64,000 bases of DNA, from positions 4,288,269 through 4,352,268 of the forward strand of contig NZ_CP073760.1 in NCBI RefSeq assembly GCF_018399035.1. Reading direction: 5' to 3'. The position numbers and the translations under genes are program-made. Under the pieces are notes generated by a model. The model was given only the letters and a program-made list of their open reading frames with translations. It ran no database searches and was not told where the DNA came from. The stretch comes from Thiocapsa sp. Lineage in GTDB: Bacteria > Pseudomonadota > Gammaproteobacteria > Chromatiales > Chromatiaceae. This document shows positions 1 to 64,000 of this stretch, one piece after another. The stretch's first letter is position 1. Every line of letters starts with the position of its first letter.

Positions 1-1370
1 GTGCGCCGAGAATCACGGATGACCTCGTAGAAGCGGGCTTTCTCTCGTACTGGGGGGGCGAGTTTCCCGCCGAGATCCATCGTCAGCTCTCCTTCTACGA
101 AAGGGCGGGCGATTAGGTCGGGCCTGGATGCGACGCCCAATTTAGCGCAGATGAGCTGATAAGCACAAAAACATCCTTGATAAGTCCAGTGTGAATCTGT
201 CTTCCAATAGATTTGATGCTCTTTCTTGATCCGCTGAAAAAAAGGGATGGGGTCAACCGAATGATCTTGAAGAAACAGGGGGCGACGCGGAGCCGTGAGA
301 TAGGCGCGAATGGGATGAGCGGAAAAATGCGGCAGAGGTTCGAGAGAGTACTCGGGATAAACCGATAACTTGTTGGGTGCGAATAGATGAAGGTAGCGGA
401 TTCCAAGCTCGTCAGAGCGTTTCAGGCGCGACTCGAACAGGCGATCCCAAGCCGAGACGAGGGTGCTATCGAAGCGGGGCTTCTGATAGTAGGAAAAAAG
501 TTCGTTGCTTCCTCCCTTGAGGAAAAGCCAGCCGTCACGACCGATCGAGACATCATCCGCTACGGAACTTTGGGTTTCATTGGCAGTTGGCCGCTCTGCG
601 GCTAATGTTAGCCGAGGATGAGAGCAACGCTCGTAAGTAAGCCCGGTCGTATCGCAGAAGCGCTTATAATCGGGATAGAGAAACTTCGATAGCTTCTCGA
701 ATGTCTGAAGATTCACCCGCTCGATCATGGCTCCTGCCGAATATCGAACTTCGGTGAATGTTTCGGTCTCGAATGGTTCCAATCCGAGGAAATCGAAGAC
801 GCGTGACATCGTCCGCCGAGGTTGCATGAGCAGGTCGCTGTTGCTGAGAACGAGTATTTCGCTGCGATCGTAAACTTGCAGGAAGGTCAACATCCGGCGC
901 TGATAGCAACTAAAAGAAAGTACATCGTGTAAATAATAATCGATGCTCGATGTCTGACTTACCGCGCTTTCGAAGGGGCGAGCGAAGAAGTCGTTAATAT
1001 CGGTTGCAATCAGCTCAGGTACTTTATTGATAATCTGAAGATGTACAAAATGCGAAATTGCGCGCTCGACAGGATCGCGCACGATCAAGATCAACTTGGC
1101 CCGAGGATGAGCAGTCTTGATAGCAGTCGGTAGCTCCGGAGTAAAAGCACAATGAAAATATGTTGGGCTCGCTTCGCCCGTGATCTCGTCGGTTGTCTTG
1201 TTGAAATGGTTCCGATACCAATCTTCGCCGTTCGATCTGTAAAGTGAGAAATAATGGATTTCCTTCAACGCGGCTTTGCTGACATGCGGATGCATACAGA
1301 TGAAGTCATAAAGGACGGTTGTCCCGCATTTCATGGCGCCGATGATGAGGAAATCTGGGTTCGCTGGCAT
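1..1370 (-). CDS. Partial CDS (C-terminus beyond window edge): N-terminal sulfotransferase domain fused to an AlgX/AlgJ-like (SGNH-type) O-acetyltransferase-like domain
   Basis: Absent from the ORF track because it has no stop inside the window. Hand translation from ATG at 1370 gives MPANPDFLIIGAMKCGTTVLYDF...LILIVRDPVERAISHF (PAPS-binding KCGTT and RDP..R..S motifs). The frame stays open to nt 3. The distal part reads ...FFQRIKKEHQIYWKTDSHWTYQGCF (D-x-H-W motif of AlgJ/AlgX-type acyltransferases). Visibly AT-richer than the flanks. Confidence 0.7.
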   Translation of the reverse strand, partial: MPANPDFLIIGAMKCGTTVLYDFICMHPHVSKAALKEIHYFSLYRSNGEDWYRNHFNKTTDEITGEASPTYFHCAFTPELPTAIKTAHPRAKLILIVRDPVERAISHFVHLQIINKVPELIATDINDFFARPFESAVSQTSSIDYYLHDVLSFSCYQRRMLTFLQVYDRSEILVLSNSDLLMQPRRTMSRVFDFLGLEPFETETFTEVRYSAGAMIERVNLQTFEKLSKFLYPDYKRFCDTTGLTYERCSHPRLTLAAERPTANETQSSVADDVSIGRDGWLFLKGGSNELFSYYQKPRFDSTLVSAWDRLFESRLKRSDELGIRYLHLFAPNKLSVYPEYSLEPLPHFSAHPIRAYLTAPRRPLFLQDHSVDPIPFFQRIKKEHQIYWKTDSHWTYQGCFCAYQLICAKLGVASRPDLIARPFVEGELTMDLGGKLAPPVREKARFYEVIRDSRR

Positions 1371-1506
1371 AAGTGATCGTTAATCGCTGTGAAGAATTAT
1401 CGTCGAAAAGGCGTTCGTGCTGCCCGGGCTCCGACTATCGAAAATCGGTTCAGGAAACTCTTTCCCGATGTCGTAATTCAACATGTCATCGGATGAGCGC
1501 TGGACG

Positions 1507-4500
1507 CTACTCGATCCGCGCTTTTACAGAATCGGTGTATTCAAGTTGCCTGATTTGAATCTTCGCGTTCGCTGGGTCGAGCGAGTTGACGAGTTGGTGC
1601 ATGCGACGAATCTCCGATAGGTGAGTGCTCAAGGTGTTAGAGCCGCCAACACTTGAATCATGACGACGATGCTCGTTTAGAGATTTGGCTGTATAGTGCA
1701 CTCGTCCTGGACTCGTGCAGAGCTCAATATAAAGCCGCCAGTCACCGGAGATCGTCCAATCGGGTAGCTCTTGAGCGACGGATTCGAGGGCGGTTATCAA
1801 TGGCTGACGACGGAACATGACGCTGCTGACGTTCAAAATCGAATTCTTGATCGCTAGACCCTGAAGAAGAAACTCGGAGGTCGGAACGGAAAAGTCAGAA
1901 TGATAGTCGAGATCACTCGACTCCGAGCAATATGTCGAGTAGCTGGATCCGATTCGGACTCCGTCGCTGTCGAGTTGAGCCGAGTCTGAGAAAGCGAAAA
2001 GAACATCTTCCTCACGAGCGAATACCTCCGCGAGACCACTCACGAAATTGGATGCAGCAAGATCATCCGCCTCGGCGATCCAAACAAGATCGCCCTGAGC
2101 GAGTCGAATACCCTTCGACCATTGTCTGAACACTGAGCCTGAGTTCTTGGAGTTAAGCTCAAGTCGAATATCGCGCTGATGATGGTCTGCGATCCTTTCT
2201 ATCGTTTCAACGCTATCGTCCGTCGAAGAGTCGTCCAATACGATAATCTCGTAGATGGGGTAGTCTTGTCGGAGAATGCTGCCGAGTCGTTCCTGTAAGT
2301 AACGCGCATAATTATAGTTTGGTACGATCACGGAGACTCGGAGTAATCGAGGGTCGAGAGCTCGCAGCAAAGCCCAGCCATAGGAAGGGAAGTCAAAATC
2401 GGATCGGGCTCGCAGGGCGCGCTTTTCTCGGCGAGTCGGGTCGGCGAGATCTTTGGTTACGACTGCGCGGAGGGCTGATGCAAGGGCGCCAATATCACCG
2501 ATGTTGGTTGCGAGTGCCCCGTTAACCGCGTCGCTTAGGATCTCACAGTGTCCGCCGGTGCCAGCGAAAGCGACGACGGGGAGACCGCATGTTAGTGCTT
2601 CAAGCACGACTGAAGGGAAGGGATCTTCTCTCGAAGTCAGCAAGAAAGCATCGGCAGCCGCATAATATTGACCGATGGACGTCGTGAAGTCGAGATGGTG
2701 AAGGTTCGTGCAGAGTGGTTGAGTCAGACGGGCTTCTTGAAAGCGCTCCTCTTGGTCGACAGCGAGCTTGCCAACCCATAGGAAGTGGAAGCGAGAATCG
2801 CTCCTTGAAACTTCTGTCGCACAGTCGACGAACCAATCGATGCCTTTGCGTAGATCACCATAGCCGGCGTTGATCACGAGCACGGCTTGGCTCGGGATGC
2901 CGAGAGTCTGTCTGACGTCACGACGTACATCGGGCTCGACGTCCAACGACTGATAGACTCCCTGCGGTAAGACAAGGCACTTTGAAGGCTCGCATGGCGC
3001 GATGGACATGAATGCCTTTCGAACGGTGTCGCAGGCGAAGACGATGCGATCGGCGTGGTGTGCCAATGCGCGAGCTGGGGAGTAGAGATCGCGCTCTTGA
3101 ATCAACTCGGGCATTTCGTGTACGAGCGAGATGACGAAAAAACCTTGCAGCTTGAGGGCTCCAGCGACTTCTCCTGTGACGACCGTGTTCGTCAGGGCCG
3201 CTTCGAAACCCGCTTGCTTGAGCTGCAACATTGTTGACTCAAAGTCTGAGAACTGGTTTGAGATAGTGAAAACGTCAGCGAACTGTCGGTAATCCGAAAC
3301 GAGATCACCGCCTTCAAGGAGCCAGATCCCGACTCGGTAACCAAACCGTCGCTTGAATAGTCGAGCGAGATGTAGGAGGAGCAATTGTGCGCCATGCTTA
3401 TGCGCATCGTGCCCGACCAAGAGTATGCTGTGTTGAGTCGTCAGGTCAGCCATAGAGGGCCTTGAAACCGCCGGGCCTTCGAGTTGGAGCAAGACCTCGC
3501 GGGTCGCATGAAGGTAGGCATAGCCATGACGTCGATCCGGCTCCAGATAGGTGCCCTCCGCCCATTCGTTCCAGGCATTGACGAAAACCAAGCGTTTTTC
3601 CGGTAGCGGAAAACCAAGGGAGCGCTTGCATGCAGCAGTCAACCACCGTGTATATTCACGGGGTGAAGCGTTCGCAAAGATACTGCCCTTAGCGTTGCGT
3701 CTAGGTGTATTGTCCCATGCGGCCATGACACCCGGAAAGAGCTCGAATGGGGAGGTGGTGCTGATCCGAGCTTCGGCCTCGTCGACGAAGGCCCGATAAT
3801 CGTATACATGTCCTTCGAAATTCGGGTTCAGTAGCTCGACATTATCCGTGATGTCGATGTGTGGGAATTGATGAGGTGGAAACTCCACTGCTGCATCGAA
3901 CCCGATCGATTCGGGCTCGACGATCCGGGGAAAGCTCAGGACGTTCACGAGATAGGGTTGGGGCATGCCCCGGTCTCTCGCATATTCCCGCCAGCGCTCG
4001 ACTGTTGCGCGAATGTCGGGAAACAATTGGGGGCGGTAGATGATCAGCAGTGGCCGCCCCTCAATCGTGATATAACGCGGATCGCGGAGTGCAGGCTCGA
4101 TATCCGCGAAGAAGGCCAAGTCATCATCCGGCGAGTGGTTTTGTGCGATGAGGACGTCCTGCTCATATCCGTCCCAACGTCGGGTCCAATTCTCGTTGGC
4201 CCAGCAAATACAAAATGGGAAATCGAGGGATGGATCCTCGAGCATCTGCTGAAGCGGCTGCTCGAGTAGTCTTTGACCGCCGAACCAATAATGGTGGTAA
4301 CAGAACCCCTGTATCCCATACCTCTTGGCGAGGCGGATCTGTTCCCGTTGCGTTTCTTTGACCCTCAGATCGTAGAAACCGAGGGCATCCGGAAACCTAG
4401 GTTGATCGTGTCCCACAAATTGCGGGACTGCCTTTGTGACATTGGTCCACTCGGTGAAACCCTTGCCCCACCAGGCATCGTTTTCAGGAATCGGGTGAAA

Positions 4501-7500
4501 CTGAGGCAGATAAAATGCGATGACCTTCACGGCGAGATCGGTCATGGCGTTTTGATCATCTGAATCCGGCACGTATTCGGCGCTTCGCTGAGATCGACCA
4601 GCGCTGTCGAGCATCGTTTGGTACAGCCTTTTAAAAGGCTCGGATACGCCGGCGCTTTGTCGTGGCTCTGCGCGTGGGCCGAGCCCGCGAGACCGACCGA
4701 AACGCAGGTAATGCGCGAGAGGCGTTTCTTCAAGCGCGTCCACGGCGGTGCATTGAGATCTATACCATGATGTATCGAATCCAGGACTCGGGTCTCGTCC
4801 TTCGCGACCGCCGCTCGCTTGGTAATGGATAAGCGGATTCATCCCGGCCTGAGCTACATCCGGATTGTGGCTCAGATACCAGTCGGAATCGAACAGTGGA
4901 TTGGGATCTCTACCCTCTCGTGCACCTGCAGCCAAATAATGAATCAGTGGATTCATCCGAGCTTCATCAACATCGGGGTTTTCACGCAGATACCAATCCG
5001 AGTCGAACAGTGGGCAAGGGTCTCGGCCTTCGCGAGCGCCATAGACGATGTAATGGACGAGCGGATTGAGTTTTGCAGCCGCGACATCCGGATTCTCTCG
5101 TAGGTACCAGTCCGAGTGGAAGAGTGGATGTGGATCGCGTCCCGCAAACGCGCCGATCGCGAGATAATGTGCCAGAGGGTTCGTGCCTGCCGTGAGGAGC
5201 TCCGGATTGCGAGAGAGATACCAGTCGGAGTCGAACAGTGGGTGGGGATCCCGCCCTTCGTGGCAACCATATCGAATATAGTGATCAAGCGGATTGAGTG
5301 TCGCCGTTGCGACATCTTGATTTTGCTCGAGGTACCAATCGGAATCGAACAGTGGGTTCGGATCGCGACCTTGGAAGGCGCCGGGGCCGAGGTAATCGAC
5401 CAGCGGATTGATATGATCCTCGATGATTTGAGGATACTGATTTATGTACCAATCCGAGTCGAAGAGGGGGGATGGATTCCGTCCCTCGAAAGCACCTTGC
5501 TTGAGGTAATGGGCTAATGGATTGATGCCCGTCTCGACAAGATGTGGATCTTGCTCAAGATACCAGTCCGTATTGAACAGCGGATTGGGATCACGTCCCA
5601 CGCGCCAGCCGATTGCGATGTAATCCTCAAGTGGGGTTGCCCTAGAGAGCACGACGTCTGGGTATTGCTCGATATACCAACGGGAATCAAAGAGTGGATT
5701 CGCCTCGCGACCCTCGTTCCAGTCGTCATTTAAGAACTGTAAAACCGGGTTATGCCCATTCAGAAGGACGTCGGGATTCCTTTGGATATACCAGTCTCGA
5801 TCGAAGAGGCCACTGTTGATGAGTGCTGAGGCGCGAGCGCGTACACGCAGACGACTCGGCAAGCGGAATGACAGTGTCCAAAAAGCGATTTTTGGAAATG
5901 CGATGAGTCCTCGGGCGAGAGTTGGCCATCTGGATTCGATATTGATGAGTGGTCGAGCGAGCTGCCATGTGGCCTTTGCTTGTATCTGATCGAGCCGCTG
6001 TATAACGCGTTTGAGTTCGGCAGCCTGTCCTCGTGACCGCTCGCTATGGTCATGGTTCTGGAGCTGCAACTCTGTGAGGCTGTTTTGCTGTGCGGCGATT
6101 TCGGCATCGCGCTCCACGACGACGCGTTCGAGTCCGGAAGCGTGGCTTCGGTATTGATCAAGTCCATGCTGAAGACCAGCGAGTGCTGCGGTTTGGTTCT
6201 GCTGCTGGTCGGCGAGGGCCTGCTCGAGCTCGCCGATGCGGGACTCGCGCGCGGCGGTTTGGGTGTGCTGGTCGGCGAGGGCCTGCTCGAGCTCGCCGAT
6301 GCGGGACTCGCGCGCGGCGGTTTGGGTGTGCTGGTCGGCGAGGGCCTGCTCGAGCTCGCCGATGCGGGACTCGCGCGCGGCGGTTTGGGTGTGCTGGTCG
6401 GCGAGGGCCTGCTCGAGCTCGCCGATGCGGGACTCGCGCGCGGCGGTTTGGGTGTGCTGGTCGGCGAGGGCCTGCTCGAGCTCGCCGATGCGGGACTCGC
6501 GCGCGGCGGTTTGGGTGTGCTGGTCGGCGAGGGCCTGCTCGAGCTCGCCGATGCGGGACTCGCGCGCGGCGGTTTGGGTGTGCTGGTCGGCGAGGGCCTG
6601 CTCGAGCTCGCCGATGCGGGACTCGCGCGCGGCGGTTTGGGTGTGCTGGTCGGCGAGGGCCTGCTCGAGCTCGCCGATGCGGGACTCGCGCGCGGCGAGC
6701 TCGGCATCGCGCTCCACGACGACGCGTTCGAGTCCGGAAGCGTGGCTTCGGTATTGTTCAAGCCCATGCTGTAGACCAGCGAGTGCTGCGGTTTGGTTCT
6801 GCTGCTGGTCGGCGAGGGCCTGCTCGAGCTCGCCGATGCGGGTCTCGCGCGCGGCGAGCTCGACAGTCTTTTCCGCCAGGTTATCCGCTGTTTCCCGGAG
6901 GGATCTTTCATCGAGTCGCAGGATGGCGCCTAGTGCGTTGCTGGCTCGATCAAGCTCGTTGCGTGTGTTGTCGAGTCGGGGCAGCGGTTCAAGCGAGACT
7001 GGGTCCGATTCCAAGATGCGCAGCGCAGCGAAGGTCTCTTTGACCCAAGGGGCCAAAGCCGGATGACTGGCGACCTTTTCGGCGTCGAGTGCGTGATGGC
7101 GGTGGCGCTCCTCGAGGAACTCGTCGATCTCGACAGCTGATGTCGCCGAGTAGCGGGGCCAAGCAAGGCCGATCCGATCCCCCAAGGTCGTGATGACGCC
7201 GCGCCAATCATTGAGCAAGTCGTCGTAGATCACGAAGGCCCTAGCCAACCCGCGAGAATCGTGCTCGGCATCGAGCACGTGACGGAGCCACAGGATGGAT
7301 GAGAGCGCTGGGCTGAAGCCATCGCGCCGCTTGAGCGACGCAGCGACCTCGAGCGGATTACGTATCGGAATGACGCACTTGGTTTCGGTCTGGAATGCCT
7401 CGAGGACGTCCAGCCAAAAGGGCAGCAAGCGGCAGATGCGCGGATCCTTGAGAACGAAAAGCGATGATCGATCGAAATCCTGCTCCAAGATCTCGAGGGC

Positions 7501-8103
7501 TCGTACCTTGAAGGCACGCGGTGCGGGCGATGCGAACCAGTCTGGATTGAACCGGCGCCAGTCGTCCCAGCTTGAGCCGGCACTGTCGAGGATCTCGTCG
7601 TTGAGGCGATAGATGTCCATCGACTCCCAAAACCCTGCCTCGTTGTTGCCGTCGACCGGGGGCATGAGGTTGGAGGGTAGGTCCGCCCCGAGCCGGTTGA
7701 TCACGCGTGTAAAGGCCGAGGTTCCGCTGCGATGCATCCCGAGCACGAGGATCGCGACGCGACGCGGGGCCGTTGATGGCGCCTGCGGCGCCATGCTCGT
7801 GGGTGACATGGCGACTCGGGTAGGCGATTGGGGCTGGTTCACGCGATTTGGATCTCCATGAGTATCGCCGCGGGTCGCGGATGAGTCGTGTCTGGCATAT
7901 TCTGCGTCCGAGATCGGATCTGGATCGGGTGTGTTATCGTCCTGATCGGACACGTGCTCTGTGACTTGGCGGACCTGGCGGGCCGCTCGATTGATCCGCG
8001 CGGAGCGCTTGGACGACTGGCGCATAATTACTGTTCGGGTTTCGGCTGAAGGAGTCGCACGGTCCGGTACTCGGGAGCCGGCTCGGAGGCTTTCGATGGT
8101 CAC
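1507..8103 (-). CDS. Giant multidomain polysaccharide biosynthesis protein: sulfotransferase / coiled coil / 10x38-aa repeats / WbsX-type / GT4-like / GT2
   Basis: 2198-aa ORF. Motifs: VLGMHRSGTSAF (P-loop sulfotransferase), long heptad region, KVIAFYLPQFHPIPENDAWWGKGFTEWTNV (WbsX hallmark), FLLTSREDPFPSVVLEALTCGLPVV (GT-B EX7E region), VSVIVPNYNYARYL..VLDDSSTDDS (GT2 DxD). The true start is uncertain (GTG 8103, ATG 8025, or later). Confidence 0.85.
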   Translation of the reverse strand: MTIESLRAGSRVPDRATPSAETRTVIMRQSSKRSARINRAARQVRQVTEHVSDQDDNTPDPDPISDAEYARHDSSATRGDTHGDPNRVNQPQSPTRVAMSPTSMAPQAPSTAPRRVAILVLGMHRSGTSAFTRVINRLGADLPSNLMPPVDGNNEAGFWESMDIYRLNDEILDSAGSSWDDWRRFNPDWFASPAPRAFKVRALEILEQDFDRSSLFVLKDPRICRLLPFWLDVLEAFQTETKCVIPIRNPLEVAASLKRRDGFSPALSSILWLRHVLDAEHDSRGLARAFVIYDDLLNDWRGVITTLGDRIGLAWPRYSATSAVEIDEFLEERHRHHALDAEKVASHPALAPWVKETFAALRILESDPVSLEPLPRLDNTRNELDRASNALGAILRLDERSLRETADNLAEKTVELAARETRIGELEQALADQQQNQTAALAGLQHGLEQYRSHASGLERVVVERDAELAARESRIGELEQALADQHTQTAARESRIGELEQALADQHTQTAARESRIGELEQALADQHTQTAARESRIGELEQALADQHTQTAARESRIGELEQALADQHTQTAARESRIGELEQALADQHTQTAARESRIGELEQALADQHTQTAARESRIGELEQALADQQQNQTAALAGLQHGLDQYRSHASGLERVVVERDAEIAAQQNSLTELQLQNHDHSERSRGQAAELKRVIQRLDQIQAKATWQLARPLINIESRWPTLARGLIAFPKIAFWTLSFRLPSRLRVRARASALINSGLFDRDWYIQRNPDVLLNGHNPVLQFLNDDWNEGREANPLFDSRWYIEQYPDVVLSRATPLEDYIAIGWRVGRDPNPLFNTDWYLEQDPHLVETGINPLAHYLKQGAFEGRNPSPLFDSDWYINQYPQIIEDHINPLVDYLGPGAFQGRDPNPLFDSDWYLEQNQDVATATLNPLDHYIRYGCHEGRDPHPLFDSDWYLSRNPELLTAGTNPLAHYLAIGAFAGRDPHPLFHSDWYLRENPDVAAAKLNPLVHYIVYGAREGRDPCPLFDSDWYLRENPDVDEARMNPLIHYLAAGAREGRDPNPLFDSDWYLSHNPDVAQAGMNPLIHYQASGGREGRDPSPGFDTSWYRSQCTAVDALEETPLAHYLRFGRSRGLGPRAEPRQSAGVSEPFKRLYQTMLDSAGRSQRSAEYVPDSDDQNAMTDLAVKVIAFYLPQFHPIPENDAWWGKGFTEWTNVTKAVPQFVGHDQPRFPDALGFYDLRVKETQREQIRLAKRYGIQGFCYHHYWFGGQRLLEQPLQQMLEDPSLDFPFCICWANENWTRRWDGYEQDVLIAQNHSPDDDLAFFADIEPALRDPRYITIEGRPLLIIYRPQLFPDIRATVERWREYARDRGMPQPYLVNVLSFPRIVEPESIGFDAAVEFPPHQFPHIDITDNVELLNPNFEGHVYDYRAFVDEAEARISTTSPFELFPGVMAAWDNTPRRNAKGSIFANASPREYTRWLTAACKRSLGFPLPEKRLVFVNAWNEWAEGTYLEPDRRHGYAYLHATREVLLQLEGPAVSRPSMADLTTQHSILLVGHDAHKHGAQLLLLHLARLFKRRFGYRVGIWLLEGGDLVSDYRQFADVFTISNQFSDFESTMLQLKQAGFEAALTNTVVTGEVAGALKLQGFFVISLVHEMPELIQERDLYSPARALAHHADRIVFACDTVRKAFMSIAPCEPSKCLVLPQGVYQSLDVEPDVRRDVRQTLGIPSQAVLVINAGYGDLRKGIDWFVDCATEVSRSDSRFHFLWVGKLAVDQEERFQEARLTQPLCTNLHHLDFTTSIGQYYAAADAFLLTSREDPFPSVVLEALTCGLPVVAFAGTGGHCEILSDAVNGALATNIGDIGALASALRAVVTKDLADPTRREKRALRARSDFDFPSYGWALLRALDPRLLRVSVIVPNYNYARYLQERLGSILRQDYPIYEIIVLDDSSTDDSVETIERIADHHQRDIRLELNSKNSGSVFRQWSKGIRLAQGDLVWIAEADDLAASNFVSGLAEVFAREEDVLFAFSDSAQLDSDGVRIGSSYSTYCSESSDLDYHSDFSVPTSEFLLQGLAIKNSILNVSSVMFRRQPLITALESVAQELPDWTISGDWRLYIELCTSPGRVHYTAKSLNEHRRHDSSVGGSNTLSTHLSEIRRMHQLVNSLDPANAKIQIRQLEYTDSVKARIE
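4670..5810 (-). repeat. Ten diverged in-frame 114-bp (38-aa) tandem repeats inside the giant CDS
   Basis: The protein repeats DPxPLFDSDWYLxxNPDVxxxxxNPLxHYxxxGxxEGR ten times (aa ~765-1145). Confidence 0.8.
6190..6696 (-). repeat. Perfect 63-bp tandem repeat array (7 identical units + one 66-bp variant) inside the coiled-coil region
   Basis: Units start at 6256, 6319, 6382, 6445, 6508, 6571 and 6634, identical by eye. Each encodes ARESRIGELEQALADQHTQTA. The block is bracketed by a ~160-bp direct duplication (~6097-6255 vs ~6697-6855). Confidence 0.95.
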
Positions 8104-8775
8104 TGTGGGTCATGGATCGGCCGATGTGGGCGTGCGAACCCGGGCTGGGTGGCCGTCACGGAGGTGCTGGGGCTTCTCGTCTCACATGATCATTACCCAT
8201 ACCCCGGACATCTTCCGCAGCAAGCGGGAGATGACAAGCGCGCTGCGCGCAGCCTTCACGGTTTCACGTGCCGGCCGATGGAGCGCCATGGGCAAGGCGC
8301 TGGATCAGATCGAGTTAGGATACTCCAAAGGCCGGGGCGTTTTCCAGCGAGGGCGTTCGATGGGGTGTGACCGAAACGAATGCGCGGTCCGTTTCCGTCA
8401 CGGGGTTCACCAAGCGTCGGGGCGTTTGAGCCGCTGCTGTACGACGATGTAACGGTGCGAGCTTTCGATCTCGCCCGGGGAGCCGAGCCGATGCGCAGAC
8501 CTTGCACAAGTACGCCTTGATACACGAGTCGATCGGTCCGGTTGTCGATTTGGCAGGAATCTCGAAAAATCGAATCCTTGAAAGTTCAAATTTACCGTAA
8601 GTCGAGTAAAGATGTCCACTTATCCGATGCTGGCCGCGGCACGCGAGTGGCGGCCTGGATAATGAAGAAATCCAGTGGGTTGCACTAGCCGAGGGGATCC
8701 GGCAAATGTTGTTGGGGATGCGTGGAGCCTGATCGGAATCTGCACATCTCGCCGAGAATCAGAGTGAAACCTCGC

Positions 8776-10929
8776 ATGTATGGGATCGATCGGGTGCTGC
8801 AGGTCCTTTGGCATTGGTTGCCGCTGAGTGGAAGGTTTAGGTTCGCCGTCAAGTCTTTTGCATTTCGGACCCTTCGGCCATGGTTCAGGGGCACGTCCGC
8901 CTTTAGCGATTGGGTCGAGCAGCAGCAGTGGTCGGACCGCAGCGCGAAGAATGGTACGGAGGATGCACTTGGCGTTTTTGACGGGCCGAGCCCTACACGT
9001 TTGCAAATTGCCTCCGGGGTATCGGATTTGCCGGTGGTGTCCGTAATTATTACGGTTTGTCATCGACTTAAAGACCCAATTGCGTGCATCGATTCCATCG
9101 CTACGCATCCGCCTGCGGTTCCGATCGAGGTCATCGTCATCGACGGTCGCCCGGGCAATGACGTCGATGCGTCTTTAGCTGAGCGCTGTGATATTCGGTA
9201 TCTGCGGATTTCCAAAGATCTCGGCGTCGTGGCCGCCGCGAATAGAGGCGCTGCGCAGGCCCGGGGTGATTTTGTATTTTATCTAACGCAAGACATCCGG
9301 GTTCTTGCCGGGTGGTTGGACGCGTCGATGGCGATCGCGTCGCGAATCCCCGAGGCAGGGGTCGTCGGGAGTCAGCTCTTGTTTCCGAATGGCCGAGTGA
9401 AGGAAGCCGGCCGTATCATCGGGAATGACGGTCGCGCTCGGCGCTACGGCCATCAGCAAGACCCAAGAGCTCCGGAGCTCGGTTTCGTGCGCGATGCCGA
9501 TGCTTTCTCCGGCGATGCGATCCTGGTTCGCCGTAAGTTACTGCAGGATGTCGGCGGTTTCGATCCGAAGTACTCCTGTATCGACTTCGCGGCAATGGAT
9601 CTGTGTTTTGCCCTGCAGGCTCGCGGCTTTCGCGTCATCTATCAGCCGCGCTCGCAGGTCTTCCAGGAGAAACGGGGCCTCACAAGTTGCGATGCCTCGG
9701 GTCGTGAGAACGCCGGTGCGGATCCGGATCGTCATCACTTTACTGCGAAATGGCGGGAGAACTTTGCTGTGCGTTCCGGGTTCGACGAACGGAAAGAGGG
9801 CATCGACGCCGATCGCCGACCTAGGGCGCGGATGCTGATCATCGATGCCTGCACCCCGACGCCTGACCGGGATTCGGGCTCGATCGATCTGCTCAACTAT
9901 TTGCGCGTCCTCGAATCGCTCGACTATCGTGTCACCTTCATGCCGGCGGATCTCTTGTACGCAGGACCCTATACCAGAGATCTCCAGGATTTGGGTGTCG
10001 AGTGTCTCTATTTGCCTTTTGCGCATTCCGCCGAGAAAGTTCTCCGAGCTCGCGGCGATGAATTCGATGTCGTCATGCTTATGCGCCTGGGGCAAGGATC
10101 AAGGTATCTGAAGCGTGTTCGCGCATGTTGTCCGCGCGCGAAGGTTATTTTCAATACGGTCGATCTGCATTATCTGCGCGAGGAGCGGCGGGAGGTAACT
10201 CAGTCCGGAATGCGGGTCAGATCGATTGCCCGCCGCATGAAAGAGCAAGAGCTTGAGGTTGTACGTGAGGCCGACAGTACCATCGTCATCAGTCCGTTCG
10301 AGCGCGAGCTGCTCGCCAAGGAGGTGCCGGCGGCACGCCTACAGGTTATTCCGCTGTTGCGCGAGATTCCAGGCCGCAGTTCGGGCTACGGCGGGAGACG
10401 AGGTATTCTTTTTATCGGCGGTTTTCGTCCCCCGCCGAATGTGGATGCCATCGTCTGGTTTTGCGAGTGCGTCTGGCCTAGCGTGCGTCGTCGGTTGCCC
10501 GAGACCGAGCTTTTGATTGTCGGGAGCTATCCGTCTCCTCGGATTCTTGGACTCAAGGGAAACGGCGTGGAGGTTTTGGGCTATGTCGAGGACATCGAGC
10601 CGCTGTTTGCTCGGGTACGTCTGACGATCGCACCGCTCCGTTACGGCGCTGGGCTTAAAGGCAAGGTGGTGACCAGTCTTGGATACGGAGTGCCCTGTGT
10701 CGTGACTCCGACGGCCGCCGAGGGACTTGGGTTGGACGACGGTCAGGGCATTCTTGTGGCTGCAGAGTCCGAGGCGTTCGCTGCAGCGATCGTGCAGCTC
10801 TACGGGACTGCCGATGAGTGGGAGCGTTCTTCGTTGGCTGGTCTACGCGCGGTTACGGAGCGTTTTTCGGTCAGCGCGAATCGACCTCGGATACTGGACC
10901 TGTTGGCGGAGCTGGGTTTGCCCGCTTGA
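8776..10929 (+). CDS. Bifunctional glycosyltransferase (N-terminal GT2, C-terminal GT-B/GT4-like)
   Basis: ORF 8722..10929, with the first ATG at 8776. Motifs: VVSVIITVCH...VIVIDGRPGND...DFVFYLTQD (GT2) and GILFIGGFRPPPNVDA...LRYGAGLKGKVVTSLGYGVPCVVT (GT-B). Confidence 0.8.
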   Translation: MYGIDRVLQVLWHWLPLSGRFRFAVKSFAFRTLRPWFRGTSAFSDWVEQQQWSDRSAKNGTEDALGVFDGPSPTRLQIASGVSDLPVVSVIITVCHRLKDPIACIDSIATHPPAVPIEVIVIDGRPGNDVDASLAERCDIRYLRISKDLGVVAAANRGAAQARGDFVFYLTQDIRVLAGWLDASMAIASRIPEAGVVGSQLLFPNGRVKEAGRIIGNDGRARRYGHQQDPRAPELGFVRDADAFSGDAILVRRKLLQDVGGFDPKYSCIDFAAMDLCFALQARGFRVIYQPRSQVFQEKRGLTSCDASGRENAGADPDRHHFTAKWRENFAVRSGFDERKEGIDADRRPRARMLIIDACTPTPDRDSGSIDLLNYLRVLESLDYRVTFMPADLLYAGPYTRDLQDLGVECLYLPFAHSAEKVLRARGDEFDVVMLMRLGQGSRYLKRVRACCPRAKVIFNTVDLHYLREERREVTQSGMRVRSIARRMKEQELEVVREADSTIVISPFERELLAKEVPAARLQVIPLLREIPGRSSGYGGRRGILFIGGFRPPPNVDAIVWFCECVWPSVRRRLPETELLIVGSYPSPRILGLKGNGVEVLGYVEDIEPLFARVRLTIAPLRYGAGLKGKVVTSLGYGVPCVVTPTAAEGLGLDDGQGILVAAESEAFAAAIVQLYGTADEWERSSLAGLRAVTERFSVSANRPRILDLLAELGLPA

Positions 10930-11230
10930 GATTGACTGGCGCCTCAATCGAAGTACGAGACAACGCTTCCATACCCTCGCTGCTTGATCCCGGCCGCTAT
11001 CCTCCGATCCCTGATGTCGTGCGAGTCTAGTATCCAGAAGCTGTTGTGAAATTGCACGACCTCTCTGCTTGTTATAATCATGGTTCGACAGCCGAAAAAT
11101 GTGCGGCAAGTGAGTTGGGTCCAGCGGTAAAGGGGTCCGGGAAGCGTTCGCGCAGGTCCGGGCGGGCACGGTAGGCGAGTCGATGCTCACGCAGGATGGG
11201 CGAGCCGTCCGAATAAGAACCGTAAGCCCA

Positions 11231-12106
11231 TCAACCAAAGGGTAGTCCGGAAGAGGCATTGGCGACTAGGCGGGACCGGTACCAATGCATCAACTCGAAG
11301 ACGGCGACTCGACCACCTGCGTAGCGTTCCAGCATTGTTTCTCCGGCCCCGTTGATCTTCGTGAAATGGAAAAAACGCAACGGCTGGTCCGCAGCGAAGA
11401 TTCTGCCGTCTTCTCTGATCGAGATCGGTCGTCGACTCAAGTTCCAGCTTGCGACGTTGTAACCGGGGTCGCGGAGGACGTGGACACCCGGAAAGAAGGC
11501 CGGCGCAAGATCGCACCAACGCTGGTCGGTAAAGATGCCGTTCGGGATATCGTCGAAACAGAACTCAAGAAGTCGGTCACGCCACCACTGCGCGAAGCGA
11601 TAGCCCTCTACGGTGTTGGCTACAGCAAGGAATCCGAGGTTAAAGATGCCGTGCTTCAGTGACCCGATTTCGTTGTCGAGGATCGTTTGGCGCTCATTGT
11701 CGGGCTCAAGCTGGTGAGGCGTAAGAAGGACGTCGTGGCGGTCGAGAAGCGCTTGGACGTTGTGAAGGTCTCCAAAGAGTGCGATGTCGGGGTCGAGATA
11801 GACGACCTTGTCCGCGCCCGCATCAAGAAGTCGACAGAGCATCTGCCCTTTCACGGCTGTGCACAGCTCGATGACATCGTGATCGAAAACCCAACGGTCC
11901 AGATCTGCGATGCCGAGCTCCTCCACGCGCACGACGTGATCGATCGGCTCGCGTGCTGCGTCGAAAATGAAGCCCGCAGGCTCACGGTCGGACAGGCAGA
12001 GCCAGAACGTCCATTCGGGATGATAGCGGCGCAGTGACTCTCCGAGCACGCGAACGCGGTCAAGATACGCGAATGAGGCGCTGGTGAAACAATGGGTCTC
12101 AGACAT
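11231..12106 (-). CDS. GT-A fold nucleotide-sugar transferase (GT8-like), possibly truncated by an in-frame TGA
   Basis: 291-aa ORF with VVYLDPDIALFGD (DxD). The same frame continues after TGA 11231-11233 for 50 more codons to 11078 (WAYGSYSDGSPILREHRLAYRARPDLRERFPDPF...). Confidence 0.7.
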   Translation of the reverse strand: MSETHCFTSASFAYLDRVRVLGESLRRYHPEWTFWLCLSDREPAGFIFDAAREPIDHVVRVEELGIADLDRWVFDHDVIELCTAVKGQMLCRLLDAGADKVVYLDPDIALFGDLHNVQALLDRHDVLLTPHQLEPDNERQTILDNEIGSLKHGIFNLGFLAVANTVEGYRFAQWWRDRLLEFCFDDIPNGIFTDQRWCDLAPAFFPGVHVLRDPGYNVASWNLSRRPISIREDGRIFAADQPLRFFHFTKINGAGETMLERYAGGRVAVFELMHWYRSRLVANASSGLPFG

Positions 12107-12112
12107 AGATGC

Positions 12113-13794
12113 TCATGTGTCTTTCTCGTTCTCTTCCGCCACCATCGAGAGCGTTGGTTGCGCACGATTTGTTGACTGTGTTCGTAGCCAGTTGGCAGTG
12201 ACTTCTATCGGGAGTAGCGCGCCCCGGAGTTTTGGAGAGGATTCGACGAATTCCCGCAGCCGATCACCATCGAACAGACCAAACAGCGCTGCTTCGTCAG
12301 CAACAGCGCAGCCTTGATCGGGTGCATTGGCTGCGACTGCAGGCCAGACGTTGCCTGCACCGATTCTGGCAACGACGAATGCACCGCCGACTAGCGCCTC
12401 GTGGACGGAAAGCGAGAAGGTCTCAGGACAAAGTTGCCAACTCACGACGACGTCGATGCGCGACTCGGCGATCGCTTCGACCATTGCATTGCGTTGTTTC
12501 GTATCGACAATGACCGGAATGTTGCGAATAAAGCTGGGTAGAGGAGATCCGGAGTCCGGCGACCCGAGCTGCAGGAATTCGTATCGACCATCGTTGGCCA
12601 GGTGCAGTGCGAGATCCTCGAAAATCGACCATCCTTTTAGAAATGCCCTGGCGCCGAGGTGGGCTACACGAAGCGGTCTGCCAGGAGGGATAGGCATGGT
12701 GCTTCGCTCGGAAGGCGCGGTTATGATACGAGCAATAGGACACGCTTCGCCCTGCGCGTGAGGCAATCCACTACCACGTCGCCAAAGGCTTAGGGCGATT
12801 TCGGACGGTGCCAGCACCGAGGGATGCACTGCCTCGAAGAACTCTCTGATCCGCTTGAGATGAGGTTTACGCTCCTCTCCGTATGAGCAGATGTTGCAGG
12901 CAACGGACATCGGTGGCGGAGCGCCGCAGTAGTCGACATCGTTACGCATGAGCGCGTAACTGGGGCAGAGTGTAAAAAAGTCGTGGATCCAGACGATCGG
13001 GCGCAGATCACCGCTCGCACGGAGAAGCTCAAATACGAACTCAGGGGCGAACCCCATCAGGTGGTGAATGACACATCGCACCTCGATGCCCTGCCTACGC
13101 TGCTCTGCAACGGCGGCAATCAGGTCTACGAACCTGGCTACCCCAGTCCATTTGGTGTCTATTCGAAGGCTGACAGCGAAATCGTCTGCAGGCTCGGGGT
13201 CTGCGAGCATCGGCAGCGGTATCGCGGGAGAAACGTGGAGGTAACGCCAACCGGTTCGGCTGAACGTAGCCTGCTCATCGCCGATGACCAACTGAACACC
13301 ACCGTAGTTTCTGGCGTAGTCGTCATGGCTGAGAGATAGGATCAAACCGCGGCTGGCAGATGAGATCTCAACGGCATCCGATAGTGTGGTTTTCGAGATC
13401 GGCGGTGAACGCTCGGCGCCTTCGATCCATCTTTTCGCTTTGACTCGCGGCGACACGCTGTCTTCAAGCTGCCGCCGGAACGCATCGAGCGGACGGCGAC
13501 GTTGTCGGCCTTCTTGCGAGCCGGCCCAGATGAAATGGAGGAGTGGGTTGATGCCGGCTGCGGCAACGTCGGGGTTTTTGCGAGATAGTAGCCCGTGTCG
13601 AAGAATCGGCTGGGGTTGCGTCCCTCGCGCCAACCAGATTCGAGAAAGTGCGTCAGTGGATCAATGCCCGCGTCGCGCACATCACTATTGGACGCAAGAT
13701 AGTAGCCGCGGTCGAAATGCGCGGCGACCGCCCGGCGTTCGTCTTCGCTTGGGCGGTGCATTACGTCGGGATATCTTGCATCTAAGCTACCCAC
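12113..13794 (-). CDS. Putative glycosyltransferase (GT-B-like C-terminus) with two N-terminal NPDV/EGR repeats; -1 frame break in the given sequence
   Basis: ORFs 13342..13794 and 12113..13633 join as ...FFDTGYYLAK|NPDVAAAGINPLLHF if the T5 run (A5 on the coding strand) at 13575-13579 is one base longer. C-terminal motif: CPETFSLSVHEALVGGAFVV. Confidence 0.6.
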
Positions 13795-13822
13795 ACGCGA
13801 TCGCCTTTTGGTTGGTGAATCG

Positions 13823-13911
13823 GGCCTTGATCATAGTCCCGGCCAGTGCCTGACGAACAGTGCGTAGTCAGGGCTTCCAGCCCTAATTCTGTCAGGCCGG
13901 GATGGCCTGAC
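13823..13911. repeat. 89-bp multi-hairpin repeat, family D (copy 1)
   Basis: Near-identical inverted copy at 58723-58811. Internal palindromes include GTCAGGCC..GGCCTGAC. Confidence 0.8.
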
Positions 13912-13980
13912 TGTGCGGGCAGCAGTCCATGTGGTCGGAGTTATGAACAAGGCCGTGCATCGGTTAACGGCAACGCTTAA

Positions 13981-15384
13981 TCAGGCTCGATGTCGGACCA
14001 GGATCCGGCGCAAAACGGCGCGGAGACGCGGACTGCCGTGGATGATCCGACGGAGTGGAGACGTCAAGCGCCAAGTTGTGCTCATTTCGATCTCGATGGC
14101 TCGACGTTCTGCGGCTAGGGCGCGTTTCTCGAAATCGTCGGCACGGTCTCGCTCTACTCCAAGGGCGGAGAGGCGGTCAAGCGCCTCGACAGATGCGCGA
14201 GCCATTCGAGCCTCCGCGTACTGCGCGCGCTCTTGTTCGGATTCCAGTTGAGCGAGTCGCTCGTCGGCTCGCTCCTTTGCCTGTCTAAGCCCAGCCTCCG
14301 CGTTCTGCACGCGCTCGCGCTCGGTTTCCAGACGCGCGAGCCGCTCGTAGGCCAGCGTCTCGGCCTGTTGTAGTCCAGCTTCGGTTTCGGCTAGCCGGGC
14401 CAAAACATCTTTGTCCGGTAGCGGCTTCGGTTGCCAGCCGGGGCAGAGATAGGTTTCATACTCCTCGCCCCGAAGCCTGTGCACAGCGAGAGCGACCACC
14501 TCTGCGGCGCCGAGACCAACCCAATCACGTTCGCCCCAGCGGGGGGTGCGCCAAAGAGCCTCTTTAAGGTCGTCTTGGTGGTTAACGCGGCGGAGGATGC
14601 AGCCATGACGGAGCATCTCTTCATCCAGCACAGGCGGCGTTTTCGGTGCAGCGAGTATTCCGGCTTCATAGGCTAGTGGTAAAATTGAGACGGTATCGCC
14701 TAGAAAGTTGTCCGGGTTGTGGGCAGGAAAAGCGAAGTAGTAGAGATCCAATCCCCAAGATAGGAGTAAGGCTGCAATGTCCAAGGAGCTCGGGTCTTCT
14801 CTGCACTCGACCCAGATGCTGGTTTCGCCACATCTGAGGTGCTCGGCGTCGCTCTCGAGAACGCCGAGCTCCATCCCTTCCAGGTCGAGCTTTACGAGGT
14901 CGAAGGCTCCGTGTACCGCACGAAGCTCGGCGAGGGTGACAAGGCGTTGCTGAAAGACGGTTTGGCTCCCCGGTGAGGGAGTGGCGCTATCGCCTCCTGC
15001 AACGAAGGACGTCGCACCAAGGTTGCACGGGTCGCAGAGCCCATCATGGAAAGTGCAAGCGGGCCATCCGAGAATCCCTTCGATGACACTGAAAGTGCCT
15101 TTGTGGTTGCGTGCGACATTCTCCTTAAGTAAGGGGATCAGTGCGCTGTTTGCCTCGATCAAGCAGAGATGATCGACGTGCCGCTGGAGCGCGATACCGA
15201 GACCGAAGGTGCCAATGAATGCCCCTGCGTCCAGAATACGAACTCGATCTCTCGGTAGCGTACCGGCAACGAAACGGGCTTCCTCCCACGCCCATTCTCC
15301 GTAGCGATCCAGGAAGCGTCCTATTAGATCCGTCGCCGTGTCCGGAACCGTTAGAGTTCCGTAACGTGTATCAACCTCAGCCAT
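13981..15384 (-). CDS. FkbM-type SAM-dependent methyltransferase with C-terminal coiled coil
   Basis: 467-aa ORF. Motifs: RILDAGAFIGTFGLGIA (SAM-binding glycine motif) and LVKLDLEGMELGVL. The C-terminal ~130 aa are heptad-rich and end in STTWRLTSPLRR. Confidence 0.6.
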   Translation of the reverse strand: MAEVDTRYGTLTVPDTATDLIGRFLDRYGEWAWEEARFVAGTLPRDRVRILDAGAFIGTFGLGIALQRHVDHLCLIEANSALIPLLKENVARNHKGTFSVIEGILGWPACTFHDGLCDPCNLGATSFVAGGDSATPSPGSQTVFQQRLVTLAELRAVHGAFDLVKLDLEGMELGVLESDAEHLRCGETSIWVECREDPSSLDIAALLLSWGLDLYYFAFPAHNPDNFLGDTVSILPLAYEAGILAAPKTPPVLDEEMLRHGCILRRVNHQDDLKEALWRTPRWGERDWVGLGAAEVVALAVHRLRGEEYETYLCPGWQPKPLPDKDVLARLAETEAGLQQAETLAYERLARLETERERVQNAEAGLRQAKERADERLAQLESEQERAQYAEARMARASVEALDRLSALGVERDRADDFEKRALAAERRAIEIEMSTTWRLTSPLRRIIHGSPRLRAVLRRILVRHRA

Positions 15385-15482
15385 TTCGAGCCTAATCAGT
15401 TAGACCAACGTTTACTGTCGAGATGCGACGCTGGAAGAATTCGAGCCGCGGGCCTCTTCTCCCGGCGAACGTCTAGATTTTA

Positions 15483-15563
15483 AACCGCGCCCAGTGCGGT
15501 ATGCGATGTTTATGGATGGGATCGGCCCCGGCGGATTTCAGAGCCGCTGGAGCCGGCGCGGTT
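15483..15563. mobile_element. TA-flanked MITE with AACCGCG terminal inverted repeats (subfamily 1)
   Basis: Structure TA|AACCGCGCC...GGCGCGGTT|TA, 81 bp. Near-identical to 35068-35148. Confidence 0.8.
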
Positions 15564-15590
15564 TAAGGTATTAAAAAATATAAAATTTTA

Positions 15591-15671
15591 AACCGCGTTC
15601 CCCGCTAAGGGTCGTGGATTCACCAAACTTCGAACTCACTCGAAAGTGAGCATCTCGCTCTGGACGCGGTT
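15591..15671. mobile_element. TA-flanked AACCGCG-TIR MITE (subfamily 2)
   Basis: Structure TA|AACCGCGTT...ACGCGGTT|TA, 81 bp. The inverted copy is at 32336-32415. Separated from the previous MITE by a conserved 23-nt AT-rich spacer. Confidence 0.8.
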
Positions 15672-15754
15672 TAGGGCGAAAAATTTAGCTTTTGAAAACA
15701 CGTTGGGAGGCCAAGTTCCGCATTTTCAGTCTGGCTCGGGTCACCGGACCCTTA

Positions 15755-15888
15755 GGCGAATTCCGGAAACCTTCATGCCAAGGGTGTAGTTTGTGCCGAG
15801 CCGTGCGAGGCACAACCAACCGTAGGCGCAAGTTGTGCTTCCTAATCGTCAGCACAACCTACGGGTATGGAAGTTTGCAGAAATCGCC
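15755..15888. mobile_element. 134-bp MITE family A (IS-end-like TIRs around a GTAG REP doublet), flanked by TTA/TTA
   Basis: Left end GGCGAATTCCGGAAAC, right end GTTTGCAGAAATCGCC, with TTA on both sides (15752-54, 15889-91). The core is GTAGGTTGTGCC..GGCACAACC / GTTGTGC..GCACAACCTAC. Confidence 0.75.
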
Positions 15889-16685
15889 TTAATGCTCGAC
15901 TTCGGCCATTTCCGTGGCTCGGGAGGGCCGGGAGGTGCCTGGAGCGATGGTGACGGACCCGATTGATTTGGCGGCAGAGTGCCGAGGGCGGTATCGTCCG
16001 ATGTCGACCAAAAACCACGGACGTGCCCGAGCATGTTCTCTCTGCCGACCTCGATTGTATCTGTTCTGCAGCCCTTTGACTGCCTGTTCACCTGTCCGAC
16101 CCTGGCGCATGAGCACGGCTTGCCGGCGGGAACGCTGCTGGCGCAGGTGCCGCGCACGATGGGGCTGAGCGCGGAGCGGCGCTTCGAGCTATCATCGGGT
16201 GCTGAATCGGGAGCAGTGTTCGCCGCGCCAACGGGAAGGTTACAGGAGTCAAGCTGACAGTGTAAAGATCTCGCGAAGCTGACAAGGCGCCCGCAGCAAA
16301 GAAATAGTGGTTGATGATGGCTCCGGCTGAGCCCCGTGCATCTTCACGATCCGTGGATGACGGTGCTTGAGCTTGTCGCGATGATATTCGACAGCCGCGT
16401 ACATGCGCACAGAATAGACGCGGTACAATGAGATCTGGGGGGATCAAATAGAAAGATATGACGAACGCTTACACACCTAAGGAGGCTCGATGACCGCGTT
16501 GGTAAGTAACGAGGTGGAGCCGGCGCGTGACATGCGTTGTTCGACATCCCTTTCACGGATACACTTATCTCTGTCGCTTGAGGTTTGTGTTTGATGTGCG
16601 TCTCCTTTACTCGTCTGGATCCTTATGAATTCGATCATGCGATATAAGTTCTTGTCTGAAGTCGCCTCTGCGGAAGTCTACTGTG

Positions 16686-17537
16686 ATGTCAACTAACGCC
16701 GAACGAGTCCAGTCGCCTTTGATTCAGCAGCTTCGCTTCGGCTTGCAGCCTGAGCAATTACGCCTTGCCTTGGACGATATCCTTGAAGGTTGGCGCCGTC
16801 GCGAGCTCTGGGCGACGCTCGGACTCCACGATGTGCGCCAGCGCTACCGGCGCTCGACGCTCGGTCCTTTTTGGATCACCATCTCGATGGGCGTCATGGT
16901 CTTTGCTTTGGGGCTTCTATACGGTCAGATCTTCGGCCAGGATCTGCAGGAGTATCTACCGTTCCTCGCTGCAGGCTTTATCATATGGGGCCTTGTCTCG
17001 GCAATCATTTTAGGTGGTTGCACAACCTTTATCGCGGCGGAGGGCATGATCCGGCAGCTCAATGCGCCCGTCTCGATCTATGCCTACCGTGAATTGTGGT
17101 CCGGGGTCATTTCCTTTGCCCACAACATCTGGATCTTCGTGGCCGTGGCCTGGTGGTTTGACGTGGGTGTGACCTGGAACATTCTCTGGGTTTTGCCTGC
17201 AGTCTTGATTCTCCTGATCAACGGCTTCTGGATGGCGCTCTTTTTCGGTCTATTGAGCGCGCGCTTTCGCGATGTTCCGCTCATTGTCGGTAGTGTGGTT
17301 CAGGTGCTCTTTTTCCTGACGCCGGTAATTTGGCGGCCCGAGATGTTGCCGGATCGCGCCTTGTTCCTGCAGCTCAATCCCTTTTATCACATGGTCGAGA
17401 TCCTGCGTGCGCCGATGCTGGGCAACGCCCCTGCCTTTGAAAACTGGCTAGCGGTCTTGCTCATCGCGGTGTTCGGGTGGGTGATTACACTCTTTTTTTA
17501 TTCCGCCTACCGTTGGCGGATTGCCTACTGGGTTTGA
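16686..17537 (+). CDS. Polysaccharide/O-antigen ABC exporter permease (ABC-2, Wzm/KpsM family)
   Basis: ORF 16683..17537 (GTG 16683, ATG 16686). Multi-TM protein with LGPFWITISMGVMV and a typical ABC-2 signature region. Immediately upstream of the ATPase gene. Confidence 0.85.
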   Translation: MSTNAERVQSPLIQQLRFGLQPEQLRLALDDILEGWRRRELWATLGLHDVRQRYRRSTLGPFWITISMGVMVFALGLLYGQIFGQDLQEYLPFLAAGFIIWGLVSAIILGGCTTFIAAEGMIRQLNAPVSIYAYRELWSGVISFAHNIWIFVAVAWWFDVGVTWNILWVLPAVLILLINGFWMALFFGLLSARFRDVPLIVGSVVQVLFFLTPVIWRPEMLPDRALFLQLNPFYHMVEILRAPMLGNAPAFENWLAVLLIAVFGWVITLFFYSAYRWRIAYWV

Positions 17538-17548
17538 GGATAGGGACG

Positions 17549-18532
17549 ATGGCATCAATCACTTTGGAGAAGGTCTCGGTCTCTTTCCCGGTCTATAGCT
17601 CGGCGACGCGATCGATCAAGAATCGATTGATACAGAGTGCGACGGGCGGACAGATTCGCTCCGAGTCCGGCTCGGATCGGATCTCGGTTGTACAGGCACT
17701 GCAGGATATCAATCTCAAGCTCGAAAGCGGAGATCGGATCGGATTGGTGGGGCATAACGGGGCGGGCAAGACGACGCTGCTTCGTGTGCTTGGCGGCATC
17801 TACGAGCCGAACGAAGGGCGGGTGTCCATTCAGGGTTCAACCGTGCCCTTGTTCGATATCAGTCTCGGGATGGATCCCGAAAGCACCGGCTATGAGAATA
17901 TCCTCCTCCGCGGACTCTATCTGGGTCTGAGCCGCTCCCAGATGCGTGCGCGGTTGGACGAGATCGCCGATTTTACGGAGCTGGGAGACTTCCTCAACCT
18001 TCCGATTCGCACCTATTCGGCCGGGATGCGGATGCGCCTGGCGTTTGCGGTGTCGACCTCGGTCGCGCCGGACATCCTCTTGATCGACGAAGGTATCGGG
18101 GCCGGGGATGCCGCTTTCCTGGAAAAGGCAAGCCAGCGCTTGAAGCTGTTCACCGAACAGGTCTCGATCATCGTGCTCTCGTCGCATTCCGAGGCGTTGA
18201 TCTCGAAGATGTGCACCAAGGCCGTGTTGATGGAGCACGGTCGTGTGGTCGGGGCAGGCACGACCGAGGCGGTGCTGGAGCAGTATAAAGCGTTGCGCGA
18301 CGGATCTCCGAAAGCGCCGCCGCTCGAGGCTGCGATCTCGCGCGCGTCTACGCCGCAGAAGGCCATTGCGGCGGCGCCCAGTGTGGCAGGCTTAGCGACG
18401 CCCGCAAAAGAGCGAGCCGATTGGGCGGACCAAACCGCGCATTTGCTCCGCGAGCATCGCTGGCAGGATGTGGATCTGGACCGTCTGGTGAAGGAGATGG
18501 AGTCGCTCGCGCGTCCTGAGACGAGGAATTGA
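17549..18532 (+). CDS. Polysaccharide ABC exporter ATP-binding protein (Wzt/KpsT family) with an aberrant C-terminal tail
   Basis: ATG at 17549 (MASITLEKV). Walker A GHNGAGKTT, signature YSAGMRMRL, Walker B ILLIDE. The last ~45 aa (DWADQTAHLLREHRWQDVDLDRLVKEMESLAR) look like the N-terminus of a DUF29 protein. Confidence 0.85.
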   Translation: MASITLEKVSVSFPVYSSATRSIKNRLIQSATGGQIRSESGSDRISVVQALQDINLKLESGDRIGLVGHNGAGKTTLLRVLGGIYEPNEGRVSIQGSTVPLFDISLGMDPESTGYENILLRGLYLGLSRSQMRARLDEIADFTELGDFLNLPIRTYSAGMRMRLAFAVSTSVAPDILLIDEGIGAGDAAFLEKASQRLKLFTEQVSIIVLSSHSEALISKMCTKAVLMEHGRVVGAGTTEAVLEQYKALRDGSPKAPPLEAAISRASTPQKAIAAAPSVAGLATPAKERADWADQTAHLLREHRWQDVDLDRLVKEMESLARPETRN

Positions 18533-18591
18533 GTGGCTAAGCCTGCCGCCGAGGGTTGGTTGTGCCGCGCACGCCTCGGCACACAGGCGCC

Positions 18592-18706
18592 GTAGGATGG
18601 GTAGAGCGAAGCGAAACCCATCCAGCCCGCGCCAATGGCATCAGACCTCAACCCGGCAACGCGGCGGTTTGGAGGATGGGTTTCGCTGGCGCTCTACCCA
18701 TCCTAC
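18592..18706. repeat. GTAG-type REP doublet (REPIN-like), family C
   Basis: Structure GTAGGATGGGTAGAGCGAAGCGAAACCCATCC ... GGATGGGTTTCGCTGGCGCTCTACCCATCCTAC. An inverted full copy is at 58121-58236 and a single arm at 35178-35209. Confidence 0.85.
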
Positions 18707-18744
18707 CCGTTAGTGAAGGGGTTCGCCTTGTTTCGGAATCGTGG

Positions 18745-20406
18745 CTAAGCCTGCCGTCCCGCAGAGAAAAACAGCAGTGCGCCGAGCATGTAACAGCCTG
18801 CGACGAGCGCAACCCCGGTCGTCGCCGGCAACCAAGGGCCGGGTCCGAGCAGTAGGATGAGGGTGCCGCAGACGATGACGGTGGCGCCGGCGAGTGCGCG
18901 GACCGACTGGGATGTCGATGCGGCCCTGTCGTGGCCGGAGCTGCGACCGTGGTCGCCGAACGCCCCGGCCTCGGCTGCGCGCAGACGCTTGTCGTAGGTG
19001 CTGAGGATCCGGTAGGCCATCAAGGGGATCTCGGGGGTCTGATCTGCGACGGAGATGACGTTGCGCTTGGTCCGGTCGAGTAGGCCGACGACCCCGATCT
19101 GATCCTTCATCCAGCGTTCCATGTAGGGTTTCGCGGTCGTCCAGAGATCCAGCTCGGGGTAGAGCTGACGGCCGAGGCCCTCGATGTTGAGCAGGGTTTT
19201 CTCCAGCAGCACCAGCTGCGGCTGGATCTCCATATCGAAGCGCCGCGCGGTCTGGAACAGCCGAACCAGGAAGTGGCCGAAGGAGATTTCGGCCAGCGGT
19301 TTCTCGAAGATGGGCTCGCTGACGGTGCGGATGGCGGATTCGAATTCGTCGACCCGGGTGCCGGACGGGACCCAGCCCGATTCCACGTGCAGCTCGGCGA
19401 CGCGCCGATAGTCCCGCTCGAAGAAGGCGAGCAGGTTCTCGGCGAGATAGCGCTGATCCTCCGTGGTCAGCGTTCCGACGATGCCGAAGTCGATGGAGAT
19501 ATAGCGCCCGGACGGCTCGACGAAGATGTTGCCCGGGTGCATGTCGGCATGGAAGAAGTTGTCGCGGAAGACCTGGGTGAAGAAGATCTCGACCCCGCGC
19601 TCGCCGAGCTGTTTCATGCTCACGCCTTGGGCCTTCAGACGCGCGACATCGCTGACCGGGGTCCCGTAGATGCGCTCCATCACCATGACTCCGGGGCGGG
19701 TCCAGTCCCAGTAGACCTCCGGGATGTAGAGCATCTCGCTGTGAATCCAGTTGCGACGCAGCAGGGAGGCGTTGGCGGCCTCGCGTTGCAGATCCAGCTC
19801 GTCGTAGATGGTCTTTTCGTACTCGCGGACCACGTCGACCGGGCGCAGCCGACGCCCGTCCTTCCAGTAGCGCTCGGCGAGATGGGCGACGGTGTACATC
19901 AGCCCGAGATCGCCGCGGATGGTCCGCTCGATGCCGGGTCGCAGCACCTTGACCACGATCTCGGTCCCGTTCTTCAACCGTCCGGTGTGGACCTGCGCGA
20001 TGGAGGCGGAGGCGAGCGGGATGGGGTTGAATTCGTCGAGCACCTCGTCGACCGAGCAGCCCCACGCCTTCTCGATGATGGCGCGCGCCTCGGCACCGTC
20101 GAACGGCGGTACCCGATCCTGCAGCTTGGCCAGCTCGACGGCCAGGTCGTCGGGCAGCAGATCGCGTCGGGTCGAGAGGATTTGCCCGAATTTGACGAAG
20201 ATGGGCCCCAGGTCTTCCAACGCGAGGCGCATGCGCACCGGGTAGGAGGTCGGCAGGTTGCGTCTGTACCAATGCCAGGGCGAGATGTAGGTGATCCAAC
20301 GCAGCGGCCGAAACAGGTGGGTCTCGAGGATGACCTCGTCGAGTCCGTGGCGCAGGAGGATCCGATTGATGCGGAAGAGCCGCAGGGCCTCGCGGGGTCC
20401 GATCAT
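18745..20406 (-). CDS. ubiB: Ubiquinone biosynthesis regulatory protein kinase UbiB
   Basis: Frame of ORF 18745..20688, with ATG at 20406 ([24 protein letters not shown]...[20 protein letters not shown]). The start overlaps the ubiJ stop (ATGA). Confidence 0.9.
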
Positions 20407-21053
20407 GACGACGTGCCGGGCCCCGCATGGGTTCGAGCGAGGCGCTCGAGGCGTTCGATACGTGCCTCGGCGCGCTCGACGTCGTCGCGCAGGATGTCGA
20501 CCTGTGCCAGGAACGCCTCGACCTCGTAGCGTGTCGGGGTCAGGCGGGCCTCTTCCTGAAGGTATTCCTGAAGATTCGCGGTCAGGGATTCGGAGCTCTT
20601 GCGTGCCCACTGCGCTGCCGCACGCGCCTGATTGCCGACCTGGTGGGCGAAGGGATCGCCGATGATGCGCGCGAGCTGCTCCTCCCAATCCACGTCGAGG
20701 CCGGCGATCGCACGGTTGAAGGCTTGTGCCAGTAACGTATCGCCGAGGATCTCGACCTCGCCCTGGATGATCTGGGTCTCCTTGCGCTCGGCCATGCCCA
20801 TGCGGGCGAGTGCAAGCGGGGTACCGCGGATCAGGCAGTCGGGCTCGGCGTCATAGCCGCCGAAGAGCTGGAGGCGCCGGTCGCTCGGGATGATGGTCAC
20901 ACGCGTGCCGAACCCCTTGAGCTCGATGCCGATGATTCGCCCCTCGAGTGCAGCGAATGCGGCCGAGCCCTCCGGGTCCAGCGCCATGTAGCGGTTCAGT
21001 GCCTGCTCGACGACGGCCAGTACCGCGTCCGGGATCTGGATGCCTTCGGTCAC
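20403..21053 (-). CDS. ubiJ: Ubiquinone biosynthesis accessory factor UbiJ (SCP2 domain)
   Basis: C-terminal part of ORF 20403..21872. GTG at 21053 overlaps the ubiE stop (GTGA). Sits between ubiE and ubiB as in other gammaproteobacteria. Sequence: ...[28 protein letters not shown]... Confidence 0.75.
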
Positions 21054-21799
21054 AGTGTGTAACCTCGGTGGATCGCGACGATACCGCCGCTGTGGTTGAA
21101 GTAGTCGCACCGCTCGAACCCGGCCGCTTCCATCATGGCGCGCAAGGTTTCTTGGTCCGGGTGCATGCGGATGGATTCGGCCAGATAGCGATAGCTCTCG
21201 GGGTCGTTCACGACCAAGCGTCCGAGCGTGGGAAGGACCGAGAAGGAGTAGAGGTCGTACGCCTTGCTCAAGGGGCGGCTGACCGGGTGCGAGAACTCCA
21301 GGATCAGTGCCCGTCCGCCGGGCCGCAGCACCCGCTGCATCTCGATGAGTGCAGCCTGCTTGTCGGTGACGTTGCGCAGACCGAAACCGATGGTGACGCA
21401 GTCGAAGTAATCCGACGGGAACGGCAGCTTCTCGGCATTGATCAGGGCGTAGTGCAGGTTGCCGACGCGTCCGCGGTCGAGCATGCGCTCGCGCCCCGCG
21501 GTGAGCATGGAGGCATTGATGTCGGACATGACCACCAGCCCCTGCGCGCCGACGATGCCGGAGAAGCGCTCGGCGAGATCGCCGGTTCCCGAGGCGAGAT
21601 CCAGCACACGCTGACCGCGGCGCACGCCCGACAGCTCGATGGTGTGACGCTTCCAGAGCCGATGGATGCCCAAGGACATGAGGTCGTTCATGAGGTCGTA
21701 GCGGGAGGCGACCGAGTCGAACACCGCGCGCACGCGTGACGCCTTCTCCTCGACCGGAACCTGCTGATAACCGAAATGTGTCGTCTTGTCGTCGGACAT
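21050..21799 (-). CDS. ubiE: Demethylmenaquinone/ubiquinone C-methyltransferase UbiE
   Basis: ATG at 21799 ([42 protein letters not shown]...[11 protein letters not shown]). Confidence 0.92.
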
Positions 21800-22035
21800 G
21801 CTGTGTCTCTGCTGAACCGCGCTTGATTGAATCTGCACCGCTTCGGGGTTTGCTTGGCCTTGACGCGAACAAGGGCCGTCGGCGGCGCGGTTCAGATCGT
21901 TGATGGTGTCGAAGCTCGTGGCCGATGTGCGGCGACGCCCCTGTGATCCGGGTCGGTCGACGCGAGCATCGGGCGTGCGTCGTGCCGAGCGGGCGTCAGT
22001 TTACAACATCGGCTCTACAAGATCGGCGTCGCGGA

Positions 22036-22398
22036 TCAGGAGGCAAGGACCTTTCGTTTCTGTCCGGCCTTTTCCAGCTCGTCGAGATACGCCTTCCAAC
22101 GGGGCTCCTGCTCGACCCCGAGGGTGTAGAGGTACTCCCAGGAGTAGATGCCGGTGTTGTGCTCGTCGTCGAAGTGCAGACAGATGGCGTAGTTGCCGAC
22201 GGGCTCGATCTTGTCGACCCCGACATCCTCCTTGCCGAGCTGCAGGACGCGCTGCCCCGGGCCGTGGCCTTGGACCTCGGCCGAGGGGGAGTAGACGCGC
22301 AGGTACTCGCACGGCAGGTTGAAGTGCGAGCCGTCGTCGAAGGTGATCTCGAGGATCCGCGATTGTTGGTGCAGGTTCAGCTCGGTCGGTGTCGGCAT
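22036..22398 (-). CDS. DUF971 (gamma-butyrobetaine hydroxylase-like N-terminal domain) protein
   Basis: 120-aa ORF. Sequence: ...LEITFDDGSHFNLPCEYLRVYSPSAEV...PVGNYAICLHFDDEHNTGIYSWEYL. Confidence 0.7.
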   Translation of the reverse strand: MPTPTELNLHQQSRILEITFDDGSHFNLPCEYLRVYSPSAEVQGHGPGQRVLQLGKEDVGVDKIEPVGNYAICLHFDDEHNTGIYSWEYLYTLGVEQEPRWKAYLDELEKAGQKRKVLAS

Positions 22399-22506
22399 GG
22401 GGTTCTCCGGCGTCCGCGAATCTGCCGCGGACGTTTTTCAATGGGGTTGATCGGATCAAGGAAGCGATTGCCGTGAACCGCCGCTGCTCCGGCTGCGGTC
22501 GACTTA

Positions 22507-22745
22507 GGCGATTTCCGCAAAATTCCATCCCTGTAGGTTGTGCTGACGTTAGGAAGCACAACTTGCGCCGACGGTTGGGCGATTTCCGGGAATGATCATC
22601 CCGGCCGTGCGTGTTGCCAATGCTTACCGGGCGACTAAAGTCGCCCCTACATGTTGGTCGATGCTTTCCCGGAAATCACCTTGGTTGTGCCTCGCACGGC
22701 TCGGCACAACCTACGCCCTTGGTGTTAAGGCTTCCGGAATTCGCC
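22507..22745. mobile_element. MITE family A copy interrupted by a family B MITE
   Basis: Ends are GGCGATTTCCGCAAA... and ...CTTCCGGAATTCGCC, with TTA on the left flank. The body matches 15755-15888 in inverse orientation apart from the 103-bp insert. Confidence 0.75.
22578..22680. mobile_element. 103-bp MITE family B nested in family A, with a 3-bp TTG target duplication
   Basis: TIRs GGCGATTTCCGGG / CCCGGAAATCACC. TTG at 22575-77 and at 22681-83, whereas uninterrupted A copies carry a single TTG there. Second copy at 35228-35330. Confidence 0.8.
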
Positions 22746-22748
22746 GTA

Positions 22749-22815
22749 AACCAAGCCCGGTGCGGTATGCGTACAAAGACACTCGACACCAGCACAGACC
22801 GCTCCGGACGCGGTT
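22749..22815. mobile_element. Shorter TA-flanked AACCGCG-type MITE with a degenerate left TIR
   Basis: Structure TA|AACCAAGCCCGGTGCGGTATGCG...GGACGCGGTT|TA. The right end abuts and overlaps the hslU stop codon. Confidence 0.6.
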
Positions 22816-24146
22816 TACAGGATATAGCGCGACAGGTCCTCGTCGGCCGCGAGCCCCGCCAGGTTCTGATCGACATAGGCGGCGTTGATGGTCACGGTCA
22901 CGCGGTCCAAGTCCGTGGCGTTGTACGAGACGTCTTCGAGCAGCCGTTCCAAGACGGTGTGAAGACGACGCGCCCCGATGTTCTCGGTCCGCTCGTTGAC
23001 CTGCCAGGCAATCTCGGCGAGTCGCCGGATGCCGTCTTCGGTGAACTCCAGGCCGACGCCTTCGGTGGCGAGCAGGGCGCGGTACTGATCCGTCAGAGAG
23101 GCGTCCGGCTCGGTCAGAATCCGCACGAAATCCTCCGTGGTCAGGGCCTTGAGCTCGACGCGAATCGGCAGACGGCCCTGCAGCTCCGGGATCAGATCCG
23201 ACGGCTTGGAGAGATGGAAGGCCCCGGAGGCGATGAAGAGGATGTGATCCGTGCGCACCGAGCCGTGCTTGGTCGACACGGTGCTGCCCTCCACCAGCGG
23301 CAAGAGATCGCGTTGCACGCCCTCGCGCGAGACATCGGCGCCCGCCATGCCTTCGCCGCGCTTGGTGACCTTGTCGATCTCGTCGAGAAAGACGATGCCG
23401 TTCTGCTCGACGTTCTCGATGGCGCGTAGCTTCAGCTCCTCGTCGTTGACGCGCTTGGCGGCCTCCTCGTCCTTGAGCAGCTGTCGGGCGTCGCGGATGT
23501 GCAGCTTGCGACGCTTCATGCGACCCTGACCGAGGTTCTGAAAGAGCCCCTGGAGCTGATTGGTCATCTCCTCCATGCCGGGCGGGGCCATGATCTCCAC
23601 CCCCATCGGCGAGGCGGAGACCTGGACCTCGATCTCGCGCTCGTCGAGCTCCCCGGCGCGCAGGCGATCGCGAAATTTTTCGCGGGTCGTCGAGCTGGTG
23701 GTCGAACGACTTTCTTCCTCGAAATTCGACGGTGGCGGGAGGAGTGCATCGAGGATGCGCTCCTCCGCGGCCGCCTCGGCCTGTCCCGCGAGCTTCGCCA
23801 TCTCCTGCTCGCGCGCGAGCTTGATCCCGATGTCGGCCAGATCTCGAATGATGGACTCGACATCGCGCCCCACGTAGCCGACCTCGGTGAACTTGGTTGC
23901 CTCCACCTTCAAAAACGGCGCGTTGGCCAAGCGGGCCAGGCGCCGGGCGATCTCGGTTTTGCCCACGCCGGTCGGACCGATCATCAGGATGTTCTTGGGC
24001 GTGATCTCCGAGCGCATCGGCTCCGGGATCTGAGAGCGACGCCACCGGTTGCGCAAGGCGATGGCGACGGCGCGCTTCGCCTCGTCCTGACCGACGATGT
24101 GCTTGTCGAGCTCCGAAACGATGCGTTGTGGGGTGATTTCCGACAT
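22815..24146 (-). CDS. hslU: ATP-dependent protease ATPase subunit HslU
   Basis: 443-aa ORF. Motifs: [37 protein letters not shown] and [15 protein letters not shown]. Confidence 0.95.
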
Positions 24147-24336
24147 CTGGATCTATCCGTCGAGAGGGTCGCCCGATCGAGCGACCGATTTGGATGGAGG
24201 CTTGACCTCACGAGGCGTCGTTGCTGACCTTCGCCTGGTCATGGGAGGAGTCGGCGGCGCGGTCCGAAGGCCGTCCTTGAGACATAACGATACCGGTCTC
24301 CGGCAAGAGGCTCGGCCATGGCGCGACAAACAGGCG

Positions 24337-24882
24337 TCACCGTTCCGTGTCGAGCTCTTCGAGCACCAGATTGTGATTAGTATAAATGCAAATGTCCGCG
24401 GCGATGTTCAAGCCCTTCTCGACGATCTCGCGGGCGCCGAGCTCGGTGTTCTCGAGCAGCGCGCGGGCCGCGGCCTGCGCGAAGGATCCGCCTGACCCGA
24501 TCGCCATGAGGTCGTTCTCGGGCTCGATCACGTCGCCGGTGCCCGAGATGATGAGCGAGGTCTGCGCGTCGGCGATGCAGAGCAATGCCTCGAGGCGACG
24601 CAGCATGCGGTCGGTACGCCAGTCCTTCGCCAGCTCGACGGCGGATCGGGTCAGATGGCCCTGGTGTTTCTCGAGCTTGCCCTCGAAGCGCTCGAAGAGC
24701 GTGAAGGCGTCTGCCGTGGCCCCGGCGAACCCGGCGATCACCTGCCCTTTGAAGAGGCGGCGGACCTTACGCGCGTTGCCCTTCATGACCGTCTGCCCGA
24801 GCGAGACCTGCCCGTCGCCGCCGATCACGACCTTGCCGCCGCGCCGAACCGAGAGAATCGTCGTACCGCGAAAACTTTCCAT
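24337..24882 (-). CDS. hslV: ATP-dependent protease subunit HslV
   Basis: ATG at 24882 ([43 protein letters not shown]...). Six residues precede the conserved TT catalytic N-terminus. Confidence 0.9.
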
Positions 24883-24993
24883 CGTCGTGCTTCGCTGTTG
24901 TTCCGATGTCGCTATTCTACGGCATCGGCGCACGAAACGATGCGCTTTGAGGCGGCGTGGTCTTGCTTCGTCACCCCGGCCACCGAAACATCA

Positions 24994-25080
24994 GTCGCTC
25001 GTGATACCCGCTCCGCGGTGTCACGCATGCCCAGTGGCGCTCTGCGCCACGTGCCACGATGGCCGGAGTTACGAGCAAGG
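24994..25080. repeat. Palindrome-rich repeat, family E (copy 1)
   Basis: Contains GTGA(T/C)ACCCGCTC.GCGGTGTCAC and GTGGCGCTCTGCGCCAC hairpins, then CACGATGGCCGGAGTTACGAGCAAGG. Other copies at ~45330-45410 (inverted, diverged) and 58991-59078. Confidence 0.75.
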
Positions 25081-25350
25081 TCGGCGGCGTTGCGGCATCC
25101 CGGGCCGACCGGCGGCCTTGCGCGCACGGCCGCCCCCGATCACCGAAACGGCCAAATCGCAGCCGTCGGGACAAGCGACAGCGCAGTCCACCAACACCGG
25201 CACCTGGCTTGGTGGACTGCGATCCGCTTGCCCCCTTCCGCCGGGCTTACTGGCGACGGCTCGGTGTTGGCTTGTCACGATTTGGCATTTCCGGCATCCT
25301 CTTTAAGGGAATTTTTGATCTCTCTTCATTTCATTTGCGACGGATTTATC

Positions 25351-28050
25351 ATGCGAGTGTTGATCGTGACGCATGCCGCTTCTTTTCAGACCGATCGAAT
25401 CGTGTCGGGAAACGCGGTTCGAGCGCACTATTTCGGTAAAGGGCTTGTCCAGAACGGTATTGACGTCACCTTCGCGTATCCCACGGATTTGGCTTCGGAT
25501 GAAAAACTGAATGAGGTAGGCGCCGGTTCGAGCGATCTTCGCTTCTTCGGGAGTCGATCCGAGCTCCATGAGCTGATCGGCGATGTCAAGCCGCAAGCCA
25601 TCCTGGTCGGCTATTGGGAGTTCTTGGAGCATTTCCCCGACGATTACGAGATCCCGCTGATCGCGGACATCATCGCGCCACGTATCCTCGAGGCGATTTT
25701 TCAGGACCACCAAGACGTCAATCTGCACGCGAGCAAGATGATTGCCTTGTATCGCAAAGCCAGTCGCTTTATCTGCGGCACTCAACGGCAGCGTCAGTTT
25801 CTGATTCCCTGGCTGATTCTTGCGGGATTCGATTGTCGTTTCGGGGCGCCCATCGACATCATCCCGATCTCGACGGAGCCACTGTTCTCGCGCCGTCGCG
25901 CTCATTTGTTGGATCCATGGGTCATCGTGACGGGCGGCGTGTCCTGGCCTTGGCGCATGGGTGAGCGCTATACGGATGCAATACGCGCGACCCTAGCCGA
26001 CGGCAAGGCGATGAAGGGGCGCTTGCTTCTGCTTTCTGGCGGCTATATTCACGAAAGGCCGGCCGACTCTGATAGCGCAACGTCCGCAGATGCCGACGCA
26101 CAATACGACGCGACGGTTCAACATATCGGTCTATTGCCGTACGGGGACATGGAGCGGCTGTTCAGCGAGCAGTGCGATATCGGTATCGAGCTCTCCGACT
26201 ACAATATCGAACGGGATTTCAGCGCATCCTTCCGCTCCATCGAGTTTCTGCGGTGCGGGCTGCCCGTGATCTGCAACCACACGCTCGAGTTGGCCCGGCA
26301 GGTCAACGACTATGATGCGGGGTGGGTCATCGAGAGACCGGAGGACTTGCCCGCGCTGCTCGCAGCGATTGCGGGCGATCTGCCGGGTTACGATCGGAAA
26401 TCCGCCAATGCCATTCGATTGGTCGAAGAGCGCTATCATTATCTCAAGACGATTGTTCCTTTGGTGGAGTACCTTCGGGACCCGAAGGCGCCGGAAAAGA
26501 CCGATGATTGGTTCTTTCGTGGATCCGAGAAACTGGCGTTGGATCTCTATCATCAGGTCAGCGAGCTGGATCATCAACTGCGCATCCGCGACAAGCAAAT
26601 CACCGATTTGCGCCGGGATGGTGAGCGTCTGAAGGCAGAATTGGATGACGTCCTCGGGGGCGCAAGCTGGCGGCTCATTCAGCCCGTCAGAGACGTCGCC
26701 CGGAGACTGGTGACCTTCAAAAGTTTGCTCCTCCGTGCCGTGGCGAGCGTCTATCGGCGAGGGTGGAAGCACCCCGGACCGCGCGAGGAGTTCGCCTTGG
26801 AGTCGGGTCGATACACCCCGCGGGCGGCGGACTCTTCGCGGGATAAGTGGATTGATCGCAAGGGTCGCTATGTCGCGATCGTGAGTCGGGAGGATGTCTT
26901 TCCGACGAATCACGGCGCGGCGGTGAAGATCGAGCGAACGGCTTGGGGCCTGTCGCACCTCGTCGACGGTGTCTTTCTGATTACGGGTGACTGGGGGCGC
27001 TATTACGAATTCAAGAACGGAAGCGCAACGGAGAGGTATTTTCCGTTGCCGATCAGGCTCTCCGGGGTTTCCGGGATGGTGTTCAGAAAAAGGCTGCTGC
27101 GAACGGGCATTCCGATCAACGAGGCCTATATCTACCAAGCGCTGTTTGATTGGGGCTATTTCGTTCGTCTCATGTATCTCGCCTTGCGCTATCGCATCGT
27201 CCTGTACCAGGCAGAATTTCCGGCGTACGCGCAGGCATGTGTCCGGGCGAAGCGTCTTCTGCGCGGAAAGACCCTGTTGGTCGAGCACAACGTGGAGTGC
27301 GATCGGATCAAGGCCCAGTATCCGGAAGTGTCGCAGCAGATCTACGCATGGCTGCGGGATCAGGAGGTCGGACTCTGCAATCAGGTCGACAAGGTCATCG
27401 CGGTATCTCAGCCGGATCGGGATTTGCTCGTCGGTCACGGCGTGGATCCGGACAAGGTGCATGTGATCCCGCACGGTGTCGATCTGGGTGCGTTCGAGAA
27501 GACCTATGCGTTCAGCTTGCGCGATGCCTATGGTGTGCCTGCGGATACGCGCATCATCCTGTATCACGGAATTTACAGCTACGCGCCGAATCTCGAATCC
27601 ATCCGATTGCTTGCGAAAGAGATCCTGCCGCGATTGAGGCTCCGAGGCTGGAAGGCAAAGGTGTTTGCCATCGGGCCCGAGGCGCCCCTCGACGCAATCG
27701 ATCCGGATGTCGTCTTTACCGGTTCGGTCGATCAGCTTGCGCCTTATCTCAAGAGCGGGGACTTGGCGGTGGTTCCGCTGCAGCAAGGCGGCGGAACGCG
27801 GATGAAGATCTTGGAGTATTTCGCGGCCTCGATACCGGTCGTGACCACCTCGAAAGGGGTCGAGGGGATCCCTGCCGAGAACGGCTCGCAGGTCCTTATC
27901 GAAGATACCTTCGACGGCATGGCGAATGCGATTATTCGATTGTTCGAGCACCCTGAGGAAGGAATGGCGATGGCCGAGCGGGCGAAGGATATCGTCGAGC
28001 GTTCGGATTGGAAATCGATTGCCGATCAGTATCTGAGTTTGCTGAAATGA
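25351..28050 (+). CDS. Two-module GT-B (GT4-like) glycosyltransferase with a central coiled-coil linker
   Basis: ATG at 25351 (MRVLIVTHAASFQ...) within ORF 24655..28050. Central segment: LDLYHQVSELDHQLRIRDKQITDLRRDGERLKAELDDVLGGASWRLIQPVRD. C-terminal motif: GGGTRMKILEYFAASIPVVTT (EX7E). Confidence 0.8.
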   Translation: MRVLIVTHAASFQTDRIVSGNAVRAHYFGKGLVQNGIDVTFAYPTDLASDEKLNEVGAGSSDLRFFGSRSELHELIGDVKPQAILVGYWEFLEHFPDDYEIPLIADIIAPRILEAIFQDHQDVNLHASKMIALYRKASRFICGTQRQRQFLIPWLILAGFDCRFGAPIDIIPISTEPLFSRRRAHLLDPWVIVTGGVSWPWRMGERYTDAIRATLADGKAMKGRLLLLSGGYIHERPADSDSATSADADAQYDATVQHIGLLPYGDMERLFSEQCDIGIELSDYNIERDFSASFRSIEFLRCGLPVICNHTLELARQVNDYDAGWVIERPEDLPALLAAIAGDLPGYDRKSANAIRLVEERYHYLKTIVPLVEYLRDPKAPEKTDDWFFRGSEKLALDLYHQVSELDHQLRIRDKQITDLRRDGERLKAELDDVLGGASWRLIQPVRDVARRLVTFKSLLLRAVASVYRRGWKHPGPREEFALESGRYTPRAADSSRDKWIDRKGRYVAIVSREDVFPTNHGAAVKIERTAWGLSHLVDGVFLITGDWGRYYEFKNGSATERYFPLPIRLSGVSGMVFRKRLLRTGIPINEAYIYQALFDWGYFVRLMYLALRYRIVLYQAEFPAYAQACVRAKRLLRGKTLLVEHNVECDRIKAQYPEVSQQIYAWLRDQEVGLCNQVDKVIAVSQPDRDLLVGHGVDPDKVHVIPHGVDLGAFEKTYAFSLRDAYGVPADTRIILYHGIYSYAPNLESIRLLAKEILPRLRLRGWKAKVFAIGPEAPLDAIDPDVVFTGSVDQLAPYLKSGDLAVVPLQQGGGTRMKILEYFAASIPVVTTSKGVEGIPAENGSQVLIEDTFDGMANAIIRLFEHPEEGMAMAERAKDIVERSDWKSIADQYLSLLK

Positions 28051-28274
28051 TGTTCTGCAGTGCCCGAAAAGCGGTATTACTCATAGGTCCGTTGAGCCGC
28101 CGATCGGAGTGGTCGGGTGGACAAGCGCTACGCAGTTCACCCGCGCGTACGGAGCTCTCCGGGCGGGCCTGATGAATAAGGCCCGCATTTTGTGTCCCGG
28201 CGTTCCGCCTCGGTCTTGCGTGTTGTCCGAAGCGATGGTCCACGCCCGGTTCAGCCGAAATAAAGAAGTCGCTC

Positions 28275-29777
28275 TCAATCGCTCGTATGGGTTTGAGGGA
28301 TTCGACTGATGTCGTAGACCCTGATGTCTCCTTCGGTATGCACGAGCATATGGTCTTCGATGAAAGCGCCGATCAGGCCTTCGATTCGGCTCTGCACGTC
28401 TCGATCCTGATCGCTGGTCACAAACAGGACGTGGTCGCCCGCATCCAAACACGATCGGACATATTGATCCTCGGCATAATAGGCGAAAACGCAATGTTGT
28501 AGCTCGGGGCGAGCCACATACGTAGGAAGATACCAAGATTGTCCTTCGATCTCTGTCAAAAGTATGACGTAATCGCGGTATGGGCCTTCTTGCAGCCAAG
28601 ATGAGATCTGCGTGATTTCGTTCGGTCTCCAAAGCGTGACATAAAAGTCGTTGTAGAGATGGTCGAGCGTATCGTAGAGCTTAGGCTTGTAGAGCATTGG
28701 GAAAAGCAAAACAAGAACGACAAGTACGTTTCGCCAGCGAGGTTGCCAGCTGACGGTCAGGCGTGCAAACGGCGAAACGGCGAGCGGAAGTGCCAACACG
28801 AAACCAAATAGAAGATATCGGTCCCATAGGTCCCATCCGCGATCGAGCGTGAAACGATACATAATGGTCGAGTAGACCGCAAACAAGAGCAGGTAAAATG
28901 CTTTTTCCAGCGAGAATCGACGGCGCGCGATGTCTGAGAGGAGAAGAATGAGGCCGACGATAACAGCAATCGCTATGCCGTAGCCTAGGTGTTTCGTGGA
29001 TTTTTCGCTGATAATTTGAGCGGCTTCAATCGCTCCGACGGGCTTGACGCCGTGATACCAGCCCTTGGCCTGACTGAAGCCGAGGAAAGGATCTCCGGTA
29101 TGCAGATAGTTGCCGTAGGTCCAGATCAGTGGGTACAGGAGAAGTCCACAGAGAACCAAGATGGACTCGGTGCGGCTGCGGGTCTTGGCGTAATAATACG
29201 CGACGAAGATCGGCGCGAGGACCCACCCCTCGTAACGGGTCATGACCGATAACGCGAGGACGAGCACAGCTGCGGTCAGGAGAAGATAGCGGGTGTTGCT
29301 CCTGGTGTTTGCCGCGGAAACCAGAAACAGGCTTCCGGTCAGGACCTCGAACAGGAACGTTGGCTCGGTGAGTGAGGTCGCGCTAAGCCCGATGTGAATC
29401 GGGAGGAGTGTGAGGACAATCCCAGTCAGCAGGGCGGTGAGGGGGTCGAAGACCTTGAGAACAAGAAAATACAGGATGACGACGGTAAGAGATCCGATCA
29501 ACAGATTGACGAGTCTCGATGTAACGGTCGGATCATCCAAGAGAACGTAAAATAGGCCATGAAGATAGGTGTTCCCGGGAAGCCAAACCCCGGAGATCAT
29601 TATCGAAGGTGCGTGGAACCATTGAAACGCTTGAATGGCGCGAGTCGGTCCGTCGCCCGGGACATCGATGGTAAAAAGAAGAACGACGAGTCGTAGCGAA
29701 AAAGCGACCAGAAAAAGCCAAAACGGGATCCATTTTGAATCGGCGTGGCTGTTGGCTGAGGTCAGCGATATCGTCAT
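28275..29777 (-). CDS. GT-C fold membrane glycosyltransferase (ArnT/PMT, GT39/GT83-like)
   Basis: 500-aa ORF. About 11 hydrophobic segments plus a soluble C-terminal domain. N-terminal loop: DVPGDGPTRAIQAFQW. Clearly AT-richer than neighbouring genes by eye. Confidence 0.65.
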   Translation of the reverse strand: MTISLTSANSHADSKWIPFWLFLVAFSLRLVVLLFTIDVPGDGPTRAIQAFQWFHAPSIMISGVWLPGNTYLHGLFYVLLDDPTVTSRLVNLLIGSLTVVILYFLVLKVFDPLTALLTGIVLTLLPIHIGLSATSLTEPTFLFEVLTGSLFLVSAANTRSNTRYLLLTAAVLVLALSVMTRYEGWVLAPIFVAYYYAKTRSRTESILVLCGLLLYPLIWTYGNYLHTGDPFLGFSQAKGWYHGVKPVGAIEAAQIISEKSTKHLGYGIAIAVIVGLILLLSDIARRRFSLEKAFYLLLFAVYSTIMYRFTLDRGWDLWDRYLLFGFVLALPLAVSPFARLTVSWQPRWRNVLVVLVLLFPMLYKPKLYDTLDHLYNDFYVTLWRPNEITQISSWLQEGPYRDYVILLTEIEGQSWYLPTYVARPELQHCVFAYYAEDQYVRSCLDAGDHVLFVTSDQDRDVQSRIEGLIGAFIEDHMLVHTEGDIRVYDISRIPQTHTSD

Positions 29778-30063
29778 GGCGTGTGATCTAACCCCTTGCG
29801 CGCTACTGACGGGATGGCCGTAGCGTTGGTTGGAAAAACAGGTTCAGCGATCGGGGGCGCGGCCGGGGTGGGTGAAGAACAGCCAGCGGTCATGTATTCG
29901 TTTTACACCGGTGGCGTTGCGCGAAATGAACGCGCTTCGAGTGCACCCGGTTTTCGGTTCGAAGCATTCCGGCCGAACGGCCGTCAAATTGGCTTTGGTT
30001 ATCGTTTCGTCGAGGCATCTTGGGTTTCCCAACGGGACGCTAAAATTCGGCCGCACGCCCCTG

Positions 30064-30170
30064 GTGCGCCGACTTCAGTCGGCACCCGGGGGAGACGGAC
30101 TTCAGTCCGCCGCGCGGGCGCGCTCGGGCGACTGAAGTCGCCCGTCCCCCGGGGTGCCGGATGAATCCGG
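30064..30170. repeat. Compound palindrome, family G (three GACT-N2-AGTC hairpins inside a 17-bp inverted repeat)
   Basis: Hairpins GCCGACTTCAGTCGGC, GGACTTCAGTCC and GGGCGACTGAAGTCGCCC. Outer arms are GCACCCGGGGGAGACGG / CCCGTCCCCCGGGGTGC. The same hairpin motif occurs in MITE B and at 54576-54592. Confidence 0.7.
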
Positions 30171-30236
30171 CGTACCCGAGCGGTCGCGGGCGGCGACCTG
30201 GTAACGGCCGATGTGGCCGAAAGATGATCGAGGCCG

Positions 30237-30608
30237 TCAAATCCACTTCGGAATCAGGATCAGCCCCCAAACCACAACGGCAAACACGATGCTCGAGAAG
30301 ACCGCAGCCGAAGCGATGTCCTTCGCGCGCGCCGAGAGCTCGTTGCGTTCCATGCCGACCCGATCGACGTTCGCCTCGATCGCCGAATTCAGCAATTCCA
30401 CGATGGGCACGATGAGCAGGCTACCGACGAGCAAGGCGCGCTCGACCGCGGAGTGGCCGAGCCAGAGGCCGAGCGGGATGAGCGGAATCAGCAGGAAGAC
30501 CTCCTGACGGAAGGCCTCTTCCAGTTCGAAACAGGCCTTGAAACCCTTCATCGAGTATCCGAAGGCGTAGATGACGCGGCGCCACCCCTTGGCATTCTGA
30601 TTAGCCAT
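30237..30608 (-). CDS. dgkA: Diacylglycerol kinase
   Basis: 123-aa ORF. Sequence: [36 protein letters not shown]...VELLNSAIEANVDRVG. Confidence 0.9.
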   Translation of the reverse strand: MANQNAKGWRRVIYAFGYSMKGFKACFELEEAFRQEVFLLIPLIPLGLWLGHSAVERALLVGSLLIVPIVELLNSAIEANVDRVGMERNELSARAKDIASAAVFSSIVFAVVVWGLILIPKWI

Positions 30609-32072
30609 GCATGTCCTTGTGGTGTTCTTGCGGATTCCAGGCGAGATCCAGGTTACGAGCGGCCCGCACGTCGTCGAGTCGGCGTACCGGCATGGTGTGT
30701 GGAGCGGTTTTGACCAACTCGGGATTGGTTTGTGCCTCTTCCCGGATCGCGATCATGGCCGCGACGAAGCCGTCGAGATCCTCCTTGCTCTCGCTCTCGG
30801 TCGGCTCGATCAGCAGACATTCGGGCACCAGGAGCGGGAAGTAGGTGGTCGGGGCGTGATAGCCGTAGTCCAGCAGACGCTTGGCGAAATCCATCGCATT
30901 GACGTCCAGCTCCTTCGCCTCGCGCCTGAGCGTGATGATGAACTCGTGGCTGGCGCGACGTTGCGGGTAGGCGGCATCGAAGCCCGCCGCCTTGAGCCGA
31001 GTCATCAGATAGTTGGCGTTCAGGGTCGCGAACTCGGAGACGCGGCGCATCCCTTCGCGCCCCAGCAGTCGCGCGTAAATGTAGGCGCGCAGCAGGATGC
31101 CCATGTTGCCGCCGAACGCGGTGAGGCGCCCGATGCTCTCGGGGCGCTCGGGCTCGGCCAGCCAGTGGTACTCCTCCCCGTCGAAGGCGACCAGCGGGAC
31201 CGGCAGGTAGGGTTCCAGGCGTGCCGAGACACCCACCGGTCCGGCACCCGGACCGCCCCGCCGTGGGGTGTGGAGAAGGTCTTGTGCAGGTTCATGTGGA
31301 TGACGTCGAAGCCCATGTCGCCCGGACGCACCTTGCCGAGGATGGCGTTGAGATTGGCCCCGTCGTAGTAGAGCAGTCCGCCGGCCGTATGGACACGCGC
31401 GGCGATCGCCTGGATGTTGCGGTCGAACACGCCGACCGTGCTCGGGTTGGTCAGCATGATGCCGGCGGTCTGCGGCCCGACGGCCTGCTCGAGCGCGGCA
31501 AGGTCGACGTCGCCGTCGGGTCCGGTCGGGATCTCGCGGACCTTGAAGCCGCACATGACGGCGGAGGCCGGGTTGGTGCCGTGTGCCGCGTCGGGGACCA
31601 GGATCTCGGTGCGGGCGATATCGCCGCGGGCCAGATGGTAGGCGCGGATCATGGCCACACCGGCCAGCTCGCCTTGGGCTCCGGCGGCGGGGGCCAGTGA
31701 GACCGCGTGCATCCCGGTGACCTCTTTGAGCATCTCCTGCAGCTCGTAAAGGCAGGCCATGAAGCCTTGGCTGTGGGACTCGGGTGCCAGCGGATGCCGC
31801 GCCAGGAATCCGGGCAGCATCGCCAGCGTGTTGCAGGCCCGTGGGTTGTACTTCATCGTACAGGAGCCCAACGGGTAGAAATGGGTGTCGATCGAGAAGT
31901 TCTTCTGCGACAGCCGTGTGTAGTGGCGGACCGCCTGAAGCTCGGAGACCTCCGGCAGGACGGGTCGGCTCCGACGCCGCAGCGCCGCCGGAATGTCGGT
32001 GACCTCGGGCATGGCGAGCGGTGCCTGCGCGGTGGCGCGGCGTCCGGGTCTGGAGCGTTCATGTATCAGCAT
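30601..32072 (-). CDS. gcvPB: Glycine dehydrogenase (decarboxylating) subunit 2, GcvPB; -1 frame break in the given sequence
   Basis: ORFs 31020..32237 (ATG 32072, [12 protein letters not shown]...[12 protein letters not shown]) and 30601..31554 (...[20 protein letters not shown]...) join if the C4 run at 31256-31259 (G4 on the coding strand) is one base longer. Confidence 0.9.
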
Positions 32073-32149
32073 GGCAGTCGGCTTCGGTGAGTGGATCGAG
32101 TCGGAACCGCGAAGGCGCAACGGCGCAATGCGCGACGGCGTCGGGCTTA

Positions 32150-32231
32150 AACCGCGCCGGGTGCGGTATGCGTCGTTTGTTGGATTCGCTTGGCCGCGCC
32201 AGCTCCGACAACTGTCGGAGCTGGCGCGGTT
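32150..32231. mobile_element. TA-flanked AACCGCG-TIR MITE
   Basis: Structure TA|AACCGCGCCGGGTGCGGTATGCG...CTGGCGCGGTT|TA, 82 bp. Confidence 0.8.
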
Positions 32232-32252
32232 TAGCACTGATCCGTTTCAAAA

Positions 32253-32332
32253 TCTCTCACGGAGACCTGGAGACACGAGCCGTATTCAGAACGGATCTCG
32301 GATTCTCCGTGCCCTCCACGTCTCCGTGAGAG
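32253..32332. repeat. 80-bp palindromic element, family H
   Basis: 14-bp termini TCTCTCACGGAGAC ... GTCTCCGTGAGAG. A single arm also occurs at ~49826-49852. Confidence 0.7.
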
Positions 32333-32335
32333 GTA

Positions 32336-32415
32336 AACCGCGCCCAGAGCGAGATGCTCACTTTCGAGTGGGCTCGACGTTTGGTGCATCCACGGCCCTT
32401 AGCGGGGACGCGGTT
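32336..32415. mobile_element. TA-flanked AACCGCG-TIR MITE (subfamily 2, inverted copy of 15591-15671)
   Basis: Structure TA|AACCGCGCCCAGAGCGAGATGCTCACTTTCGAGTG...GGGGACGCGGTT|TA. Confidence 0.8.
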
Positions 32416-32439
32416 TAAAATAATATATTAAATATCTTA

Positions 32440-32520
32440 AACCGCGCCGACTCCAGCGGTCGTCAAAACTGCCGGGGCCGATCCCATCCAAAAACATCGC
32501 ATACCGCACAGGGCGCGGTT
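32440..32520. mobile_element. TA-flanked AACCGCG-TIR MITE (subfamily 1, inverted)
   Basis: Structure TA|AACCGCGCCGACTCCAGCGG...CGCATACCGCACAGGGCGCGGTT. Separated from the previous MITE by the conserved AT-rich spacer. Confidence 0.8.
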
Positions 32521-32545
32521 TCATTCGAGTCGGAAAGAACGCGCC

Positions 32546-33043
32546 TCAGAGTGCAGCCAAGGCCGCGTCGTAATCGGGCTCTTGGGTGATGTCGGGCACG
32601 AGTTGGGTGTAGATGACCTTGTTGTCGGCATCCAGGACCACGACGGCGCGGGCGGTGATGCCGGCGAGCGGACCGTCCTCGATGAGCACGCCGTAGTCCT
32701 TCGCGAAGCTGCGCGAGCGCATCATGGAGAGCGCGACGACGTTCTCGATGCCTTCGGCCCCGCAGAAACGGCCCATCGCGAAGGGCAGGTCGGCCGAGAT
32801 CACCAGGGCGACGGCAGCGGGTTTGCCGGCCATTGCCGTGTTGAAGTGCTTGGTCGAGGTCGCGCAGACCGGCGTGTCTAGGCTGGGAACGATGTTGAGC
32901 AGCTTCTTCTTGCCGGCGAAATCGGCCAATGTCTTGTCGCCGAGATCCTTGTCGACCAGCTTGAAGTCGGGCGCGGTGCTGCCGACGGCGGGCAGGTCGC
33001 CGGCGAGCTGGACGGGGTTGCCTTGCAGTGCTGTTTGAGCCAT
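32546..33043 (-). CDS. tpx: Thiol peroxidase
   Basis: ATG at 33043 ([30 protein letters not shown]...[14 protein letters not shown]). Confidence 0.9.
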
Positions 33044-33214
33044 GAGTGTGTTCCGATCGTTGGTGGTTGGATGTTGCATCCGCGTCGGCGCGGGTTGGGC
33101 ACGCTGCGCTTTGCCCAACCTACGGCGGATGGCGTTCACGCATCTGTACACTTTCGTTTTCGAGCCGTCGCTGACGCTCGCCCGGCCCGACCCACAGGGT
33201 CAACGCAAGCGCCG

Positions 33215-34615
33215 CTAAACTTCGGGCGCCACGGGGCAAGGCACCTGTGTTCGGGCGGAGATGATACGCCCGAGGTTGCTTGCATAGGACTGCATCTCTT
33301 CCTCCGTTCTCAGCTCGGTCGCGCAGACCAGGACCGCGGGATCGAGCTTGGGATACTCCGCGCCGAGGTCGCATCCGCCCAGGATGTTGTGTGAAGCCAG
33401 CGAGCGGAGGACGTCGGCCGCGGGTGCAGGCAGGCGCAGCGCCTGCTCGTGGAAGACCGGTCGATCGAACAGGGGCGCCACGCCCGGGACTGCGCACAGC
33501 AGCTCGGCGAGCCGTCGGGTATTGGCATGACAGGCCGCGGCGACACGCTCCAACCCCTCGGCGCCCAGCAGGGTCATGTGGATGGTCGCGGCGGTGACCA
33601 GCAACCCTTGATTGGTGCAGATGTTGGATGTCGCCTTGTTGCGCCGGATGTGCTGCTCGCGGGCCTGCAGGGTGAGGGTGAAGCCGGGCTTGCCGTCCAG
33701 ATCGAGCGTGCGGCCGACGATGCGCCCGGGCAGTTGGCGCACGAATTCCTGACGACAGCAGAGGAACCCGGCATAGGGTCCGCCGGAGGCGAGCGGCATG
33801 CCCAACGGCTGCGCCTCGCCGCAGGCGATATCCGCGCCGGTGCTGCCCCAGTCTCCGGGCGGGGAGAGCAGGGCGAGCGCGACCGGGTTGACGACCCCGA
33901 TGACCAGCGTGTCGCGGGCATGGGCCCAGTCGGTGAGCGCGTCGACGTCTTCGAGCACGCCGAAAAAGTTGGGCTGATTGACCACGAGCGCGGCGTAGGG
34001 GCCGTGTTCCGCCAGCGCATCCAGGGCCTCGATCGCGGTGTGTCCGCCACGCGGGTCGAACGGCACCTCGACCAGCTCGATGCCCTGGGTGGAGACGATG
34101 CTGCGCAGGGTGCGCCGATAGGCCGGGTGCAGGGAGCGCGGCACGAGGACCTTCTCGGACTTGACCTTGCGGTTCGCGCGCACCGCCATCAAGACCGCTT
34201 CCGCCAAGCCGGACGCGCCGTCGTAGAGCGAGGCATTGGAGACGGCCAGTCCGGTTAGGGCGACCATCATGGACTGGAACTCGTAGAGCAGCTGCAGGGT
34301 GCCCTGGCTGGCCTCCGCCTGATAGGGCGTGTAGGCGCTGTAGAACTCCCCGCGGGTGGCGATCTGCCAGACGGCGGCCGGGATGTGATGATCGTAGGCG
34401 CCGGCGCCGATGAAGCAGAGTGGCTGCCCGTCGGCGCGCGCGCGCGACTGCATCAGTCGGCCGATGTCCATCTCGGCCATGCCGGTGGGGATGGCCGCCA
34501 GCTCCCCGATCTGAAGCTCGGCCGGGATCTCGTCGAAGAGATCATCGATGGAGGCGACGCCGACGGTGTCGAGCATCGCGGCGATGTCGTCGGGGGTGTG
34601 GGGTACAAAGGGCAT
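33215..34615 (-). CDS. gcvPA: Glycine dehydrogenase (decarboxylating) subunit 1, GcvPA
   Basis: 466-aa ORF. Sequence: [34 protein letters not shown].... Confidence 0.92.
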
Positions 34616-34617
34616 AT

Positions 34618-35010
34618 TTAGGTCTCGTCGTCAACGACCTGTTGATAGGCTGCCGCATCCAGGAGTCCGGAGAGCGCAGCCATGTCGTTCGGGGCGAGGC
34701 GGAAGATCCAGCCTTCGTCGAAGGGGCTGTTGTTGATCGCCTCCGGGCTGTCGTTCAGAAGCGCGTTCGACTCGATGACCTCGCCGGCGAGGGGTGAATA
34801 GATATCGGAGGCGGCCTTCACCGACTCGACCACGGCGCAGGCTTCCTCGGCGTCGACTTCGCGCCCTTGATCCGGGATCTCGACGAAGACGATGTCGCCG
34901 AGCGCCTCTTGGGCGTGATCGGTGATGCCGACGGTGACGGTACCGTCGCCGTTGTCTCTGATCCACTCGTGGCTTTTGGTGTATCTCAGGTCAGCAGGGG
35001 CGTCGCTCAT
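34618..35010 (-). CDS. gcvH: Glycine cleavage system H protein
   Basis: 130-aa ORF. Sequence: [37 protein letters not shown]...[12 protein letters not shown] (lipoyl-lysine motif). Confidence 0.95.
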
Positions 35011-35067
35011 GGTTCTCTCCGATCAATCGACGGGTTGTCTGTGCGCTCTTCGCGCCGTTGCGATCTA

Positions 35068-35148
35068 AACCGCGCCCAGTGCGGTATGCGATGTTTTTGG
35101 ATGGGATCGGCCCCGGCGGATTTCAGAGCCGCTGGAGCCGGCGCGGTT
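35068..35148. mobile_element. TA-flanked AACCGCG-TIR MITE (subfamily 1)
   Basis: Differs from 15483-15563 by about one base by eye. Confidence 0.85.
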
Positions 35149-35177
35149 TAAGAACGATTCAAAAACAATCGAGACAT

Positions 35178-35209
35178 GTAGGATGGGTAGAGCGTAGCGA
35201 AACCCATCC
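35178..35209. repeat. Single GTAG-type REP arm, family C
   Basis: Sequence GTAGGATGGGTAGAGCGTAGCGAAACCCATCC. Confidence 0.75.
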
Positions 35210-35227
35210 TCACAGCTCAAACGCTTA

Positions 35228-35330
35228 GGCGATTTCCGGGAATGATCATCCCGGCCGTGCGTGTTGCCAATGCTTACCGGGCGACTAAAGTCGCCCCTAC
35301 ATGTTGGTCGATGCTTTCCCGGAAATCACC
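35228..35330. mobile_element. MITE family B (copy 2), flanked by TTA/TTA
   Basis: Same 103-bp body as 22578-22680. TTA at 35225-27 and at 35331-33. Confidence 0.8.
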
Positions 35331-35370
35331 TTAAGCCGCGCCCGGTGCGGTTTCACCCTGACCACAGGGG

Positions 35371-36461
35371 TCAGAGGTCGATGCAGATCCGGCCTTGCCG
35401 CACGAACGGCGGTTTGACGATACGTGCGCTCACGGGTTTGCCGCGGATGTCGACCGCGCACTCCGCGGGTGTGCCGGGCTCGACCCGCGCGAACGCGATC
35501 GAGCGCTCCAGGGTCGGCGAGAAGCCGCCCGAGGTGACCTCGCCGACCGCCCGGCCGTCCGCGAGGACGCTCTGGTGAGGGCGCAGGACGCCGCGGCCGG
35601 TCAAGAGCAGACCGACGAAGTCGCGCCGCTCGGGATGAACACGCCGAGCGGTCAGGGCCTCGCGACCGATGAAGTCGCGCTCCTGCGGCTCCGGGCGATG
35701 GTCCAGCCGAGGCCGGCATCGAGCGGGCCGACCGTCTCGTCCATATCTTGGCCGTAGAGGTTCATGCCGGCCTCCAGGCGCAGCGTATCCCGGGCACCGA
35801 GGCCGCAGGGGCGCACATCCGCCGCGACGAGCGCGCGCCAGAGTGCCGCGGCCTCCGCGCTCGGCAGCATGATCTCGAAGCCGTCCTCTCCGGTGTAACC
35901 GGTGCGCCCGACAAACCAGTGCGCGTCCTCGGCCGCGAAGAAGGGTCCGACCTGCATCGCCGAGGCGCGCAGCCCGTCGGGCAGCAGCGGCTCGACGCGG
36001 GCACGCGCATCCGGTCCCTGCACGGCGATCATGGCGAGGTCGCCGCGGCTTCGGATGTCGACCTGACGTCCGCCGGCCTGTGCCTGCATCCAGGCGATGT
36101 CTTTCTCGGCAGTGCCTGCGTTGAGCACCGCGCGATACCGCTCGGGTCCGCGAAAATAGAGGATGAGATCGTCGACCACGCCACCCTGCGGGTTGAGCAT
36201 GCAGGCGTAGAGCGCCTTGCCCGGCGCGGTCAGTTTGGCGGCATCGTTGGCGAGCAGATGTCGCAGAAAGGGCAGGGCATCCGGGCCTTCGATGTCGACC
36301 GGGCGCATGTGGGAGACGTCGAACATCCCGGCGGCGCGGCGCACCGCGTGATGCTCTTCGATCTGTGAGCCGTAGTGCAGCGGCATGTCCCATCCGCCGA
36401 AGGGGACGATCCGGGCGCCGAGACGCTCGTGCTCCGAAAACAAGGGGGTGCGCAATCCCAT
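35371..36461 (-). CDS. gcvT: Glycine cleavage system aminomethyltransferase GcvT; -1 frame break in the given sequence
   Basis: ATG at 36461 ([33 protein letters not shown]...). ORFs 35652..36725 and 35371..36393 join as ...AGLGWTIA|[14 protein letters not shown] if the G3 run at 35693-35695 (C3 on the coding strand) is one base longer. Confidence 0.9.
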
Positions 36462-36759
36462 CCGACTCTCCGTTCGCCTGGTGGCTCGCCCGGCGGGCTG
36501 GCCTGTTGAGTCGTCACCGCTCGCGAGGCGTCGACCGGGGTCAATATCGGGCGCAGGTGCGCTCGATACAAAGGGCGAAGGAAACGGGTGATGCGCGCAG
36601 GCCGCGTGCGGGTCGACCGTCCGATACAGGACGGCGAGCCGGAATGCGAATGCGCTCGAGGGCGCGACCCCGGATGCGGGGGCGACGGAGCAGGCGCGCG
36701 GCGCGTTCCAGGCTCGTGCAGGCACGATCCTTCGGGATCCACCCGGATCCTCGACACCG

Positions 36760-36955
36760 CCCCTCTGTCCCAGACCTGAGAGTTTGCAGGCGGCCGAACG
36801 CGTCGGTCGCTGCTGCCCCTTCGGTGGGTCCCGACTGTCGGTACAGTCCGGACCGCTCTCCAGAGTCGGTCGTTATTCCCGCGGTCCTTTTGCCTGAGCG
36901 ATTCCGGGCAGTGTTGCGCCTTCGGCGCCGGCCGAGGCCGGACTCTCCCGCGGGA
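36760..36955 (-). promoter_or_regulatory. Tandem glycine riboswitch (two aptamers)
   Basis: Minus-strand read. Aptamer 1: CGCGGGAGAGTCCGG...GCGCCGAAGGCGCAA...CTCAGGCAAAAGGACCGCG. Aptamer 2: CTCTGGAGAGCGG...CCACCGAAGGGGCAGC...CTCTCAGGTCTGGGACAGAGG. Lies upstream of gcvT. Confidence 0.9.
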
Positions 36956-36987
36956 CTTGACGCGAAACGGGACTATAAGCGCGGTTC

Positions 36988-37121
36988 GCTCGGATTTCCA
37001 GCGATCACGGTTGCGGGCCGTAGGTTGTGCCGAGCCGTGCGAGGCACAACCAACCGTCGGCGCAAGTTGTGCTTCCTATCGTCAGCACAACCTGCGGGTA
37101 TGGAGATTTCCGGAAATCGCC
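36988..37121. mobile_element. MITE family A (copy 3, left end degenerate)
   Basis: Core GTAGGTTGTGCCGAGCCGTGCGAGGCACAACC...GCACAACCTGCGGGTATGGAGATTTCCGGAAATCGCC. Confidence 0.65.
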
Positions 37122-37149
37122 TGAATCGCCCCCATCAACCCGCCTCCGC

Positions 37150-37668
37150 CTACGGGCAGGCGCTCTTATCGCCCGCGACCTTGCCGGTCAACTGCAGGAA
37201 GGTATCGAACGGACCCATGACGCCCATGGCCTCCATCTTGGGTCCTTTGAACTTGAGTTTGCCGGTCGTCATCGCGCCCATCGCACCGCAGCCGAAGCGG
37301 CCTTCGCCCATGCAGGCCCAGTCCTCGTCGGTTGCATTCATCAGGTAATCGACCTCGGGGTCGAGCGTCGTGGTCTTCACCGCGCCGCCGTAGGTGCACA
37401 GGGCCTTGCCGTCCTTGTCGCTGATCTGCAGCTCTACACGGCTGCCCTCGCCGCACTGGGTGCGATAGAGCTGGATGACCTTGTGTCCGCGACCGGCGTT
37501 GTTCGCCGCCCAGTTTTCGCCGGCCAGACCGGCGGTGAGCGCGCCGGCGCCGTTCCAGGCTTGACAGGCGGAGGCCGCCCAATCGGCGTCCATGAAGGTG
37601 GCGGCCTGAGCGCTGGCGGAGACGGTCAGGGCGAGAGCCGGGAGGGCGAGCGCGATGCGGCGAATCAT
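37150..37668 (-). CDS. Secreted SCP2 (sterol carrier)-like domain protein
   Basis: 172-aa ORF. Signal peptide MIRRIALALPALALTVSASAQA. C-terminal TGKLKFKGPKMEAMGVMGPFDTFL resembles the SCP2 signature. Confidence 0.55.
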   Translation of the reverse strand: MIRRIALALPALALTVSASAQAATFMDADWAASACQAWNGAGALTAGLAGENWAANNAGRGHKVIQLYRTQCGEGSRVELQISDKDGKALCTYGGAVKTTTLDPEVDYLMNATDEDWACMGEGRFGCGAMGAMTTGKLKFKGPKMEAMGVMGPFDTFLQLTGKVAGDKSACP

Positions 37669-37956
37669 GATGGTGTCCTCGTCTGGTGTTATTTGCGGGC
37701 AACGCCTGTGTCCGCTGTTTGTCTTGTCGTTCGAGCGCTTCGATGCTAGTCGGCGCGGGGCCGGTGATGCAACTGCAGGGCGACGAGCCGATCGAGCCTA
37801 AGTTCCGGTCTCTGGCACCGATGCAACGAGCGCCCGGTCCAGAGCACGGAGCGGTCGCTGGAACTTTGACGCTGTGGGGAAGATGTCTTTGGTGACCTAC
37901 GTAGACAGTTCTTGCCGGCCAGACCGACGCGCAAAACGACCGCGCCCGGACGGAAG

Positions 37957-39461
37957 CTATCTGGTCTGCCCCCTTTTCGGATTCCGAGCCAGCCGCGCCA
38001 GGGCAGAGATGGCCTTCGCGACACTCGCCCCACGCCCAATCGATCTCTGCAGATTCTTGGCAAATTTCAGCTGACGCGCGTCATCCTCGTTCTGGACCAT
38101 CCGTTCGAGGCTGGCGATCAGCGCGTCGGCAACCTCCCGTTCCCCGCGCGCGCGGTTCAGCAAGGCCATTGATCCGTAGAGGATGAAAAGATCATGGATG
38201 TGGATCCGTTGGCGAGCCGCTAACCCTTTGAGCAACTCGTCAGCCTGATCCAGCTTGCCATCCAGGATCACCAGATTGGCCAGATTGCAGCGTGCACAGA
38301 GGTAGTCCGGATGGTCTGCAACAACCTCCCGCAACAGTTGCTCCGCCTCCTGGTGTCGCCCTTGGGCGGAACGAATCGCCACCAGATTGCCCTTGGCTAC
38401 AGCATGGTCGGGAACGCGTGCCAGGTGAGCGGGAGCGCCCGCGCGAGATCGAAGACCGATGGATACGCGAACGTCTGATGGTCCCGTTCGAGACCGGCGC
38501 TGTTGTGAAGCGCAAGTTTGAAATCCGGCGTCAGCGCCAGCGCCTCGCGCCACAGGCCCAGTGCGTCCGACACTCTGCCCAACCGACTCGCGGCGCAAGC
38601 CGCGAAGTGGTGCAGCAGCGCACGCGAGTAGCCCTCACCGATCTCGAACCAGTCGCATTGCGTGTTGCGTGTAAAGACATCCCGGGCGACCGCGTCCTGC
38701 CGAAGCAACAGCAGGGCATCGAGCTGGAGCAAGGCGTCGTCCAGACGCCTGGCGGTTGCCCCCGCCAAGGGAATCGTCAGACCCTGCGCCCCCACCTCGT
38801 CGCCCCGATACAGGCGCAGGCGCACAGCCCAGCCGAGGGCGAACAGGTTGTCCGTATCCGCCTCCCAAGCGGCCATGAAACCGGCCAACGCCTCATCGAT
38901 TCGACCGAGATGAAACAGCGCCATGGCCCTGTTGTTGCGTGCAGAGAGGATCTCCAGGCCGTCGAGACGCGCGATCGCACCGGCGAAATCCTGTGCGTCC
39001 AGATAGAGTTTTCCGATGTCGAACCGTTCGATCTGCTCGACCGTTGCCGCGGTTCCGTCCGGCATCGAGAGCAGGTCCGCACGCAGGTCGGGTGTCACCG
39101 GAAAACCCGGCGTCACCATCCCCAATGCGCGCAAATGCCGCGCCGCGCGATCCGCCAGCAGGACATGCCCCAGTCGTGATGCAAAGGCGAGCAGCGCCCC
39201 CTGGGCCTGGACACTGTTGGGTCGACGCTCGGCCCATTCGAACGCGGCAAGCCCCGCCGCACGGATCCCCTCGCTGCGCTCCAATGCCTCGACCAGAAGG
39301 CGTCTGAGTCCGGCATGATCAGGACATCGGTGAACCAGCGGCTTGAGCCGTTGGACCGCTTTGGTGTACTCGCCTGCTTCGATCAGGCGCTCGATCGCCT
39401 TCAGTTGGGCGGCTTCGGGTTGTGGTCGGCCGGGCTTGGTCTTGCTGGGTTTCTTCGGCAT
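37957..39461 (-). CDS. TPR-repeat protein; possible -1 frame break (or two overlapping genes)
   Basis: ORF 38397..39461 (354 aa, TPR-like helices) ends ...LPLTWHAFPTML. ORF 37957..38598 continues TPR-like sequence (...PDHAVAKGNLVAIRSAQGRHQEAEQLL...). They join if the G3 run at 38410-38412 is one base longer. Confidence 0.55.
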
Positions 39462-39536
39462 GCGGGATTCCAGTTCAAAGCAGGGCGCCGCTTAGGCCTG
39501 TGCCGCAGCAACCGGGTTACAACCAGCCGGCGCGTC

Positions 39537-39890
39537 CTACGCCGCTTTCAGCACGATCTCCATGCGCACCTCGTCATAAGGAAACACCAGTTTGCCGTCA
39601 TCGGTCTTGTCGAGCACACCACAGACCACAAGTGCCTGAGCATCCGTATGCACGCCTTTGACATCGCGCCCGACGCGCCGCGCGAGTTCTCGTACCCCGA
39701 GCGGTCCGGCCCCCGTCATCACTTTGAGAATCCCCCAACGGTTGCCTGTCAACGTCGCCCAGAGATCCTCGTAGCTCGGAAACGTGATGAAACAGCCTTG
39801 CGGCTCGCCGTGAAAAGCACCTTTGGTGCGCCGCTTGGTGGTTTCGATGTCGGCGACTTCGATCGTCACAGTGGTCATGGGGTGCCTCAC
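39537..39890 (-). CDS. Winged-helix antitoxin-like DNA-binding protein (TumA / HVO_A0114-like)
   Basis: 117-aa ORF. Sequence: ...LTGNRWGILKVMTGAGPLGVRELARRVGRDVKGVHTDAQALVVCGVLD. Has a 4-nt overlap with the upstream small ORF. Confidence 0.6.
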   Translation of the reverse strand: MRHPMTTVTIEVADIETTKRRTKGAFHGEPQGCFITFPSYEDLWATLTGNRWGILKVMTGAGPLGVRELARRVGRDVKGVHTDAQALVVCGVLDKTDDGKLVFPYDEVRMEIVLKAA

Positions 39891-40099
39891 AGTCGGGCGA
39901 CGTCGGCCCAGAAATCATCGACCAATTGATCGAGTGTCGTGAAGGCATAAGAGACTTCACGAGCGCCCACGTGCTTGTGGTCTCCCTTGCCGCTCTCGTT
40001 GTCGTAGCGAAGTACACAGACCTCATCGATCACGAAGGCCAAACGGTACTTGAAGGAATGTCGACTGCCGGGCGCGGGTTCGGGGAGCTGCCAGATCAC
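39887..40099 (-). CDS. TumE-like (DUF6516) toxin-family small protein
   Basis: 70-aa ORF. Sequence: ...FKYRLAFVIDEVCVLRYDNESGKGDHKHVGAREVSYAFTTLDQLVDDFWADV. Operonic with the wHTH gene. Confidence 0.55.
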   Translation of the reverse strand: MIWQLPEPAPGSRHSFKYRLAFVIDEVCVLRYDNESGKGDHKHVGAREVSYAFTTLDQLVDDFWADVARL

Positions 40100-40586
40100 A
40101 ATATCCGCAAAGCGGTTGTCGCTCAGCTTGACGCGCGATCTCAGGAGCAGGGCAGCTGGCGTGTTGTAACCATGACAACAACCTTGGGCGTTGTCAACGT
40201 TGATGAGAGCAAAAACCTTATCACCGCTTTCGGCCGTCTGTCAGTGTCGGCAATGTGCGTCGTTCAGTCGCCCGACTTGGGTCACGGACTTGTCGCTCCG
40301 CCCCAGGAGCGGTCTGTCATGGGACTCGCACCAGCGTCCCCTGAATGCCACATTGCGGTCACTGACGCCCCTGAAAAACGGCGAACCGCCAACAAAGAAG
40401 GACACTCGATTCGTAGCGGTTAGCCGGCACTCGTTCCCGGAGCGAGCACGTAGTCAGCGAAGTCAGACTATGAGGCTGTCCGACTTGGATTCGCGATGGC
40501 GATTATGGAACCTGAAGCGGACAAGTCGAGGGGGCAGCTCCCCCTATTCGTTTGGGTCGGTCAGAGGTAGACGCGGACATCAAGCG

Positions 40587-41207
40587 TCAATCAACCGGAA
40601 GTGCCTCTTCCGGAAGCGAGCGAATCACCCGATAGACATGGCTTCCGAGCCTGTCTGGCCAGCGACCACGAGGCGATGGATCTTTGGCTTCCGCACGCTC
40701 GAGTGCGGCTCGCAGATGCGGCTCAAACCGTTCCGGCTTGAGCTTGCTCTTGTTGTAGCCGTGGCCCGTGGCCCGGCGCAGTTCCTGCTCGATGTCCCTG
40801 CAGCGGTTGGTATCGCGGATATCAGCAGTCAAGTGATAGAGCAGCCACACTTCGAAGCAGGGATTGCTGATCGCGAGCCCAAAGCCCACGCTCTTGGCTT
40901 CTCTCGCAACAGCCGCAAGCTTCCCGCTCCCCCAGCGATCCACGTCCAGCATGAGCCATAGGCTGTCGCCGGCGCCCAGCTGATATCTCTCGCGAAATGC
41001 GCGAAGGCGCTCCAGGACATATTCCGGTGCCGATCGGTTTTGATCATCCGCCGACAGGACTTTCACTTGGATACGGGTGCTGCGAAACATGGCGAAATAG
41101 TCATGCTCGGTCTGCCGCCCCTCGGCGGCAATGATGACAAGCTGGGTATCGCGCAGGTGCTCCTGGCTGCGGTCGAGCGGGCGACGCCTGCGCCGAGTGA
41201 GTGCCAC
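40587..41207 (-). CDS. RloB-like (Toprim-related) protein
   Basis: 206-aa ORF with GTG start. Motifs: LVIIAAEGRQTEHDYF, LWLMLDVDRWG (DxD) and LAISNPCFEVWLLYH, which are the RloB hallmarks. Starts 11 nt downstream of the ATPase gene. Confidence 0.8.
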   Translation of the reverse strand: MALTRRRRRPLDRSQEHLRDTQLVIIAAEGRQTEHDYFAMFRSTRIQVKVLSADDQNRSAPEYVLERLRAFRERYQLGAGDSLWLMLDVDRWGSGKLAAVAREAKSVGFGLAISNPCFEVWLLYHLTADIRDTNRCRDIEQELRRATGHGYNKSKLKPERFEPHLRAALERAEAKDPSPRGRWPDRLGSHVYRVIRSLPEEALPVD

Positions 41208-41217
41208 GGGCAGAAAC

Positions 41218-42579
41218 TCAGCAGGGCACGTCTAAACTGACGGCGGGCTCGCGGATGAGAGGAACTCCTCCGAATCGGCCGTTGAGGTAGCTTTTCTCGA
41301 GCTTGAGATCGGGACGCACCTTGAGTGCATTCATGGAGTAGAGACGAGAGGAGCCATATCGGTCTTTCTCGAAGAACCAGATTTCGTCGCGGCGCAGGAC
41401 CTCCAAATCCATCAGGTGAGTGTCATGCGTGGTAAAGACTAGCTGGGTACGCTGCTCATCTGCGCAGCGATCAATGAAGCTAGAGACGAACAGACGGGAC
41501 AGCAGGGGGTGGAGCTTGCGATCGAGCTCATCAACGACATAAACGCGCTCGCCGGAGGCAGCGTCTGCCAGGATGGGCAGAATCTCCATCAGTCGCTGGG
41601 TGCCTGAGGATTCGTCTTCAAAATCGAAATTGGCCTCGATCGCATCTCGCCCGATATGACGGGTCTTCAGGCGCGCGACCGTCGGTCGAGCTTGATCATC
41701 GCAGTAGATGGTAAGGCTTTGGCCGTCCGGACCTGGCAGGCTATAGATCGCGCCTTGCAGAAGCTCCGTTTCGATGTCCTCGCGCAGCCCCGCCGGCACC
41801 CCGGGAAAATGTCTTTCGAAATCCAGCGGCTCTTCTTCGCTGCTCAGGCCATCGATGCCCGTGCCGGCATTGCGCAGGAAGTCTGCCATGAACTCGACGA
41901 AATCTTCTTCGCGGTTGATCCGCACAGCCAGCGGCTGAGGGGCCTCCTCCGCAGAGACGACCGTCAGGACGCTTTTGAACCAGCGGAACAGAGGTTTGAG
42001 GACCTCAACGTTACGGTCTACAGCTTCGGTCAGAAAGAGCTGATTGGGACGCGTCCCCTGAGCCACGAACTCCAAGAACTGGCGGCGTTTCTTGTCGCTG
42101 CCGGCGAACTTGGGGCCCATCTCGACGGTGACCTTGTTGTCGGCATCGGTCACGCGCTCGAAATATCGAGCCTCGCGAGCGGTTTCACGGACGAAGAGCC
42201 ATTCCTCGTGGACACGCACGGCATCCACGGCGAACCCGTAACTGTATTCGACACCTTCATAGTCGATGAGGAAATCAAAGCGGGAGGGTTTCTCACGGGA
42301 CTGCCGATCGAGCCGGTACGGCTGGGTCGGGATGCGTCGACCGCTCTTGGTTCCTAGGATAACGAGACTCTGAGCAAACCTTAAGGCTTCGATGAGCTTG
42401 GTCTTACCGTGGGCATTGGCGCCATAGAGTGCGGCCAAGCGCAGGATGCGCGGCCTGCGCCCGGTCTGGCTCTGTACGAGATGCCGCGGATGCTCTGGAC
42501 CAGCAGAGGCGACCATCGAGAACAGGGCCTCCTCAGCAAAGCAGGCGTAATTTTCGACAGCGAATTGAAGCAGCATCAA
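41218..42579 (-). CDS. ABC-type (AAA_21-like) ATPase, partner of RloB
   Basis: 453-aa ORF. Walker A GANAHGKTKL, signature-like DESSGTQRLM, Walker B RVYVVDELDRKLHP, H-loop VFTTHDTHLM. Confidence 0.8.
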   Translation of the reverse strand: MMLLQFAVENYACFAEEALFSMVASAGPEHPRHLVQSQTGRRPRILRLAALYGANAHGKTKLIEALRFAQSLVILGTKSGRRIPTQPYRLDRQSREKPSRFDFLIDYEGVEYSYGFAVDAVRVHEEWLFVRETAREARYFERVTDADNKVTVEMGPKFAGSDKKRRQFLEFVAQGTRPNQLFLTEAVDRNVEVLKPLFRWFKSVLTVVSAEEAPQPLAVRINREEDFVEFMADFLRNAGTGIDGLSSEEEPLDFERHFPGVPAGLREDIETELLQGAIYSLPGPDGQSLTIYCDDQARPTVARLKTRHIGRDAIEANFDFEDESSGTQRLMEILPILADAASGERVYVVDELDRKLHPLLSRLFVSSFIDRCADEQRTQLVFTTHDTHLMDLEVLRRDEIWFFEKDRYGSSRLYSMNALKVRPDLKLEKSYLNGRFGGVPLIREPAVSLDVPC

Positions 42580-43384
42580 GAGTCCCAGGTGTGACCATTT
42601 TAGGTGATTATGTGCTTTTCTCGTGATTTTTTCGAGAATCCGGATACGGGATCCCCGACTATCGCCGCTGACGCCTCATTCCCTCCGCCAAGACGGCACC
42701 CGCCGCAGGTCCCCCAACTACCCGCCATCGCGCAGCTTGTGGCGCCGCTCGGACGAGGTCGCCTCTCTGTTGCCGTCCATGGTGGCCGCCTAGGGGAGTG
42801 CCTGTCTCAGTTGGTTTTGTGTCAACGCCGATCCCGTGCCGCCGGGCCAAGGCATAACCGAAGAGGTCCCAATCTTGTCGAGGCTTTTACCAATGGCTCG
42901 ACGGCCCTTGACGGTCGGCCTGTGGGAAACGGCGCACGCACTCGAGCATAGTGCTCCATCCAGATCACCAGGTAGACTCGGTGGCCGCTCTGCAAGAGAG
43001 TCCGGTCCTTGCAATACAAGGCCGGACGGACCGCTAACAGGATCGAAGAGTCACTCGCTTCCGGTTGATGGGAGACGGCTCCTGGCCAACTGCTGCCGGT
43101 CGGCGAGAGGCGGCGGAGCATCATCTTGGCGTCCCTCTGCGGACGTGGGGCGTCGCGAGCCGAACTGGCGGCTGCGCGAGATCCCAAGCGACAACCCGTC
43201 GTGGTCGTATCGCCACAACCGCTGAAGGGCGTGAGTTAAACGGGTGCTCCAGCGGTGGTAGCAGCTCCGGATTGATCGTCAGCACGATGCCCCTTGCCTG
43301 GCCGGGGGTGGGACGCCCCTCGCTGTTCCAGCCGGACCAGCATCGAGTGCTCCGAGGGTGGTGACACGACTGTAGGGTCTACCC

Positions 43385-43900
43385 ATGCGACGGCGCACGG
43401 ATGCCTTGGTGACCGTTGCGGTACGCTACGGACGGAACCCTGGGCCTGAAACGAAGGTCAGCGTGAGCTACTCGACCCGCATCTACATCCTCGGACCGGA
43501 CGACACCCTGTACCGACTGGCCAGCGCGAAGTTCCGCCGCATGGTCGATGACCCGAAGAGCCACCGACTGGAGCGCTTCGCGGGCCAGCGCGTGCGGATG
43601 GCCGAGGTGATCGTGGAGGTGCGGGATCGGGCGCCCTATGCCGTCGTCCGGCTCGTCTACGAAATGCTCGGGTTCGATGCCGAAGGGCGGTTGGACCGCG
43701 ACGCGTTCATACGCAGGAACGCGGCGTTGGCGGAACTGGCCATAGATCCCGTGGTGCCTCGAATGGTGAAAGCGGAGAAAGGCGTGGTTGATGCCGGCAG
43801 CCGCTTCATTGCGCGCGGGGGATTCTGGCATCCTTCCGCGGCCCTGGAGCTGGAGATTCTGCGCGCAGCGCTCGACGAGACGCCGTGCAAGCGGCCCTAG
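43385..43900 (+). CDS. Hypothetical protein (no recognisable motif)
   Basis: 171-aa ORF. The start is uncertain (ATG 43385 or internal GTG before SYSTRIYILGPDD). Codon usage looks coding. Confidence 0.45.
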   Translation: MRRRTDALVTVAVRYGRNPGPETKVSVSYSTRIYILGPDDTLYRLASAKFRRMVDDPKSHRLERFAGQRVRMAEVIVEVRDRAPYAVVRLVYEMLGFDAEGRLDRDAFIRRNAALAELAIDPVVPRMVKAEKGVVDAGSRFIARGGFWHPSAALELEILRAALDETPCKRP

Positions 43901-44015
43901 CGCGATCGGGCTCAGGCGTCGGAGAAAGCACTGACCTGGAGGGCTACAGGCTCTGCCTTCCGGGTAGCGACACCCACATGCCCCCGAGACCGGAAAGTCC
44001 AGACGATATGCTTTA

Positions 44016-45313
44016 GGCGAATTACGGGGAAAGTTATACCATTGTGTGAGATAGTCGTGACTGGCTTTGAAGCAACGCGCGGATTGTCATGATCTCTGAT
44101 CCGAATCCAACCGCCCCGGATGCGGGGCATCGCGAGGATCTCAAACTCGCCGCCTCGAAAATGCTCGGAGCGGAGCGACGGGCGTTCCAAGCGGCGATGG
44201 CCGTGAAATATTGCGCCGGGAGCGCCCGGCAGGCCGAAGCCGTCTTCGGGTGGAGCTGGGTCTGCATGAGCGGCGCACCGGGGTGGTCTGCTTGAGCGCA
44301 CAGTCGGCGTTCGGCGGCGACAAACTTTGGGAAGAGAAACATCCCGCGGCGGCGGCGGTGCTGCGGGAGCTGGCGGATGCGCACTCGCAACAAGACCCGA
44401 CCTTCCGCACGACGCAGTCGTTCACCCGTTTGACCGCGGCGGAAGCCCTGAGGCAATTGCGCGCGCGCGGCATTGCCGAGGCCGAGCTGCCCTCGCCGAG
44501 CACGATGGCCCAGATACTGAACCGCAACGGTTACCGGCTGCGGCCGGTGCTCAAGGCCAAACCCCAAAAAAAGTCCCGCAAACCGATGCCATCTTCGACA
44601 CTATCCGAGCCAAAGACCAACGCGGCGAGGGTGGCCAGGTCGCGCGACTGAGCGTCGACTGCAAGGCTACGGTGATGATCGGCGAGTACTCGCGGGGCGG
44701 CTGTCGCCGTGGCGAGGTCAAGGCCGCCGACCACGACATGGGCTGTCATGAGAAAGACACCCCGTTCGGTCTGGTCAACGAGGACACCGGCGCGCTGCAC
44801 CTGACCTTCGGAAGCTCCGCCAAGACCAGCGACTTCATCGTCGACTGCCTGTATGACTGGTGGGAGCAGCAACCTCCCGAGCAGCGCGAGCGCATCACCC
44901 TGGTTCAGATCAAGGCCGACAACGGCCCGGAAAGCAACGGGCGGCGCACCCCATTTCTCAACCGCATGGTCGCGTTCGCCGATCACATCGGCAAACCCGT
45001 TCAGCTGTTGTACTACCCGCCCTATCACAGCAAATACAATCCGGTGGAACGCTGCCGGGGGATCCTGGAACAGCATTGGAACGGTGCGCTCCCGGTGGAC
45101 GCCCGGACCATGCTCGAGTGGGCCAAGAGCATGACCTGGAAGGGACTGAATCCGGTCGTGGAGGTGAGTCGTCAGGTCTATGAAAAAGGGATCTCACTGT
45201 CCAAGACGGCCATGAAGGACATCGAGGCGCGCTTGCAGCGAAACCCGGAGCTTCCGAAATGGGACATCCTGATCCAACCGGCAGTCTCGGTATGAAAGTT
45301 CACGGAAATCGCC
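44016..45313 (+). mobile_element. ISAzo13-family insertion sequence (~1.3 kb)
   Basis: Imperfect IRs: GGCGAATTACGGGGAAAG (from 44016) and, at the right end (to 45313), the reverse complement GGCGATTTCCGTGAACTT. Flanked by TTA / TTG. Encloses the transposase frames. Confidence 0.7.
44089..45295 (+). pseudogene. ISAzo13-family DDE transposase split over three frames (two -1 breaks)
   Basis: ORFs 44089..44295, 44211..44651 and 44327..45295. C-terminal motif: ...IKADNGPESNGRRTPFLNRMVAFADHIGKPVQLLYYPPYHSKYNPVERCRGILEQHWNG. Breaks at G3 44248-44250 and A7 44566-44572. Confidence 0.75.
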
Positions 45314-45329
45314 TTGAGGGACCGGGTCT

Positions 45330-45410
45330 CGTTCGTCGGTTCGGCGATGGTGGCACGTGGCGCGGAGCGCCACGGGGCATGCGTGACACCGCGGAGCGGA
45401 TGTCACGAGC
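45330..45410. repeat. Family E repeat (inverted, diverged copy)
   Basis: Contains GTGGCACGTGGCGCGGAGCGCCAC and GTGACACCGCGGAGCGGATGTCAC. Confidence 0.6.
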
Positions 45411-45459
45411 TCCGATGTTTTTGAATCGGTCCTGGGGCGAGCTTGCGCCGAGGCCGGAT

Positions 45460-46002
45460 TCAGCCTTTGTCGCTTGGCTCGTCGCTGCGGCGGCGGAAGC
45501 TCATGCCGCCGCAGTCCGCGCAGGGCGGGATCCGTCCGGCCTTGACGAAATGGGTCTCGGCGCCGCAGCGATCGCACACCAGGGTGCCCGGGCCGGTGAC
45601 CTCGCCGGCCTGATAGAGGCTCATCTGGCGCGCAACCTCGGCCCATTGGGCGAGTTGCAGGCTGGTCTGGTCGGCGACCTTGGTAAAGGCGTCCATCATG
45701 CGCTGCTCGATCAACTGCAGGTCGAAACGCCACCAATCGCGGATGTCCTGGCCGGTCTCGGCGATATAGTTGGCCGCATCCTCGATGTCGCGCTTGATGT
45801 AGTCGGAGACCTTGTCGGCCTCTTCGCGCGTCAGCTCGCCGAGCTCGACCATGTTGTCGCGCGCCTTGTCGAGGATCTCCCGAAACTTCGGGACCGACTC
45901 CTCTTGGGTCTTTTCGATGGACTCGTGGGTTTGCTTGAGCATCCGCTCGTAGGCATCCACCAGTTTGTCCTTCGTCGAGCCTTTGTCTTCTTCGTTCATC
46001 AT
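45460..46002 (-). CDS. Zinc-ribbon-containing protein (DUF1451-like)
   Basis: 180-aa ORF. Acidic helical N-terminal part plus C-terminal CDRCGAETHFVKAGRIPPCADCGG (CxxC..CxxC). Confidence 0.6.
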   Translation of the reverse strand: MMNEEDKGSTKDKLVDAYERMLKQTHESIEKTQEESVPKFREILDKARDNMVELGELTREEADKVSDYIKRDIEDAANYIAETGQDIRDWWRFDLQLIEQRMMDAFTKVADQTSLQLAQWAEVARQMSLYQAGEVTGPGTLVCDRCGAETHFVKAGRIPPCADCGGMSFRRRSDEPSDKG

Positions 46003-46061
46003 CCTCTCCGGTGGGTAGAGCGCGGGGCAGCGCTTGCCGCTGCGTCGGCGCCTGACGCGTG

Positions 46062-46177
46062 GATTCCGAGACCGTCCGAGATCATCTTTACATTGTCGTT
46101 GTCGTAATCGTAATCGTAATCGATGGTCGACAACGACAACGACAACGAACGGTCTCGATACATCTGCCGTGCTGCAC
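46062..46177. repeat. Family F element with internal hexanucleotide microsatellites (inverted copy)
   Basis: Shares flanks with 51074-51222. Interior is (GTCGTT)/(GTAATC)3/(CGACAA)3. Confidence 0.75.
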
Positions 46178-46338
46178 GAGGTTAAAGTGTGCAGTATGGC
46201 CGCGATTTCGCAAGGCCGGGTGCACCGGCTGGTCTCGCCCCGAGGTGCGCCCGATGTGCCCCGGGTCGCCGCGGATCCGTCCGCTGCGGTATCCTAACGC
46301 CCATCGCCGTCACCCCCTTGCCGGAAGACCGAGCATCC

Positions 46339-48999
46339 ATGCAGACCGACTACGACCCGCAGGCCGTCGAGGCCGCGGCCCAGCGCTATTGGGAAGACCA
46401 CCAGTCCTTCAAGGCCGTCGAGGACCGCTCGCGCGAGAAATTCTACTGCCTCTCGATGTTCCCCTATCCCTCGGGGCGGCTGCACATGGGGCATGTGCGC
46501 AACTACACCATCGGCGACGTGATCGCGAGGCATCAGCGGATGCTCGGCAAGAACGTGCTCCAGCCGATGGGGTGGGACGCCTTCGGTCTGCCGGCCGAGA
46601 ACGCGGCCATCCAGAAGGGCATCCCGCCCTCGGAATGGACCACGTCGAATATCGACTATATGCGCACCCAGCTCAAGCAGCTCGGCTTCGGCTACGACTG
46701 GGACCGCGAGCTTGCGACCTGCAATCCGGACTATTACCGCTGGGAGCAATGGCTCTTCACGCGTCTGATGGAGAAGGGGCTGGTCTATCGCTCGCAGGCG
46801 ACGGTCAACTGGGATCCGATCGACCAGACGGTGCTCGCCAACGAGCAGGTCATCGACGGCAAGGGGTGGCGCTCGGGCGCGCCGGTGGAGAAGCGCGAGA
46901 TCCAGCAATGGTTCGTGCGTATCACCGACTATGCCCAGGAGCTGCTGGACGCGCTCGACGGCCTGGACGGCTGGCCGGAGCAGGTGCGCACCATGCAGCG
47001 CAACTGGATCGGGCGCTCCGAAGGTGTCGAGATGCGCTTCGGGATCGAGGGCTCGGACGAGACGCTGGAGATCTACACGACCCGTCCGGATACGCTCATG
47101 GGCGTGACCTATGTGGCCGTCGCCGCCGAGCATCCGCTCGCGCGCCGTGCCGCCGAGGATCAGCCTGCACTCGCGGCCTTTATCGAGGAGTGCCGCAAAG
47201 GCGGGACCTCCGAGGCCGAGATCGAGACGATGGAGAAGAAGGGACATCCGCTCGGCCTGAATGCCCTGCATCCGGTGACCGGCGAGGCGGTGCCGATCTT
47301 CGCCGCGAATTTCGTGCTCATGGGGTACGGTACGGGTGCGGTGATGGCGGTCCCGGCGCACGATGAACGTGACTTTCATTTTGCGCACAAATACGGCATC
47401 CCGATCCGTCCGGTGATCGTTCCCGAGGATTGGAAAGACCGCCGGCTCGATATCAGCGCGGGTGACGATGCGGCCGCGGCAAGCCGGCCGATCGTCGCCC
47501 TTTCCGACGACCCCTCGGATCCGCCCCTGGACTGGTCGCACTGGGATCCGCGTTTCGAGCAAAAAGGCGTTCTCATCAACTCCGGCCCTTTCTCGACCTT
47601 GACCAGTACCGAGGCGTTCGAGACCATCGCCGCCTGGCTGACGGAGCACGACAAGGGCCGCAAGCGCGTGAACTTCAGGCTGCGCGACTGGGGCGTCTCG
47701 CGCCAGCGCTATTGGGGCTGCCCCATCCCGGTGGTGAACGGCCCCGACGGCAGTCTGCGCCCCGAGACCGATCTGCCGGTGCGTCTACCCGAGAACGTCG
47801 TCGTCGACGGCTCCGGCTCGCCGCTCAAAAAGATGCCGTCCTTCTCGGATCTCCCCGGCGGCGAGACCCGCGAGACCGACACCTTCGATACCTTCTTCGA
47901 GTCGAGCTGGTACTACGCCCGCTACTGCTCGGCGGATTGCGACACGGCCATGCTCGACGCGCGGGCGCGCTATTGGCTCCCGGTCGATCAGTATGTCGGC
48001 GGGATCGAGCACGCCATCCTGCATCTGCTCTACGCGCGCTTCTTCCATAAGTTGATGCGCGACGAGGGGCTGGTCGACTGCGACGAGCCCTTCGCCCGGC
48101 TCTTGACGCAAGGCATGGTGGTCGCCGAGACCTGGTATCGCGAGGATGCGGACGGGCGCAAGCAGTGGATCAATCCGGCCGAGGTACAGACCGAGCGCGA
48201 CGAGAAGGGCCGGCTGGTGCGCGCCTGGCTCGCGGCCGACGGTCTGCCGGTGACCTTCGGCGGCATCGAGAAGATGTCGAAATCCAAGAACAACGGCGTC
48301 GACCCGCAAGTCCTGACCGAGCGCTACGGTGCCGATACGGTGCGGCTCTACACCATGTTTACCTCTCCGCCGGAGCAGTCGCTGGAATGGAACGACGAGG
48401 GGGTCGAGGGCTCCTTCCGTTTCCTCAAGCGGCTCTGGTGGCTGGCGACGACCGAGGCGGAGACGATCCGCGGCGCAGGCGCCCCGGCGGCGAGCGATCT
48501 GGACGAGGCGGCCGGCGAGGCGAGGCGCGAGATCCACGGCGTGCTCAAGAAGGCGCGCTTCGACTACGAGCGCCAGCAGTTCAACACGGTCGTTTCCGGC
48601 TGCATGACCCTGGTCAACGTGCTCTACAAGCTCGATCCCGAGTCACCCGCGCGCGGCCCCATGTTGCGCGAGGGTCTGGCGATCGTGCTGCGTCTCCTCG
48701 CGCCGATCGCACCCCACGTCACCCATCATCTGTGGCGCGAGCTGGGGTTCGGCGAGGACATCCTGGGCTCGACCTGGCCCGAGGTGGACGCCGCGGCACT
48801 GGTGCAGTCGACGATCGACTATGTGGTTCAGGTCAACGGGAAGCTACGCGACAGCGTGAAGGTCCCCGCGGACGCGGATCGTGCGACCGTCGAGGCCGCC
48901 GCGCTGGCGAGCGAGAATGCGCGCCGTTTCATCGGCGAGGCGACCGTGCGCAAGGTCATCGTGGTGCCGAACAAGCTCGTCAACATCGTCGCCAACTGA
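46339..48999 (+). CDS. leuS: Leucine--tRNA ligase
   Basis: ATG at 46339 ([24 protein letters not shown]...[16 protein letters not shown]; KMSKS present as [10 protein letters not shown]). Confidence 0.95.
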
Positions 49000-49583
49000 T
49001 GCCGATGCCCGCCCGCCGATCCGAGACGTCCCTTCAAGCCCCGGCCGGTGGGCGGCTTGGCGGCTCGTCGCGTGCCCGCTCCCTCGCGTGGGGCCGAGCC
49101 GCCGTTCTTCTGGTTCTGGGTCTGGTCTGTCTCGCTCAGCTCGGCTGCGGTTTTCGCTTGCGGGGTGTCGTGGAGATCCCGGCCGCGCTGAATCCGATCT
49201 ACATCCAGGCCGCCGGCAACTCGCCGGTACGCGAGGCCCTGATCGATCAGCTCGCGGGCGGCGACGTCGCACTGGCACCAACGGCGGGCGAGGCGAACCT
49301 GATTCTGCGCATCCTCTCGGAGAGTCGGTATGCGCAGGTGGTGGCCGTCGACTCGGGCGGTCGGGTCTTGGCCTACGAGCTTCACTATCTGGTGAGCTAC
49401 GACGCCGTCACGCCCGACGGGGCTCAGAAGGTCCCGGGCCAAACGCTCGATCTGGTGCGCAACTTCGACAACCCCGACGTGGAGGTCCTCGGCAAACAGC
49501 TCGAAGAGGCGCTGATCTATCAGGATTTCGCCCGCGACGCCGCCGATCGGATCCTGATGCGCCTGCGTGTGACGTTGCTCTGA
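48999..49583 (+). CDS. lptE: LPS assembly lipoprotein LptE
   Basis: ATG at 48999 overlaps the leuS TGA by 1 nt. Lipobox LAQLGCGFRLRG. Conserved position between leuS and holA. Confidence 0.8.
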   Translation: MPMPARRSETSLQAPAGGRLGGSSRARSLAWGRAAVLLVLGLVCLAQLGCGFRLRGVVEIPAALNPIYIQAAGNSPVREALIDQLAGGDVALAPTAGEANLILRILSESRYAQVVAVDSGGRVLAYELHYLVSYDAVTPDGAQKVPGQTLDLVRNFDNPDVEVLGKQLEEALIYQDFARDAADRILMRLRVTLL

Positions 49584-49608
49584 CCGTCGGCGCAAGTTGT
49601 GCCTCCTA

Positions 49609-49688
49609 AACCGCGTCCAGAGCGACATGCGTTATTTTCATGTTGTGTCGGGCTCAAGGATTTTTCCGACCTTTTTGGAGACGCGGTT
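49609..49688. mobile_element. TA-flanked AACCGCG-TIR MITE (subfamily 3)
   Basis: Structure TA|AACCGCGTCCAGAGCGACATGCG...GGAGACGCGGTT|TA. Related to 53817-53897. Confidence 0.8.
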
Positions 49689-49715
49689 TAAAATTTAATA
49701 TTTTTGAATACTCTA

Positions 49716-49797
49716 AACCGCGCCAGCTCCGACAGTCGTCGGAGCTGGCGCGGCCGATCCACTCCAACACATGACGCATACCGCACCGCGCGCGGTT
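49716..49797. mobile_element. TA-flanked AACCGCG-TIR MITE
   Basis: Structure TA|AACCGCGCCAGCTCCGACAGTCGTCGGAGCTGGCGCGG...CGCGCGCGGTT|TA. Inverted relative of 32150-32231. Confidence 0.8.
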
Positions 49798-49868
49798 TAA
49801 CGTCAGCACAACCTACAGGCCAAGATCTCTCACGGAGACACGGAGACATCTCAAGCTGGAATCAGGCC

Positions 49869-49923
49869 GACCCCCGACCCCCGACCCCCGACCCCGACCC
49901 CTGAACCCTGAACCCTGAACCCC
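49869..49923. repeat. Simple-sequence repeats abutting the holA start codon
   Basis: (GACCCCC)x3, (GACCCC)x2 and (TGAACCC)x3, followed directly by C-ATG. Confidence 0.9.
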
Positions 49924-50958
49924 ATGCGCCTACGCTTCAATCAGCTCCAAGACACCTTGTCCCGCGGACTGGCCCCGCTGTACTTGGTCTGCGGTGACGA
50001 GCCTTACCAGCTCGGCGAGGCGGCGCGTCTGATCCGCGAGGCGGCTCGCCGTCAGGGGTTTGCCGAGCGCGAGATCCTGGACCAGGACGCCGCCTTCGAC
50101 TGGCATGCCCTGGGCGCCTCCGCCGACGCCATGTCGCTCTTCTCCTCGCGCAAGCTGATCGAGCTGCGCATCGGCACGGCGAAGCTCGGCAAGGACGGGG
50201 GTGCTGCGGTGCGTGCCTATTGCGATCGGCCCTGTCCGGACAACCTGCTGCTGATCATCGCGCCCGAGCTCGATCGCAAGGAGCTGCAGAGTCAGTGGGC
50301 CAAGCGGGTCGAGTCGGTCGGCGCACTGGTGCAGGTCTGGCCCCTGAAGGGGCGCGAGCTGGTGCAGTGGCTCGGTCAGCGTCTGCAGTCGGTCGGGCTG
50401 CAGCCGGGGCCGGGTGTGGCCGAGCTGTTGGCCGAGCGTGCCGAGGGCAACCTGCTGGCGGCGGTGCAGGAGATCGAGAAGCAGCGTCTGCTGCGTGATC
50501 CGGGACCGCTCGCGCTCGACGATCTGCTCGGGAACCTCGCCGACAGTGCCCGCTTCGACCTTTTTTCGCTGACCGACGCGGCCTTGTCCGGAGACCGCGC
50601 CCGCACCCAGCGCGTACTCTCGGTCCTGCGCGCCGAAGGGACCGCGGATGTCCTGGTGCTCTGGGTCTTGGCACGGGAGCTTCGGACCCTGGCCGAGGCG
50701 GCCGGGGCGCGGGCGGGCGGCGCGCGTGGGCCGGGTGCGGGGGATGCGCGGATGCCGCCGCAACGTCTCCAGGCGATGGAGCGCGCACTGTCGCGGCTCT
50801 CGCCGACCCTGCTGCGCGGGCTGCTCCATCAGTGCTCGCTGGTGGATCAATCGATCAAGGGGCTCGCCGTCGGGGATCCCTGGCACCGTCTGGCCGTGGT
50901 CGCCGATGCCTTGGCCGCCGGCGGTTTTCGCGCGGGTCGGCCGATCCCGCAGCGCTGA
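49924..50958 (+). CDS. holA: DNA polymerase III delta subunit
   Basis: 344-aa ORF. Sequence: MRLRFNQLQDTLSRGLAPLYLVCGDEPYQLGEAARLIREAARRQGF. Conserved lptE-holA synteny. Confidence 0.88.
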   Translation: MRLRFNQLQDTLSRGLAPLYLVCGDEPYQLGEAARLIREAARRQGFAEREILDQDAAFDWHALGASADAMSLFSSRKLIELRIGTAKLGKDGGAAVRAYCDRPCPDNLLLIIAPELDRKELQSQWAKRVESVGALVQVWPLKGRELVQWLGQRLQSVGLQPGPGVAELLAERAEGNLLAAVQEIEKQRLLRDPGPLALDDLLGNLADSARFDLFSLTDAALSGDRARTQRVLSVLRAEGTADVLVLWVLARELRTLAEAAGARAGGARGPGAGDARMPPQRLQAMERALSRLSPTLLRGLLHQCSLVDQSIKGLAVGDPWHRLAVVADALAAGGFRAGRPIPQR

Positions 50959-51073
50959 GACCCGTCCGGCCGGGTCTGCTCGGTTACCGCGCGGCGACCA
51001 CTTCAGTCTGATCTATAGCCCTTTTCGGCTATACAGACCCCCGGCGCCGTCTTACACTGATTCCGAATAGCGA

Positions 51074-51222
<149 letters not shown>

Positions 51223-51252
51223 TCTGCACCGCTACACTATTTGAATACTTTA

Positions 51253-51333
51253 AACCGCGCCGGCTCCAACGGTCGTCAAGTCTGCCGGGGCCGATCCCAT
51301 CCAACAACATCGCATACCGCGCCGGGCGCGGTT
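51253..51333. mobile_element. TA-flanked AACCGCG-TIR MITE (subfamily 1, inverted), 10 nt upstream of the proA ATG
   Basis: Structure TA|AACCGCGCCGGCTCCAACGG...CGCATACCGCGCCGGGCGCGGTT|TA. Confidence 0.8.
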
Positions 51334-51343
51334 TAGGTCCGAG

Positions 51344-52618
51344 ATGAGCGAACGACAGATCACCGATATCGACGCCTACATGGCTGACCTTGGACGCCGG
51401 GCCCGTGCCGCGTCGCGCGCTTTGGCGCGCGCGACGACCCGCCGGAAGAACGATGCCCTGTCGGCGATCGCCGACGCAATCGACCGCCGACGCGATGCCA
51501 TCGTCGCCGCCAACCGGATCGATCTCGAGCAGGGTGCGGGCAAGGGCCTGGATGCCGCGCTGCTCGATCGGCTCGAGCTGACCGAGGGGCGCATCGACAC
51601 CATGATCGAGGGCCTGCGTCAGATCGCTGCCCTGCCGGATCCGATCGGCGCCATCACGGATCTGGATTACCGCCCGTCCGGCATCCAGGTCGGGCGCATG
51701 CGCGTGCCGCTGGGTGTCGTGGGCATCATCTACGAATCGCGGCCGAACGTGACCGCGGATGCGGCCGGACTCTGTCTCAAATCGGGCAACGCGACGCTGT
51801 TGCGCGGTGGCTCCGAGGCCTTCGCGTCGAATCAGGCGATCGCGGCCTGTATCGGGCAGGGTCTGGTCGAGGCCGGTCTGCCCGCCGACGGCGTGCAGGT
51901 GGTCGCCACGACCGATCGTGCGGCGGTCGGTGCCATGATTGCCATGCCCGAGTGCGTCGACGTGATCATCCCGCGCGGCGGCAAGGGACTGATCGAGCGG
52001 ATCAGCCGCGAGGCACGGGTCCCGGTCATCAAGCATCTCGACGGCATCTGTCATGTCTTCATCGACGCCCATGCCGATCCGCAGAAGGCGTTCGACATCG
52101 CCATGAACGCCAAGACGCAGCGCTACGGGACCTGCAACACCATGGAGACCCTCTTGGTGGACGAGGCCGTCGCGGCGACCATCCTGCCGCGTCTGGCGAC
52201 CGCCTATCGCGAGAAGGGTGTCGAGCTGCGAGGTTGTCCGCGCACCCGCGAGATCCTGCCCGAGGCGATCGCCGCGACCGAGGCCGACTGGGACACCGAG
52301 TATCTGGCCCCGATCCTCGCCATCCGGGTCGTCTCCGGGCTCGATGCCGCCATGGATCACATCGCCGCGCACGGCTCGGCCCATACGGATGCGATCGTCA
52401 CGGAGGACTACAGCCGTGCCCGACGCTTCCTGCGCGAGGTCGATTCCAGCTCCGTCATGGTCAACGCCTCGACGCGCTTTGCCGATGGGTTCGAATACGG
52501 CTTGGGTGCGGAGATCGGGATCAGCACGGACAAGTTTCATGCGCGCGGGCCGGTCGGGCTCGAGGGTCTGACCTCGGTGAAGTTCGTGGTGCTGGGCGAC
52601 GGAGAGGTCCGCACCTGA
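51344..52618 (+). CDS. proA: Gamma-glutamyl phosphate reductase
   Basis: 424-aa ORF. Sequence: ...[37 protein letters not shown]...CNTMETLLV. Confidence 0.93.
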
Positions 52619-52676
52619 TGGCCGAGGGATGCCTCGGTGGCGTGGATTCGGCTGTCGGTCGCAGCTCGACACCTTG

Positions 52677-53306
52677 ATGATCGGCGTCCTCGGCGGCACC
52701 TTCGACCCCATCCACTTCGGACATCTGCGTCCGGCGCTCGATTGTCTCCAAGCGCTCGGTCTGGAGGAGATCCGCCTCGTCCCGCTCAATGTCGCGGTGC
52801 ATCGTGCGCCGCCGGTCGCCTCCTCGGTGCTGCGCTTGGCCATGGTGGAGGCCGCGATCGCCGGTCAACCGGGATTCGTCGCGGACCCCCGCGAGATCGA
52901 GCGGCCGGGCGGATCCTACACCTACGACACCCTGATCTCGCTGCGTGCCGAGCTGGGCCGAGAACCGCCCTTGTGTCTGCTCATCGGCGCCGATGCCTTT
53001 GCGGGCTTCCCGGGTTGGCATCGCCCGGCGGATATCCTGGACCTGGCGCATCTCGTGGTGATGCGGCGACCGGGTGCGTCCGTCGCGCTCGATCCTGCCC
53101 TGCAGGCATTCTGCACGGGACGTCTCCGCGATCGGGCCGACGACTTGGCAGAGACGCCGGCCGGCCGCATCCTCTTTCAGGACGTGACCCAGATCGATGT
53201 CTCGGCAACCGGTGTGCGCGACCTGATTCGCCAGGGTCTGAGTCCGCGCTGGCTGCTGCCCGATGCGGTGATCTCGATCATCGCGGCGGAAGGCTTGTAT
53301 CGGTGA
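52677..53306 (+). CDS. nadD: Nicotinate-nucleotide adenylyltransferase
   Basis: ATG at 52677 (MIGVLGGTFDPIHFGHLRPAL...). Confidence 0.9.
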   Translation: MIGVLGGTFDPIHFGHLRPALDCLQALGLEEIRLVPLNVAVHRAPPVASSVLRLAMVEAAIAGQPGFVADPREIERPGGSYTYDTLISLRAELGREPPLCLLIGADAFAGFPGWHRPADILDLAHLVVMRRPGASVALDPALQAFCTGRLRDRADDLAETPAGRILFQDVTQIDVSATGVRDLIRQGLSPRWLLPDAVISIIAAEGLYR

Positions 53307-53460
53307 GCCGGAGGCCTGCCGACCCGCAGGGCAACGTTTGCACCGTCGCCCGTCGGATCCGACCAAGGAGGGTGTAGTCGTCGCCGCGGATCGCGGTGCG
53401 ACGCAAACCCCCGTGCGACCGATCGCGTCGCGCCCCTAATTCAAAAGCAGAGGAGATCGC

Positions 53461-53817
53461 ATGCAGCTTGAGACACTTCGGGAACTGGTCGTCGAGACCT
53501 TGAGCGAGATGAAGGCCCGCGACATCGAGGTGATGGACGTGCGGGGCAAGACCGCCATTACGGACTATATGATCGTCGCCTCCGGCACCTCGGACCGGCA
53601 TGTGAAGGCCATCGCGGAGACCGTGGCCTACAAGTCGAAGGAGGCGGGCGAGACCCCGCTGGGGATGGAGGGCGTCACCGAGGGCGAGTGGGCCCTGGTG
53701 GACCTCAACGGGGTCGTGGTGCATGTCATGCTCCCCAAGGTGCGTGACTTCTACAATCTCGAAAAGCTCTGGGCTGCACCGGCTACCGTGGCAAAGGTTG
53801 CCGCCGTTCCGCTTTAA
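53461..53817 (+). CDS. rsfS: Ribosome silencing factor RsfS
   Basis: 118-aa ORF. Sequence: ...KARDIEVMDVRGKTAITDYMIVASGTSDRHVKAIAE...WALVDLNGVVVHVM. Confidence 0.9.
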   Translation: MQLETLRELVVETLSEMKARDIEVMDVRGKTAITDYMIVASGTSDRHVKAIAETVAYKSKEAGETPLGMEGVTEGEWALVDLNGVVVHVMLPKVRDFYNLEKLWAAPATVAKVAAVPL

Positions 53818-53897
53818 ACCGCGTCCGGAGCGACATGCATCGTTTTTGGATTGGCGCTGCCTCGGCCGGATTCTTGAGCGTCGGAGGTGACGCGGTT
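53817..53897. mobile_element. TA-flanked AACCGCG-TIR MITE (subfamily 3)
   Basis: Structure TA|AACCGCGTCCGGAGCGACATGCATCG...GTGACGCGGTT|TA. Its flank TA plus its first A form the rsfS TAA stop. Confidence 0.8.
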
Positions 53898-53985
53898 TAG
53901 GATTTTTTACCCGTCTTGCGCGAAAAGCCACGTCGTTCAGGGCGGGGATGGATAGCGCCGGACGGTGGACCCGTCCGGCATCTGT

Positions 53986-54129
53986 TCAGGTGGGAGTCTG
54001 TTGCTGTTCGATGTACTGGCGCACGATGGAAATCGGGGCACCGCCGCAGGAGGCGGCGAAGTAGGAGGGCGACCAGAGGACGCCTTTCCAGTAACGCTGC
54101 TGAATGTCCTGGCGCTCTTGGCGCAGTAG
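53986..54129 (-). pseudogene. C-terminal fragment of an IS200/IS605-family TnpA (Y1 transposase)
   Basis: The last ~47 aa of ORF 53986..54342 read ...QQRYWKGVLWSPSYFAASCGGAPISIVRQYIEQQ. Confidence 0.7.
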
Positions 54130-54141
54130 GCGGCCGGGACG

Positions 54142-54513
54142 GTGGAAGCGCCGGGCACCAACGTTCGGGCCAAGTCCGGCCTGAACAAAGCCATTCTCGA
54201 CCAGGGTTGGTTCGAGTTTCGCCGGCAACTGGACTACAAGACGGCGTGGAGTGGCGGGCACCTGGTCGCGGTGCCCCCACAGAACACCAGCCGGACCTGT
54301 CCGTGCTGCGGGCATATCGCCAAGGAGAACAGGCAGACTCAAGCCCGGTTCGCGTGCGTGGAGTGCGGTTTCGAGGAAAACGCCGATTTGGTCGGTGCGA
54401 TCAATGTTCTAAGGGCGGGACACGCCCGGTTAGCCTGCGGAGATACTTCGCTCATTGGAGCGTCGGCCCAGGAACCCGCCGAAGCGACTATTCGCGAGCT
54501 TTCTTGCGTGTAG
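54142..54513 (+). pseudogene. C-terminal fragment (~120 aa) of an IS605-family TnpB (RuvC-III + zinc ribbon)
   Basis: Sequence: ...NVRAKSGLNKAILDQGWFEFRRQLDYKTAWSGGHLVAVPPQNTSRTCPCCGHIAKENRQTQARFACVECGFEENADLVGAINVLRAG. Confidence 0.8.
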
Positions 54514-54611
54514 CGCCGTAGGAATCGCCGTCCTTCAGGGCGGCGAGGATGTCAAGGACAAGGAACCATCGTCGTTAGTCGGCGACTGAAGTCGCCCCTA
54601 CCCCCTACCCC

Positions 54612-54850
54612 CTACATGGCTTTAGGCTCGTCGCCCGGTCCCTCGTCGTTCAGGATCCGCTCGATGGTGAAGGGGCAGACCGGCGGGAAGGTCTCCTCGG
54701 CGAGTCCGGTGTCGCGGGCGGCCTCGAGGATGGCATCGCCATAGGCGTCAAGGACCGCTTGTTCCAGCTTCGCCTTGAGACTGGGGTTCTGTGCGAGGTG
54801 CCTTGGGTGTTGGCCCAAGCATAGAAGTCAACGTCGTAGGTGCTCTGCAT
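54612..54850 (-). pseudogene. DUF29 gene remnant (internal deletion + frame change)
   Basis: The N-terminus MQSTYDVDFYAWANTQ (ATG 54850) runs straight into the out-of-frame C-terminal part ...NPSLKAKLEQAVLDAYGDAILEAARDTGLAEETFPPVCPFTIERILNDE (ORF 54612..54818). Confidence 0.6.
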
Positions 54851-54927
54851 CGGTGACCTCGGGGAATGGGTGGGACGTTGCAGGTATGATGAGATGATCT
54901 CAGGGAAAAGACCAAACGTGATCCGCC

Positions 54928-55470
54928 ATGACATCGACCGAACAACGCCAAGCCCCGCCCCTCTGCCTGGTCGCCGCGATCGCGGACAACGGCGTGATCG
55001 GTCGGGAGAATCGACTGCCTTGGTATCTGCCGGCCGATCTGGGTCACTTCAAACAGCTCACGCTCGACAAGACGATCGTCATGGGTCGGCGGACCTGGGA
55101 ATCCCTGCCCGGGCTCTTGCCGCGTCGACGCCACATCGTGCTGTCCCGTGATCCGGCCTTTCGTCCGGACGGCTGTCTCGTGGTGGATTCTCTGGATGCC
55201 GCGATCGAGGCGGCCGGCCCGGTGCCCGAGCTGTTGATCGTCGGCGGGGCGGCACTCTATGCCGAGACGCTTCCGCGCGCGGACGGTCTCTATTTGACGC
55301 TGGTCCATGCGACCATCGACGGCGATACCCGCTTTCCGTGCTGGGATCCGGCGGATTGGGTCGAGGTGGGCCGGGTCGAGCGTCCGGCCGACGACCGCAA
55401 CGCCTATGCCATGACCTTCTTGGAGCTTCGCCGCGTGCCCGCGCTTCACTCCGATCCGGGCCGCAGATAG
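54928..55470 (+). CDS. folA: Dihydrofolate reductase
   Basis: 180-aa ORF. Sequence: ...LVAAIADNGVIGRENRLPWYLPADLGHFKQLTLDKTIVMGRRTWESL. The 3' end overlaps the convergent apaH by 25 nt. Confidence 0.9.
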   Translation: MTSTEQRQAPPLCLVAAIADNGVIGRENRLPWYLPADLGHFKQLTLDKTIVMGRRTWESLPGLLPRRRHIVLSRDPAFRPDGCLVVDSLDAAIEAAGPVPELLIVGGAALYAETLPRADGLYLTLVHATIDGDTRFPCWDPADWVEVGRVERPADDRNAYAMTFLELRRVPALHSDPGRR

Positions 55471-56297
55471 CCCGCGCAGTCGAGCTGGATGGGTGTGATC
55501 GACGTTTGTCCGTCGCCGTCGCCGTCGATCCGGATTGCGGTCAGTGCGCCGCCCCAGAGACAGCCGCTGTCGAGTCCCCAGACGTTGTGCTCGGCGAGGT
55601 AGCCGATGGTGGACCAGTGGCCGAAGATGATCCGGTCGCCGCGGGTGCGCCGGTCCGGCATCCGAAACCAGGGCAGACGCCCCGCCGATTGGCTGCCGAT
55701 CTCGCCCTTCTCGCCGAGGGCAAGGGCGCCGTCCGACGCGCAGAACCTCAGTCGGGTGAGACAGTTGGTGATGAACCTTAGACGGTCCATGCCGGCCAGA
55801 TCGGGCGACCAGCGCTTGGGTTTGTTGCCGTACATCGCCATCAGGTAGGCGCGATGGTCCGGGCCGCGCAGGGTCGACTCAAGCTCGTGCGCGCGGGCTC
55901 GAGTGTCTTCAAGGCTCCATTGCGGCGGCACACCGGCATGGATCATCGAGAAACCGATATCCGGATCATGGTGCAGCAGCGGGCGCTGGCGCAGCCAATG
56001 CAAGAGCGCGTCGCGGTCCGGCGCCCGCAGCACCGCGTCGAGCGTGCTCTTGCCCGCATGCCGGGTATTGCCTTCGGCCAAGGCGAGGAGATGCAGGTCG
56101 TGGTTGCCGAGAACCGTGACGGCGCTATCGCCTAGATCCTGCACGAACCGCAGTACGGCAAGGGATTCAGGCCCGCGATTGACCAGGTCGCCGACGAGCC
56201 ACAGTCGGTCGACGCCTGGATCGAACCGGAGCCTGTCGAGCAGTTGCCGCAGCTCCCGATAGCACCCCTGGATGTCGCCGACGGCATAGATGGACAT
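55446..56297 (-). CDS. apaH: Bis(5'-nucleosyl)-tetraphosphatase (symmetrical)
   Basis: 283-aa ORF. Sequence: MSIYAVGDIQGCYRELRQLLDRLRFDPGVDRLWLVGDLVNRGP...GNHD. Confidence 0.92.
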   Translation of the reverse strand: MSIYAVGDIQGCYRELRQLLDRLRFDPGVDRLWLVGDLVNRGPESLAVLRFVQDLGDSAVTVLGNHDLHLLALAEGNTRHAGKSTLDAVLRAPDRDALLHWLRQRPLLHHDPDIGFSMIHAGVPPQWSLEDTRARAHELESTLRGPDHRAYLMAMYGNKPKRWSPDLAGMDRLRFITNCLTRLRFCASDGALALGEKGEIGSQSAGRLPWFRMPDRRTRGDRIIFGHWSTIGYLAEHNVWGLDSGCLWGGALTAIRIDGDGDGQTSITPIQLDCAGYLRPGSE

Positions 56298-56324
56298 GGC
56301 CGTGTCGGTCCCGGTCGTGTCGGC

Positions 56325-56750
56325 TCAGTGAATGGTCATGGCGGACGCCAGCGAGAAGGCCGGGATATCGGCATCGAAGCGGGTCCCGTCGTCGCCGATC
56401 ATGCCGTAGCTGCCGTGCATGCTGCCGATCGGGGTGGCGATGATGGTGCCGCTCGTGTACTCGAAACGTTCACCCGGTCTCAGGTGCGGTTGCTCGCCCA
56501 CGACACCCTCTCCCCTGACCTCTTGAGCCTTGCCGTCCGCGTCCGTGATGATCCAGTGCCGATCGAGCAGGCGTGCCGATTGGCCGCCGTGATTCTCGAT
56601 CACAATCGTATAAGCGAACACATAGCGGCCTTCGTCGGGGGAAGACCGCTCCGGTTGGTACTGACTATTGGCCGAAATCTTGATCGAAAACTCTTTCACC
56701 TGAACCTCCACGTCGCAGACAAGCGCATCGGATCGCGTGATAATACACAT
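56325..56750 (-). CDS. apaG: ApaG (DUF525) protein
   Basis: C-terminal part of ORF 56325..57761. ATG at 56750 (an internal GTG is also possible). Sequence: ...GRYVFAYTIVIENHGGQSARLLDRHWIITDADGKAQEVRGEGVVGEQPHLRPGERFEYTS. Confidence 0.8.
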   Translation of the reverse strand: MCIITRSDALVCDVEVQVKEFSIKISANSQYQPERSSPDEGRYVFAYTIVIENHGGQSARLLDRHWIITDADGKAQEVRGEGVVGEQPHLRPGERFEYTSGTIIATPIGSMHGSYGMIGDDGTRFDADIPAFSLASAMTIH

Positions 56751-56855
56751 GGCCCCGTTGCGCGATCCAGGCACATCGGAGCATCCATTCATTTCGGTGT
56801 CCCGCAAGGACAGCGAGCCACGCAGCCAGAGTCCTAATTTCAGGTCGGTCGACGC

Positions 56856-57023
56856 ATGCGCCCCAACTCCTCTCCTTCCAAGCCCGATCTCGTGGTGTTG
56901 GTGATCGCCTTTGCGTTGATCGGAATGGTGGCGACTGTGGTCTATCAAATCGGTCTTTATGCGAGTGTCGAGCGCGCGCCGATCGCCAAGCAGGCGGTCG
57001 CACCGAAGGATTTCGGCGGCTGA
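56856..57023 (+). CDS. Possible 55-aa single-TM membrane protein (below the ORF-track length cutoff)
   Basis: Hand-translated: MRPNSSPSKPDLVVLVIAFALIGMVATVVYQIGLYASVERAPIAKQAVAPKDFGG. No homology evidence. Confidence 0.3.
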   Translation: MRPNSSPSKPDLVVLVIAFALIGMVATVVYQIGLYASVERAPIAKQAVAPKDFGG

Positions 57024-57146
57024 AGAGCTCGACGCGCGGGAGGACGACGTGATATCAACCGAGCCTCGGGACGCTATGCCGTGCGACCCACGCCAGGGTC
57101 CGTCCCCGGGGGCTCCGAGGCTCAACAACGCATCCGGTCGCAACCT

Positions 57147-58082
57147 ATGTCCGATAAACTCCGCGTCGCCGTCATCGGTGTCGGCTATCTGGGGCGCTTT
57201 CATGCCCTGATCTACTCGCGCATGCCGGATGTCGCGCTGGTGGGCGTCGTCGATGTCGATCCGGCCCGCGCCGCAGCGGTCGCCGCCGAGGCCGGATGTA
57301 CCGCCTGTGCGCGGATCGAGGATGTGATTGGGGGTGTGGATGCGGTCAGCATCGTGGTCCCGACGAGCGCGCATCTGGAGGCGGCAGCGCCTTTTCTCTC
57401 GCGGGGCATACCGGTCTTGCTCGAAAAGCCGATCGCGGCGAGCCTGGCCGACGGGGTCGAGATCGTCCGCCTGGCGCGCGCCCATCATGCGACCCTGCAA
57501 ATCGGGCATGTCGAGCGGTTCAACGCCGGAGTGATGGCGCTCGCGCAGCGCATCCACGCGCCCGTCTACATCGAAGCCCAACGGATGGGCGGCTTCACCG
57601 AGCGCGCAACCGATGTCGACGTGGTCTCGGACCTCATGATCCACGACATCGACATCATCCTCTCCCTGGTCGGGGGCGGCATTGCCAACATCTCGGCCGT
57701 CGGCGCATCGGTCCTGACGGATCACGTCGACATCGCAAGTGCCAGATTGGAGTTCGACCAAGGGACCGTGGCCAATGTCGTCGCCAGCCGCGTCTCGGAG
57801 AAGACCACGCGCCGGATCCGGGTCTTCCAGCCGGGCAGCTACCTCTCGCTCGACTTCATCGCGCAGACCATCGATATCGCCGCGCCCCGCAGTATCGCCG
57901 GTTCCGCACGCCCGGAGATCACGCGCGAGCGCATCAGTGTCGAGCCGGTCAAACCGCTGGATCTCGAGTTAGCCGAGTTCGTGCGCTGTATCCGCGAGGG
58001 ACGCCCGCCGCTGGTGGACGGACAGACTGGACTGAACGCGCTCGAGGTTGCTCTGGAGGTTCGGGCTCGTACTGGCCATTAA
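57147..58082 (+). CDS. Gfo/Idh/MocA-family NAD-dependent oxidoreductase (sugar dehydrogenase-like)
   Basis: ATG at 57147 (MSDKLRVAVIGVGYLGRFHALIY...VLLEKPIA...). Has a Rossmann GxGxxG and an EKP motif. Confidence 0.85.
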   Translation: MSDKLRVAVIGVGYLGRFHALIYSRMPDVALVGVVDVDPARAAAVAAEAGCTACARIEDVIGGVDAVSIVVPTSAHLEAAAPFLSRGIPVLLEKPIAASLADGVEIVRLARAHHATLQIGHVERFNAGVMALAQRIHAPVYIEAQRMGGFTERATDVDVVSDLMIHDIDIILSLVGGGIANISAVGASVLTDHVDIASARLEFDQGTVANVVASRVSEKTTRRIRVFQPGSYLSLDFIAQTIDIAAPRSIAGSARPEITRERISVEPVKPLDLELAEFVRCIREGRPPLVDGQTGLNALEVALEVRARTGH

Positions 58083-58120
58083 GCGACGATGCAGAAACAA
58101 GGTGAACACTTTGATGACGG

Positions 58121-58236
58121 GTAGGATGGGTAGAGCGTGAGCGAAACCCATCCTCCAAACCGCCGCGTTGCCGGGTTTCGGTCCGATGGCCTTGGCGCGG
58201 GCTGGATGGGTTTCGCTGACGCTCTACCCATCCTAC
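58121..58236. repeat. GTAG-type REP doublet (REPIN-like), family C, inverted copy
   Basis: Same arms as 18592-18706, with the interior in reverse complement. Confidence 0.85.
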
Positions 58237-58279
58237 ATCTCGCGGTTTTTTTGAACCGTCACTGTTCAAGAATTCGTTT

Positions 58280-58576
58280 CTAACCACTAACCACTAACCA
58301 CTCGTCGAGCGCAAGCTCGACCGACTCGCAGCGCGTCAGCACCTGTCGATGATCCTCGTCCGGCAGCGATGCGAGAAGACGATTCTCGAAGAGAGCGGAA
58401 TTCTTCTCGGGATGCACGTGGGGTCTCCTCGTGGGCCGGGTGGAACGGAAACACTCGGCAAGCGGAACGCGTTGTCGGGCAGCCGCGGGCGCTGTCTTAT
58501 CGCGCAGGGGCTCGCCGTCATCCCGATCGGTCACGTCCGCTTTCGGGCTCCTCGGCTCCATGTCCGGAATACGCAT
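58280..58576 (-). pseudogene. Possible remnant of a Crp/Fnr-type regulator N-terminus, cut off at a heptamer repeat
   Basis: The ORF tail ...NSALFENRLLASLPDEDHRQVLTRCESVELALDEWL resembles the start of a cNMP-binding domain. It ends inside (CTAACCA)x3 at 58282-58302. Weak call. Confidence 0.3.
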
Positions 58577-58722
58577 CGGTTAATCGTGCGACCACCAAAC
58601 GCTTATCCATGCCGGGAAAGGATTCCTTCAATACGTTTAAATCGTATTACAAGTCATCATTGAATCCATCGCGTTGCGTGCGCGGTCTTGTTCACTCCGA
58701 CCACATGGTCGGCTGCCTGCGT

Positions 58723-58811
58723 CGTCAGGCCATCCTGGCCTGACGGAATCAGGGCCGGAAGCCCTGACTACGCACTGTTCGTCAGCCACTGGCCGGGCAT
58801 ATGATCAAGGC
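58723..58811. repeat. Family D repeat (copy 2, inverted)
   Basis: Reverse complement of 13823-13911 with a few mismatches. Confidence 0.8.
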
Positions 58812-58937
58812 CGCGTGCGCTGTGATGACGGCGGGATGTGACGCGATGTTGTCAGGCCACGAAGGCTCGAGTGACGAACGGCGTTCTAGGGTAGAGTAGG
58901 GGCAAGCGCAACGCAGTCCACCAAGGCGGCGCAGGAA

Positions 58938-58979
58938 GTCGTTGTCGTAATCGACAACGACAACGACAACGACAACGAC
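58938..58979. repeat. Short family F-like palindrome with (CGACAA)n
   Basis: Sequence GTCGTTGTCGTAATCGACAACGAC(AACGAC)3. Confidence 0.7.
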
Positions 58980-58990
58980 TCGGTGGTGAC

Positions 58991-59078
58991 CTTCGCTCGT
59001 GACACCCGCTCTGCGGTGTCACGCATGCCCCGTGGCGCTCTGCGCCAAGTGCCACGATGGCCGGAATTACGAGCAAGG
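58991..59078. repeat. Family E repeat (copy 3), overlapping the first ATG of the glucan synthase ORF
   Basis: Sequence CTTCGCTCGTGACACCCGCTCTGCGGTGTCACGCATGCCCCGTGGCGCTCTGCGCCAAGTGCCACGATGGCCGGAATTACGAGCAAGG. Confidence 0.75.
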
Positions 59079-62000
59079 CCGCGTCGGAGATAGGACGTTT
59101 AAAGGAGAGTCATTTGGCGATTCGCGACACCCTGTTCCAGTTCAGGAGATGGCTTCCCGCTAAGGGTTTGATCAAGGCGCCTGTCGGCGACGAGCCGCCG
59201 TTGCGCTCGGAGCTTTTCAGCGCCGTTCAGATGGAAGAGCACGGCAAGCGCCTTGCCGATGCGCACGCCTTGATGCCCGGACATCCACCGGACCGTCTGC
59301 TCGCTCGCCTGACCGAGAATGAAACCATCCTGATCGGTGTGTGCCGATTGCTCATGGCCGCCGTCACGGAGAACCGTCGGATCGCGCCGGCCGGCGAATG
59401 GCTGCTCGACAATTTTTATCTGATCGAAGATCAGATCCGCACCGCCAAGCGACATCTTCCCAAGGGGTACAGCCGGCAACTGCCGCGCCTGCTCCAAGGA
59501 CCCTCCGCCGGACTGCCGCGCGTCTATGACCTCGCGCTGGAGATCATCGCCCATGGCGATGGTCGGGTCGACCCCGAAAACCTCAACCGTTTCGTCGCGG
59601 CCTATCAAACGGTCACCACCCTGCGGCTGGGCGAATTGTGGGCCATCCCGATCATGTTGCGCCTGGCGCTGATCGAGAATCTGCGCCGTGTCGCCGTGCT
59701 GATCGCCGCCAGCCGGACCGACCAAAACCTGGCCGATGTCTGGGCCGATCGGATGATGGCGATGGTCGAGCAGGACCCCAAGAATCTGATCCTGGTGATC
59801 GCCGACATGGCGCGCTCGAACCCGCCGCTGACGAGCGCCTTCGTGGCCGAGTTGGCGCGCCGACTGCAGGGTCAGAGCTCCGCCTTGGCCTTGCCTCTGA
59901 CCTGGATCGAGCAGCAGCTCGCCGAGTCGGGTCTGACGATCGAGCAGTTGGTGCAGTTGGAGAACCAGCAACAGGCCGCCGATCAGGTGTCCATCGGCAA
60001 CAGCATCGGCAGTCTGCGTTGCCTCGGGGCGACGGATTGGCGCGAGTTCGTGGAAACCATGAGCTTGGTCGAGCAGACCTTGCGCGAGGATCCGGGCGGG
60101 ATTTACGGCCGGATGGACTTTGCCACCCGCGACCGTTATCGGCACGTCGTGGAGAAGGTCGCGAAGAACAGCGCCTTGTCCGAGGCGGAGGTGGCGCGAC
60201 AGGCGGTCGAGCTGGCGCGCGCAGGCGCGCTCGGGAACGACGGTGCCGAGCGTGCGGCGCATGTGGGGTTTTATCTGATCGATCGCGGATTGCCGCGACT
60301 GGAGAGCCGGACGCGGGCCTGCCTCTGTACCCTGGAATCGCTGCAACGACGGAGTCGGCGGTTTCCCTTGTTTTTTTATCTCGGGGCGATCTTCCTGTTG
60401 ACGGCGCTCTTCACCGGGGCGCTCCTGGTGCAGTCCGGCAGCCTGTCGGGTTGGCTGCTCCTGCTCCTGATGGTATCTGCCGTGCTGGGCACCAGTCAGC
60501 TCGCGGTGGCGCTGGTGAACTGGCTGGCCACCTTGCTCGCGATACCCTATCCGCTGCCGCGCATGGATTTTTCCCTCGGCATTTCGTCGGAATCGCGCAC
60601 CCTGGTGGTGATCCCGACGATGCTCACCGGCGCGGCGAGCATCGAGGCGCTGATCGAGGGGCTGGAGGTGCGGTTTCTGGCCAATCGGGATGAGAGCCTG
60701 CACTTCGCCCTGCTGACCGATTTTCGCGATGCGCCGGCACAGACGCAGCCCGAAGACGAGACACTGGTCCGGCTGGCTGCGGAAGGGATCCAGACCCTGA
60801 ACGCGAAATACCCGCGCGACGGCGGCGCTTGCTTTTTCCTCTTCCACCGCCCGCGCCGCTGGAATCCGCAAGAGCGGATCTGGATGGGTTACGAGCGCAA
60901 GCGCGGCAAGCTCGCCGATCTCAACGCGCTATTGCGTGGCGGAGCCGGCGATCGCTTCGCAACGATCGTGGGCGAGACGCCGATCCTGCTTGGCGTGCGC
61001 TACGTCATTACCCTGGACACCGACACCCAACTCCCGCGCGATGCGGCGCGGGATCTGGTCGGGACCCTGGCACACCCGCTCAATCGGGCGCACTACGACC
61101 CCGAGCGGCAGGTCGTCTCGGAGGGCTACGGCATTCTGCAACCGCGCGTGGCCGTCAGTCTGCCCGGTGCGAATCGGTCGCGGTATGCGCGGATGCACGG
61201 GGACGACGCCGGCATCGATCCCTATACCCACGCCGTCTCCGATGTCTACCAGGATTGGTTCCAAGAAGGCTCCTTCATCGGCAAGGGCATCTACGATGTC
61301 GATGTCTTCGAGCAGGCGCTCGAGGGCCGTTTTCCGGAGAATCGCATCCTCAGCCATGACCTGCTGGAAGGCTGTCATGTCCGCTCGGGGTTGGTCTCCG
61401 ATGTGCAGTTGTATGAAGACTTTCCCGCCTGCTACAGCGTGGACGTGAGCCGACGCCACCGCTGGATTCGGGGCGACTGGCAAATCGCGCGCTGGCTGTC
61501 GCCGCGCGTTCCCGGTCTCGAAGGACGCCTGCGGAGGAACCCGCTCTCGGCGCTGTCGCGCTGGAAGCTGGCCGATAATCTGCGGCGCAGTCTCGTGCCG
61601 GCGGCGCTGACGCTGCTGTTCGTGCTGGGCTGGACACTCACGGCGTCCCCGGGGCTCTGGACCCTGGCCGTGCTCGGTATTTCATTGATCCCCTCGTTGC
61701 TGACCGCGCTCCTGAACGGCCTGCAAAAGCCGGGCGACGTGCGCTGGCGTGATCACCTCGCGGCCGCGCTCCGCACGGCGATCCGTCAGTTGGAGCAGGC
61801 CCTCTTTACCGTCGTCTGTCTCCCTTACGAGGGCTACTTCAGCCTGGATGCCACGGTCCGCACCCTCTGGCGAATGTGGGTCAGCCAGCGACGACTGCTC
61901 GAATGGACCTCGTCGGGCGATCTGGATCGCTCGCGTCGTGACATCGTCGCCTTTCACAAGACGATGTGGATCGCGCCCGTGCTGGCCCTGGTCACGATCT

Positions 62001-64000
62001 GCGCGCTGGCGTGGCTCGCCCCGGCCGTGCTGATCGTCGCGGGGCCGATCCTCTTGCTCTGGCTGGCCGCGCCCACCATCGCTTGGTGGATGAGCCGCCC
62101 CTTGACGCGTCGCGAGGCCCGCCTGACGGCCGAGCAGGTGCGTTTTCTGCGCGCCGTGTCCCGCAAGACCTGGGCCTTCTTCGAGCGGTTTGTCGGGCCG
62201 GAGGACCATTGGCTGCCGCCGGACAATTATCAGGAGCATCCCGTGCCGGTGCTCGCGCATCGCACCTCGCCGACCAATATGGGGATGTCGCTGCTCGCGA
62301 ATCTGGCCGCCTACGATTTCGGCTATCTGCCGGTGACTGGACTGATCGAGCGCACCACCAATACGCTGGGCACGATGGCCGGCATGGAGCGTTATCGCGG
62401 CCATTTCTTCAATTGGTACGACACCCAAACGCTGAAGCCGCTCGCGCCCTTCTATATCTCGTCGGTGGACAGCGGCAACCTCGCGGGTCATCTGCTGACC
62501 TTGCAGCCGGGTCTGCTCGCGCTGATCGACGCTCCCATCCTCAACCCACGCTGGCTGGACGGGATCGAGGACAGCTTCGGGATTCTGGCGGACGCGCTGC
62601 AAGCCGGTCCCGAGCCGCATCGCGATGGCGTCCTGCCGGCCGCGCTCGCGCCATTCAAACAGGCGCTGGAGTCGGCCTCGCGCTCGCCCCCGCCACGCTG
62701 GCGACGGCGCGCCGGTGTCTCGCGTCATTGGCAACAGCCGCCGAGGACGCGGCGCAGGCGTTGCATGCGCACACCGAAGGCGTCGCGAACGACTGGGCCG
62801 GGGCCTTGGCCCGTCAATGCCGCGCCGTCCTGGATGATCTGCTGTTGTTTGCTCCCTGTCTGGAGGCCCCGGTTGCGTTCGGCGCGGAAGGCTCCGGCGA
62901 TCTGTCCCTGACGCTGCGTCAGCTCGCCGGGCTCGAGGCGGAGCGGGGCGCCGGCGGCGCTGCCCGCGCGCGCATCGCCAGGCTCCAACACCTCGCCCAG
63001 CACGCCTGCGACCTGGCCGAAGCCGACTATGCCTTCCTGTACGACAGGTCGCGTCATCTGTTGGCGATCGGCTACAACGTCGGCGAGCGGCGGCAGGATG
63101 CGAGCTTCTACGACCTGCTGGCCTCGGAGGCGCGGCTCGGCAGTTTCGTGGCGATTGCGCAGGGCCATCTGCCGCAGGAGAGCTGGTTTGCCCTGGGGCG
63201 CCTGCTGACCGTCGCCGCCGGCGAGTCGACGCTCCTGTCGTGGAGCGGCTCCATGTTCGAATATCTCATGCCGCTGCTGGTGATGCCGACCTACGACAAC
63301 ACCCTGCTCGACCAGACCTATCGCACGGCAGTGGCACGGCAGATCGAGTACGGCAAGCTGCGCGGTGTTCCCTGGGGCGTGTCCGAATCCGGTTACAACA
63401 CCGTCGACCTTCATCTGAACTATCAGTACCGCGCCTTCGGCGTGCCCGGTTTGGGTCTCAAGCGCTGGCTGGCCGAGGATCTGGTCATTGCGCCCTATGC
63501 CTGCGCACTCGCGCTGATGGTGGCGCCAGAGGCGGCGTGCCGGAATCTCCAGCGGCTCGCCGCGAGCGGGTTCGAAGGCCGCTACGGCTTCTACGAGGCG
63601 ATCGACTACACGCCCTCCCGACTGCCCCGCGGGCAGACGAGCGCCGTGGTGCGCTCCTTCATGGCCCATCACCAGGGCATGAGTTTTCTGTCGCTGGCCT
63701 ATTTGCTCCTGGACCGTCCGATGCAGCGGCGCTTCATGGCGGCACCGATGTTTCAGGCGACCGCGCTGCTGCTGCAGGAGCGCATCCCCAAGACACCCTC
63801 CTTCTATCTGCACGCGACCGGCGAGCCCACCGACATCCGCACCACCGCAAGCAGCCAGGAGGCGGAGATCCGCGTGTTCACCAGCCCCAACACGCCCATC
63901 CCCGAGGTCAAGCTGTTGTCGAACAGCCGCTACCATGTGATGCTCACCAACGCGGGCGGCGGCTACAGCCGCTGGAAGGATCTGGCCGTCACCCGCTGGC
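59057..64000 (+). CDS. ndvB: Cyclic beta-1,2-glucan synthase (Cgs/NdvB/ChvB type), partial at the window end; -1 frame break in the given sequence
   Basis: ORF 59057..62911. Motifs: EPPLRSELFSAVQMEEHGKRLA, LLDNFYLIEDQIRTAKRHLPKGYSRQLPRL, GT84 region VVIPTML...ITLDTDTQLPRD. After ...ALESASRS the listed frame turns Arg-rich. An open frame (not in the track, no stop before 64000) continues PATLATARRCL...DYAFLYDRSRHLLAIGYNVGERRQDASFYDLLASEARL...SESGYNTVD.... The break is at C5 62687-62691. An alternative start is TTG 59114, with AAGGAG 6 nt upstream. Confidence 0.85.

Follow-up and report, generated by a model that had tools for sequence, protein, structure and literature searches.

The modal chain length of ABC-transporter-dependent O-antigens and related glycans is generally accepted to be set by coiled-coil rulers, on evidence from two or three enterobacterial proteins whose coils were engineered to carry insertions or deletions. 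Helical protein length also sets product length in YscP of the Yersinia injectisome and in phage tape-measure proteins, natural alleles of which differ by internal duplications; these are entirely different machines from the one considered here, and their product is a protein polymer, not a glycan. In WbdD (E. coli O9a / Klebsiella pneumoniae O3), the terminator sits atop a ~20 nm coiled coil that is anchored by a C-terminal membrane-associated helix, and coil insertions or deletions made by engineering shift the modal chain length up or down (PMC5082667, PMC3482155). WbbB (Klebsiella pneumoniae O12 / Raoultella terrigena) combines polymerization, termination and chain-length control in a single protein in which the coil serves as the ruler (PMC11231755). 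ORF6 of Klebsiella pneumoniae O7 has orthologues in alpha- and gammaproteobacteria and in cyanobacteria, of which some are fused to glycosyltransferases (GTs) and others stop after the coil (PMC11231755).

Here, we analyzed a 64,000-nucleotide stretch of the genome of the purple sulfur bacterium Thiocapsa sp. (the window), which encodes a 2100-aa multidomain glycan-assembly protein with seven base-identical 63-bp units in its predicted helical stalk. The reading that we consider reasonably probable is that this array is a real, very recent in-frame amplification within the stalk of a single-polypeptide glycan polymerase-terminator of an ABC-transporter-dependent pathway, where the stalk would act as a ruler like those of WbbB and WbdD.

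Comparison with characterized rulers

The protein shares with WbbB an N-terminal terminator enzyme (here a candidate), a central extended coil (here a predicted helix), C-terminal GT modules and a wzm/wzt pathway (PMC11231755). It differs in carrying a sulfotransferase fold where WbbB has a beta-Kdo transferase, and WbsX, GT4 and GT2 modules in place of the WbbB GT modules; in the ~370 aa of 38-aa repeats that separate the stalk base from the GT modules; in a partner Wzt without a carbohydrate-binding module; and in a stalk of ~334 aa that consists partly of base-identical tandem units. The fused terminator-coil-polymerase layout is also that of ORF6 (methyltransferase-kinase, coiled coil, two GT2 modules), although the terminator chemistry is methyl-phosphate there and presumed to be sulfate here. 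The fused and stand-alone ORF6 orthologues parallel the fused and stand-alone sulfotransferase-coil proteins related to ours, and the consulted portion of PMC11231755 describes no natural tandem-repeat length variation for ORF6. WbdD, in contrast, recruits a separate polymerase, WbdA, whereas the GT modules reside on the same polypeptide here; its variants in coil length are laboratory constructs, and those reported below are natural and arise through tandem repeats.

PDB sequence searches with the N-terminal domain and the C-terminal half returned neither the WbdD nor the WbbB catalytic domains (the C-terminal half matched GT2 and GT4 enzymes), and the likeness to both proteins is, on this comparison, architectural only. 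A limited literature search found nothing pertinent on natural tandem-repeat variation in WbdD-type rulers, or on sulfate-capped glycans in wzm/wzt systems.

Domain architecture of the host protein

The 2100-aa protein is identical to QVL47858.1 / WP_213501508.1 (P0122, "MAG: Thiocapsa sp.", 5.73-Mb contig), and its frame stays open upstream of the called start as far as a GTG at 8103. From the N to the C terminus, it comprises a PAPS-sulfotransferase-fold domain, a proline-free helix, a membrane-proximal motif, the 38-aa repeats, and the WbsX, GT4 and GT2 modules, which Pfam places on the same polypeptide as the stalk (Table 1). NCBIfam gave generic GT and SMC-like matches only, all sub-threshold.

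Table 1. Features of the host gene and its locus (positions in the window).
Feature	Position	Strand	Basis
Host gene, 2100-aa multidomain glycan-assembly protein	1507..7809	-	ORF; start per NCBI call (MSPTSMAPQ)
GT4 (Glycos_transf_1) and GT2 modules, candidate polymerizing glycosyltransferases	1960..2922	-	Pfam
WbsX (GH99-like, PF14307) domain	3505..4524	-	Pfam, E 4.4e-136
~9-10 copies of the 38-aa repeat NPLxHYxxxGxxEGRxPxPLFDxxWY	4699..5811	-	Translation
Conserved post-stalk motif ATWQLARPL..ESRWP..RGLIAFPKIAFWTLSFRLPSRLRVR	5824..5988	-	Sequence conservation
Stalk, predicted unbroken alpha-helix of ~330-334 aa that links the sulfotransferase domain to the membrane-proximal motif	5980..6969	-	AF2, no prolines
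C-proximal copy of the 53-aa (159-bp) stalk unit, with the 66-bp variant as its opening 66 bp	6094..6252	-	Self-comparison
Seven base-identical 63-bp units, each ARESRIGELEQALADQHTQTA; 147 aa, ~22 nm of helix	6253..6693	-	TRF, string comparison
N-proximal 53-aa (159-bp) stalk unit, ARETRIGELEQALADQQQNQTAALAGLQHGLEQYRSHASGLERVVVERDAELA	6694..6852	-	Self-comparison
PAPS-sulfotransferase-fold domain, candidate chain-terminating/capping enzyme	6970..7764	-	Pfam, AF2, Foldseek
FkbM-type methyltransferase with ~110-aa coil and amphipathic C-terminal tail (WbdD-like layout)	13981..15384	-	
wzm (ABC2_membrane)	16683-17537	+	Pfam
wzt (ABC_tran), 351-aa ORF	17477-18532	+	Pfam, translation

The Pfam match of the N-terminal domain to Sulfotransfer_3 (PF13469; E 8e-5) spans profile positions 2-215 of 216, despite a score of 23.4 bits that falls below the gathering cut-off of 27. 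The domain has 4371 homologues, many of which are named sulfotransferase family protein and many of which have a precomputed PF13469 match. Its AF2 model (pLDDT 93.4) retrieved sulfotransferases exclusively at Foldseek PDB ranks 1-19, with probabilities of 0.99-1.00 and TM scores of 0.33-0.48. Across 91 sequences, R150 does not vary, and conservation reaches 90% or more at S158 and throughout H26-R27-S28-G29-T30-S31; we take the HRSGTS loop to be the 5'-phosphosulfate-binding (5'-PSB) loop and R150-x7-S158 to be the 3'-phosphate-binding (3'-PB) motif. As modeled, the N-terminal domain has a sulfotransferase fold. It is presumed to be the chain-capping enzyme, but might instead sulfate residues along the chain.

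The motif that follows the stalk is kept in the homologues P0004, P0006, P0012 and P0015, and reads STSWRITAPLR in the Rhodobacter capsulatus homologues. AF2 confidence is low at this position, and the motif is probably a membrane-associated or amphipathic segment at the stalk base. The 38-aa repeats beyond it have no Pfam match; repeats with a period of 38 also occur in homologues, and in Thiocapsa sp. C3-sup (locus L084) they form a 114-bp DNA array.

Structure and reading frame of the repeat array

String comparison showed that the seven 63-bp units, which begin at 6256, 6319, 6382, 6445, 6508, 6571 and 6634, are the same string, as a first-pass annotation made from the letters of the window had reported. 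In a self-comparison, period-63 identity is unbroken from 6203 to 6697 (495 bp, 7.86 copies), and TRF returned a period of 63 with 7.9 copies, 100% matches and a score of 990, far above chance. The array is read from the minus strand (ORF 1507..8103), on which each unit translates to the 21 aa, or three heptads, given in Table 1, in agreement with the first-pass annotation. Since this frame has >1000 homologues, it was taken as the true one, and three plus-strand ORFs over the array (6046-6774, 6090-7043 and 6236-7066) were rejected as by-products of GC-rich repetitive sequence.

The 66-bp variant noted earlier at 6190-6255 is likewise real. It encodes ARESRIGELEQALADQQQNQTA, differs from the 63-bp unit by a 3-bp indel and a few substitutions, and makes up the first part of a longer unit of 159 bp (53 aa). 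This longer unit is present twice and its copies are 153/159 identical, the six differences being three synonymous and three conservative; the ~160-bp direct duplication described as bracketing the block is therefore correct. Read from the N to the C terminus, the repeated block consists of one 53-aa unit, seven 21-aa units and a second 53-aa unit, and measures ~760 bp in its entirety. One 21-aa unit corresponds to ~3.1 nm of helix, in line with the ~3 nm estimated previously. Changes in copy number stay in frame, as had been pointed out, and keep the heptad register too.

Prediction of a continuous helical stalk

The AF2 single-sequence model shows one helix over residues 15-344 of the modeled fragment, with a pLDDT of ~90 in the array. 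The 334-aa stalk contains zero prolines, draws coiled-coil Pfam and SMC-type matches, and would extend ~49 nm if straight. The predicted helix, the Pfam matches and the neighboring transporter genes agree with the proposed placement of the array inside the long helical stalk of a protein that takes part in polysaccharide assembly and is encoded in a wzm/wzt locus. As read from the sequence, the large aliphatic residues I6, L9 and L13 of each unit fall at a-d-a spacing, and only 3/6 of the a/d core positions per unit are strongly hydrophobic. A sliding-window measure of 3.5-residue hydrophobicity periodicity, which is a crude test, was flat inside the array and uninformative there because I, L and L are the only strongly hydrophobic residues of the unit. 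A continuous helix is supported by the AF2 model, the absence of prolines, the coil-family matches and the a-d-a placement of I, L and L. With half of the core positions strongly hydrophobic and a flat periodicity, a stable oligomeric coiled coil is presumptive.

Locus context

Synteny of the locus extends to L001, L002 and L084, and the wzm and wzt genes, 9 kb from the host gene in the window, are both kept in L001 and L084. Neither a domain search nor translation of the 351-aa ORF revealed a recognizable carbohydrate-binding module on Wzt, and the same was found in L084; after the nucleotide-binding domain, the protein continues with ~75 aa of low-complexity sequence and then a DUF29 fragment. 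A Wzt carbohydrate-binding module that recognizes the cap is a hallmark of prototype capped systems. Given a Wzt without this module, cap-gated export, and hence strict ruler control, may not apply here.

A second terminator-like coil protein, the FkbM-type methyltransferase (Table 1), complicates the assignment of the terminator. It has the stand-alone layout of WbdD and its own 84-bp (four-heptad) duplication at 14209-14368. The window also encodes a further GT2 and GT4 protein at 8722-10929, and the syntenic loci contain another sulfotransferase and a sulfatase close by.

Copy number in the strain and its relatives

TRF gave 7.9 copies in each of two further assemblies of this strain, which match the window at 99.86-99.95% identity over 11-16 kb, and array length was equal within 1 nt across the three separately polished assemblies (contigs of 0.39, 0.91 and 5.7 Mb). 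The first-pass annotation had proposed counting units in orthologues, and this gave 7, 5 and 1 in three Thiocapsa genomes. The window has 7 units and a stalk of 334 aa. Thiocapsa sp. C3-sup (L084, P0012), whose N-terminal domain aligns closely with that of the window, has a 63-bp array of 5.6 copies (5 units) at 98% identity and a stalk of 193 aa. The 90%-identical orthologue in L001 (P0123) has 1 unit and a stalk of 155 aa, a count that could be a lower bound because it comes from a metagenome assembly for which the sequencing platform is not established. A scan of a metagenome contig collection for the unit-junction 33-mer gave 0 matches and no extra copy-number variants.

The 21-aa unit of the window is 57/63 identical to the L001 unit at the DNA level, and the copies of the 53-aa unit are 136-138/159 identical to the single L001 copy (138/159 for the N-proximal copy). 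A likely history, reconstructed from the sequence comparison, is that the Thiocapsa ancestor would already have had one 21-aa and one 53-aa unit, that the 53-aa unit was duplicated after the L001 lineage split off (copies 3.8% diverged), and that the 21-aa unit would then have expanded to seven copies (0% divergence) via replication slippage or unequal recombination.

Near-identical tandem repeats were present in the stalks of 28/240 relatives (~12%), and the repeat period was a multiple of 7 aa in 26 of these 28 (binomial p = 3e-20). At the DNA level, many related loci among the matches listed, isolates included, have arrays with a period of 21, 42, 63, 84 or 126 nt that coincide with the gene match or sit a short way upstream of it; in genome contigs, the related loci show 37-55% identity, with no Thiocapsa among the matches listed. 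The homologues of Rhodobacter capsulatus SP18 and DSM 1710 are 119 aa of heptad repeats apart. The unit counts of the relatives, together with the bias toward heptad multiples, therefore indicate that stalk length changes by in-register tandem duplication. Among relatives on the same chassis, the N-terminal module is swapped between a sulfotransferase and a methyltransferase, and stand-alone sulfotransferase-plus-coil proteins are abundant.

Interpretation and alternatives

We infer a ruler function solely from the architecture. The stalk would keep the N-terminal sulfotransferase-fold domain ~50 nm from the membrane-proximal motif and the C-terminal glycosyltransferases, and an undecaprenol-linked chain would be capped only once it had grown to about the length of the stalk, as in WbbB and WbdD. 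The gain or loss of a unit would leave the coiled-coil register intact, because each 21-aa unit is exactly three heptads, and would shift the distal domain by ~3.1 nm. Glycan modal length would then depend on stalk length. As relatives carry five units or one, the probable ruler would change in three-heptad steps over evolution.

Such a stalk would be the natural counterpart of engineered coil changes, since whole-heptad, near-identical tandem units lengthen it here and in the repeat-bearing relatives. The Thiocapsa stalks of 155, 193 and 334 aa (1, 5 and 7 units) would offer an allelic series for the ruler model beyond the Enterobacteriaceae, which suggests a simple mutational route for the evolution of surface-glycan length. 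The sulfotransferase-plus-coil proteins form a large uncharacterized family of candidate sulfate-capping terminators.

The stalk could alternatively be a neutral spacer or oligomerization domain, required merely as an unbroken coiled coil to keep the complex together. Its length would be under weak selection, such that slippage-prone repeats drift in number without altering glycan length, and the heptad bias would stem from selection on register instead of length. Its appeal comes from the wide range of stalk lengths (44 to 334 aa in 33 relatives, by a crude motif-to-motif measure), from a Wzt that lacks a cap-reading module, and from the fact that a heptad-multiple constraint is expected of any coiled coil. 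However, in every characterized system of this layout, coil length sets chain length (PMC5082667, PMC11231755), and the invariably distal position of the enzyme domain, together with the swapping of enzyme types on one chassis, fits a positioned terminator better. We consider a neutral spacer rather unlikely.

A ruler that changes over evolutionary time is to be distinguished from a high-frequency contingency switch, in which units would be gained and lost within a population at ~1e-3 to 1e-5 per generation, giving subpopulations that differ in glycan modal length. Tandem repeats are prone to instability through slippage and unequal exchange, and a perfect 63-bp periodicity over 495 bp lends itself well to both. 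Thiocapsa genomes differ in copy number, and the zero divergence between units points to very recent change or ongoing homogenization. Nevertheless, the three same-strain consensus assemblies agree on 7.9 copies, and the C3-sup array already bears substitutions, so arrays last long enough to diverge. A fast within-strain switch is not supported, and the built-in switch envisaged in the first-pass annotation did not find backing in these assemblies, all of which have 7 units; we regard such switching as improbable. Equally doubtful in our view is that the array acts as a population-level tuning device, in which 63-bp slippage would keep yielding cells whose terminator is displaced by 3 nm toward or away from the membrane. 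If it did, clonal Thiocapsa would show a selectable spectrum of surface-glycan modal lengths, with the ruler itself encoding a phase-variable chain length, and the heptad-multiple arrays of related proteins would represent the same device in other phyla.

Finally, assemblers are well known to struggle with identical tandem units, and two sister assemblies (P0001 and P0124) are garbled inside the array, but an expansion or collapse made by an assembler or polisher is very hard to credit as the source of the unit number, and the earlier caution about mis-assembly is unlikely to apply here, since array length agrees across the three assemblies, a block of this size is easily spanned by long reads, the reading frame is intact, and a homologous 63-bp array occurs in C3-sup. 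In the two sister assemblies, the predicted protein is interrupted or frameshifted by patches of the array that contain indels or garbled sequence. P0124 (1610 aa) was considered as a one-unit allele and rejected, as the array in its DNA is of full length but contains a frameshifting error, and the gene call is truncated. These cases carry a practical warning, in that consensus errors within the array have garbled or cut short two public protein records of the gene.

Repeat array and host protein

Inspection of positions 5900-7100 confirmed the seven base-identical 63-bp units described by the first-pass annotation: a single string occurs at 6256, 6319, 6382, 6445, 6508, 6571 and 6634, and period-63 identity is perfect over 6203-6697 (495 bp, or 7.86 copies). 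Tandem Repeats Finder (TRF) scored the array at 990 (period 63, 7.9 copies, 100% matches), by a wide margin the strongest tandem array of the 64-kb window. The direct duplication of about 160 bp said to bracket the block is likewise present, as two 159-bp units that share 153 of 159 positions; of their differences, three are synonymous and three conservative. The 66-bp variant at 6190-6255 proved to correspond to codons 1-22 of the 159-bp unit at the lower coordinates, and carries one codon more than the 63-bp unit and a few substitutions (QQQNQ vs QHTQ). Other short tandem repeats in the window are CCGACCC x8 at 49867-49923, a TCGTTG-type array (6/12/18 bp) at 51103-51183 and CGACAA x4.7 at 58952-58979.

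The array is coded on the minus strand, within an open reading frame running from 8103 to 1507 (2198 codons counted from GTG). Counted from the NCBI start methionine (MSPTSMAPQ, window 7809), the host protein has 2100 aa and is identical to QVL47858.1 / WP_213501508.1, annotated on a 5.73-Mb contig as 'MAG: Thiocapsa sp.'. In the C-terminal half Pfam placed WbsX (GH99-like, E 4e-136) together with one GT4 and one GT2 module, and it gave coiled-coil-type matches in the array region; NCBIfam returned generic GT and SMC-like matches only, and a Pfam search with the 38-aa repeat gave no match.

Features of the host gene, its surroundings and the sister assemblies (window positions unless a locus is named)
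Feature	Position or extent	Strand	Remarks
N-terminal domain	~280 aa	minus	first part of host protein
Stalk	[53 aa][21 aa x7][53 aa] within stalk	minus	after N-terminal domain
Flanking direct duplication	159-bp units at 6094-6252 and 6694-6852		codon register
Conserved segment ATWQLARPL...RGLIAFPKIAFWTLSF...	C-terminal of stalk	minus	
38-aa repeats NPLxHYxxxGxxEGRxPxPLFDxxWY	~4699-5811	minus	nine or ten copies, between stalk base and WbsX
WbsX, GT4, GT2	C-terminal end of host protein	minus	Pfam
Second stalk protein	13981-15384	minus	FkbM-type methyltransferase, ~110 aa coil, amphipathic C-terminal TTWRLTSPLRR tail
wzm	16683-17537		ABC-transporter gene
wzt	17477-18532	+	ABC-transporter gene
Array with indel/garbled consensus errors	L003 4113-4607; L002 9642-10137		sister assemblies

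In Thiocapsa sp. C3-sup, the 38-aa repeats form a 114-bp DNA array (L084 11795-12561; 6.7 copies, 89% identity), so that this segment, too, is expanding. The ORF at 12113-13633 of the window likewise opens with this 38-aa repeat.

Between the boundary motifs LDxTRxExDRAS and (A/T)(A/T)WQ(L/F)(A/T)RP lie 334 residues without a proline, and single-sequence AlphaFold2 predicts one unbroken 330-residue helix for the stalk region, with pLDDT ~90 over the array. As the annotation had proposed, the 21-aa unit is in frame and spans three full heptads. Register is thereby preserved; the 53-aa unit corresponds to a non-integer number of heptads. At a helix rise of 0.1485 nm per residue, one unit would measure ~3.1 nm (close to the ~3 nm proposed), seven units ~22 nm and the stalk ~50 nm. 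Each unit sets large aliphatics (I6, L9, L13) at a-d-a spacing, but Q, T and R occupy the other core positions, three in all, and the predicted coil would accordingly not be strong; a crude measure of 3.5-residue periodicity is flat within the array.

N-terminal domain

Sulfotransfer_3 of Pfam spans its whole profile on the N-terminal domain, slightly below the cut-off (E 8e-5, 23.4 vs 27 bits). Searching a database with just this domain yielded 4371 homologues; 'sulfotransferase family protein' is the name of many of them, and many consist of the domain plus a 100-200 aa tail, as stand-alone proteins of 350-530 aa. In a 91-sequence alignment, HRSGTS (residues 26-31) and S158 are nearly invariant and R150 is invariant; in PAPS-dependent sulfotransferases, HRSGTS corresponds to the 5'-phosphosulfate loop and R150/S158 to the 3'-phosphate motif R-x7-S. 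The AlphaFold2 model built with this alignment (pLDDT 93.4, pTM 0.90) matched only sulfotransferases among its top 19 Foldseek hits in the PDB (probability 0.99-1.00, TM 0.33-0.48), including the olefin-synthase and CurM ST domains, tyrosylprotein sulfotransferases, Stf9 and SULTs. Together, the alignment, model and structural matches establish a sulfotransferase fold with its cofactor motifs.

Locus context

The presence of wzm and wzt places the host gene in an ABC-transporter-dependent glycan pathway. The stretch between these genes and the host gene contains, besides other ORFs, genes for a GT2+GT4 protein (8722-10929) and a GT8-like protein. The second stalk protein, encoded in the same locus, has in its coil an 84-bp tandem duplication (14209-14368, 77% matches; 28 aa, four heptads). 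Its layout is the stand-alone one of the coiled-coil ruler protein WbdD, which raises the possibility of two terminators, or of two glycans, at this locus. No carbohydrate-binding module was recognisable on the window's Wzt, which continues beyond its nucleotide-binding domain with ~75 aa of Ala/Pro-rich low complexity and a DUF29 fragment (E 1.9e-6); Wzt of C3-sup has the same tail. Downstream of the host gene, past window position 1, syntenic stretches of the related locus L001 (16116-17840, 21402-23315) and of the same-strain locus L002 (15006-16706, 20532-22445) carry genes for a further sulfotransferase with a fused ALGX domain, for a sulfatase and a pyruvyl transferase, and for more GT2 proteins, a set whose annotations are consistent with a sulfated, otherwise decorated polysaccharide.

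Stalk repeats across the family

We surveyed 240 relatives from two protein searches, with the window's own strain excluded. In 28, the N-domain-plus-stalk part contains tandem repeats of near-identical units, and in 26 of these the period was a whole number of heptads (7, 14, 21, 28, 35, 42, 49 residues; binomial p 3e-20, expectation 1/7); examples are QGISERDSRLEALH x13, a 28-mer in four identical copies and ERNAQIE x6. Among the matches listed, TRF also detected, at the gene match or immediately upstream of it, DNA arrays whose periods are 21, 42, 63, 84 and 126 nt in related loci, including the isolates Mesorhizobium sp. B2-4-15 and Massilia eburnea JCM 31587 and a closed Candidatus Manganitrophus genome. 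In some relatives, a methyltransferase domain replaces the sulfotransferase on the same chassis.

Rhodobacter capsulatus SP18 (L019) and DSM 1710 (L028) encode full-length homologues ~44% identical to the query, each with a Wzt-like ATPase gene ~2.3 kb upstream. Their spacing from sulfotransferase motif to WbsX differs by 119 aa, which corresponds to a run of ~17 degenerate LTETRxQ heptads in DSM 1710 only; SP18 has instead an 18-aa duplication, ALLQQRDKQLIGERDQSQ. The two strains are a culturable pair able to test the ruler idea.

A putative chain-length ruler

The terminating enzymes of K. pneumoniae and E. coli are carried distally on an extended coiled coil, and the polymerase either belongs to the same polypeptide (WbbB, ORF6-O7) or is brought in where the coil meets the membrane (WbdD/WbdA). 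The coil is regarded as a chain-length ruler, and modal length goes up or down when the WbdD coil is given insertions or truncations (PMC11231755, PMC5082667, PMC3482155). The Thiocapsa protein has the terminator/coil/polymerase layout in common with WbbB and ORF6-O7, but its enzymes differ, and in PDB sequence searches its catalytic domains showed no homology to theirs. By analogy, we infer that it works like these proteins, and we hold with moderate confidence that the array lengthens a ruler of this type. Once a chain extends as far as the sulfotransferase-fold domain, it would be capped or at least modified there, and over evolutionary time the length of a presumably oligomeric stalk would change as whole-heptad units are gained or lost by slippage or unequal exchange. 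The literature searched yielded no account of WbbB/WbdD-type rulers whose length varies naturally through tandem repeats. The array is no new principle, but whole-heptad gain and loss would offer a general mutational route for glycan-length evolution.

Two observations favour an alternative in which the stalk is a neutral spacer whose length drifts under selection on register alone: stalk lengths among the relatives range widely, and the carbohydrate-binding module that is a hallmark of Wzt in the prototype capped systems is missing here. We regard this alternative as rather unlikely, yet it is the strongest competitor of the ruler reading.

Unit number in Thiocapsa genomes

Unit counts in orthologues, which the annotation had suggested as a check, are variable: 7 in the window, 5 in C3-sup (L084, GCA_041903695.1) and 1 in L001 (GCA_036681025.1), where the array may be collapsed. 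These counts form a natural allelic series of stalk lengths. The L001 protein (P0123) is syntenic, with DNA 87-91% identical, and its stalk is [21 aa x1][53 aa x1], with 155 aa between boundary motifs. The C3-sup protein (P0012) has a closely aligned N-terminal domain, the same boundary motifs and a 193-aa stalk without the 53-aa unit, in which the homologous 63-bp array runs to 5.6 copies at 98% identity. Its wzm, wzt and FkbM genes are orthologous, and its polymerase differs (RgpF + GT2 + GT4). In the window, GC is 0.50-0.58 in the polymerase half (1201-6000) vs 0.62-0.69 in the N-terminal domain and stalk (6001-8400). The GC contrast and the RgpF-type polymerase suggest that polymerase modules have been swapped onto a conserved terminator-stalk chassis.

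The window's 53-aa units are identical to each other at 153/159 positions, vs 136-138/159 to the L001 unit, and its 21-aa unit matches that of L001 at 57/63. These identities place the 21-aa unit before the L001 split, the 53-aa duplication after it and the sevenfold amplification last; the lone 53-aa unit of L001 is as this pattern predicts.

L003 (GCA_018400095.1) and L002 (GCA_018401635.1) derive from the window's strain (99.95% identity over 10.8 kb and 99.86% over 16.3 kb), and nearly all their differences from the window fall within the array. Seven units are found in all three separately polished assemblies, which argues, at the level of consensus sequence, against rapid switching. The annotation had imagined a built-in switch. 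With a high-frequency change in unit number 495 bp of perfect repeats are compatible, but this invariance and a C3-sup array old enough to have diverged to 98% make such a switch improbable. The annotation's caution that such arrays are easily mis-assembled seems not to apply here: an assembly artefact is extremely improbable given the concordance of the three assemblies and the homologous array in another genome.

The 90% cluster of the host protein holds four other sequences. Same-strain records P0001/P0121 (WP_213460646.1), frameshifted with a garbled stalk, and P0124, a 1610-aa protein that begins within the stalk and has one unit only, were considered as alleles and rejected: L003 and L002 each have 7.9 copies by TRF, and their total gene length departs from the window's by no more than 1 nt, so that consensus errors in the array account for the frameshifted and truncated public proteins.

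Follow-up and report, generated by a model that had tools for sequence, protein, structure and literature searches.

The window, i.e., the whole 64,000-nucleotide stretch of DNA analyzed here, spans bases 4288269 to 4352268 of a single-contig genome of 5,726,338 bases. It bears the glycine-cleavage genes gcvPB and gcvT, a TPR-repeat gene, a GT-like gene, an ndvB-like gene for a cyclic β-1,2-glucan synthase, and one copy of an insertion sequence (IS) of the ISAzo13 family (Table 1). Its G+C content varies between 51 and 68% across 2-kb windows. The public runs that contain the stretch are labelled as salt-lake, soda-lake and lake-water metagenomes, and relatives from the same genus reach about 95% DNA identity in gcvPB.

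Seven -1 frame breaks are present in the assembled sequence, each of them consisting of two overlapping open frames on one strand with the downstream frame at -1, exactly as an earlier note on this DNA had claimed. The note had placed all seven at short homopolymers, and its positions stand for the runs in gcvPB, the GT-like gene and the ndvB-like gene and for the A7 run of the IS (44566-72), but not for gcvT, the TPR gene and the first break of the IS. One added base does restore the frame at all seven in arithmetical terms, as was also claimed. The seven breaks very probably have at least three causes, namely consensus errors, real lesions, and a built-in feature of the IS.

Table 1. Coordinates of the features discussed, in positions of the window.
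Feature	Position	Strand	Remarks
GT-like gene	12113..13794; T5 13575-79	-	Probably one A short on the coding strand
gcvPB break	31256..31259	-	C4 (G4 on the coding strand); gene about 30601-32072; one base missing
gcvT break	35691..35695	-	CCGGG; frames 35371-36393 and 35652-36725; one C gone from a CCC run
TPR-repeat gene	37957..39461	-	Two frames, 38397-39461 and 37957-38598; TPR Pfam matches in both pieces
ISAzo13-family IS	44015..45314	+	1300 bp; imperfect terminal inverted repeats; one of five genomic copies
16-bp deletion junction	44248..44249	+	In orfA of the window IS copy, between GGTGGAGC direct repeats (8 bp)
A7 then G	44566..44573	+	Codons CAA AAA AAG; candidate site joining orfA (~173 aa) to the DDE frame (240 aa)
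ndvB-like cyclic β-1,2-glucan synthase	59057 to beyond window end; C5 62687..62691	+	Probably one C short
Intergenic repeats	32148-32237, 15480-15675, 29991-30236, 32334-32521, 35066-35153, 49606-49800, 58082-58259

Comparison with Relatives and Public Reads

Syntenic DNA of five same-genus genomes was aligned to the window, and only the indels common to all aligned relatives were used. This comparison of homopolymer lengths, which had been proposed as a check, found that the window uniquely lacks one base at 31256 (7/7 relatives; 5/5 syntenic), 35691 (5/5), 62687 (3/3), and 13576 (1/1 aligned), whereas neither the TPR gene nor the IS has a syntenic counterpart in the five genomes fetched. The other proposed check, against reads, relied on Logan contigs from four runs (X1, X3, X5, and X8) belonging to three studies, which were placed on positions 27001-47000 of the window and covered five of the seven sites. 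Run X1 comes from the same strain, with no other difference across 4.3 kb, and run X5 from a population that is about 0.5% different. The accuracy of the runs, whose sequencing platform is not on record, was inferred from contigs of kilobase length with no mismatches. The contigs bore out longer runs behind 31255 and 35690, but confirmed the short form in the TPR gene and left the A7 run unchanged.

Private one-base differences at 24282, 46216, 51019, and 56315 were also considered as frame breaks and were rejected as lineage differences lying outside strong coding signal. At 46216, the window reads GG-CC for GGACC or GGTCC in four relatives; the coding signal upstream is weak, and the site falls within the first codons of a 936-aa open frame starting at 46189 that has a class-I tRNA-synthetase-like match and a provisional listed start. 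Since a read contig from the other population (X5) reproduces the form found at 46216, this difference is real.

Two further observations concern the surroundings of these genes. Intergenic repeats of about 87 bp and of about 190-245 bp occur in dozens per genome, here and in same-genus relatives, with 85-98% identity; reads cover them 10-100 times as deeply as single-copy DNA, and they look like MITE/REP-type elements. A 2198-aa open frame (1507-8103, minus strand) lies in a stretch of lower G+C content (51-55%, 1-6 kb) that is found partly in only one relative, and the region is probably an accessory island.

A 16-bp Deletion in One of Five ISAzo13-Family Copies

Elements of the ISAzo13 family range from 1.25 to 2.2 kb in size. 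The ends of the copy in the window match at 18 of 30 positions (AGGCGA..TT.CG), and the four other copies in the genome are 94-95% identical. Its transposase gene yields two matches to the Pfam model DDE_Tnp_ISAZ013, PF07592, one of 211 bits at profile positions 62-308 and one of 38.5 bits at 2-68, both above the cut-off of 26.9, so that the split falls at profile positions 62-68; the two scores obtained with the NCBIfam model NF033519 (152.7 and 23.8 bits) place each piece below the 200-bit cut-off for the whole protein.

The break at 44248, the first of the two in this element, is a 16-bp deletion and no homopolymer slip. The 16 bp (GGTGGAGCCGCCAAGC) are absent from the window copy and present in all four other genomic copies, and one contig of run X8 carries them at 44248, where run X3 shows depth lacking the insertion and runs X1 and X5 have no cover. 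Because 16 equals 1 modulo 3, the deletion mimics the loss of one base, and what the frame actually lacks here is 16 bp rather than the single base that had been supposed. The bases were probably lost in this one copy of the five by slippage between the 8-bp direct repeats. Other lesions are seen among the genomic copies, i.e., a stop in one and a truncation in another.

A Candidate -1 Recoding Site in the ISAzo13 Family

The second break of the IS lies at the A7 run (CAAAAAAAG in the window copy; CAGAAGAAG is the form of the same sequence with the A-run disrupted). Because the zero-frame codons are CAA AAA AAG, the classical heptamer A_AAA_AAG is in phase with orfA. All five genomic copies share the A7 run and the two-frame layout without any difference, the run also occurs in an IS copy of another genome of the genus, and no indel was seen in it in the read contigs of any run, including an X1 contig of another IS copy that spans it. 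The A7 break is probably a conserved -1 recoding site, with a predicted trans-frame product. According to this reading the run is no lesion: orfA ends on CAA AAA AAG with the catalytic DDE frame at -1, and slippage of a minority of ribosomes (or RNA polymerases) on A_AAA_AAG would yield the complete OrfAB transposase, in the manner of IS1 and IS3.

The family is present in 15 of 201 genomes of the class, a tally that includes G154 and G052 (flagged as unpublished), and most of its copies there are single open frames of 400-430 aa. In one other genus, the copies break at the same profile position, at CCT CAA AAA AAC, into the same two frames, with a protein identity of 66% (272/410). When one genome per species was scanned with an alignment of the DDE part, 80 loci were recovered (more than 30 records by hand count), among them isolates as well as assemblies with contig names suggesting short-read assemblers. 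By tblastn, orfA and orfB are adjacent at 59 of the 80 loci, and their joining needs a -1 shift at 47, none at 11 and a +1 shift at one; the remainder consists of 13 loci with non-adjacent ends and eight without an orfA match. Scored by the run itself, 59 of the 80 loci have a C followed by seven to nine A, with the DDE frame at -1 in 48 (29 with A7 and 19 with A8), in frame in 10 (A8-G or A9-T) and at +1 in one. The -1 DDE frame is 187-244 aa long in 43 of these 48 loci and shorter in five truncated copies, orfA measures about 170-200 aa wherever it is included, and the phase of the heptamer is the same throughout the 48. The hosts of the A_AAA_AAN subgroup comprise purple sulfur bacteria, relatives of Accumulibacter and Competibacter, methanotrophs, nitrifiers, and many cyanobacteria.

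Programmed -1 frameshifting takes place on A_AAA_AAC in IS1 and on A_AAA_AAG in the IS3 family and in dnaX. Like IS1 and IS3, the ISAzo13 subgroup has an orfA followed by a DDE orfB at -1, bears an in-phase A_AAA_AAG, A_AAA_AAC or A_AAA_AAA at the end of orfA, has a zero frame that stops 2-32 codons later, and keeps this layout across hosts. Unlike them, it belongs to a family (PF07592) made up mostly of single open frames in the class searched, and no hairpin or pseudoknot was found downstream. Indeed, no stable structure was detected 3′ of the heptamer in the window copy, in which folds of 40-90 nt gave z-scores of 0.06 to -0.42; downstream folds in the copies of the other genus gave -1.1 to -2.5, with no helix in common with the window copy. 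A regular expression for the peptide motif had no match in distant ISAzo13 members. The heptamers named for IS1, the IS3 family and dnaX are listed in passages of PMC3711429.

Transcriptional slippage on A-runs is described for IS630-type and other IS (PMC1088944; PMC3711429, in the passages on slippage), and the families thought to use it have, in the same passages of the latter, clusters in either direction, +1 as well as -1, and runs that exceed seven (PMC3711429). The ISAzo13 subgroup has in common with such elements an A7-A9 run at the frame junction of the transposase and variants that are in frame with one more A; unlike them, its direction is almost always -1 (48 vs. 1) and its phase is fixed. 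Either transcriptional or ribosomal slippage could operate here; judged by the criterion given in those passages of PMC3711429, the conserved direction and fixed phase lean toward the ribosomal mechanism.

Under a different origin of the A7 and A8 runs, which we regard as unlikely, an A-run prone to mutation would have decayed repeatedly or would switch the element on and off by phase variation, the active form then being the one in frame (A8-G or A9-T). Mutation is also frequent at A7 runs, and the in-frame versions, which differ by one A and amount to 10 of 59, point against recoding; a distant single-frame relative with A8, the lack of any downstream stimulator among the folds computed, and the damage that some copies carry elsewhere go in the same direction. 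Decay fits poorly, however, with -1 forms that outnumber in-frame ones 48 to 10 at protein identities reaching down to 57%, with two frames that both remain open (orfA of about 170-200 aa and a -1 frame of at least 187 aa in 43 of 48), with a direction of shift and a heptamer phase that are conserved save for the single +1 case, and with the multi-copy state of the element in several genomes. The reading that we prefer to decay is that a widespread ISAzo13 subgroup makes its DDE transposase by programmed -1 recoding on an A_AAA_AAN run conserved in phase, and as a general statement on the subgroup it is put forward tentatively, with slightly less than even confidence. A search of the printed literature, with ISfinder and the annotation notes of NCBI outside its scope, found no record of recoding in the ISAzo13 family. 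The words “ISAzo” and “Rhodopirellula” are absent from the main text of PMC3711429, the relevant passages of which list other families only.

Consensus Errors in gcvPB and gcvT

The breaks in the two glycine-cleavage genes are assembly errors. At the gcvPB site, one more base is found in all seven relatives, six of which have G5 on the coding strand vs. G4 in the window. A 6262-nt contig of run X1 lies on 27001-31311 with no other letter changed, its sole gap being an extra C behind 31255, and this C is carried at a depth of 25.3/25.3 in X1, 525/525 in X3, and 31.7/31.7 in X8, X5 having no cover at this site. In gcvT, Pfam assigns GCV_T to one frame and GCV_T_C to the other, and all five relatives are one base longer, with CCCGGG in the nearest one vs. 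CCGGG in the window. The extra C behind 35690 is found at 16.2/16.2 in X1, 45.3/45.3 in X5, and 34.3/34.3 in X8. Run X3 shows it at 0/874, a depth without insertion that may stem from contigs ending at this point and that comes from a run of a study otherwise showing the correction.

As the relative and the read contigs indicate, the base missing from gcvT is a C of the adjoining CC at 35691-92, and not a G of the G3 at 35693-95 as had been claimed; the repaired peptide therefore reads ...GWTIAREPQ... instead of ...APEPQ.... Because contigs derived from reads of the identical strain carry the extra C in both genes, the two breaks are errors of the assembly consensus, and the earlier argument that breaks in housekeeping glycine-cleavage genes are no real pseudogenes is borne out.

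A True Frameshift Allele in the TPR Gene

The TPR gene, an accessory gene, is broken by a true frameshift of one base. An X1 contig on 37064-38730 is the same as the window, with no differences and no gaps, and since it comes from the identical strain, the break is a real allele of that strain. No insertion occurs at the break in X3 and X8 either. An extra G behind 38423, by which GG at 38424-25 becomes GGG, is seen only in X5 (79.3/79.3). The frame can be restored anywhere within the overlap of the two frames, and reading through with an X at either place gives a single frame of 501 aa. The G3 at 38410-12, to which the break had been assigned, lies 12 nt away from the only place where the one intact allele seen differs.

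Deletion-Type Frame Changes Across the Genome

The whole genome was scanned with a codon log-odds model trained on 638 long open frames, a hand-over being counted where the coding signal changes frame without changing strand, 45 nt or more ahead of the first frame's stop. The -1 type accounts for 67 of the 80 hand-overs returned and the +1 type for 13. After removal of the 31 in multi-copy DNA, unique DNA holds 40 of deletion type vs. nine of insertion type (binomial p = 9e-6). Two relatives, scanned over 433,341 nt, yielded none, against an expectation of about six (Poisson p = 0.002), or about 3.7 when unique events only are counted (p = 0.025). Because the scan detects only two of the five non-IS breaks of the window (gcvPB and ndvB, but not gcvT, TPR, and GT), these counts are lower bounds. 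Enrichment for homopolymers near the -1 events is modest: the longest run reaches 4 or more in 42/67, vs. 209/480 control windows, and 5 or more in 16/67 vs. 51/480, and five of the 67 have no run longer than 2. Other ways of classing indels were abandoned. Six-frame open-frame length and GC3 phase left known breaks classed as “neither” or “weak signal,” the wrong and antisense frames being uninterrupted over hundreds of bases at 62-66% G+C; simple counts of indels between the window and relatives consisted mainly of compensated or intergenic ones.

Among the best 20 events outside the window, 18 were scanned with Pfam, the other two being sequence duplicates. Four of them split one domain mid-way (class-I tRNA synthetase, DUF2126, AAA, and IS66); the others gave ambiguous results or no match. 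The split synthetase is valS, the only valS match in the genome, which is distributed over two frames at profile positions 2-436 and 440-861; its C-run is one base longer in all four aligned relatives, the fifth relative having no match. The losses in gcvT (35690-35695) and in valS (G000:C1:4735558-4735560) both turn CCCGGG into CCGGG and could reflect a context-specific, possibly methylation-related consensus error, not a pure run-length effect.

The consensus probably gives short homopolymers, chiefly those of C or G, one base too short and thereby splits intact genes into two frames. Like the homopolymer deletion errors of long-read assemblies, the losses are private, affect one base in a short run, split conserved or essential genes, show a deletion bias, and, in gcvPB and gcvT, are corrected by accurate reads. 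Unlike the typical long-read case, the runs are short (C2-C5), two of the errors are in CCCGGG, and not every break of the window belongs to the pattern. A long-read origin of the assembly, whose platform is not on record, is inferred only from its single 5.73-Mb contig.

Multi-copy DNA accounts for 27 of the 67 -1 hand-overs, including an IS66-family transposase split mid-domain (G000:C1 ~1682350). Identical pairs broken at the same place are found at G000:C1 ~1583800 and 4804000 and at ~401700 and 3506400. Such multi-copy hand-overs may be further recoding sites or lesions shared between IS copies.

The ndvB-Like and GT-Like Genes

The identity of the ndvB-like gene is given by Pfam Glycoamylase and GH94 domains in the downstream frame, together with source names. 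Its break is flagged by the codon-model scan, and all three aligned relatives are one base longer, one of them with C6. Given the genome-wide pattern and these relatives, there is a high probability that the same kind of consensus error is at work here. In a protein search over the 250 aa preceding the break, no relative exceeded 76% identity (proteins of 137-438 aa), a result uninformative about the strain itself. For the GT-like gene, which has no Pfam or NCBIfam match, a consensus error is favoured with less assurance: the sole aligned relative has 6 bases vs. the T5 of the window, and a repeated peptide motif, YYLAK|NPDVAAAG..PL.HF, spans the break. Two exact-pattern scans of metagenome contigs, in which one base more was permitted at the ndvB and GT sites, returned no matches.

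Public cyclic β-1,2-glucan synthase “proteins” of only 200-430 aa were encountered as well, many of them on contigs between 100 kb and 1 Mb long (P0006, P0007, P0011, and others). Pieces of a gene of about 2800 aa inside such long contigs suggest that similar false splitting is common in other assemblies.

Real Disruption or a Single Cause

Were the short runs real, gcvPB, gcvT, ndvB, and valS would be disrupted in the strain or read by frameshifting. The lack of an insertion at 35690 in X3 agrees with this, as does the strong coding signal kept in both halves of every gene; against it, the longer runs at 31255 and 35690 stand at full depth in same-strain read contigs, the genome would be left without an intact copy of valS, which is essential, the C4 and CC runs are outside any recognised slippery heptamer, and the longer run is found in all relatives. 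We therefore attach very little weight to real disruption, and consensus error remains our reading of these sites.

The equally improbable view that all seven breaks are one-base base-calling errors at homopolymers, with every gene intact in the cell, draws on their uniform -1 direction and arithmetical repair, on the two sites proven to be errors and on the genome-wide excess of deletions, but conflicts with the exact reproduction of the TPR break in the identical strain, with the 16-bp deletion in the IS, and with an A7 run shared by 5/5 copies, a second genome, the read contigs, and 48/59 related elements of other assemblies.

Implications for Pseudogene Calls and Mobile-Element Recoding

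Systematic base-calling error, the cause first put forward for the whole set, thus holds for gcvPB and gcvT, in which read contigs carry the extra C, and not for the TPR gene, 44248, or the A7 run. In the same way, the caveat that had been extended to every pseudogene call is justified for breaks at C/G runs in native genes and not wholesale. Without short-read polishing, the genome is unfit for pseudogene mining: falsely split unique genes number about 40 as a lower bound and probably more than 100, including valS, gcvPB, and gcvT, and because such genes are falsely split, an inferred loss of glycine cleavage or of cyclic glucan synthesis would be wrong. Blanket repair of every -1 break would in turn erase a real pseudogene allele of the TPR gene, polymorphic between lake populations, and a conserved candidate recoding signal of an IS family. 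None of the three kinds of event, homopolymer errors, real frameshift alleles, and IS recoding, is new in itself; the only part that is possibly new is recoding in an ISAzo13 subgroup, which would make a small, testable addition to the catalogue of mobile-element recoding.

Follow-up and report, generated by a model that had tools for sequence, protein, structure and literature searches.

An AbiL-type ABC ATPase–RloB gene pair, probably an anti-phage module, in an IS-bounded low-GC block of Thiocapsa sp.

Introduction

Two neighbouring genes in Thiocapsa sp., one for an ABC-type ATPase and the other for an RloB-like protein, raise the question of whether they act together in phage defence and, if so, to which of the known ATPase–nuclease systems they belong. 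We examined them within a 64,000-nt stretch of contig NZ_CP073760.1 (positions 4,288,269 to 4,352,268; hereafter the window, to which all coordinates refer). An earlier note, prepared by reading the sequence, had proposed a split ABC ATPase plus RloB module of the OLD/PARIS/AbiL class, a proposal that the Pfam and PADLOC matches described below support, but had left open both the subfamily and the need for a third partner.

Organization of the gene pair

The module is intact and consists of two tightly linked genes on the minus strand, the ATPase gene followed by the RloB gene, at 40587–42579. The pair and its putative transcription signals are as follows.

42607–42635, minus strand: putative promoter-like site, TCGAAA-17-CATAAT, within A+T-rich sequence some 30 nt ahead of the ATPase start codon (consensus match only)
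41218–42576, minus strand: AbiLi-type Rad50/SMC-like ABC ATPase, 452 aa (AAA_21 and AbiLi matches, ABC motifs, AF2 model, Foldseek, entropy profile)
41208–41217, minus strand: 10-nt spacer 'gtttctgccc', from the ATPase stop codon TGA to the RloB start codon GTG (sequence read)
40587–41207, minus strand: AbiLii/RloB-family protein, 206 aa, GTG start (Pfam RloB, PADLOC AbiLii, AF2 model, BFVD)
40529–40545, minus strand: G+C-rich palindromic hairpin AGGGGGAGCTGCCCCCT, about 40 nt past the RloB stop codon (sequence read)

The two-gene minus-strand layout given in the earlier note stands, but the length of 453 aa given for the ATPase does not. That figure is the length of the mechanical ORF (41218–42579), which begins with TTG; the start is most likely the ATG at 42576, one codon downstream of the TTG at 42579, because a 100% identical public annotation (P0001) starts at 42576 and 34/34 aligned homologues begin MLxQF or MLxRF. 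The GTG start of RloB is backed by homologues beginning MALT. The gap between the genes, formerly put at 11 nt, measures 10 nt, and we could read no obvious Shine–Dalgarno sequence in it, which suggests that the two genes are co-transcribed and that their translation may be coupled. A consensus promoter scan found two sites in the region, against 0.9 expected. The hairpin downstream of RloB, flagged as terminator-like on the plus strand and without a T-run on the minus strand, is the probable end of the transcription unit.

An AbiLi-type ATPase with a hypervariable insertion

The motifs previously picked out by eye in the ATPase, namely GANAHGKTKL (Walker A), SSGTQRL (signature), VYVVDELD (Walker B) and TTHD (H-loop), are all present. 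The key residues are G52–K58 in Walker A, Q179 in the Q-loop, S323–G325 in the signature, D349–E350 in Walker B and H384 in the H-loop, and all five motifs are invariant among 35 ATPase homologues. The protein matched Pfam AAA_21 (E=2.2e-33, 117 bits versus a cut-off of 27) and, over residues 1–444, the PADLOC AbiLi model PDLC02335 (E=2.1e-82, 274.8 bits); the PADLOC runner-up was an AriA model, spanning the same residues as Pfam AAA_21. The difference in score (AbiLi 275 bits versus AriA 110 bits), together with an AbiLii match for the second protein, settles the subfamily as AbiL. A second AbiLi model, PDLC02336, matched only weakly (3.9e-05), and by this measure the window ATPase probably represents a different clade within the AbiL family.

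Foldseek searches with the AF2 model of the ATPase (pLDDT 86.5) returned Rad50 (5da9), PtuA (8sux), Thermus OLD (6p74), a retron PtuA and GajA (8sm3) with E values of 3e-11 to 1e-8, the nearest folds being Rad50/SMC heads, while PARIS structures were absent from the top 50 fold matches. The protein thus combines all five ABC motifs with a Rad50-like head fold, the features of the Rad50/SMC-like AAA_15/AAA_21 defence clade. In place of a coiled coil it has a mixed alpha/beta insertion, and the entropy profile shows a hypervariable segment at about residues 261–300, which is likely to be the sensor segment.

The proximity of the fold to Rad50/SMC heads might indicate that the pair is instead a housekeeping or repair ATPase–nuclease acting on the cell's own DNA, a small machine of the Rad50/SbcC or RecF/RecR kind; RecR is also a Toprim protein, and several homologous pairs lie among ordinary metabolic genes. 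We consider this very unlikely. No NCBIfam housekeeping model matched the pair, whose best HMM matches are defence models, and a G+C content below that of the flanks, a patchy distribution over differing genomic sites even among related Chromatiaceae, and relatives carried by plasmids and phages all argue against it.

RloB as a predicted Toprim-type nuclease

The second protein likewise contains every motif that had been quoted for it (AEGRQTEHDYF, LDVDRWG and ISNPCFEVWLLYH). It matched Pfam RloB (PF13707) over profile positions 2–195 of 195 (E=1.8e-27, 97.2 bits versus a cut-off of 31.5), and the HMM check suggested in the earlier note thus placed both AAA_21 and PF13707 above their cut-offs. 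Its sole PADLOC family match was AbiLii (PDLC02337; E=1.9e-17, 62.4 bits).

In the AF2 model of RloB (pLDDT 91.3), strands and helices alternate (strands 22–28, 46–51, 82–88 and 110–115, with helices between), and acidic residues follow three of the strands: E29 after strand 1, D88-x-D90 after strand 3, and E119, along with H125, after strand 4. Among 109 sequences, D88, D90 and H125 are conserved in 100%, E29 in 99% and E119 in 98%; judging by motif conservation, both proteins of the pair look active. A Glu after strand 1 and a DxD after strand 3 constitute the Toprim signature described for RloB (PMC12065111), and the EGxxxE motif is similar to LLVEGxxE in P2 Old, GajA and Thermus OLD. On these motifs and the published analyses, RloB is predicted to be a Toprim-type metal-dependent nuclease.

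Comparisons with solved structures did not add to this link. Foldseek of the RloB model against the PDB returned nothing at E<=0.001; the top 50 contained no Toprim protein and amounted to noise (integrin I domain, PCSK9 and DhaK, TM ~0.3), and neither phmmer nor two profile searches of PDB sequences (the profile searches at E<=10) gave a match. In BFVD the best and single real match was a phage 'RloB-like protein' (TM 0.68). An hhalign comparison with a P2-Old Toprim profile yielded a probability of 1%, with the register shifted by one strand–helix unit, which we take as uninformative and not as evidence against Toprim because the Old profile was shallow (Neff 1.9): the homologue search with the C-terminal half of Old returned just four proteins, and two viral-contig scans for Old recovered the same 13 loci only (12 at 65–100% identity and one truncated match).

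Genomic setting

The pair lies within a 7-kb block of low G+C content (0.59 versus ~0.65 in the flanks), bounded by an IS on the right and a MITE-like repeat on the left. The other features of this setting are listed below.

37020–37122, plus strand: MITE-like repeat with two GTTGTGC...GCACAAC hairpins and an IS-type terminal repeat (left boundary of the 7-kb block)
39537–40099, minus strand: TumE toxin (39887–40099) and HVO_A0114 wHTH partner (39537–39890), overlapping by 4 nt (Pfam TumE 4.7e-13, HVO_A0114 5.2e-26)
43385–43900, plus strand: orphan ORF of 171 aa, oriented divergently with respect to the pair (no match in four databases)
44015–45314, plus strand: 1.3-kb ISAzo13-family IS with imperfect terminal inverted repeats (Pfam DDE_Tnp_ISAZ013 2e-62, NCBIfam transpos_ISAzo13)

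The islet sketched in the earlier note, with its toxin–antitoxin (TA) pair, orphan ORF and IS, is therefore real. On the right, the conserved 7-kb block stops exactly at the left end of the ISAzo13-family IS, and further copies of the MITE-like repeat occur at 15754–15889 and 22506–22746. The orphan ORF has no match in Pfam, PADLOC, NCBIfam or PHROGs. We rejected it as a system component, as among the fetched loci it occurs only in two from the same species (L001 and L002), and likewise rejected the TumE/HVO_A0114 pair, which is confined to the same species and which none of the other 80+ related loci carries. An Rfam scan of 36.5–46.3 kb detected no RNA element tied to the pair, just a gcvT glycine riboswitch, and there is no tRNA-linked integration site, since the window is without tRNA genes. 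Genes for R-M, DISARM or BREX systems are lacking from the 9-kb islet around the pair; at 37–46 kb, the ORFs include no hsdR/M/S or other methyltransferase gene, and there is no helicase gene (GajB).

The ISAzo13-family transposase is split across two ORFs, and the mechanical ORF list gives non-canonical starts for the pair (TTG for the ATPase, GTG for RloB), which might be expected if the two genes were a degenerating relic without function, swept along with the IS-bounded block. However, an ATG start is on hand for the ATPase, neither ORF is truncated by comparison with its homologues, all catalytic residues are retained, and the ATPase is found 100% identical on several independent contigs; decay of this kind is scarcely credible.

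Conservation of the pairing and distribution of relatives

The ATPase gene lies directly upstream of the RloB gene, on the same strand, in 73/74 testable related loci from many phyla, and loci with a more diverged ATPase tend to have a more diverged RloB as well (Pearson correlation of the two identities 0.89, n=72). Across 72 related loci, representing 63 distinct contexts, the five ORFs to each side of the pair have no third gene in common, which settles the question of a further partner: strictly two genes make up the unit.

Its distribution is patchy and mobile. Imhoffiella carries the pair at a different genomic site, plasmid-borne relatives include 5.2-kb mobilizable Klebsiella plasmids, and two phage families (phrog_16255 and phrog_5836) also contain relatives. 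Among the plasmid homologues of the ATPase, one bears the annotation RloA, and no Lactococcus record is among the plasmid matches listed (tblastn, E<=1e-3).

The survey of gene neighbourhoods recommended in the earlier note bore out the conserved pairing, but the company that the pairs keep proved mixed. In a qualitative sample of nine inspected contexts, about half had defence or mobile-element genes and the rest were housekeeping-like. Similarly, defence matches (mad3, type I MTase, PD-T4-6 and ResIII) were mixed with ordinary metabolism among 121 flanking ORFs from 16 loci, a scan that gives family counts only, with fragmented families and no background control, and carries no statistical claim.

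Certain of these loci are suggestive of a more specialized role. In one (L006), a class-1 DISARM operon houses the pair between its DrmMI and DrmA genes; in L103/L104, the pair adjoins a SacI-like endonuclease and a D12 methyltransferase (type II R-M). Campylobacter rloA/rloB are found within type I R-M loci. The pair could accordingly be an accessory second line to restriction-type systems that senses anti-restriction proteins or the failure of R-M or DISARM in a PARIS/Ocr-like manner, an idea also raised by the PARIS authors (bioRxiv 10.1101/2024.01.02.573835), in which case the Thiocapsa copy would be an orphan apart from its partner system. We regard this as unlikely: the 9-kb islet holds no such partner, most of the 63 distinct contexts are without such a neighbour, the family counts for the 121 neighbours are mostly of unrelated functions, and no AbiL has a known trigger.

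Proposed mode of action

We consider it probable, though by no means assured, that the ATPase and RloB genes form one operon encoding an AbiL-type anti-phage or abortive-infection module. In the uninfected cell, an ATPase oligomer would bind RloB and keep it silent. Upon infection, the hypervariable insertion of the ATPase would recognize a phage-derived trigger, and the trigger, together with ATP binding or hydrolysis, would release or activate RloB, which would then cut nucleic acid (tRNA/RNA or DNA) and halt phage production at the cell's cost. Judged from PARIS AriA/AriB, the lactococcal AbiL phenotype and a validated pair of RloB-type toxin and AAA antitoxin, all taken as analogues, restraint of a toxic RloB nuclease by the ATPase and its liberation upon infection is the most likely arrangement, RloB being the presumptive nuclease and the ATPase the presumptive sensor and antitoxin.

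The mechanism of AbiL itself is unsolved (PMC13064643), and toxicity data from its relatives are varied: in E. coli, Fusobacterium AbiLii proved toxic and supplying AbiLi in trans did not neutralize it, and lactococcal AbiLii had no toxicity in the same host (PMC3985639). The pair may be conceived of primarily as a TA addiction module, with RloB as toxin and the ATPase as antitoxin, that stabilizes the 7-kb block or plasmids and has no dedicated anti-phage role. NetFlax places RloB-type toxins and AAA antitoxins in a type II TA network in which one pair has been validated (PMC10440598), some relatives reside on very small mobilizable plasmids encoding little else, and the window pair sits beside another TA pair in an IS/MITE-bounded block. 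Nevertheless, TA behaviour and defence are compatible, PARIS being both, and the original AbiL confers resistance to phage (Deng 1999, as cited in PMC13064643). The pairs that sit within DISARM or close to R-M point to defence, and the conserved ATP-hydrolysis motifs and hypervariable segment of the ATPase suggest regulated sensing over stoichiometric neutralization. Addiction as the primary role is hence improbable in our estimation, and we retain the anti-phage module as the preferred reading.

A bolder and rather doubtful extension is that AbiL-type pairs form a mechanistically separate branch of ATPase–nuclease immunity, whose insertion would read anti-restriction or anti-DISARM proteins and which would act as a portable back-up, inserting into restriction-type systems or travelling beside them. 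The grounds for it are that RloB is so diverged as to match no solved Toprim nuclease in Foldseek or profile searches and that the hypervariable insertion of the ATPase replaces the coiled coil.

For the Thiocapsa assembly, the outcome is one routine AbiL defence-system call, and none of the survey results is surprising to a specialist. The 7-kb block does show AbiL travelling with a second TA pair between IS and MITE sequences. AbiL dates back to 1999 and RloB is an abundant family (clustering at 50% identity yields about 10,000 clusters), yet there is no solved structure, known trigger or nuclease target. Experiments have several handles in the strict two-gene unit, the catalytic candidates E29, D88, D90, E119 and H125 of RloB, residues 261–300 of the ATPase and the DISARM-nested relative.

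Comparison with known systems

The closest likeness is to AbiL of Lactococcus lactis (pND861), compared here through the PADLOC/DefenseFinder models, which has the same adjacent, co-oriented genes with the ABC ATPase first and RloB second. On size, PMC13064643 gives '212 out of 453 aa' for a superposition of the ATPase and '123/206 aa' for AbiLii versus 6NJV; the window proteins are of similar size to these figures, which are not stated as protein lengths. In contrast to lactococcal AbiL, the present pair is chromosomal rather than plasmid-borne and its host is a purple sulfur gammaproteobacterium, the likeness being one of PADLOC models. AbiL is counted among the ABC-ATPase + TOPRIM defence systems (PMC11464382).

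PARIS (AriA/AriB) is similarly split, with the ABC ATPase first and a small nuclease, described as Toprim, second, and its ATPase falls in the same AAA15/21 defence clade (PMC11464382). The two systems likely share a common logic in which the ATPase sequesters a toxic nuclease and frees it on sensing a phage protein. However, the effector here is RloB (PF13707) and not DUF4435, with 206 aa versus ~300 aa for AriB, and PARIS was rejected as no AriB/DUF4435 match was obtained in PADLOC (E<=0.01) or Pfam (E<=10). The PARIS authors also describe AbiL and RloAB as structurally distinct from PARIS (bioRxiv 10.1101/2024.01.02.573835).

Campylobacter RloA/RloB have a second protein of the same Pfam family and an AAA-type ATPase partner, but their genes are embedded in the hsd loci of type I R-M systems; with no hsd genes at 37–46 kb, the window pair was not assigned to this type. 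The NetFlax pair TOPRIM_OLD(D44):AAA(D29) of Clostridium algidicarnis, a distant organism likened by node type, joins an RloB-homologous toxin node to an AAA ATPase antitoxin node. Its toxin is neutralized by its AAA ATPase in E. coli (PMC10440598), a validation by toxicity and neutralization in which a phage phenotype was not shown.

Septu PtuA, Thermus OLD and GajA have ATPase heads similar to that of the window ATPase (Foldseek E 6e-11 to 1e-8), and Septu PtuA/PtuB, class 1 OLD and GajA each combine an ABC ATPase with a nuclease, as the pair appears to do. Unlike the pair, Septu uses an HNH nuclease, and OLD and GajA hold ATPase and Toprim in one chain. Gabija, which needs the GajB helicase, was rejected on the presence of two separate proteins and the absence of a helicase gene at 37–46 kb; class 1 OLD (P2 Old type) was rejected on the stop codon and 10-nt spacer between the ORFs, a split that is kept in relatives. 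With an AbiLi match (2e-82) far above that of AriA and an AbiLii match of 2e-17, the pair is, by its profile matches, clearly an AbiL-type module, as opposed to PARIS, Gabija or a fused OLD, and an ordinary member of a widespread family.

Gene organization

Both ORFs that an earlier note had described within 40587-42579 are present, on the minus strand:

41218..42579, minus: ATPase ORF, 453 aa counted from TTG
40587..41207, minus: RloB ORF, 206 aa

The ATPase ORF is real, yet it was read one codon too long: an identical protein annotated in a Thiocapsa sp. assembly (P0001) has 452 aa and all aligned homologues (34/34) start one codon later with MLxQF/MLxRF, so the true start is the ATG at 42576. 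Between the ATPase stop codon (TGA) and the RloB start codon (GTG) lies a spacer that counts 10 nt on the sequence, previously given as 11 nt; the GTG start is backed by homologues beginning with MALT. A promoter-like site lies in an A+T-rich stretch ~30 nt upstream of the ATPase gene and a G+C-rich palindrome lies downstream of the RloB gene; we infer that the pair is a single operon with coupled translation.

Family assignment

The ATPase matched Pfam AAA_21 (E=2.2e-33; AAA_15 sub-threshold) and PADLOC AbiLi (E=2.1e-82, 275 bits), while the second protein matched Pfam RloB (PF13707, E=1.8e-27), with AbiLii as its sole PADLOC match (E=1.9e-17). The second-best PADLOC match of the ATPase, AriA (110 bits), looks generic, as that model spans the same residues as AAA_21. 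An NCBIfam search of the pair returned no specific model. These Pfam and PADLOC results, from a check that the earlier note had proposed, support its assignment to the split ATPase and RloB modules of the OLD/PARIS/AbiL class and identify the subfamily, which it had left undecided, as AbiL; membership of that family is highly probable. The RloB protein gave no second Pfam match at E<=10 and is therefore not a DUF4435/AriB protein, a defining feature of PARIS. Gabija, the fused OLD nucleases and RloAB embedded in type I R-M were also rejected, a defining feature failing in each.

Active-site motifs and predicted structures

All motif strings quoted previously were found, namely Walker A, signature, Walker B and H-loop in the ATPase and three strings in RloB. 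The four ATPase motifs and Q-loop Q179 are invariant in 35 ATPase sequences with identity down to 44%. The predicted ATPase model (pLDDT 86.5) resembles the heads of Rad50, Septu PtuA, Thermus OLD, retron-associated PtuA and GajA (Foldseek E 3e-11 to 1e-8). Its least conserved part, residues 261-300 (column entropy 2.46 bits vs mostly 0.5-1.1 bits in the nucleotide-binding motif regions), is modelled as a mixture of helices and strands rather than a long coiled coil.

The predicted RloB model (pLDDT 91.3) has four strands alternating with helices, placing E29 after strand 1, D88-x-D90 at the end of strand 3 and E119 and H125 after strand 4. Across 109 members of the RloB family, conservation is 100% for D88, D90 and H125, 99% for E29 (single exception Asp) and 98% for E119 (exceptions Asp). 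RloB has been called a new Toprim superfamily member (PMC12065111), and the residue and strand pattern here is the one given in that work; the first motif also resembles LLVEGxxE of P2 Old, GajA and Thermus OLD. The active sites of both proteins are intact.

A two-gene unit

Scanning one genome per species yielded at least 503 RloB relatives, of which the best 80 loci were kept. Pairing is obligate: an ATPase homologue lies directly upstream, on the same strand, in 73 of these 80. Of the other seven, five carry the RloB gene no more than ~130 nt from where their contig starts, which leaves the upstream gene out of view; a sixth (L029) also begins with the RloB gene, though the 74 testable loci include it, and the seventh holds a partial RloB. 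ATPase and RloB vary together in their identity to the window pair (Pearson 0.89, n=72), indicating that the two are inherited together.

Clustering of the flanking ORFs of 72 loci, five per side, revealed no third gene family common beyond one clade, the largest position-specific cluster being six Pseudanabaena-like loci. Among the fetched loci, the neighbouring 171-aa orphan and TumE/HVO_A0114 pair occur in same-species contigs only. A third conserved partner, a question raised earlier, is therefore unlikely.

Islet and probable mobile block

The pair has a G+C content of 0.59, vs ~0.65 in the flanking gcvTHP and leuS, and lies within a 6,996-bp block that is 99.06% identical in a same-species contig from a second assembly (L002:955-7950), where both flanks differ; the "small islet" described previously is thus real.

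Features of the islet and its edges
37020-44014: 7.0-kb block with the pair, the TumE/HVO_A0114 pair, two TPR genes, a 172-aa gene and the orphan ORF
39537-40099, minus: TumE toxin (PF20126) and HVO_A0114-family winged-helix partner, 4-nt overlap
44015-45314: ISAzo13-family IS, 1.3 kb, imperfect terminal inverted repeats AGGCGAATTACGGGGAAAGTTATACC ... GGTATGAAAGTTCACGGAAATCGCCT
37020-37122, 15754-15889, 22506-22746: MITE-like repeats, GTTGTGC...GCACAAC hairpins; single repeat-like site at 35227-35252
36872-36960, minus: glycine riboswitch aptamer (RF00504; 74.8 bits, E=1.3e-14), upstream of gcvT

The right block break is the exact left end of the IS. Two ORFs (44211-44651 and 44327-45295) make up the split transposase of this IS, so the element is frameshifted or decayed. 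The left break falls within a MITE-like repeat; the MITE-like hairpins are flanked by the ~26-nt terminal repeat of the IS (GGTATGrAnnTTTCCGGAAATCGCCT) and are probably non-autonomous derivatives of this ISAzo13-type family. The coincidence of the breakpoints with the IS end and a MITE-like repeat suggests that the block moves or rearranges as a unit, and it looks like one shuffled by IS/MITE sequences, although L002, a short metagenomic contig, could have chimeric ends.

The TumE/HVO_A0114 genes form a second toxin-antitoxin-like pair ~490 nt downstream of RloB, each matching PHROG families without assigned function. Upstream of its GTG the TumE ORF offers no other ATG/GTG/TTG, and it falls ~12 N-terminal positions short of the Pfam model. 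The riboswitch sits at the islet-facing edge of the core gcvTHP operon. Positions 1-30000 hold a low-GC (0.50-0.59) polysaccharide cluster. It encodes a multi-glycosyltransferase protein of 2,198 aa with WbsX, GT1 and GT2 domains, other large glycosyltransferases, a PMT-like protein and an ABC-2 transporter pair; three ORFs of 291-506 aa (11231-15384) lack Pfam matches.

Distribution and neighbourhoods

RloB is a large family: at E<=1e-3 it counts 10,274 cluster representatives (50% identity), and almost all of these are stand-alone proteins ~200 aa long. The best 80 loci span Gamma- and Deltaproteobacteria, Cyanobacteria, Planctomycetota, Bacteroidota, Chloroflexota, Acidobacteriota and Firmicutes. 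Plasmid relatives include 5.2-kb mobilizable Klebsiella/E. coli plasmids and one from Agrobacterium (42% identity); relatives are rare in phage records, and both proteins match PHROG families without assigned function. The pair is mobile, that of Imhoffiella purpurea (81% identical) occupying an unrelated genomic place. There (L005:12105-15699) it is followed by two large uncharacterised proteins (441 aa, without matches; 763 aa, TPR-like and weak Cas5d-model matches) and NadM-Nudix-like and NAMPT genes, which could be a further defence or NAD-related module.

The proposed neighbourhood survey gave a divided answer. Defence neighbours were found in L006:1-16018, where the pair (58% identity) is inserted in a class-1 DISARM between DrmMI and DrmA, with DrmB and DrmC coming next, and in L103/L104, where it adjoins a SacI-like endonuclease and a D12 methyltransferase; three further contexts hold ordinary metabolic genes. 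A rival explanation would make the pair a back-up sensor for restriction or DISARM. Upstream, L006 also carries a PemK toxin and an SNF2 helicase. In locus L007 the pair adjoins a STAND-like ATPase and a CHAT protease, and 121 neighbours surveyed coarsely around 16 further loci were equally mixed. In Microcoleus (L106:2069-9995) a homologous pair lies directly downstream of gcvT-gcvH-gcvP, which is also a few kb from the pair in the window (33215-42576); this proximity, in two of about nine inspected contexts, may be coincidence. Distribution and contexts fit a small defence cassette moving horizontally.

Proposed mechanism and comparison with known systems

The earlier note was correct in what it described, and its interpretation is supported. 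Family membership, intact active sites, obligate pairing and mobility are shown for the pair; the mechanism is proposed by analogy with other systems. PARIS works through the ABC ATPase AriA, which keeps the Toprim nuclease AriB sequestered until it binds a phage protein; the freed AriB then cleaves tRNA (PMC11464382). Lactococcal AbiL, as cited from Deng 1999 in PMC13064643, aborts infection at a stage after phage transcription. Toxicity is on record for Fusobacterium AbiLii (PMC3985639), and in Clostridium an AAA ATPase neutralises its partner, an RloB-type toxin (PMC10440598). A pure addiction module, a repair enzyme or a dead remnant would be rival readings of the pair; on these precedents we favour, as rather probable overall, an ATPase that would sense infection and restrain RloB, its hypervariable segment being a candidate trigger-binding site, with RloB as the putative effector, a metal-dependent nuclease, and abortive infection as the likely outcome. 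Our confidence in this detailed mechanism is lower than in family membership. The pair inside DISARM is reminiscent of rloA/rloB inside type I R-M loci, and the window copy is a known type of system that PADLOC would call automatically and that holds no surprise.
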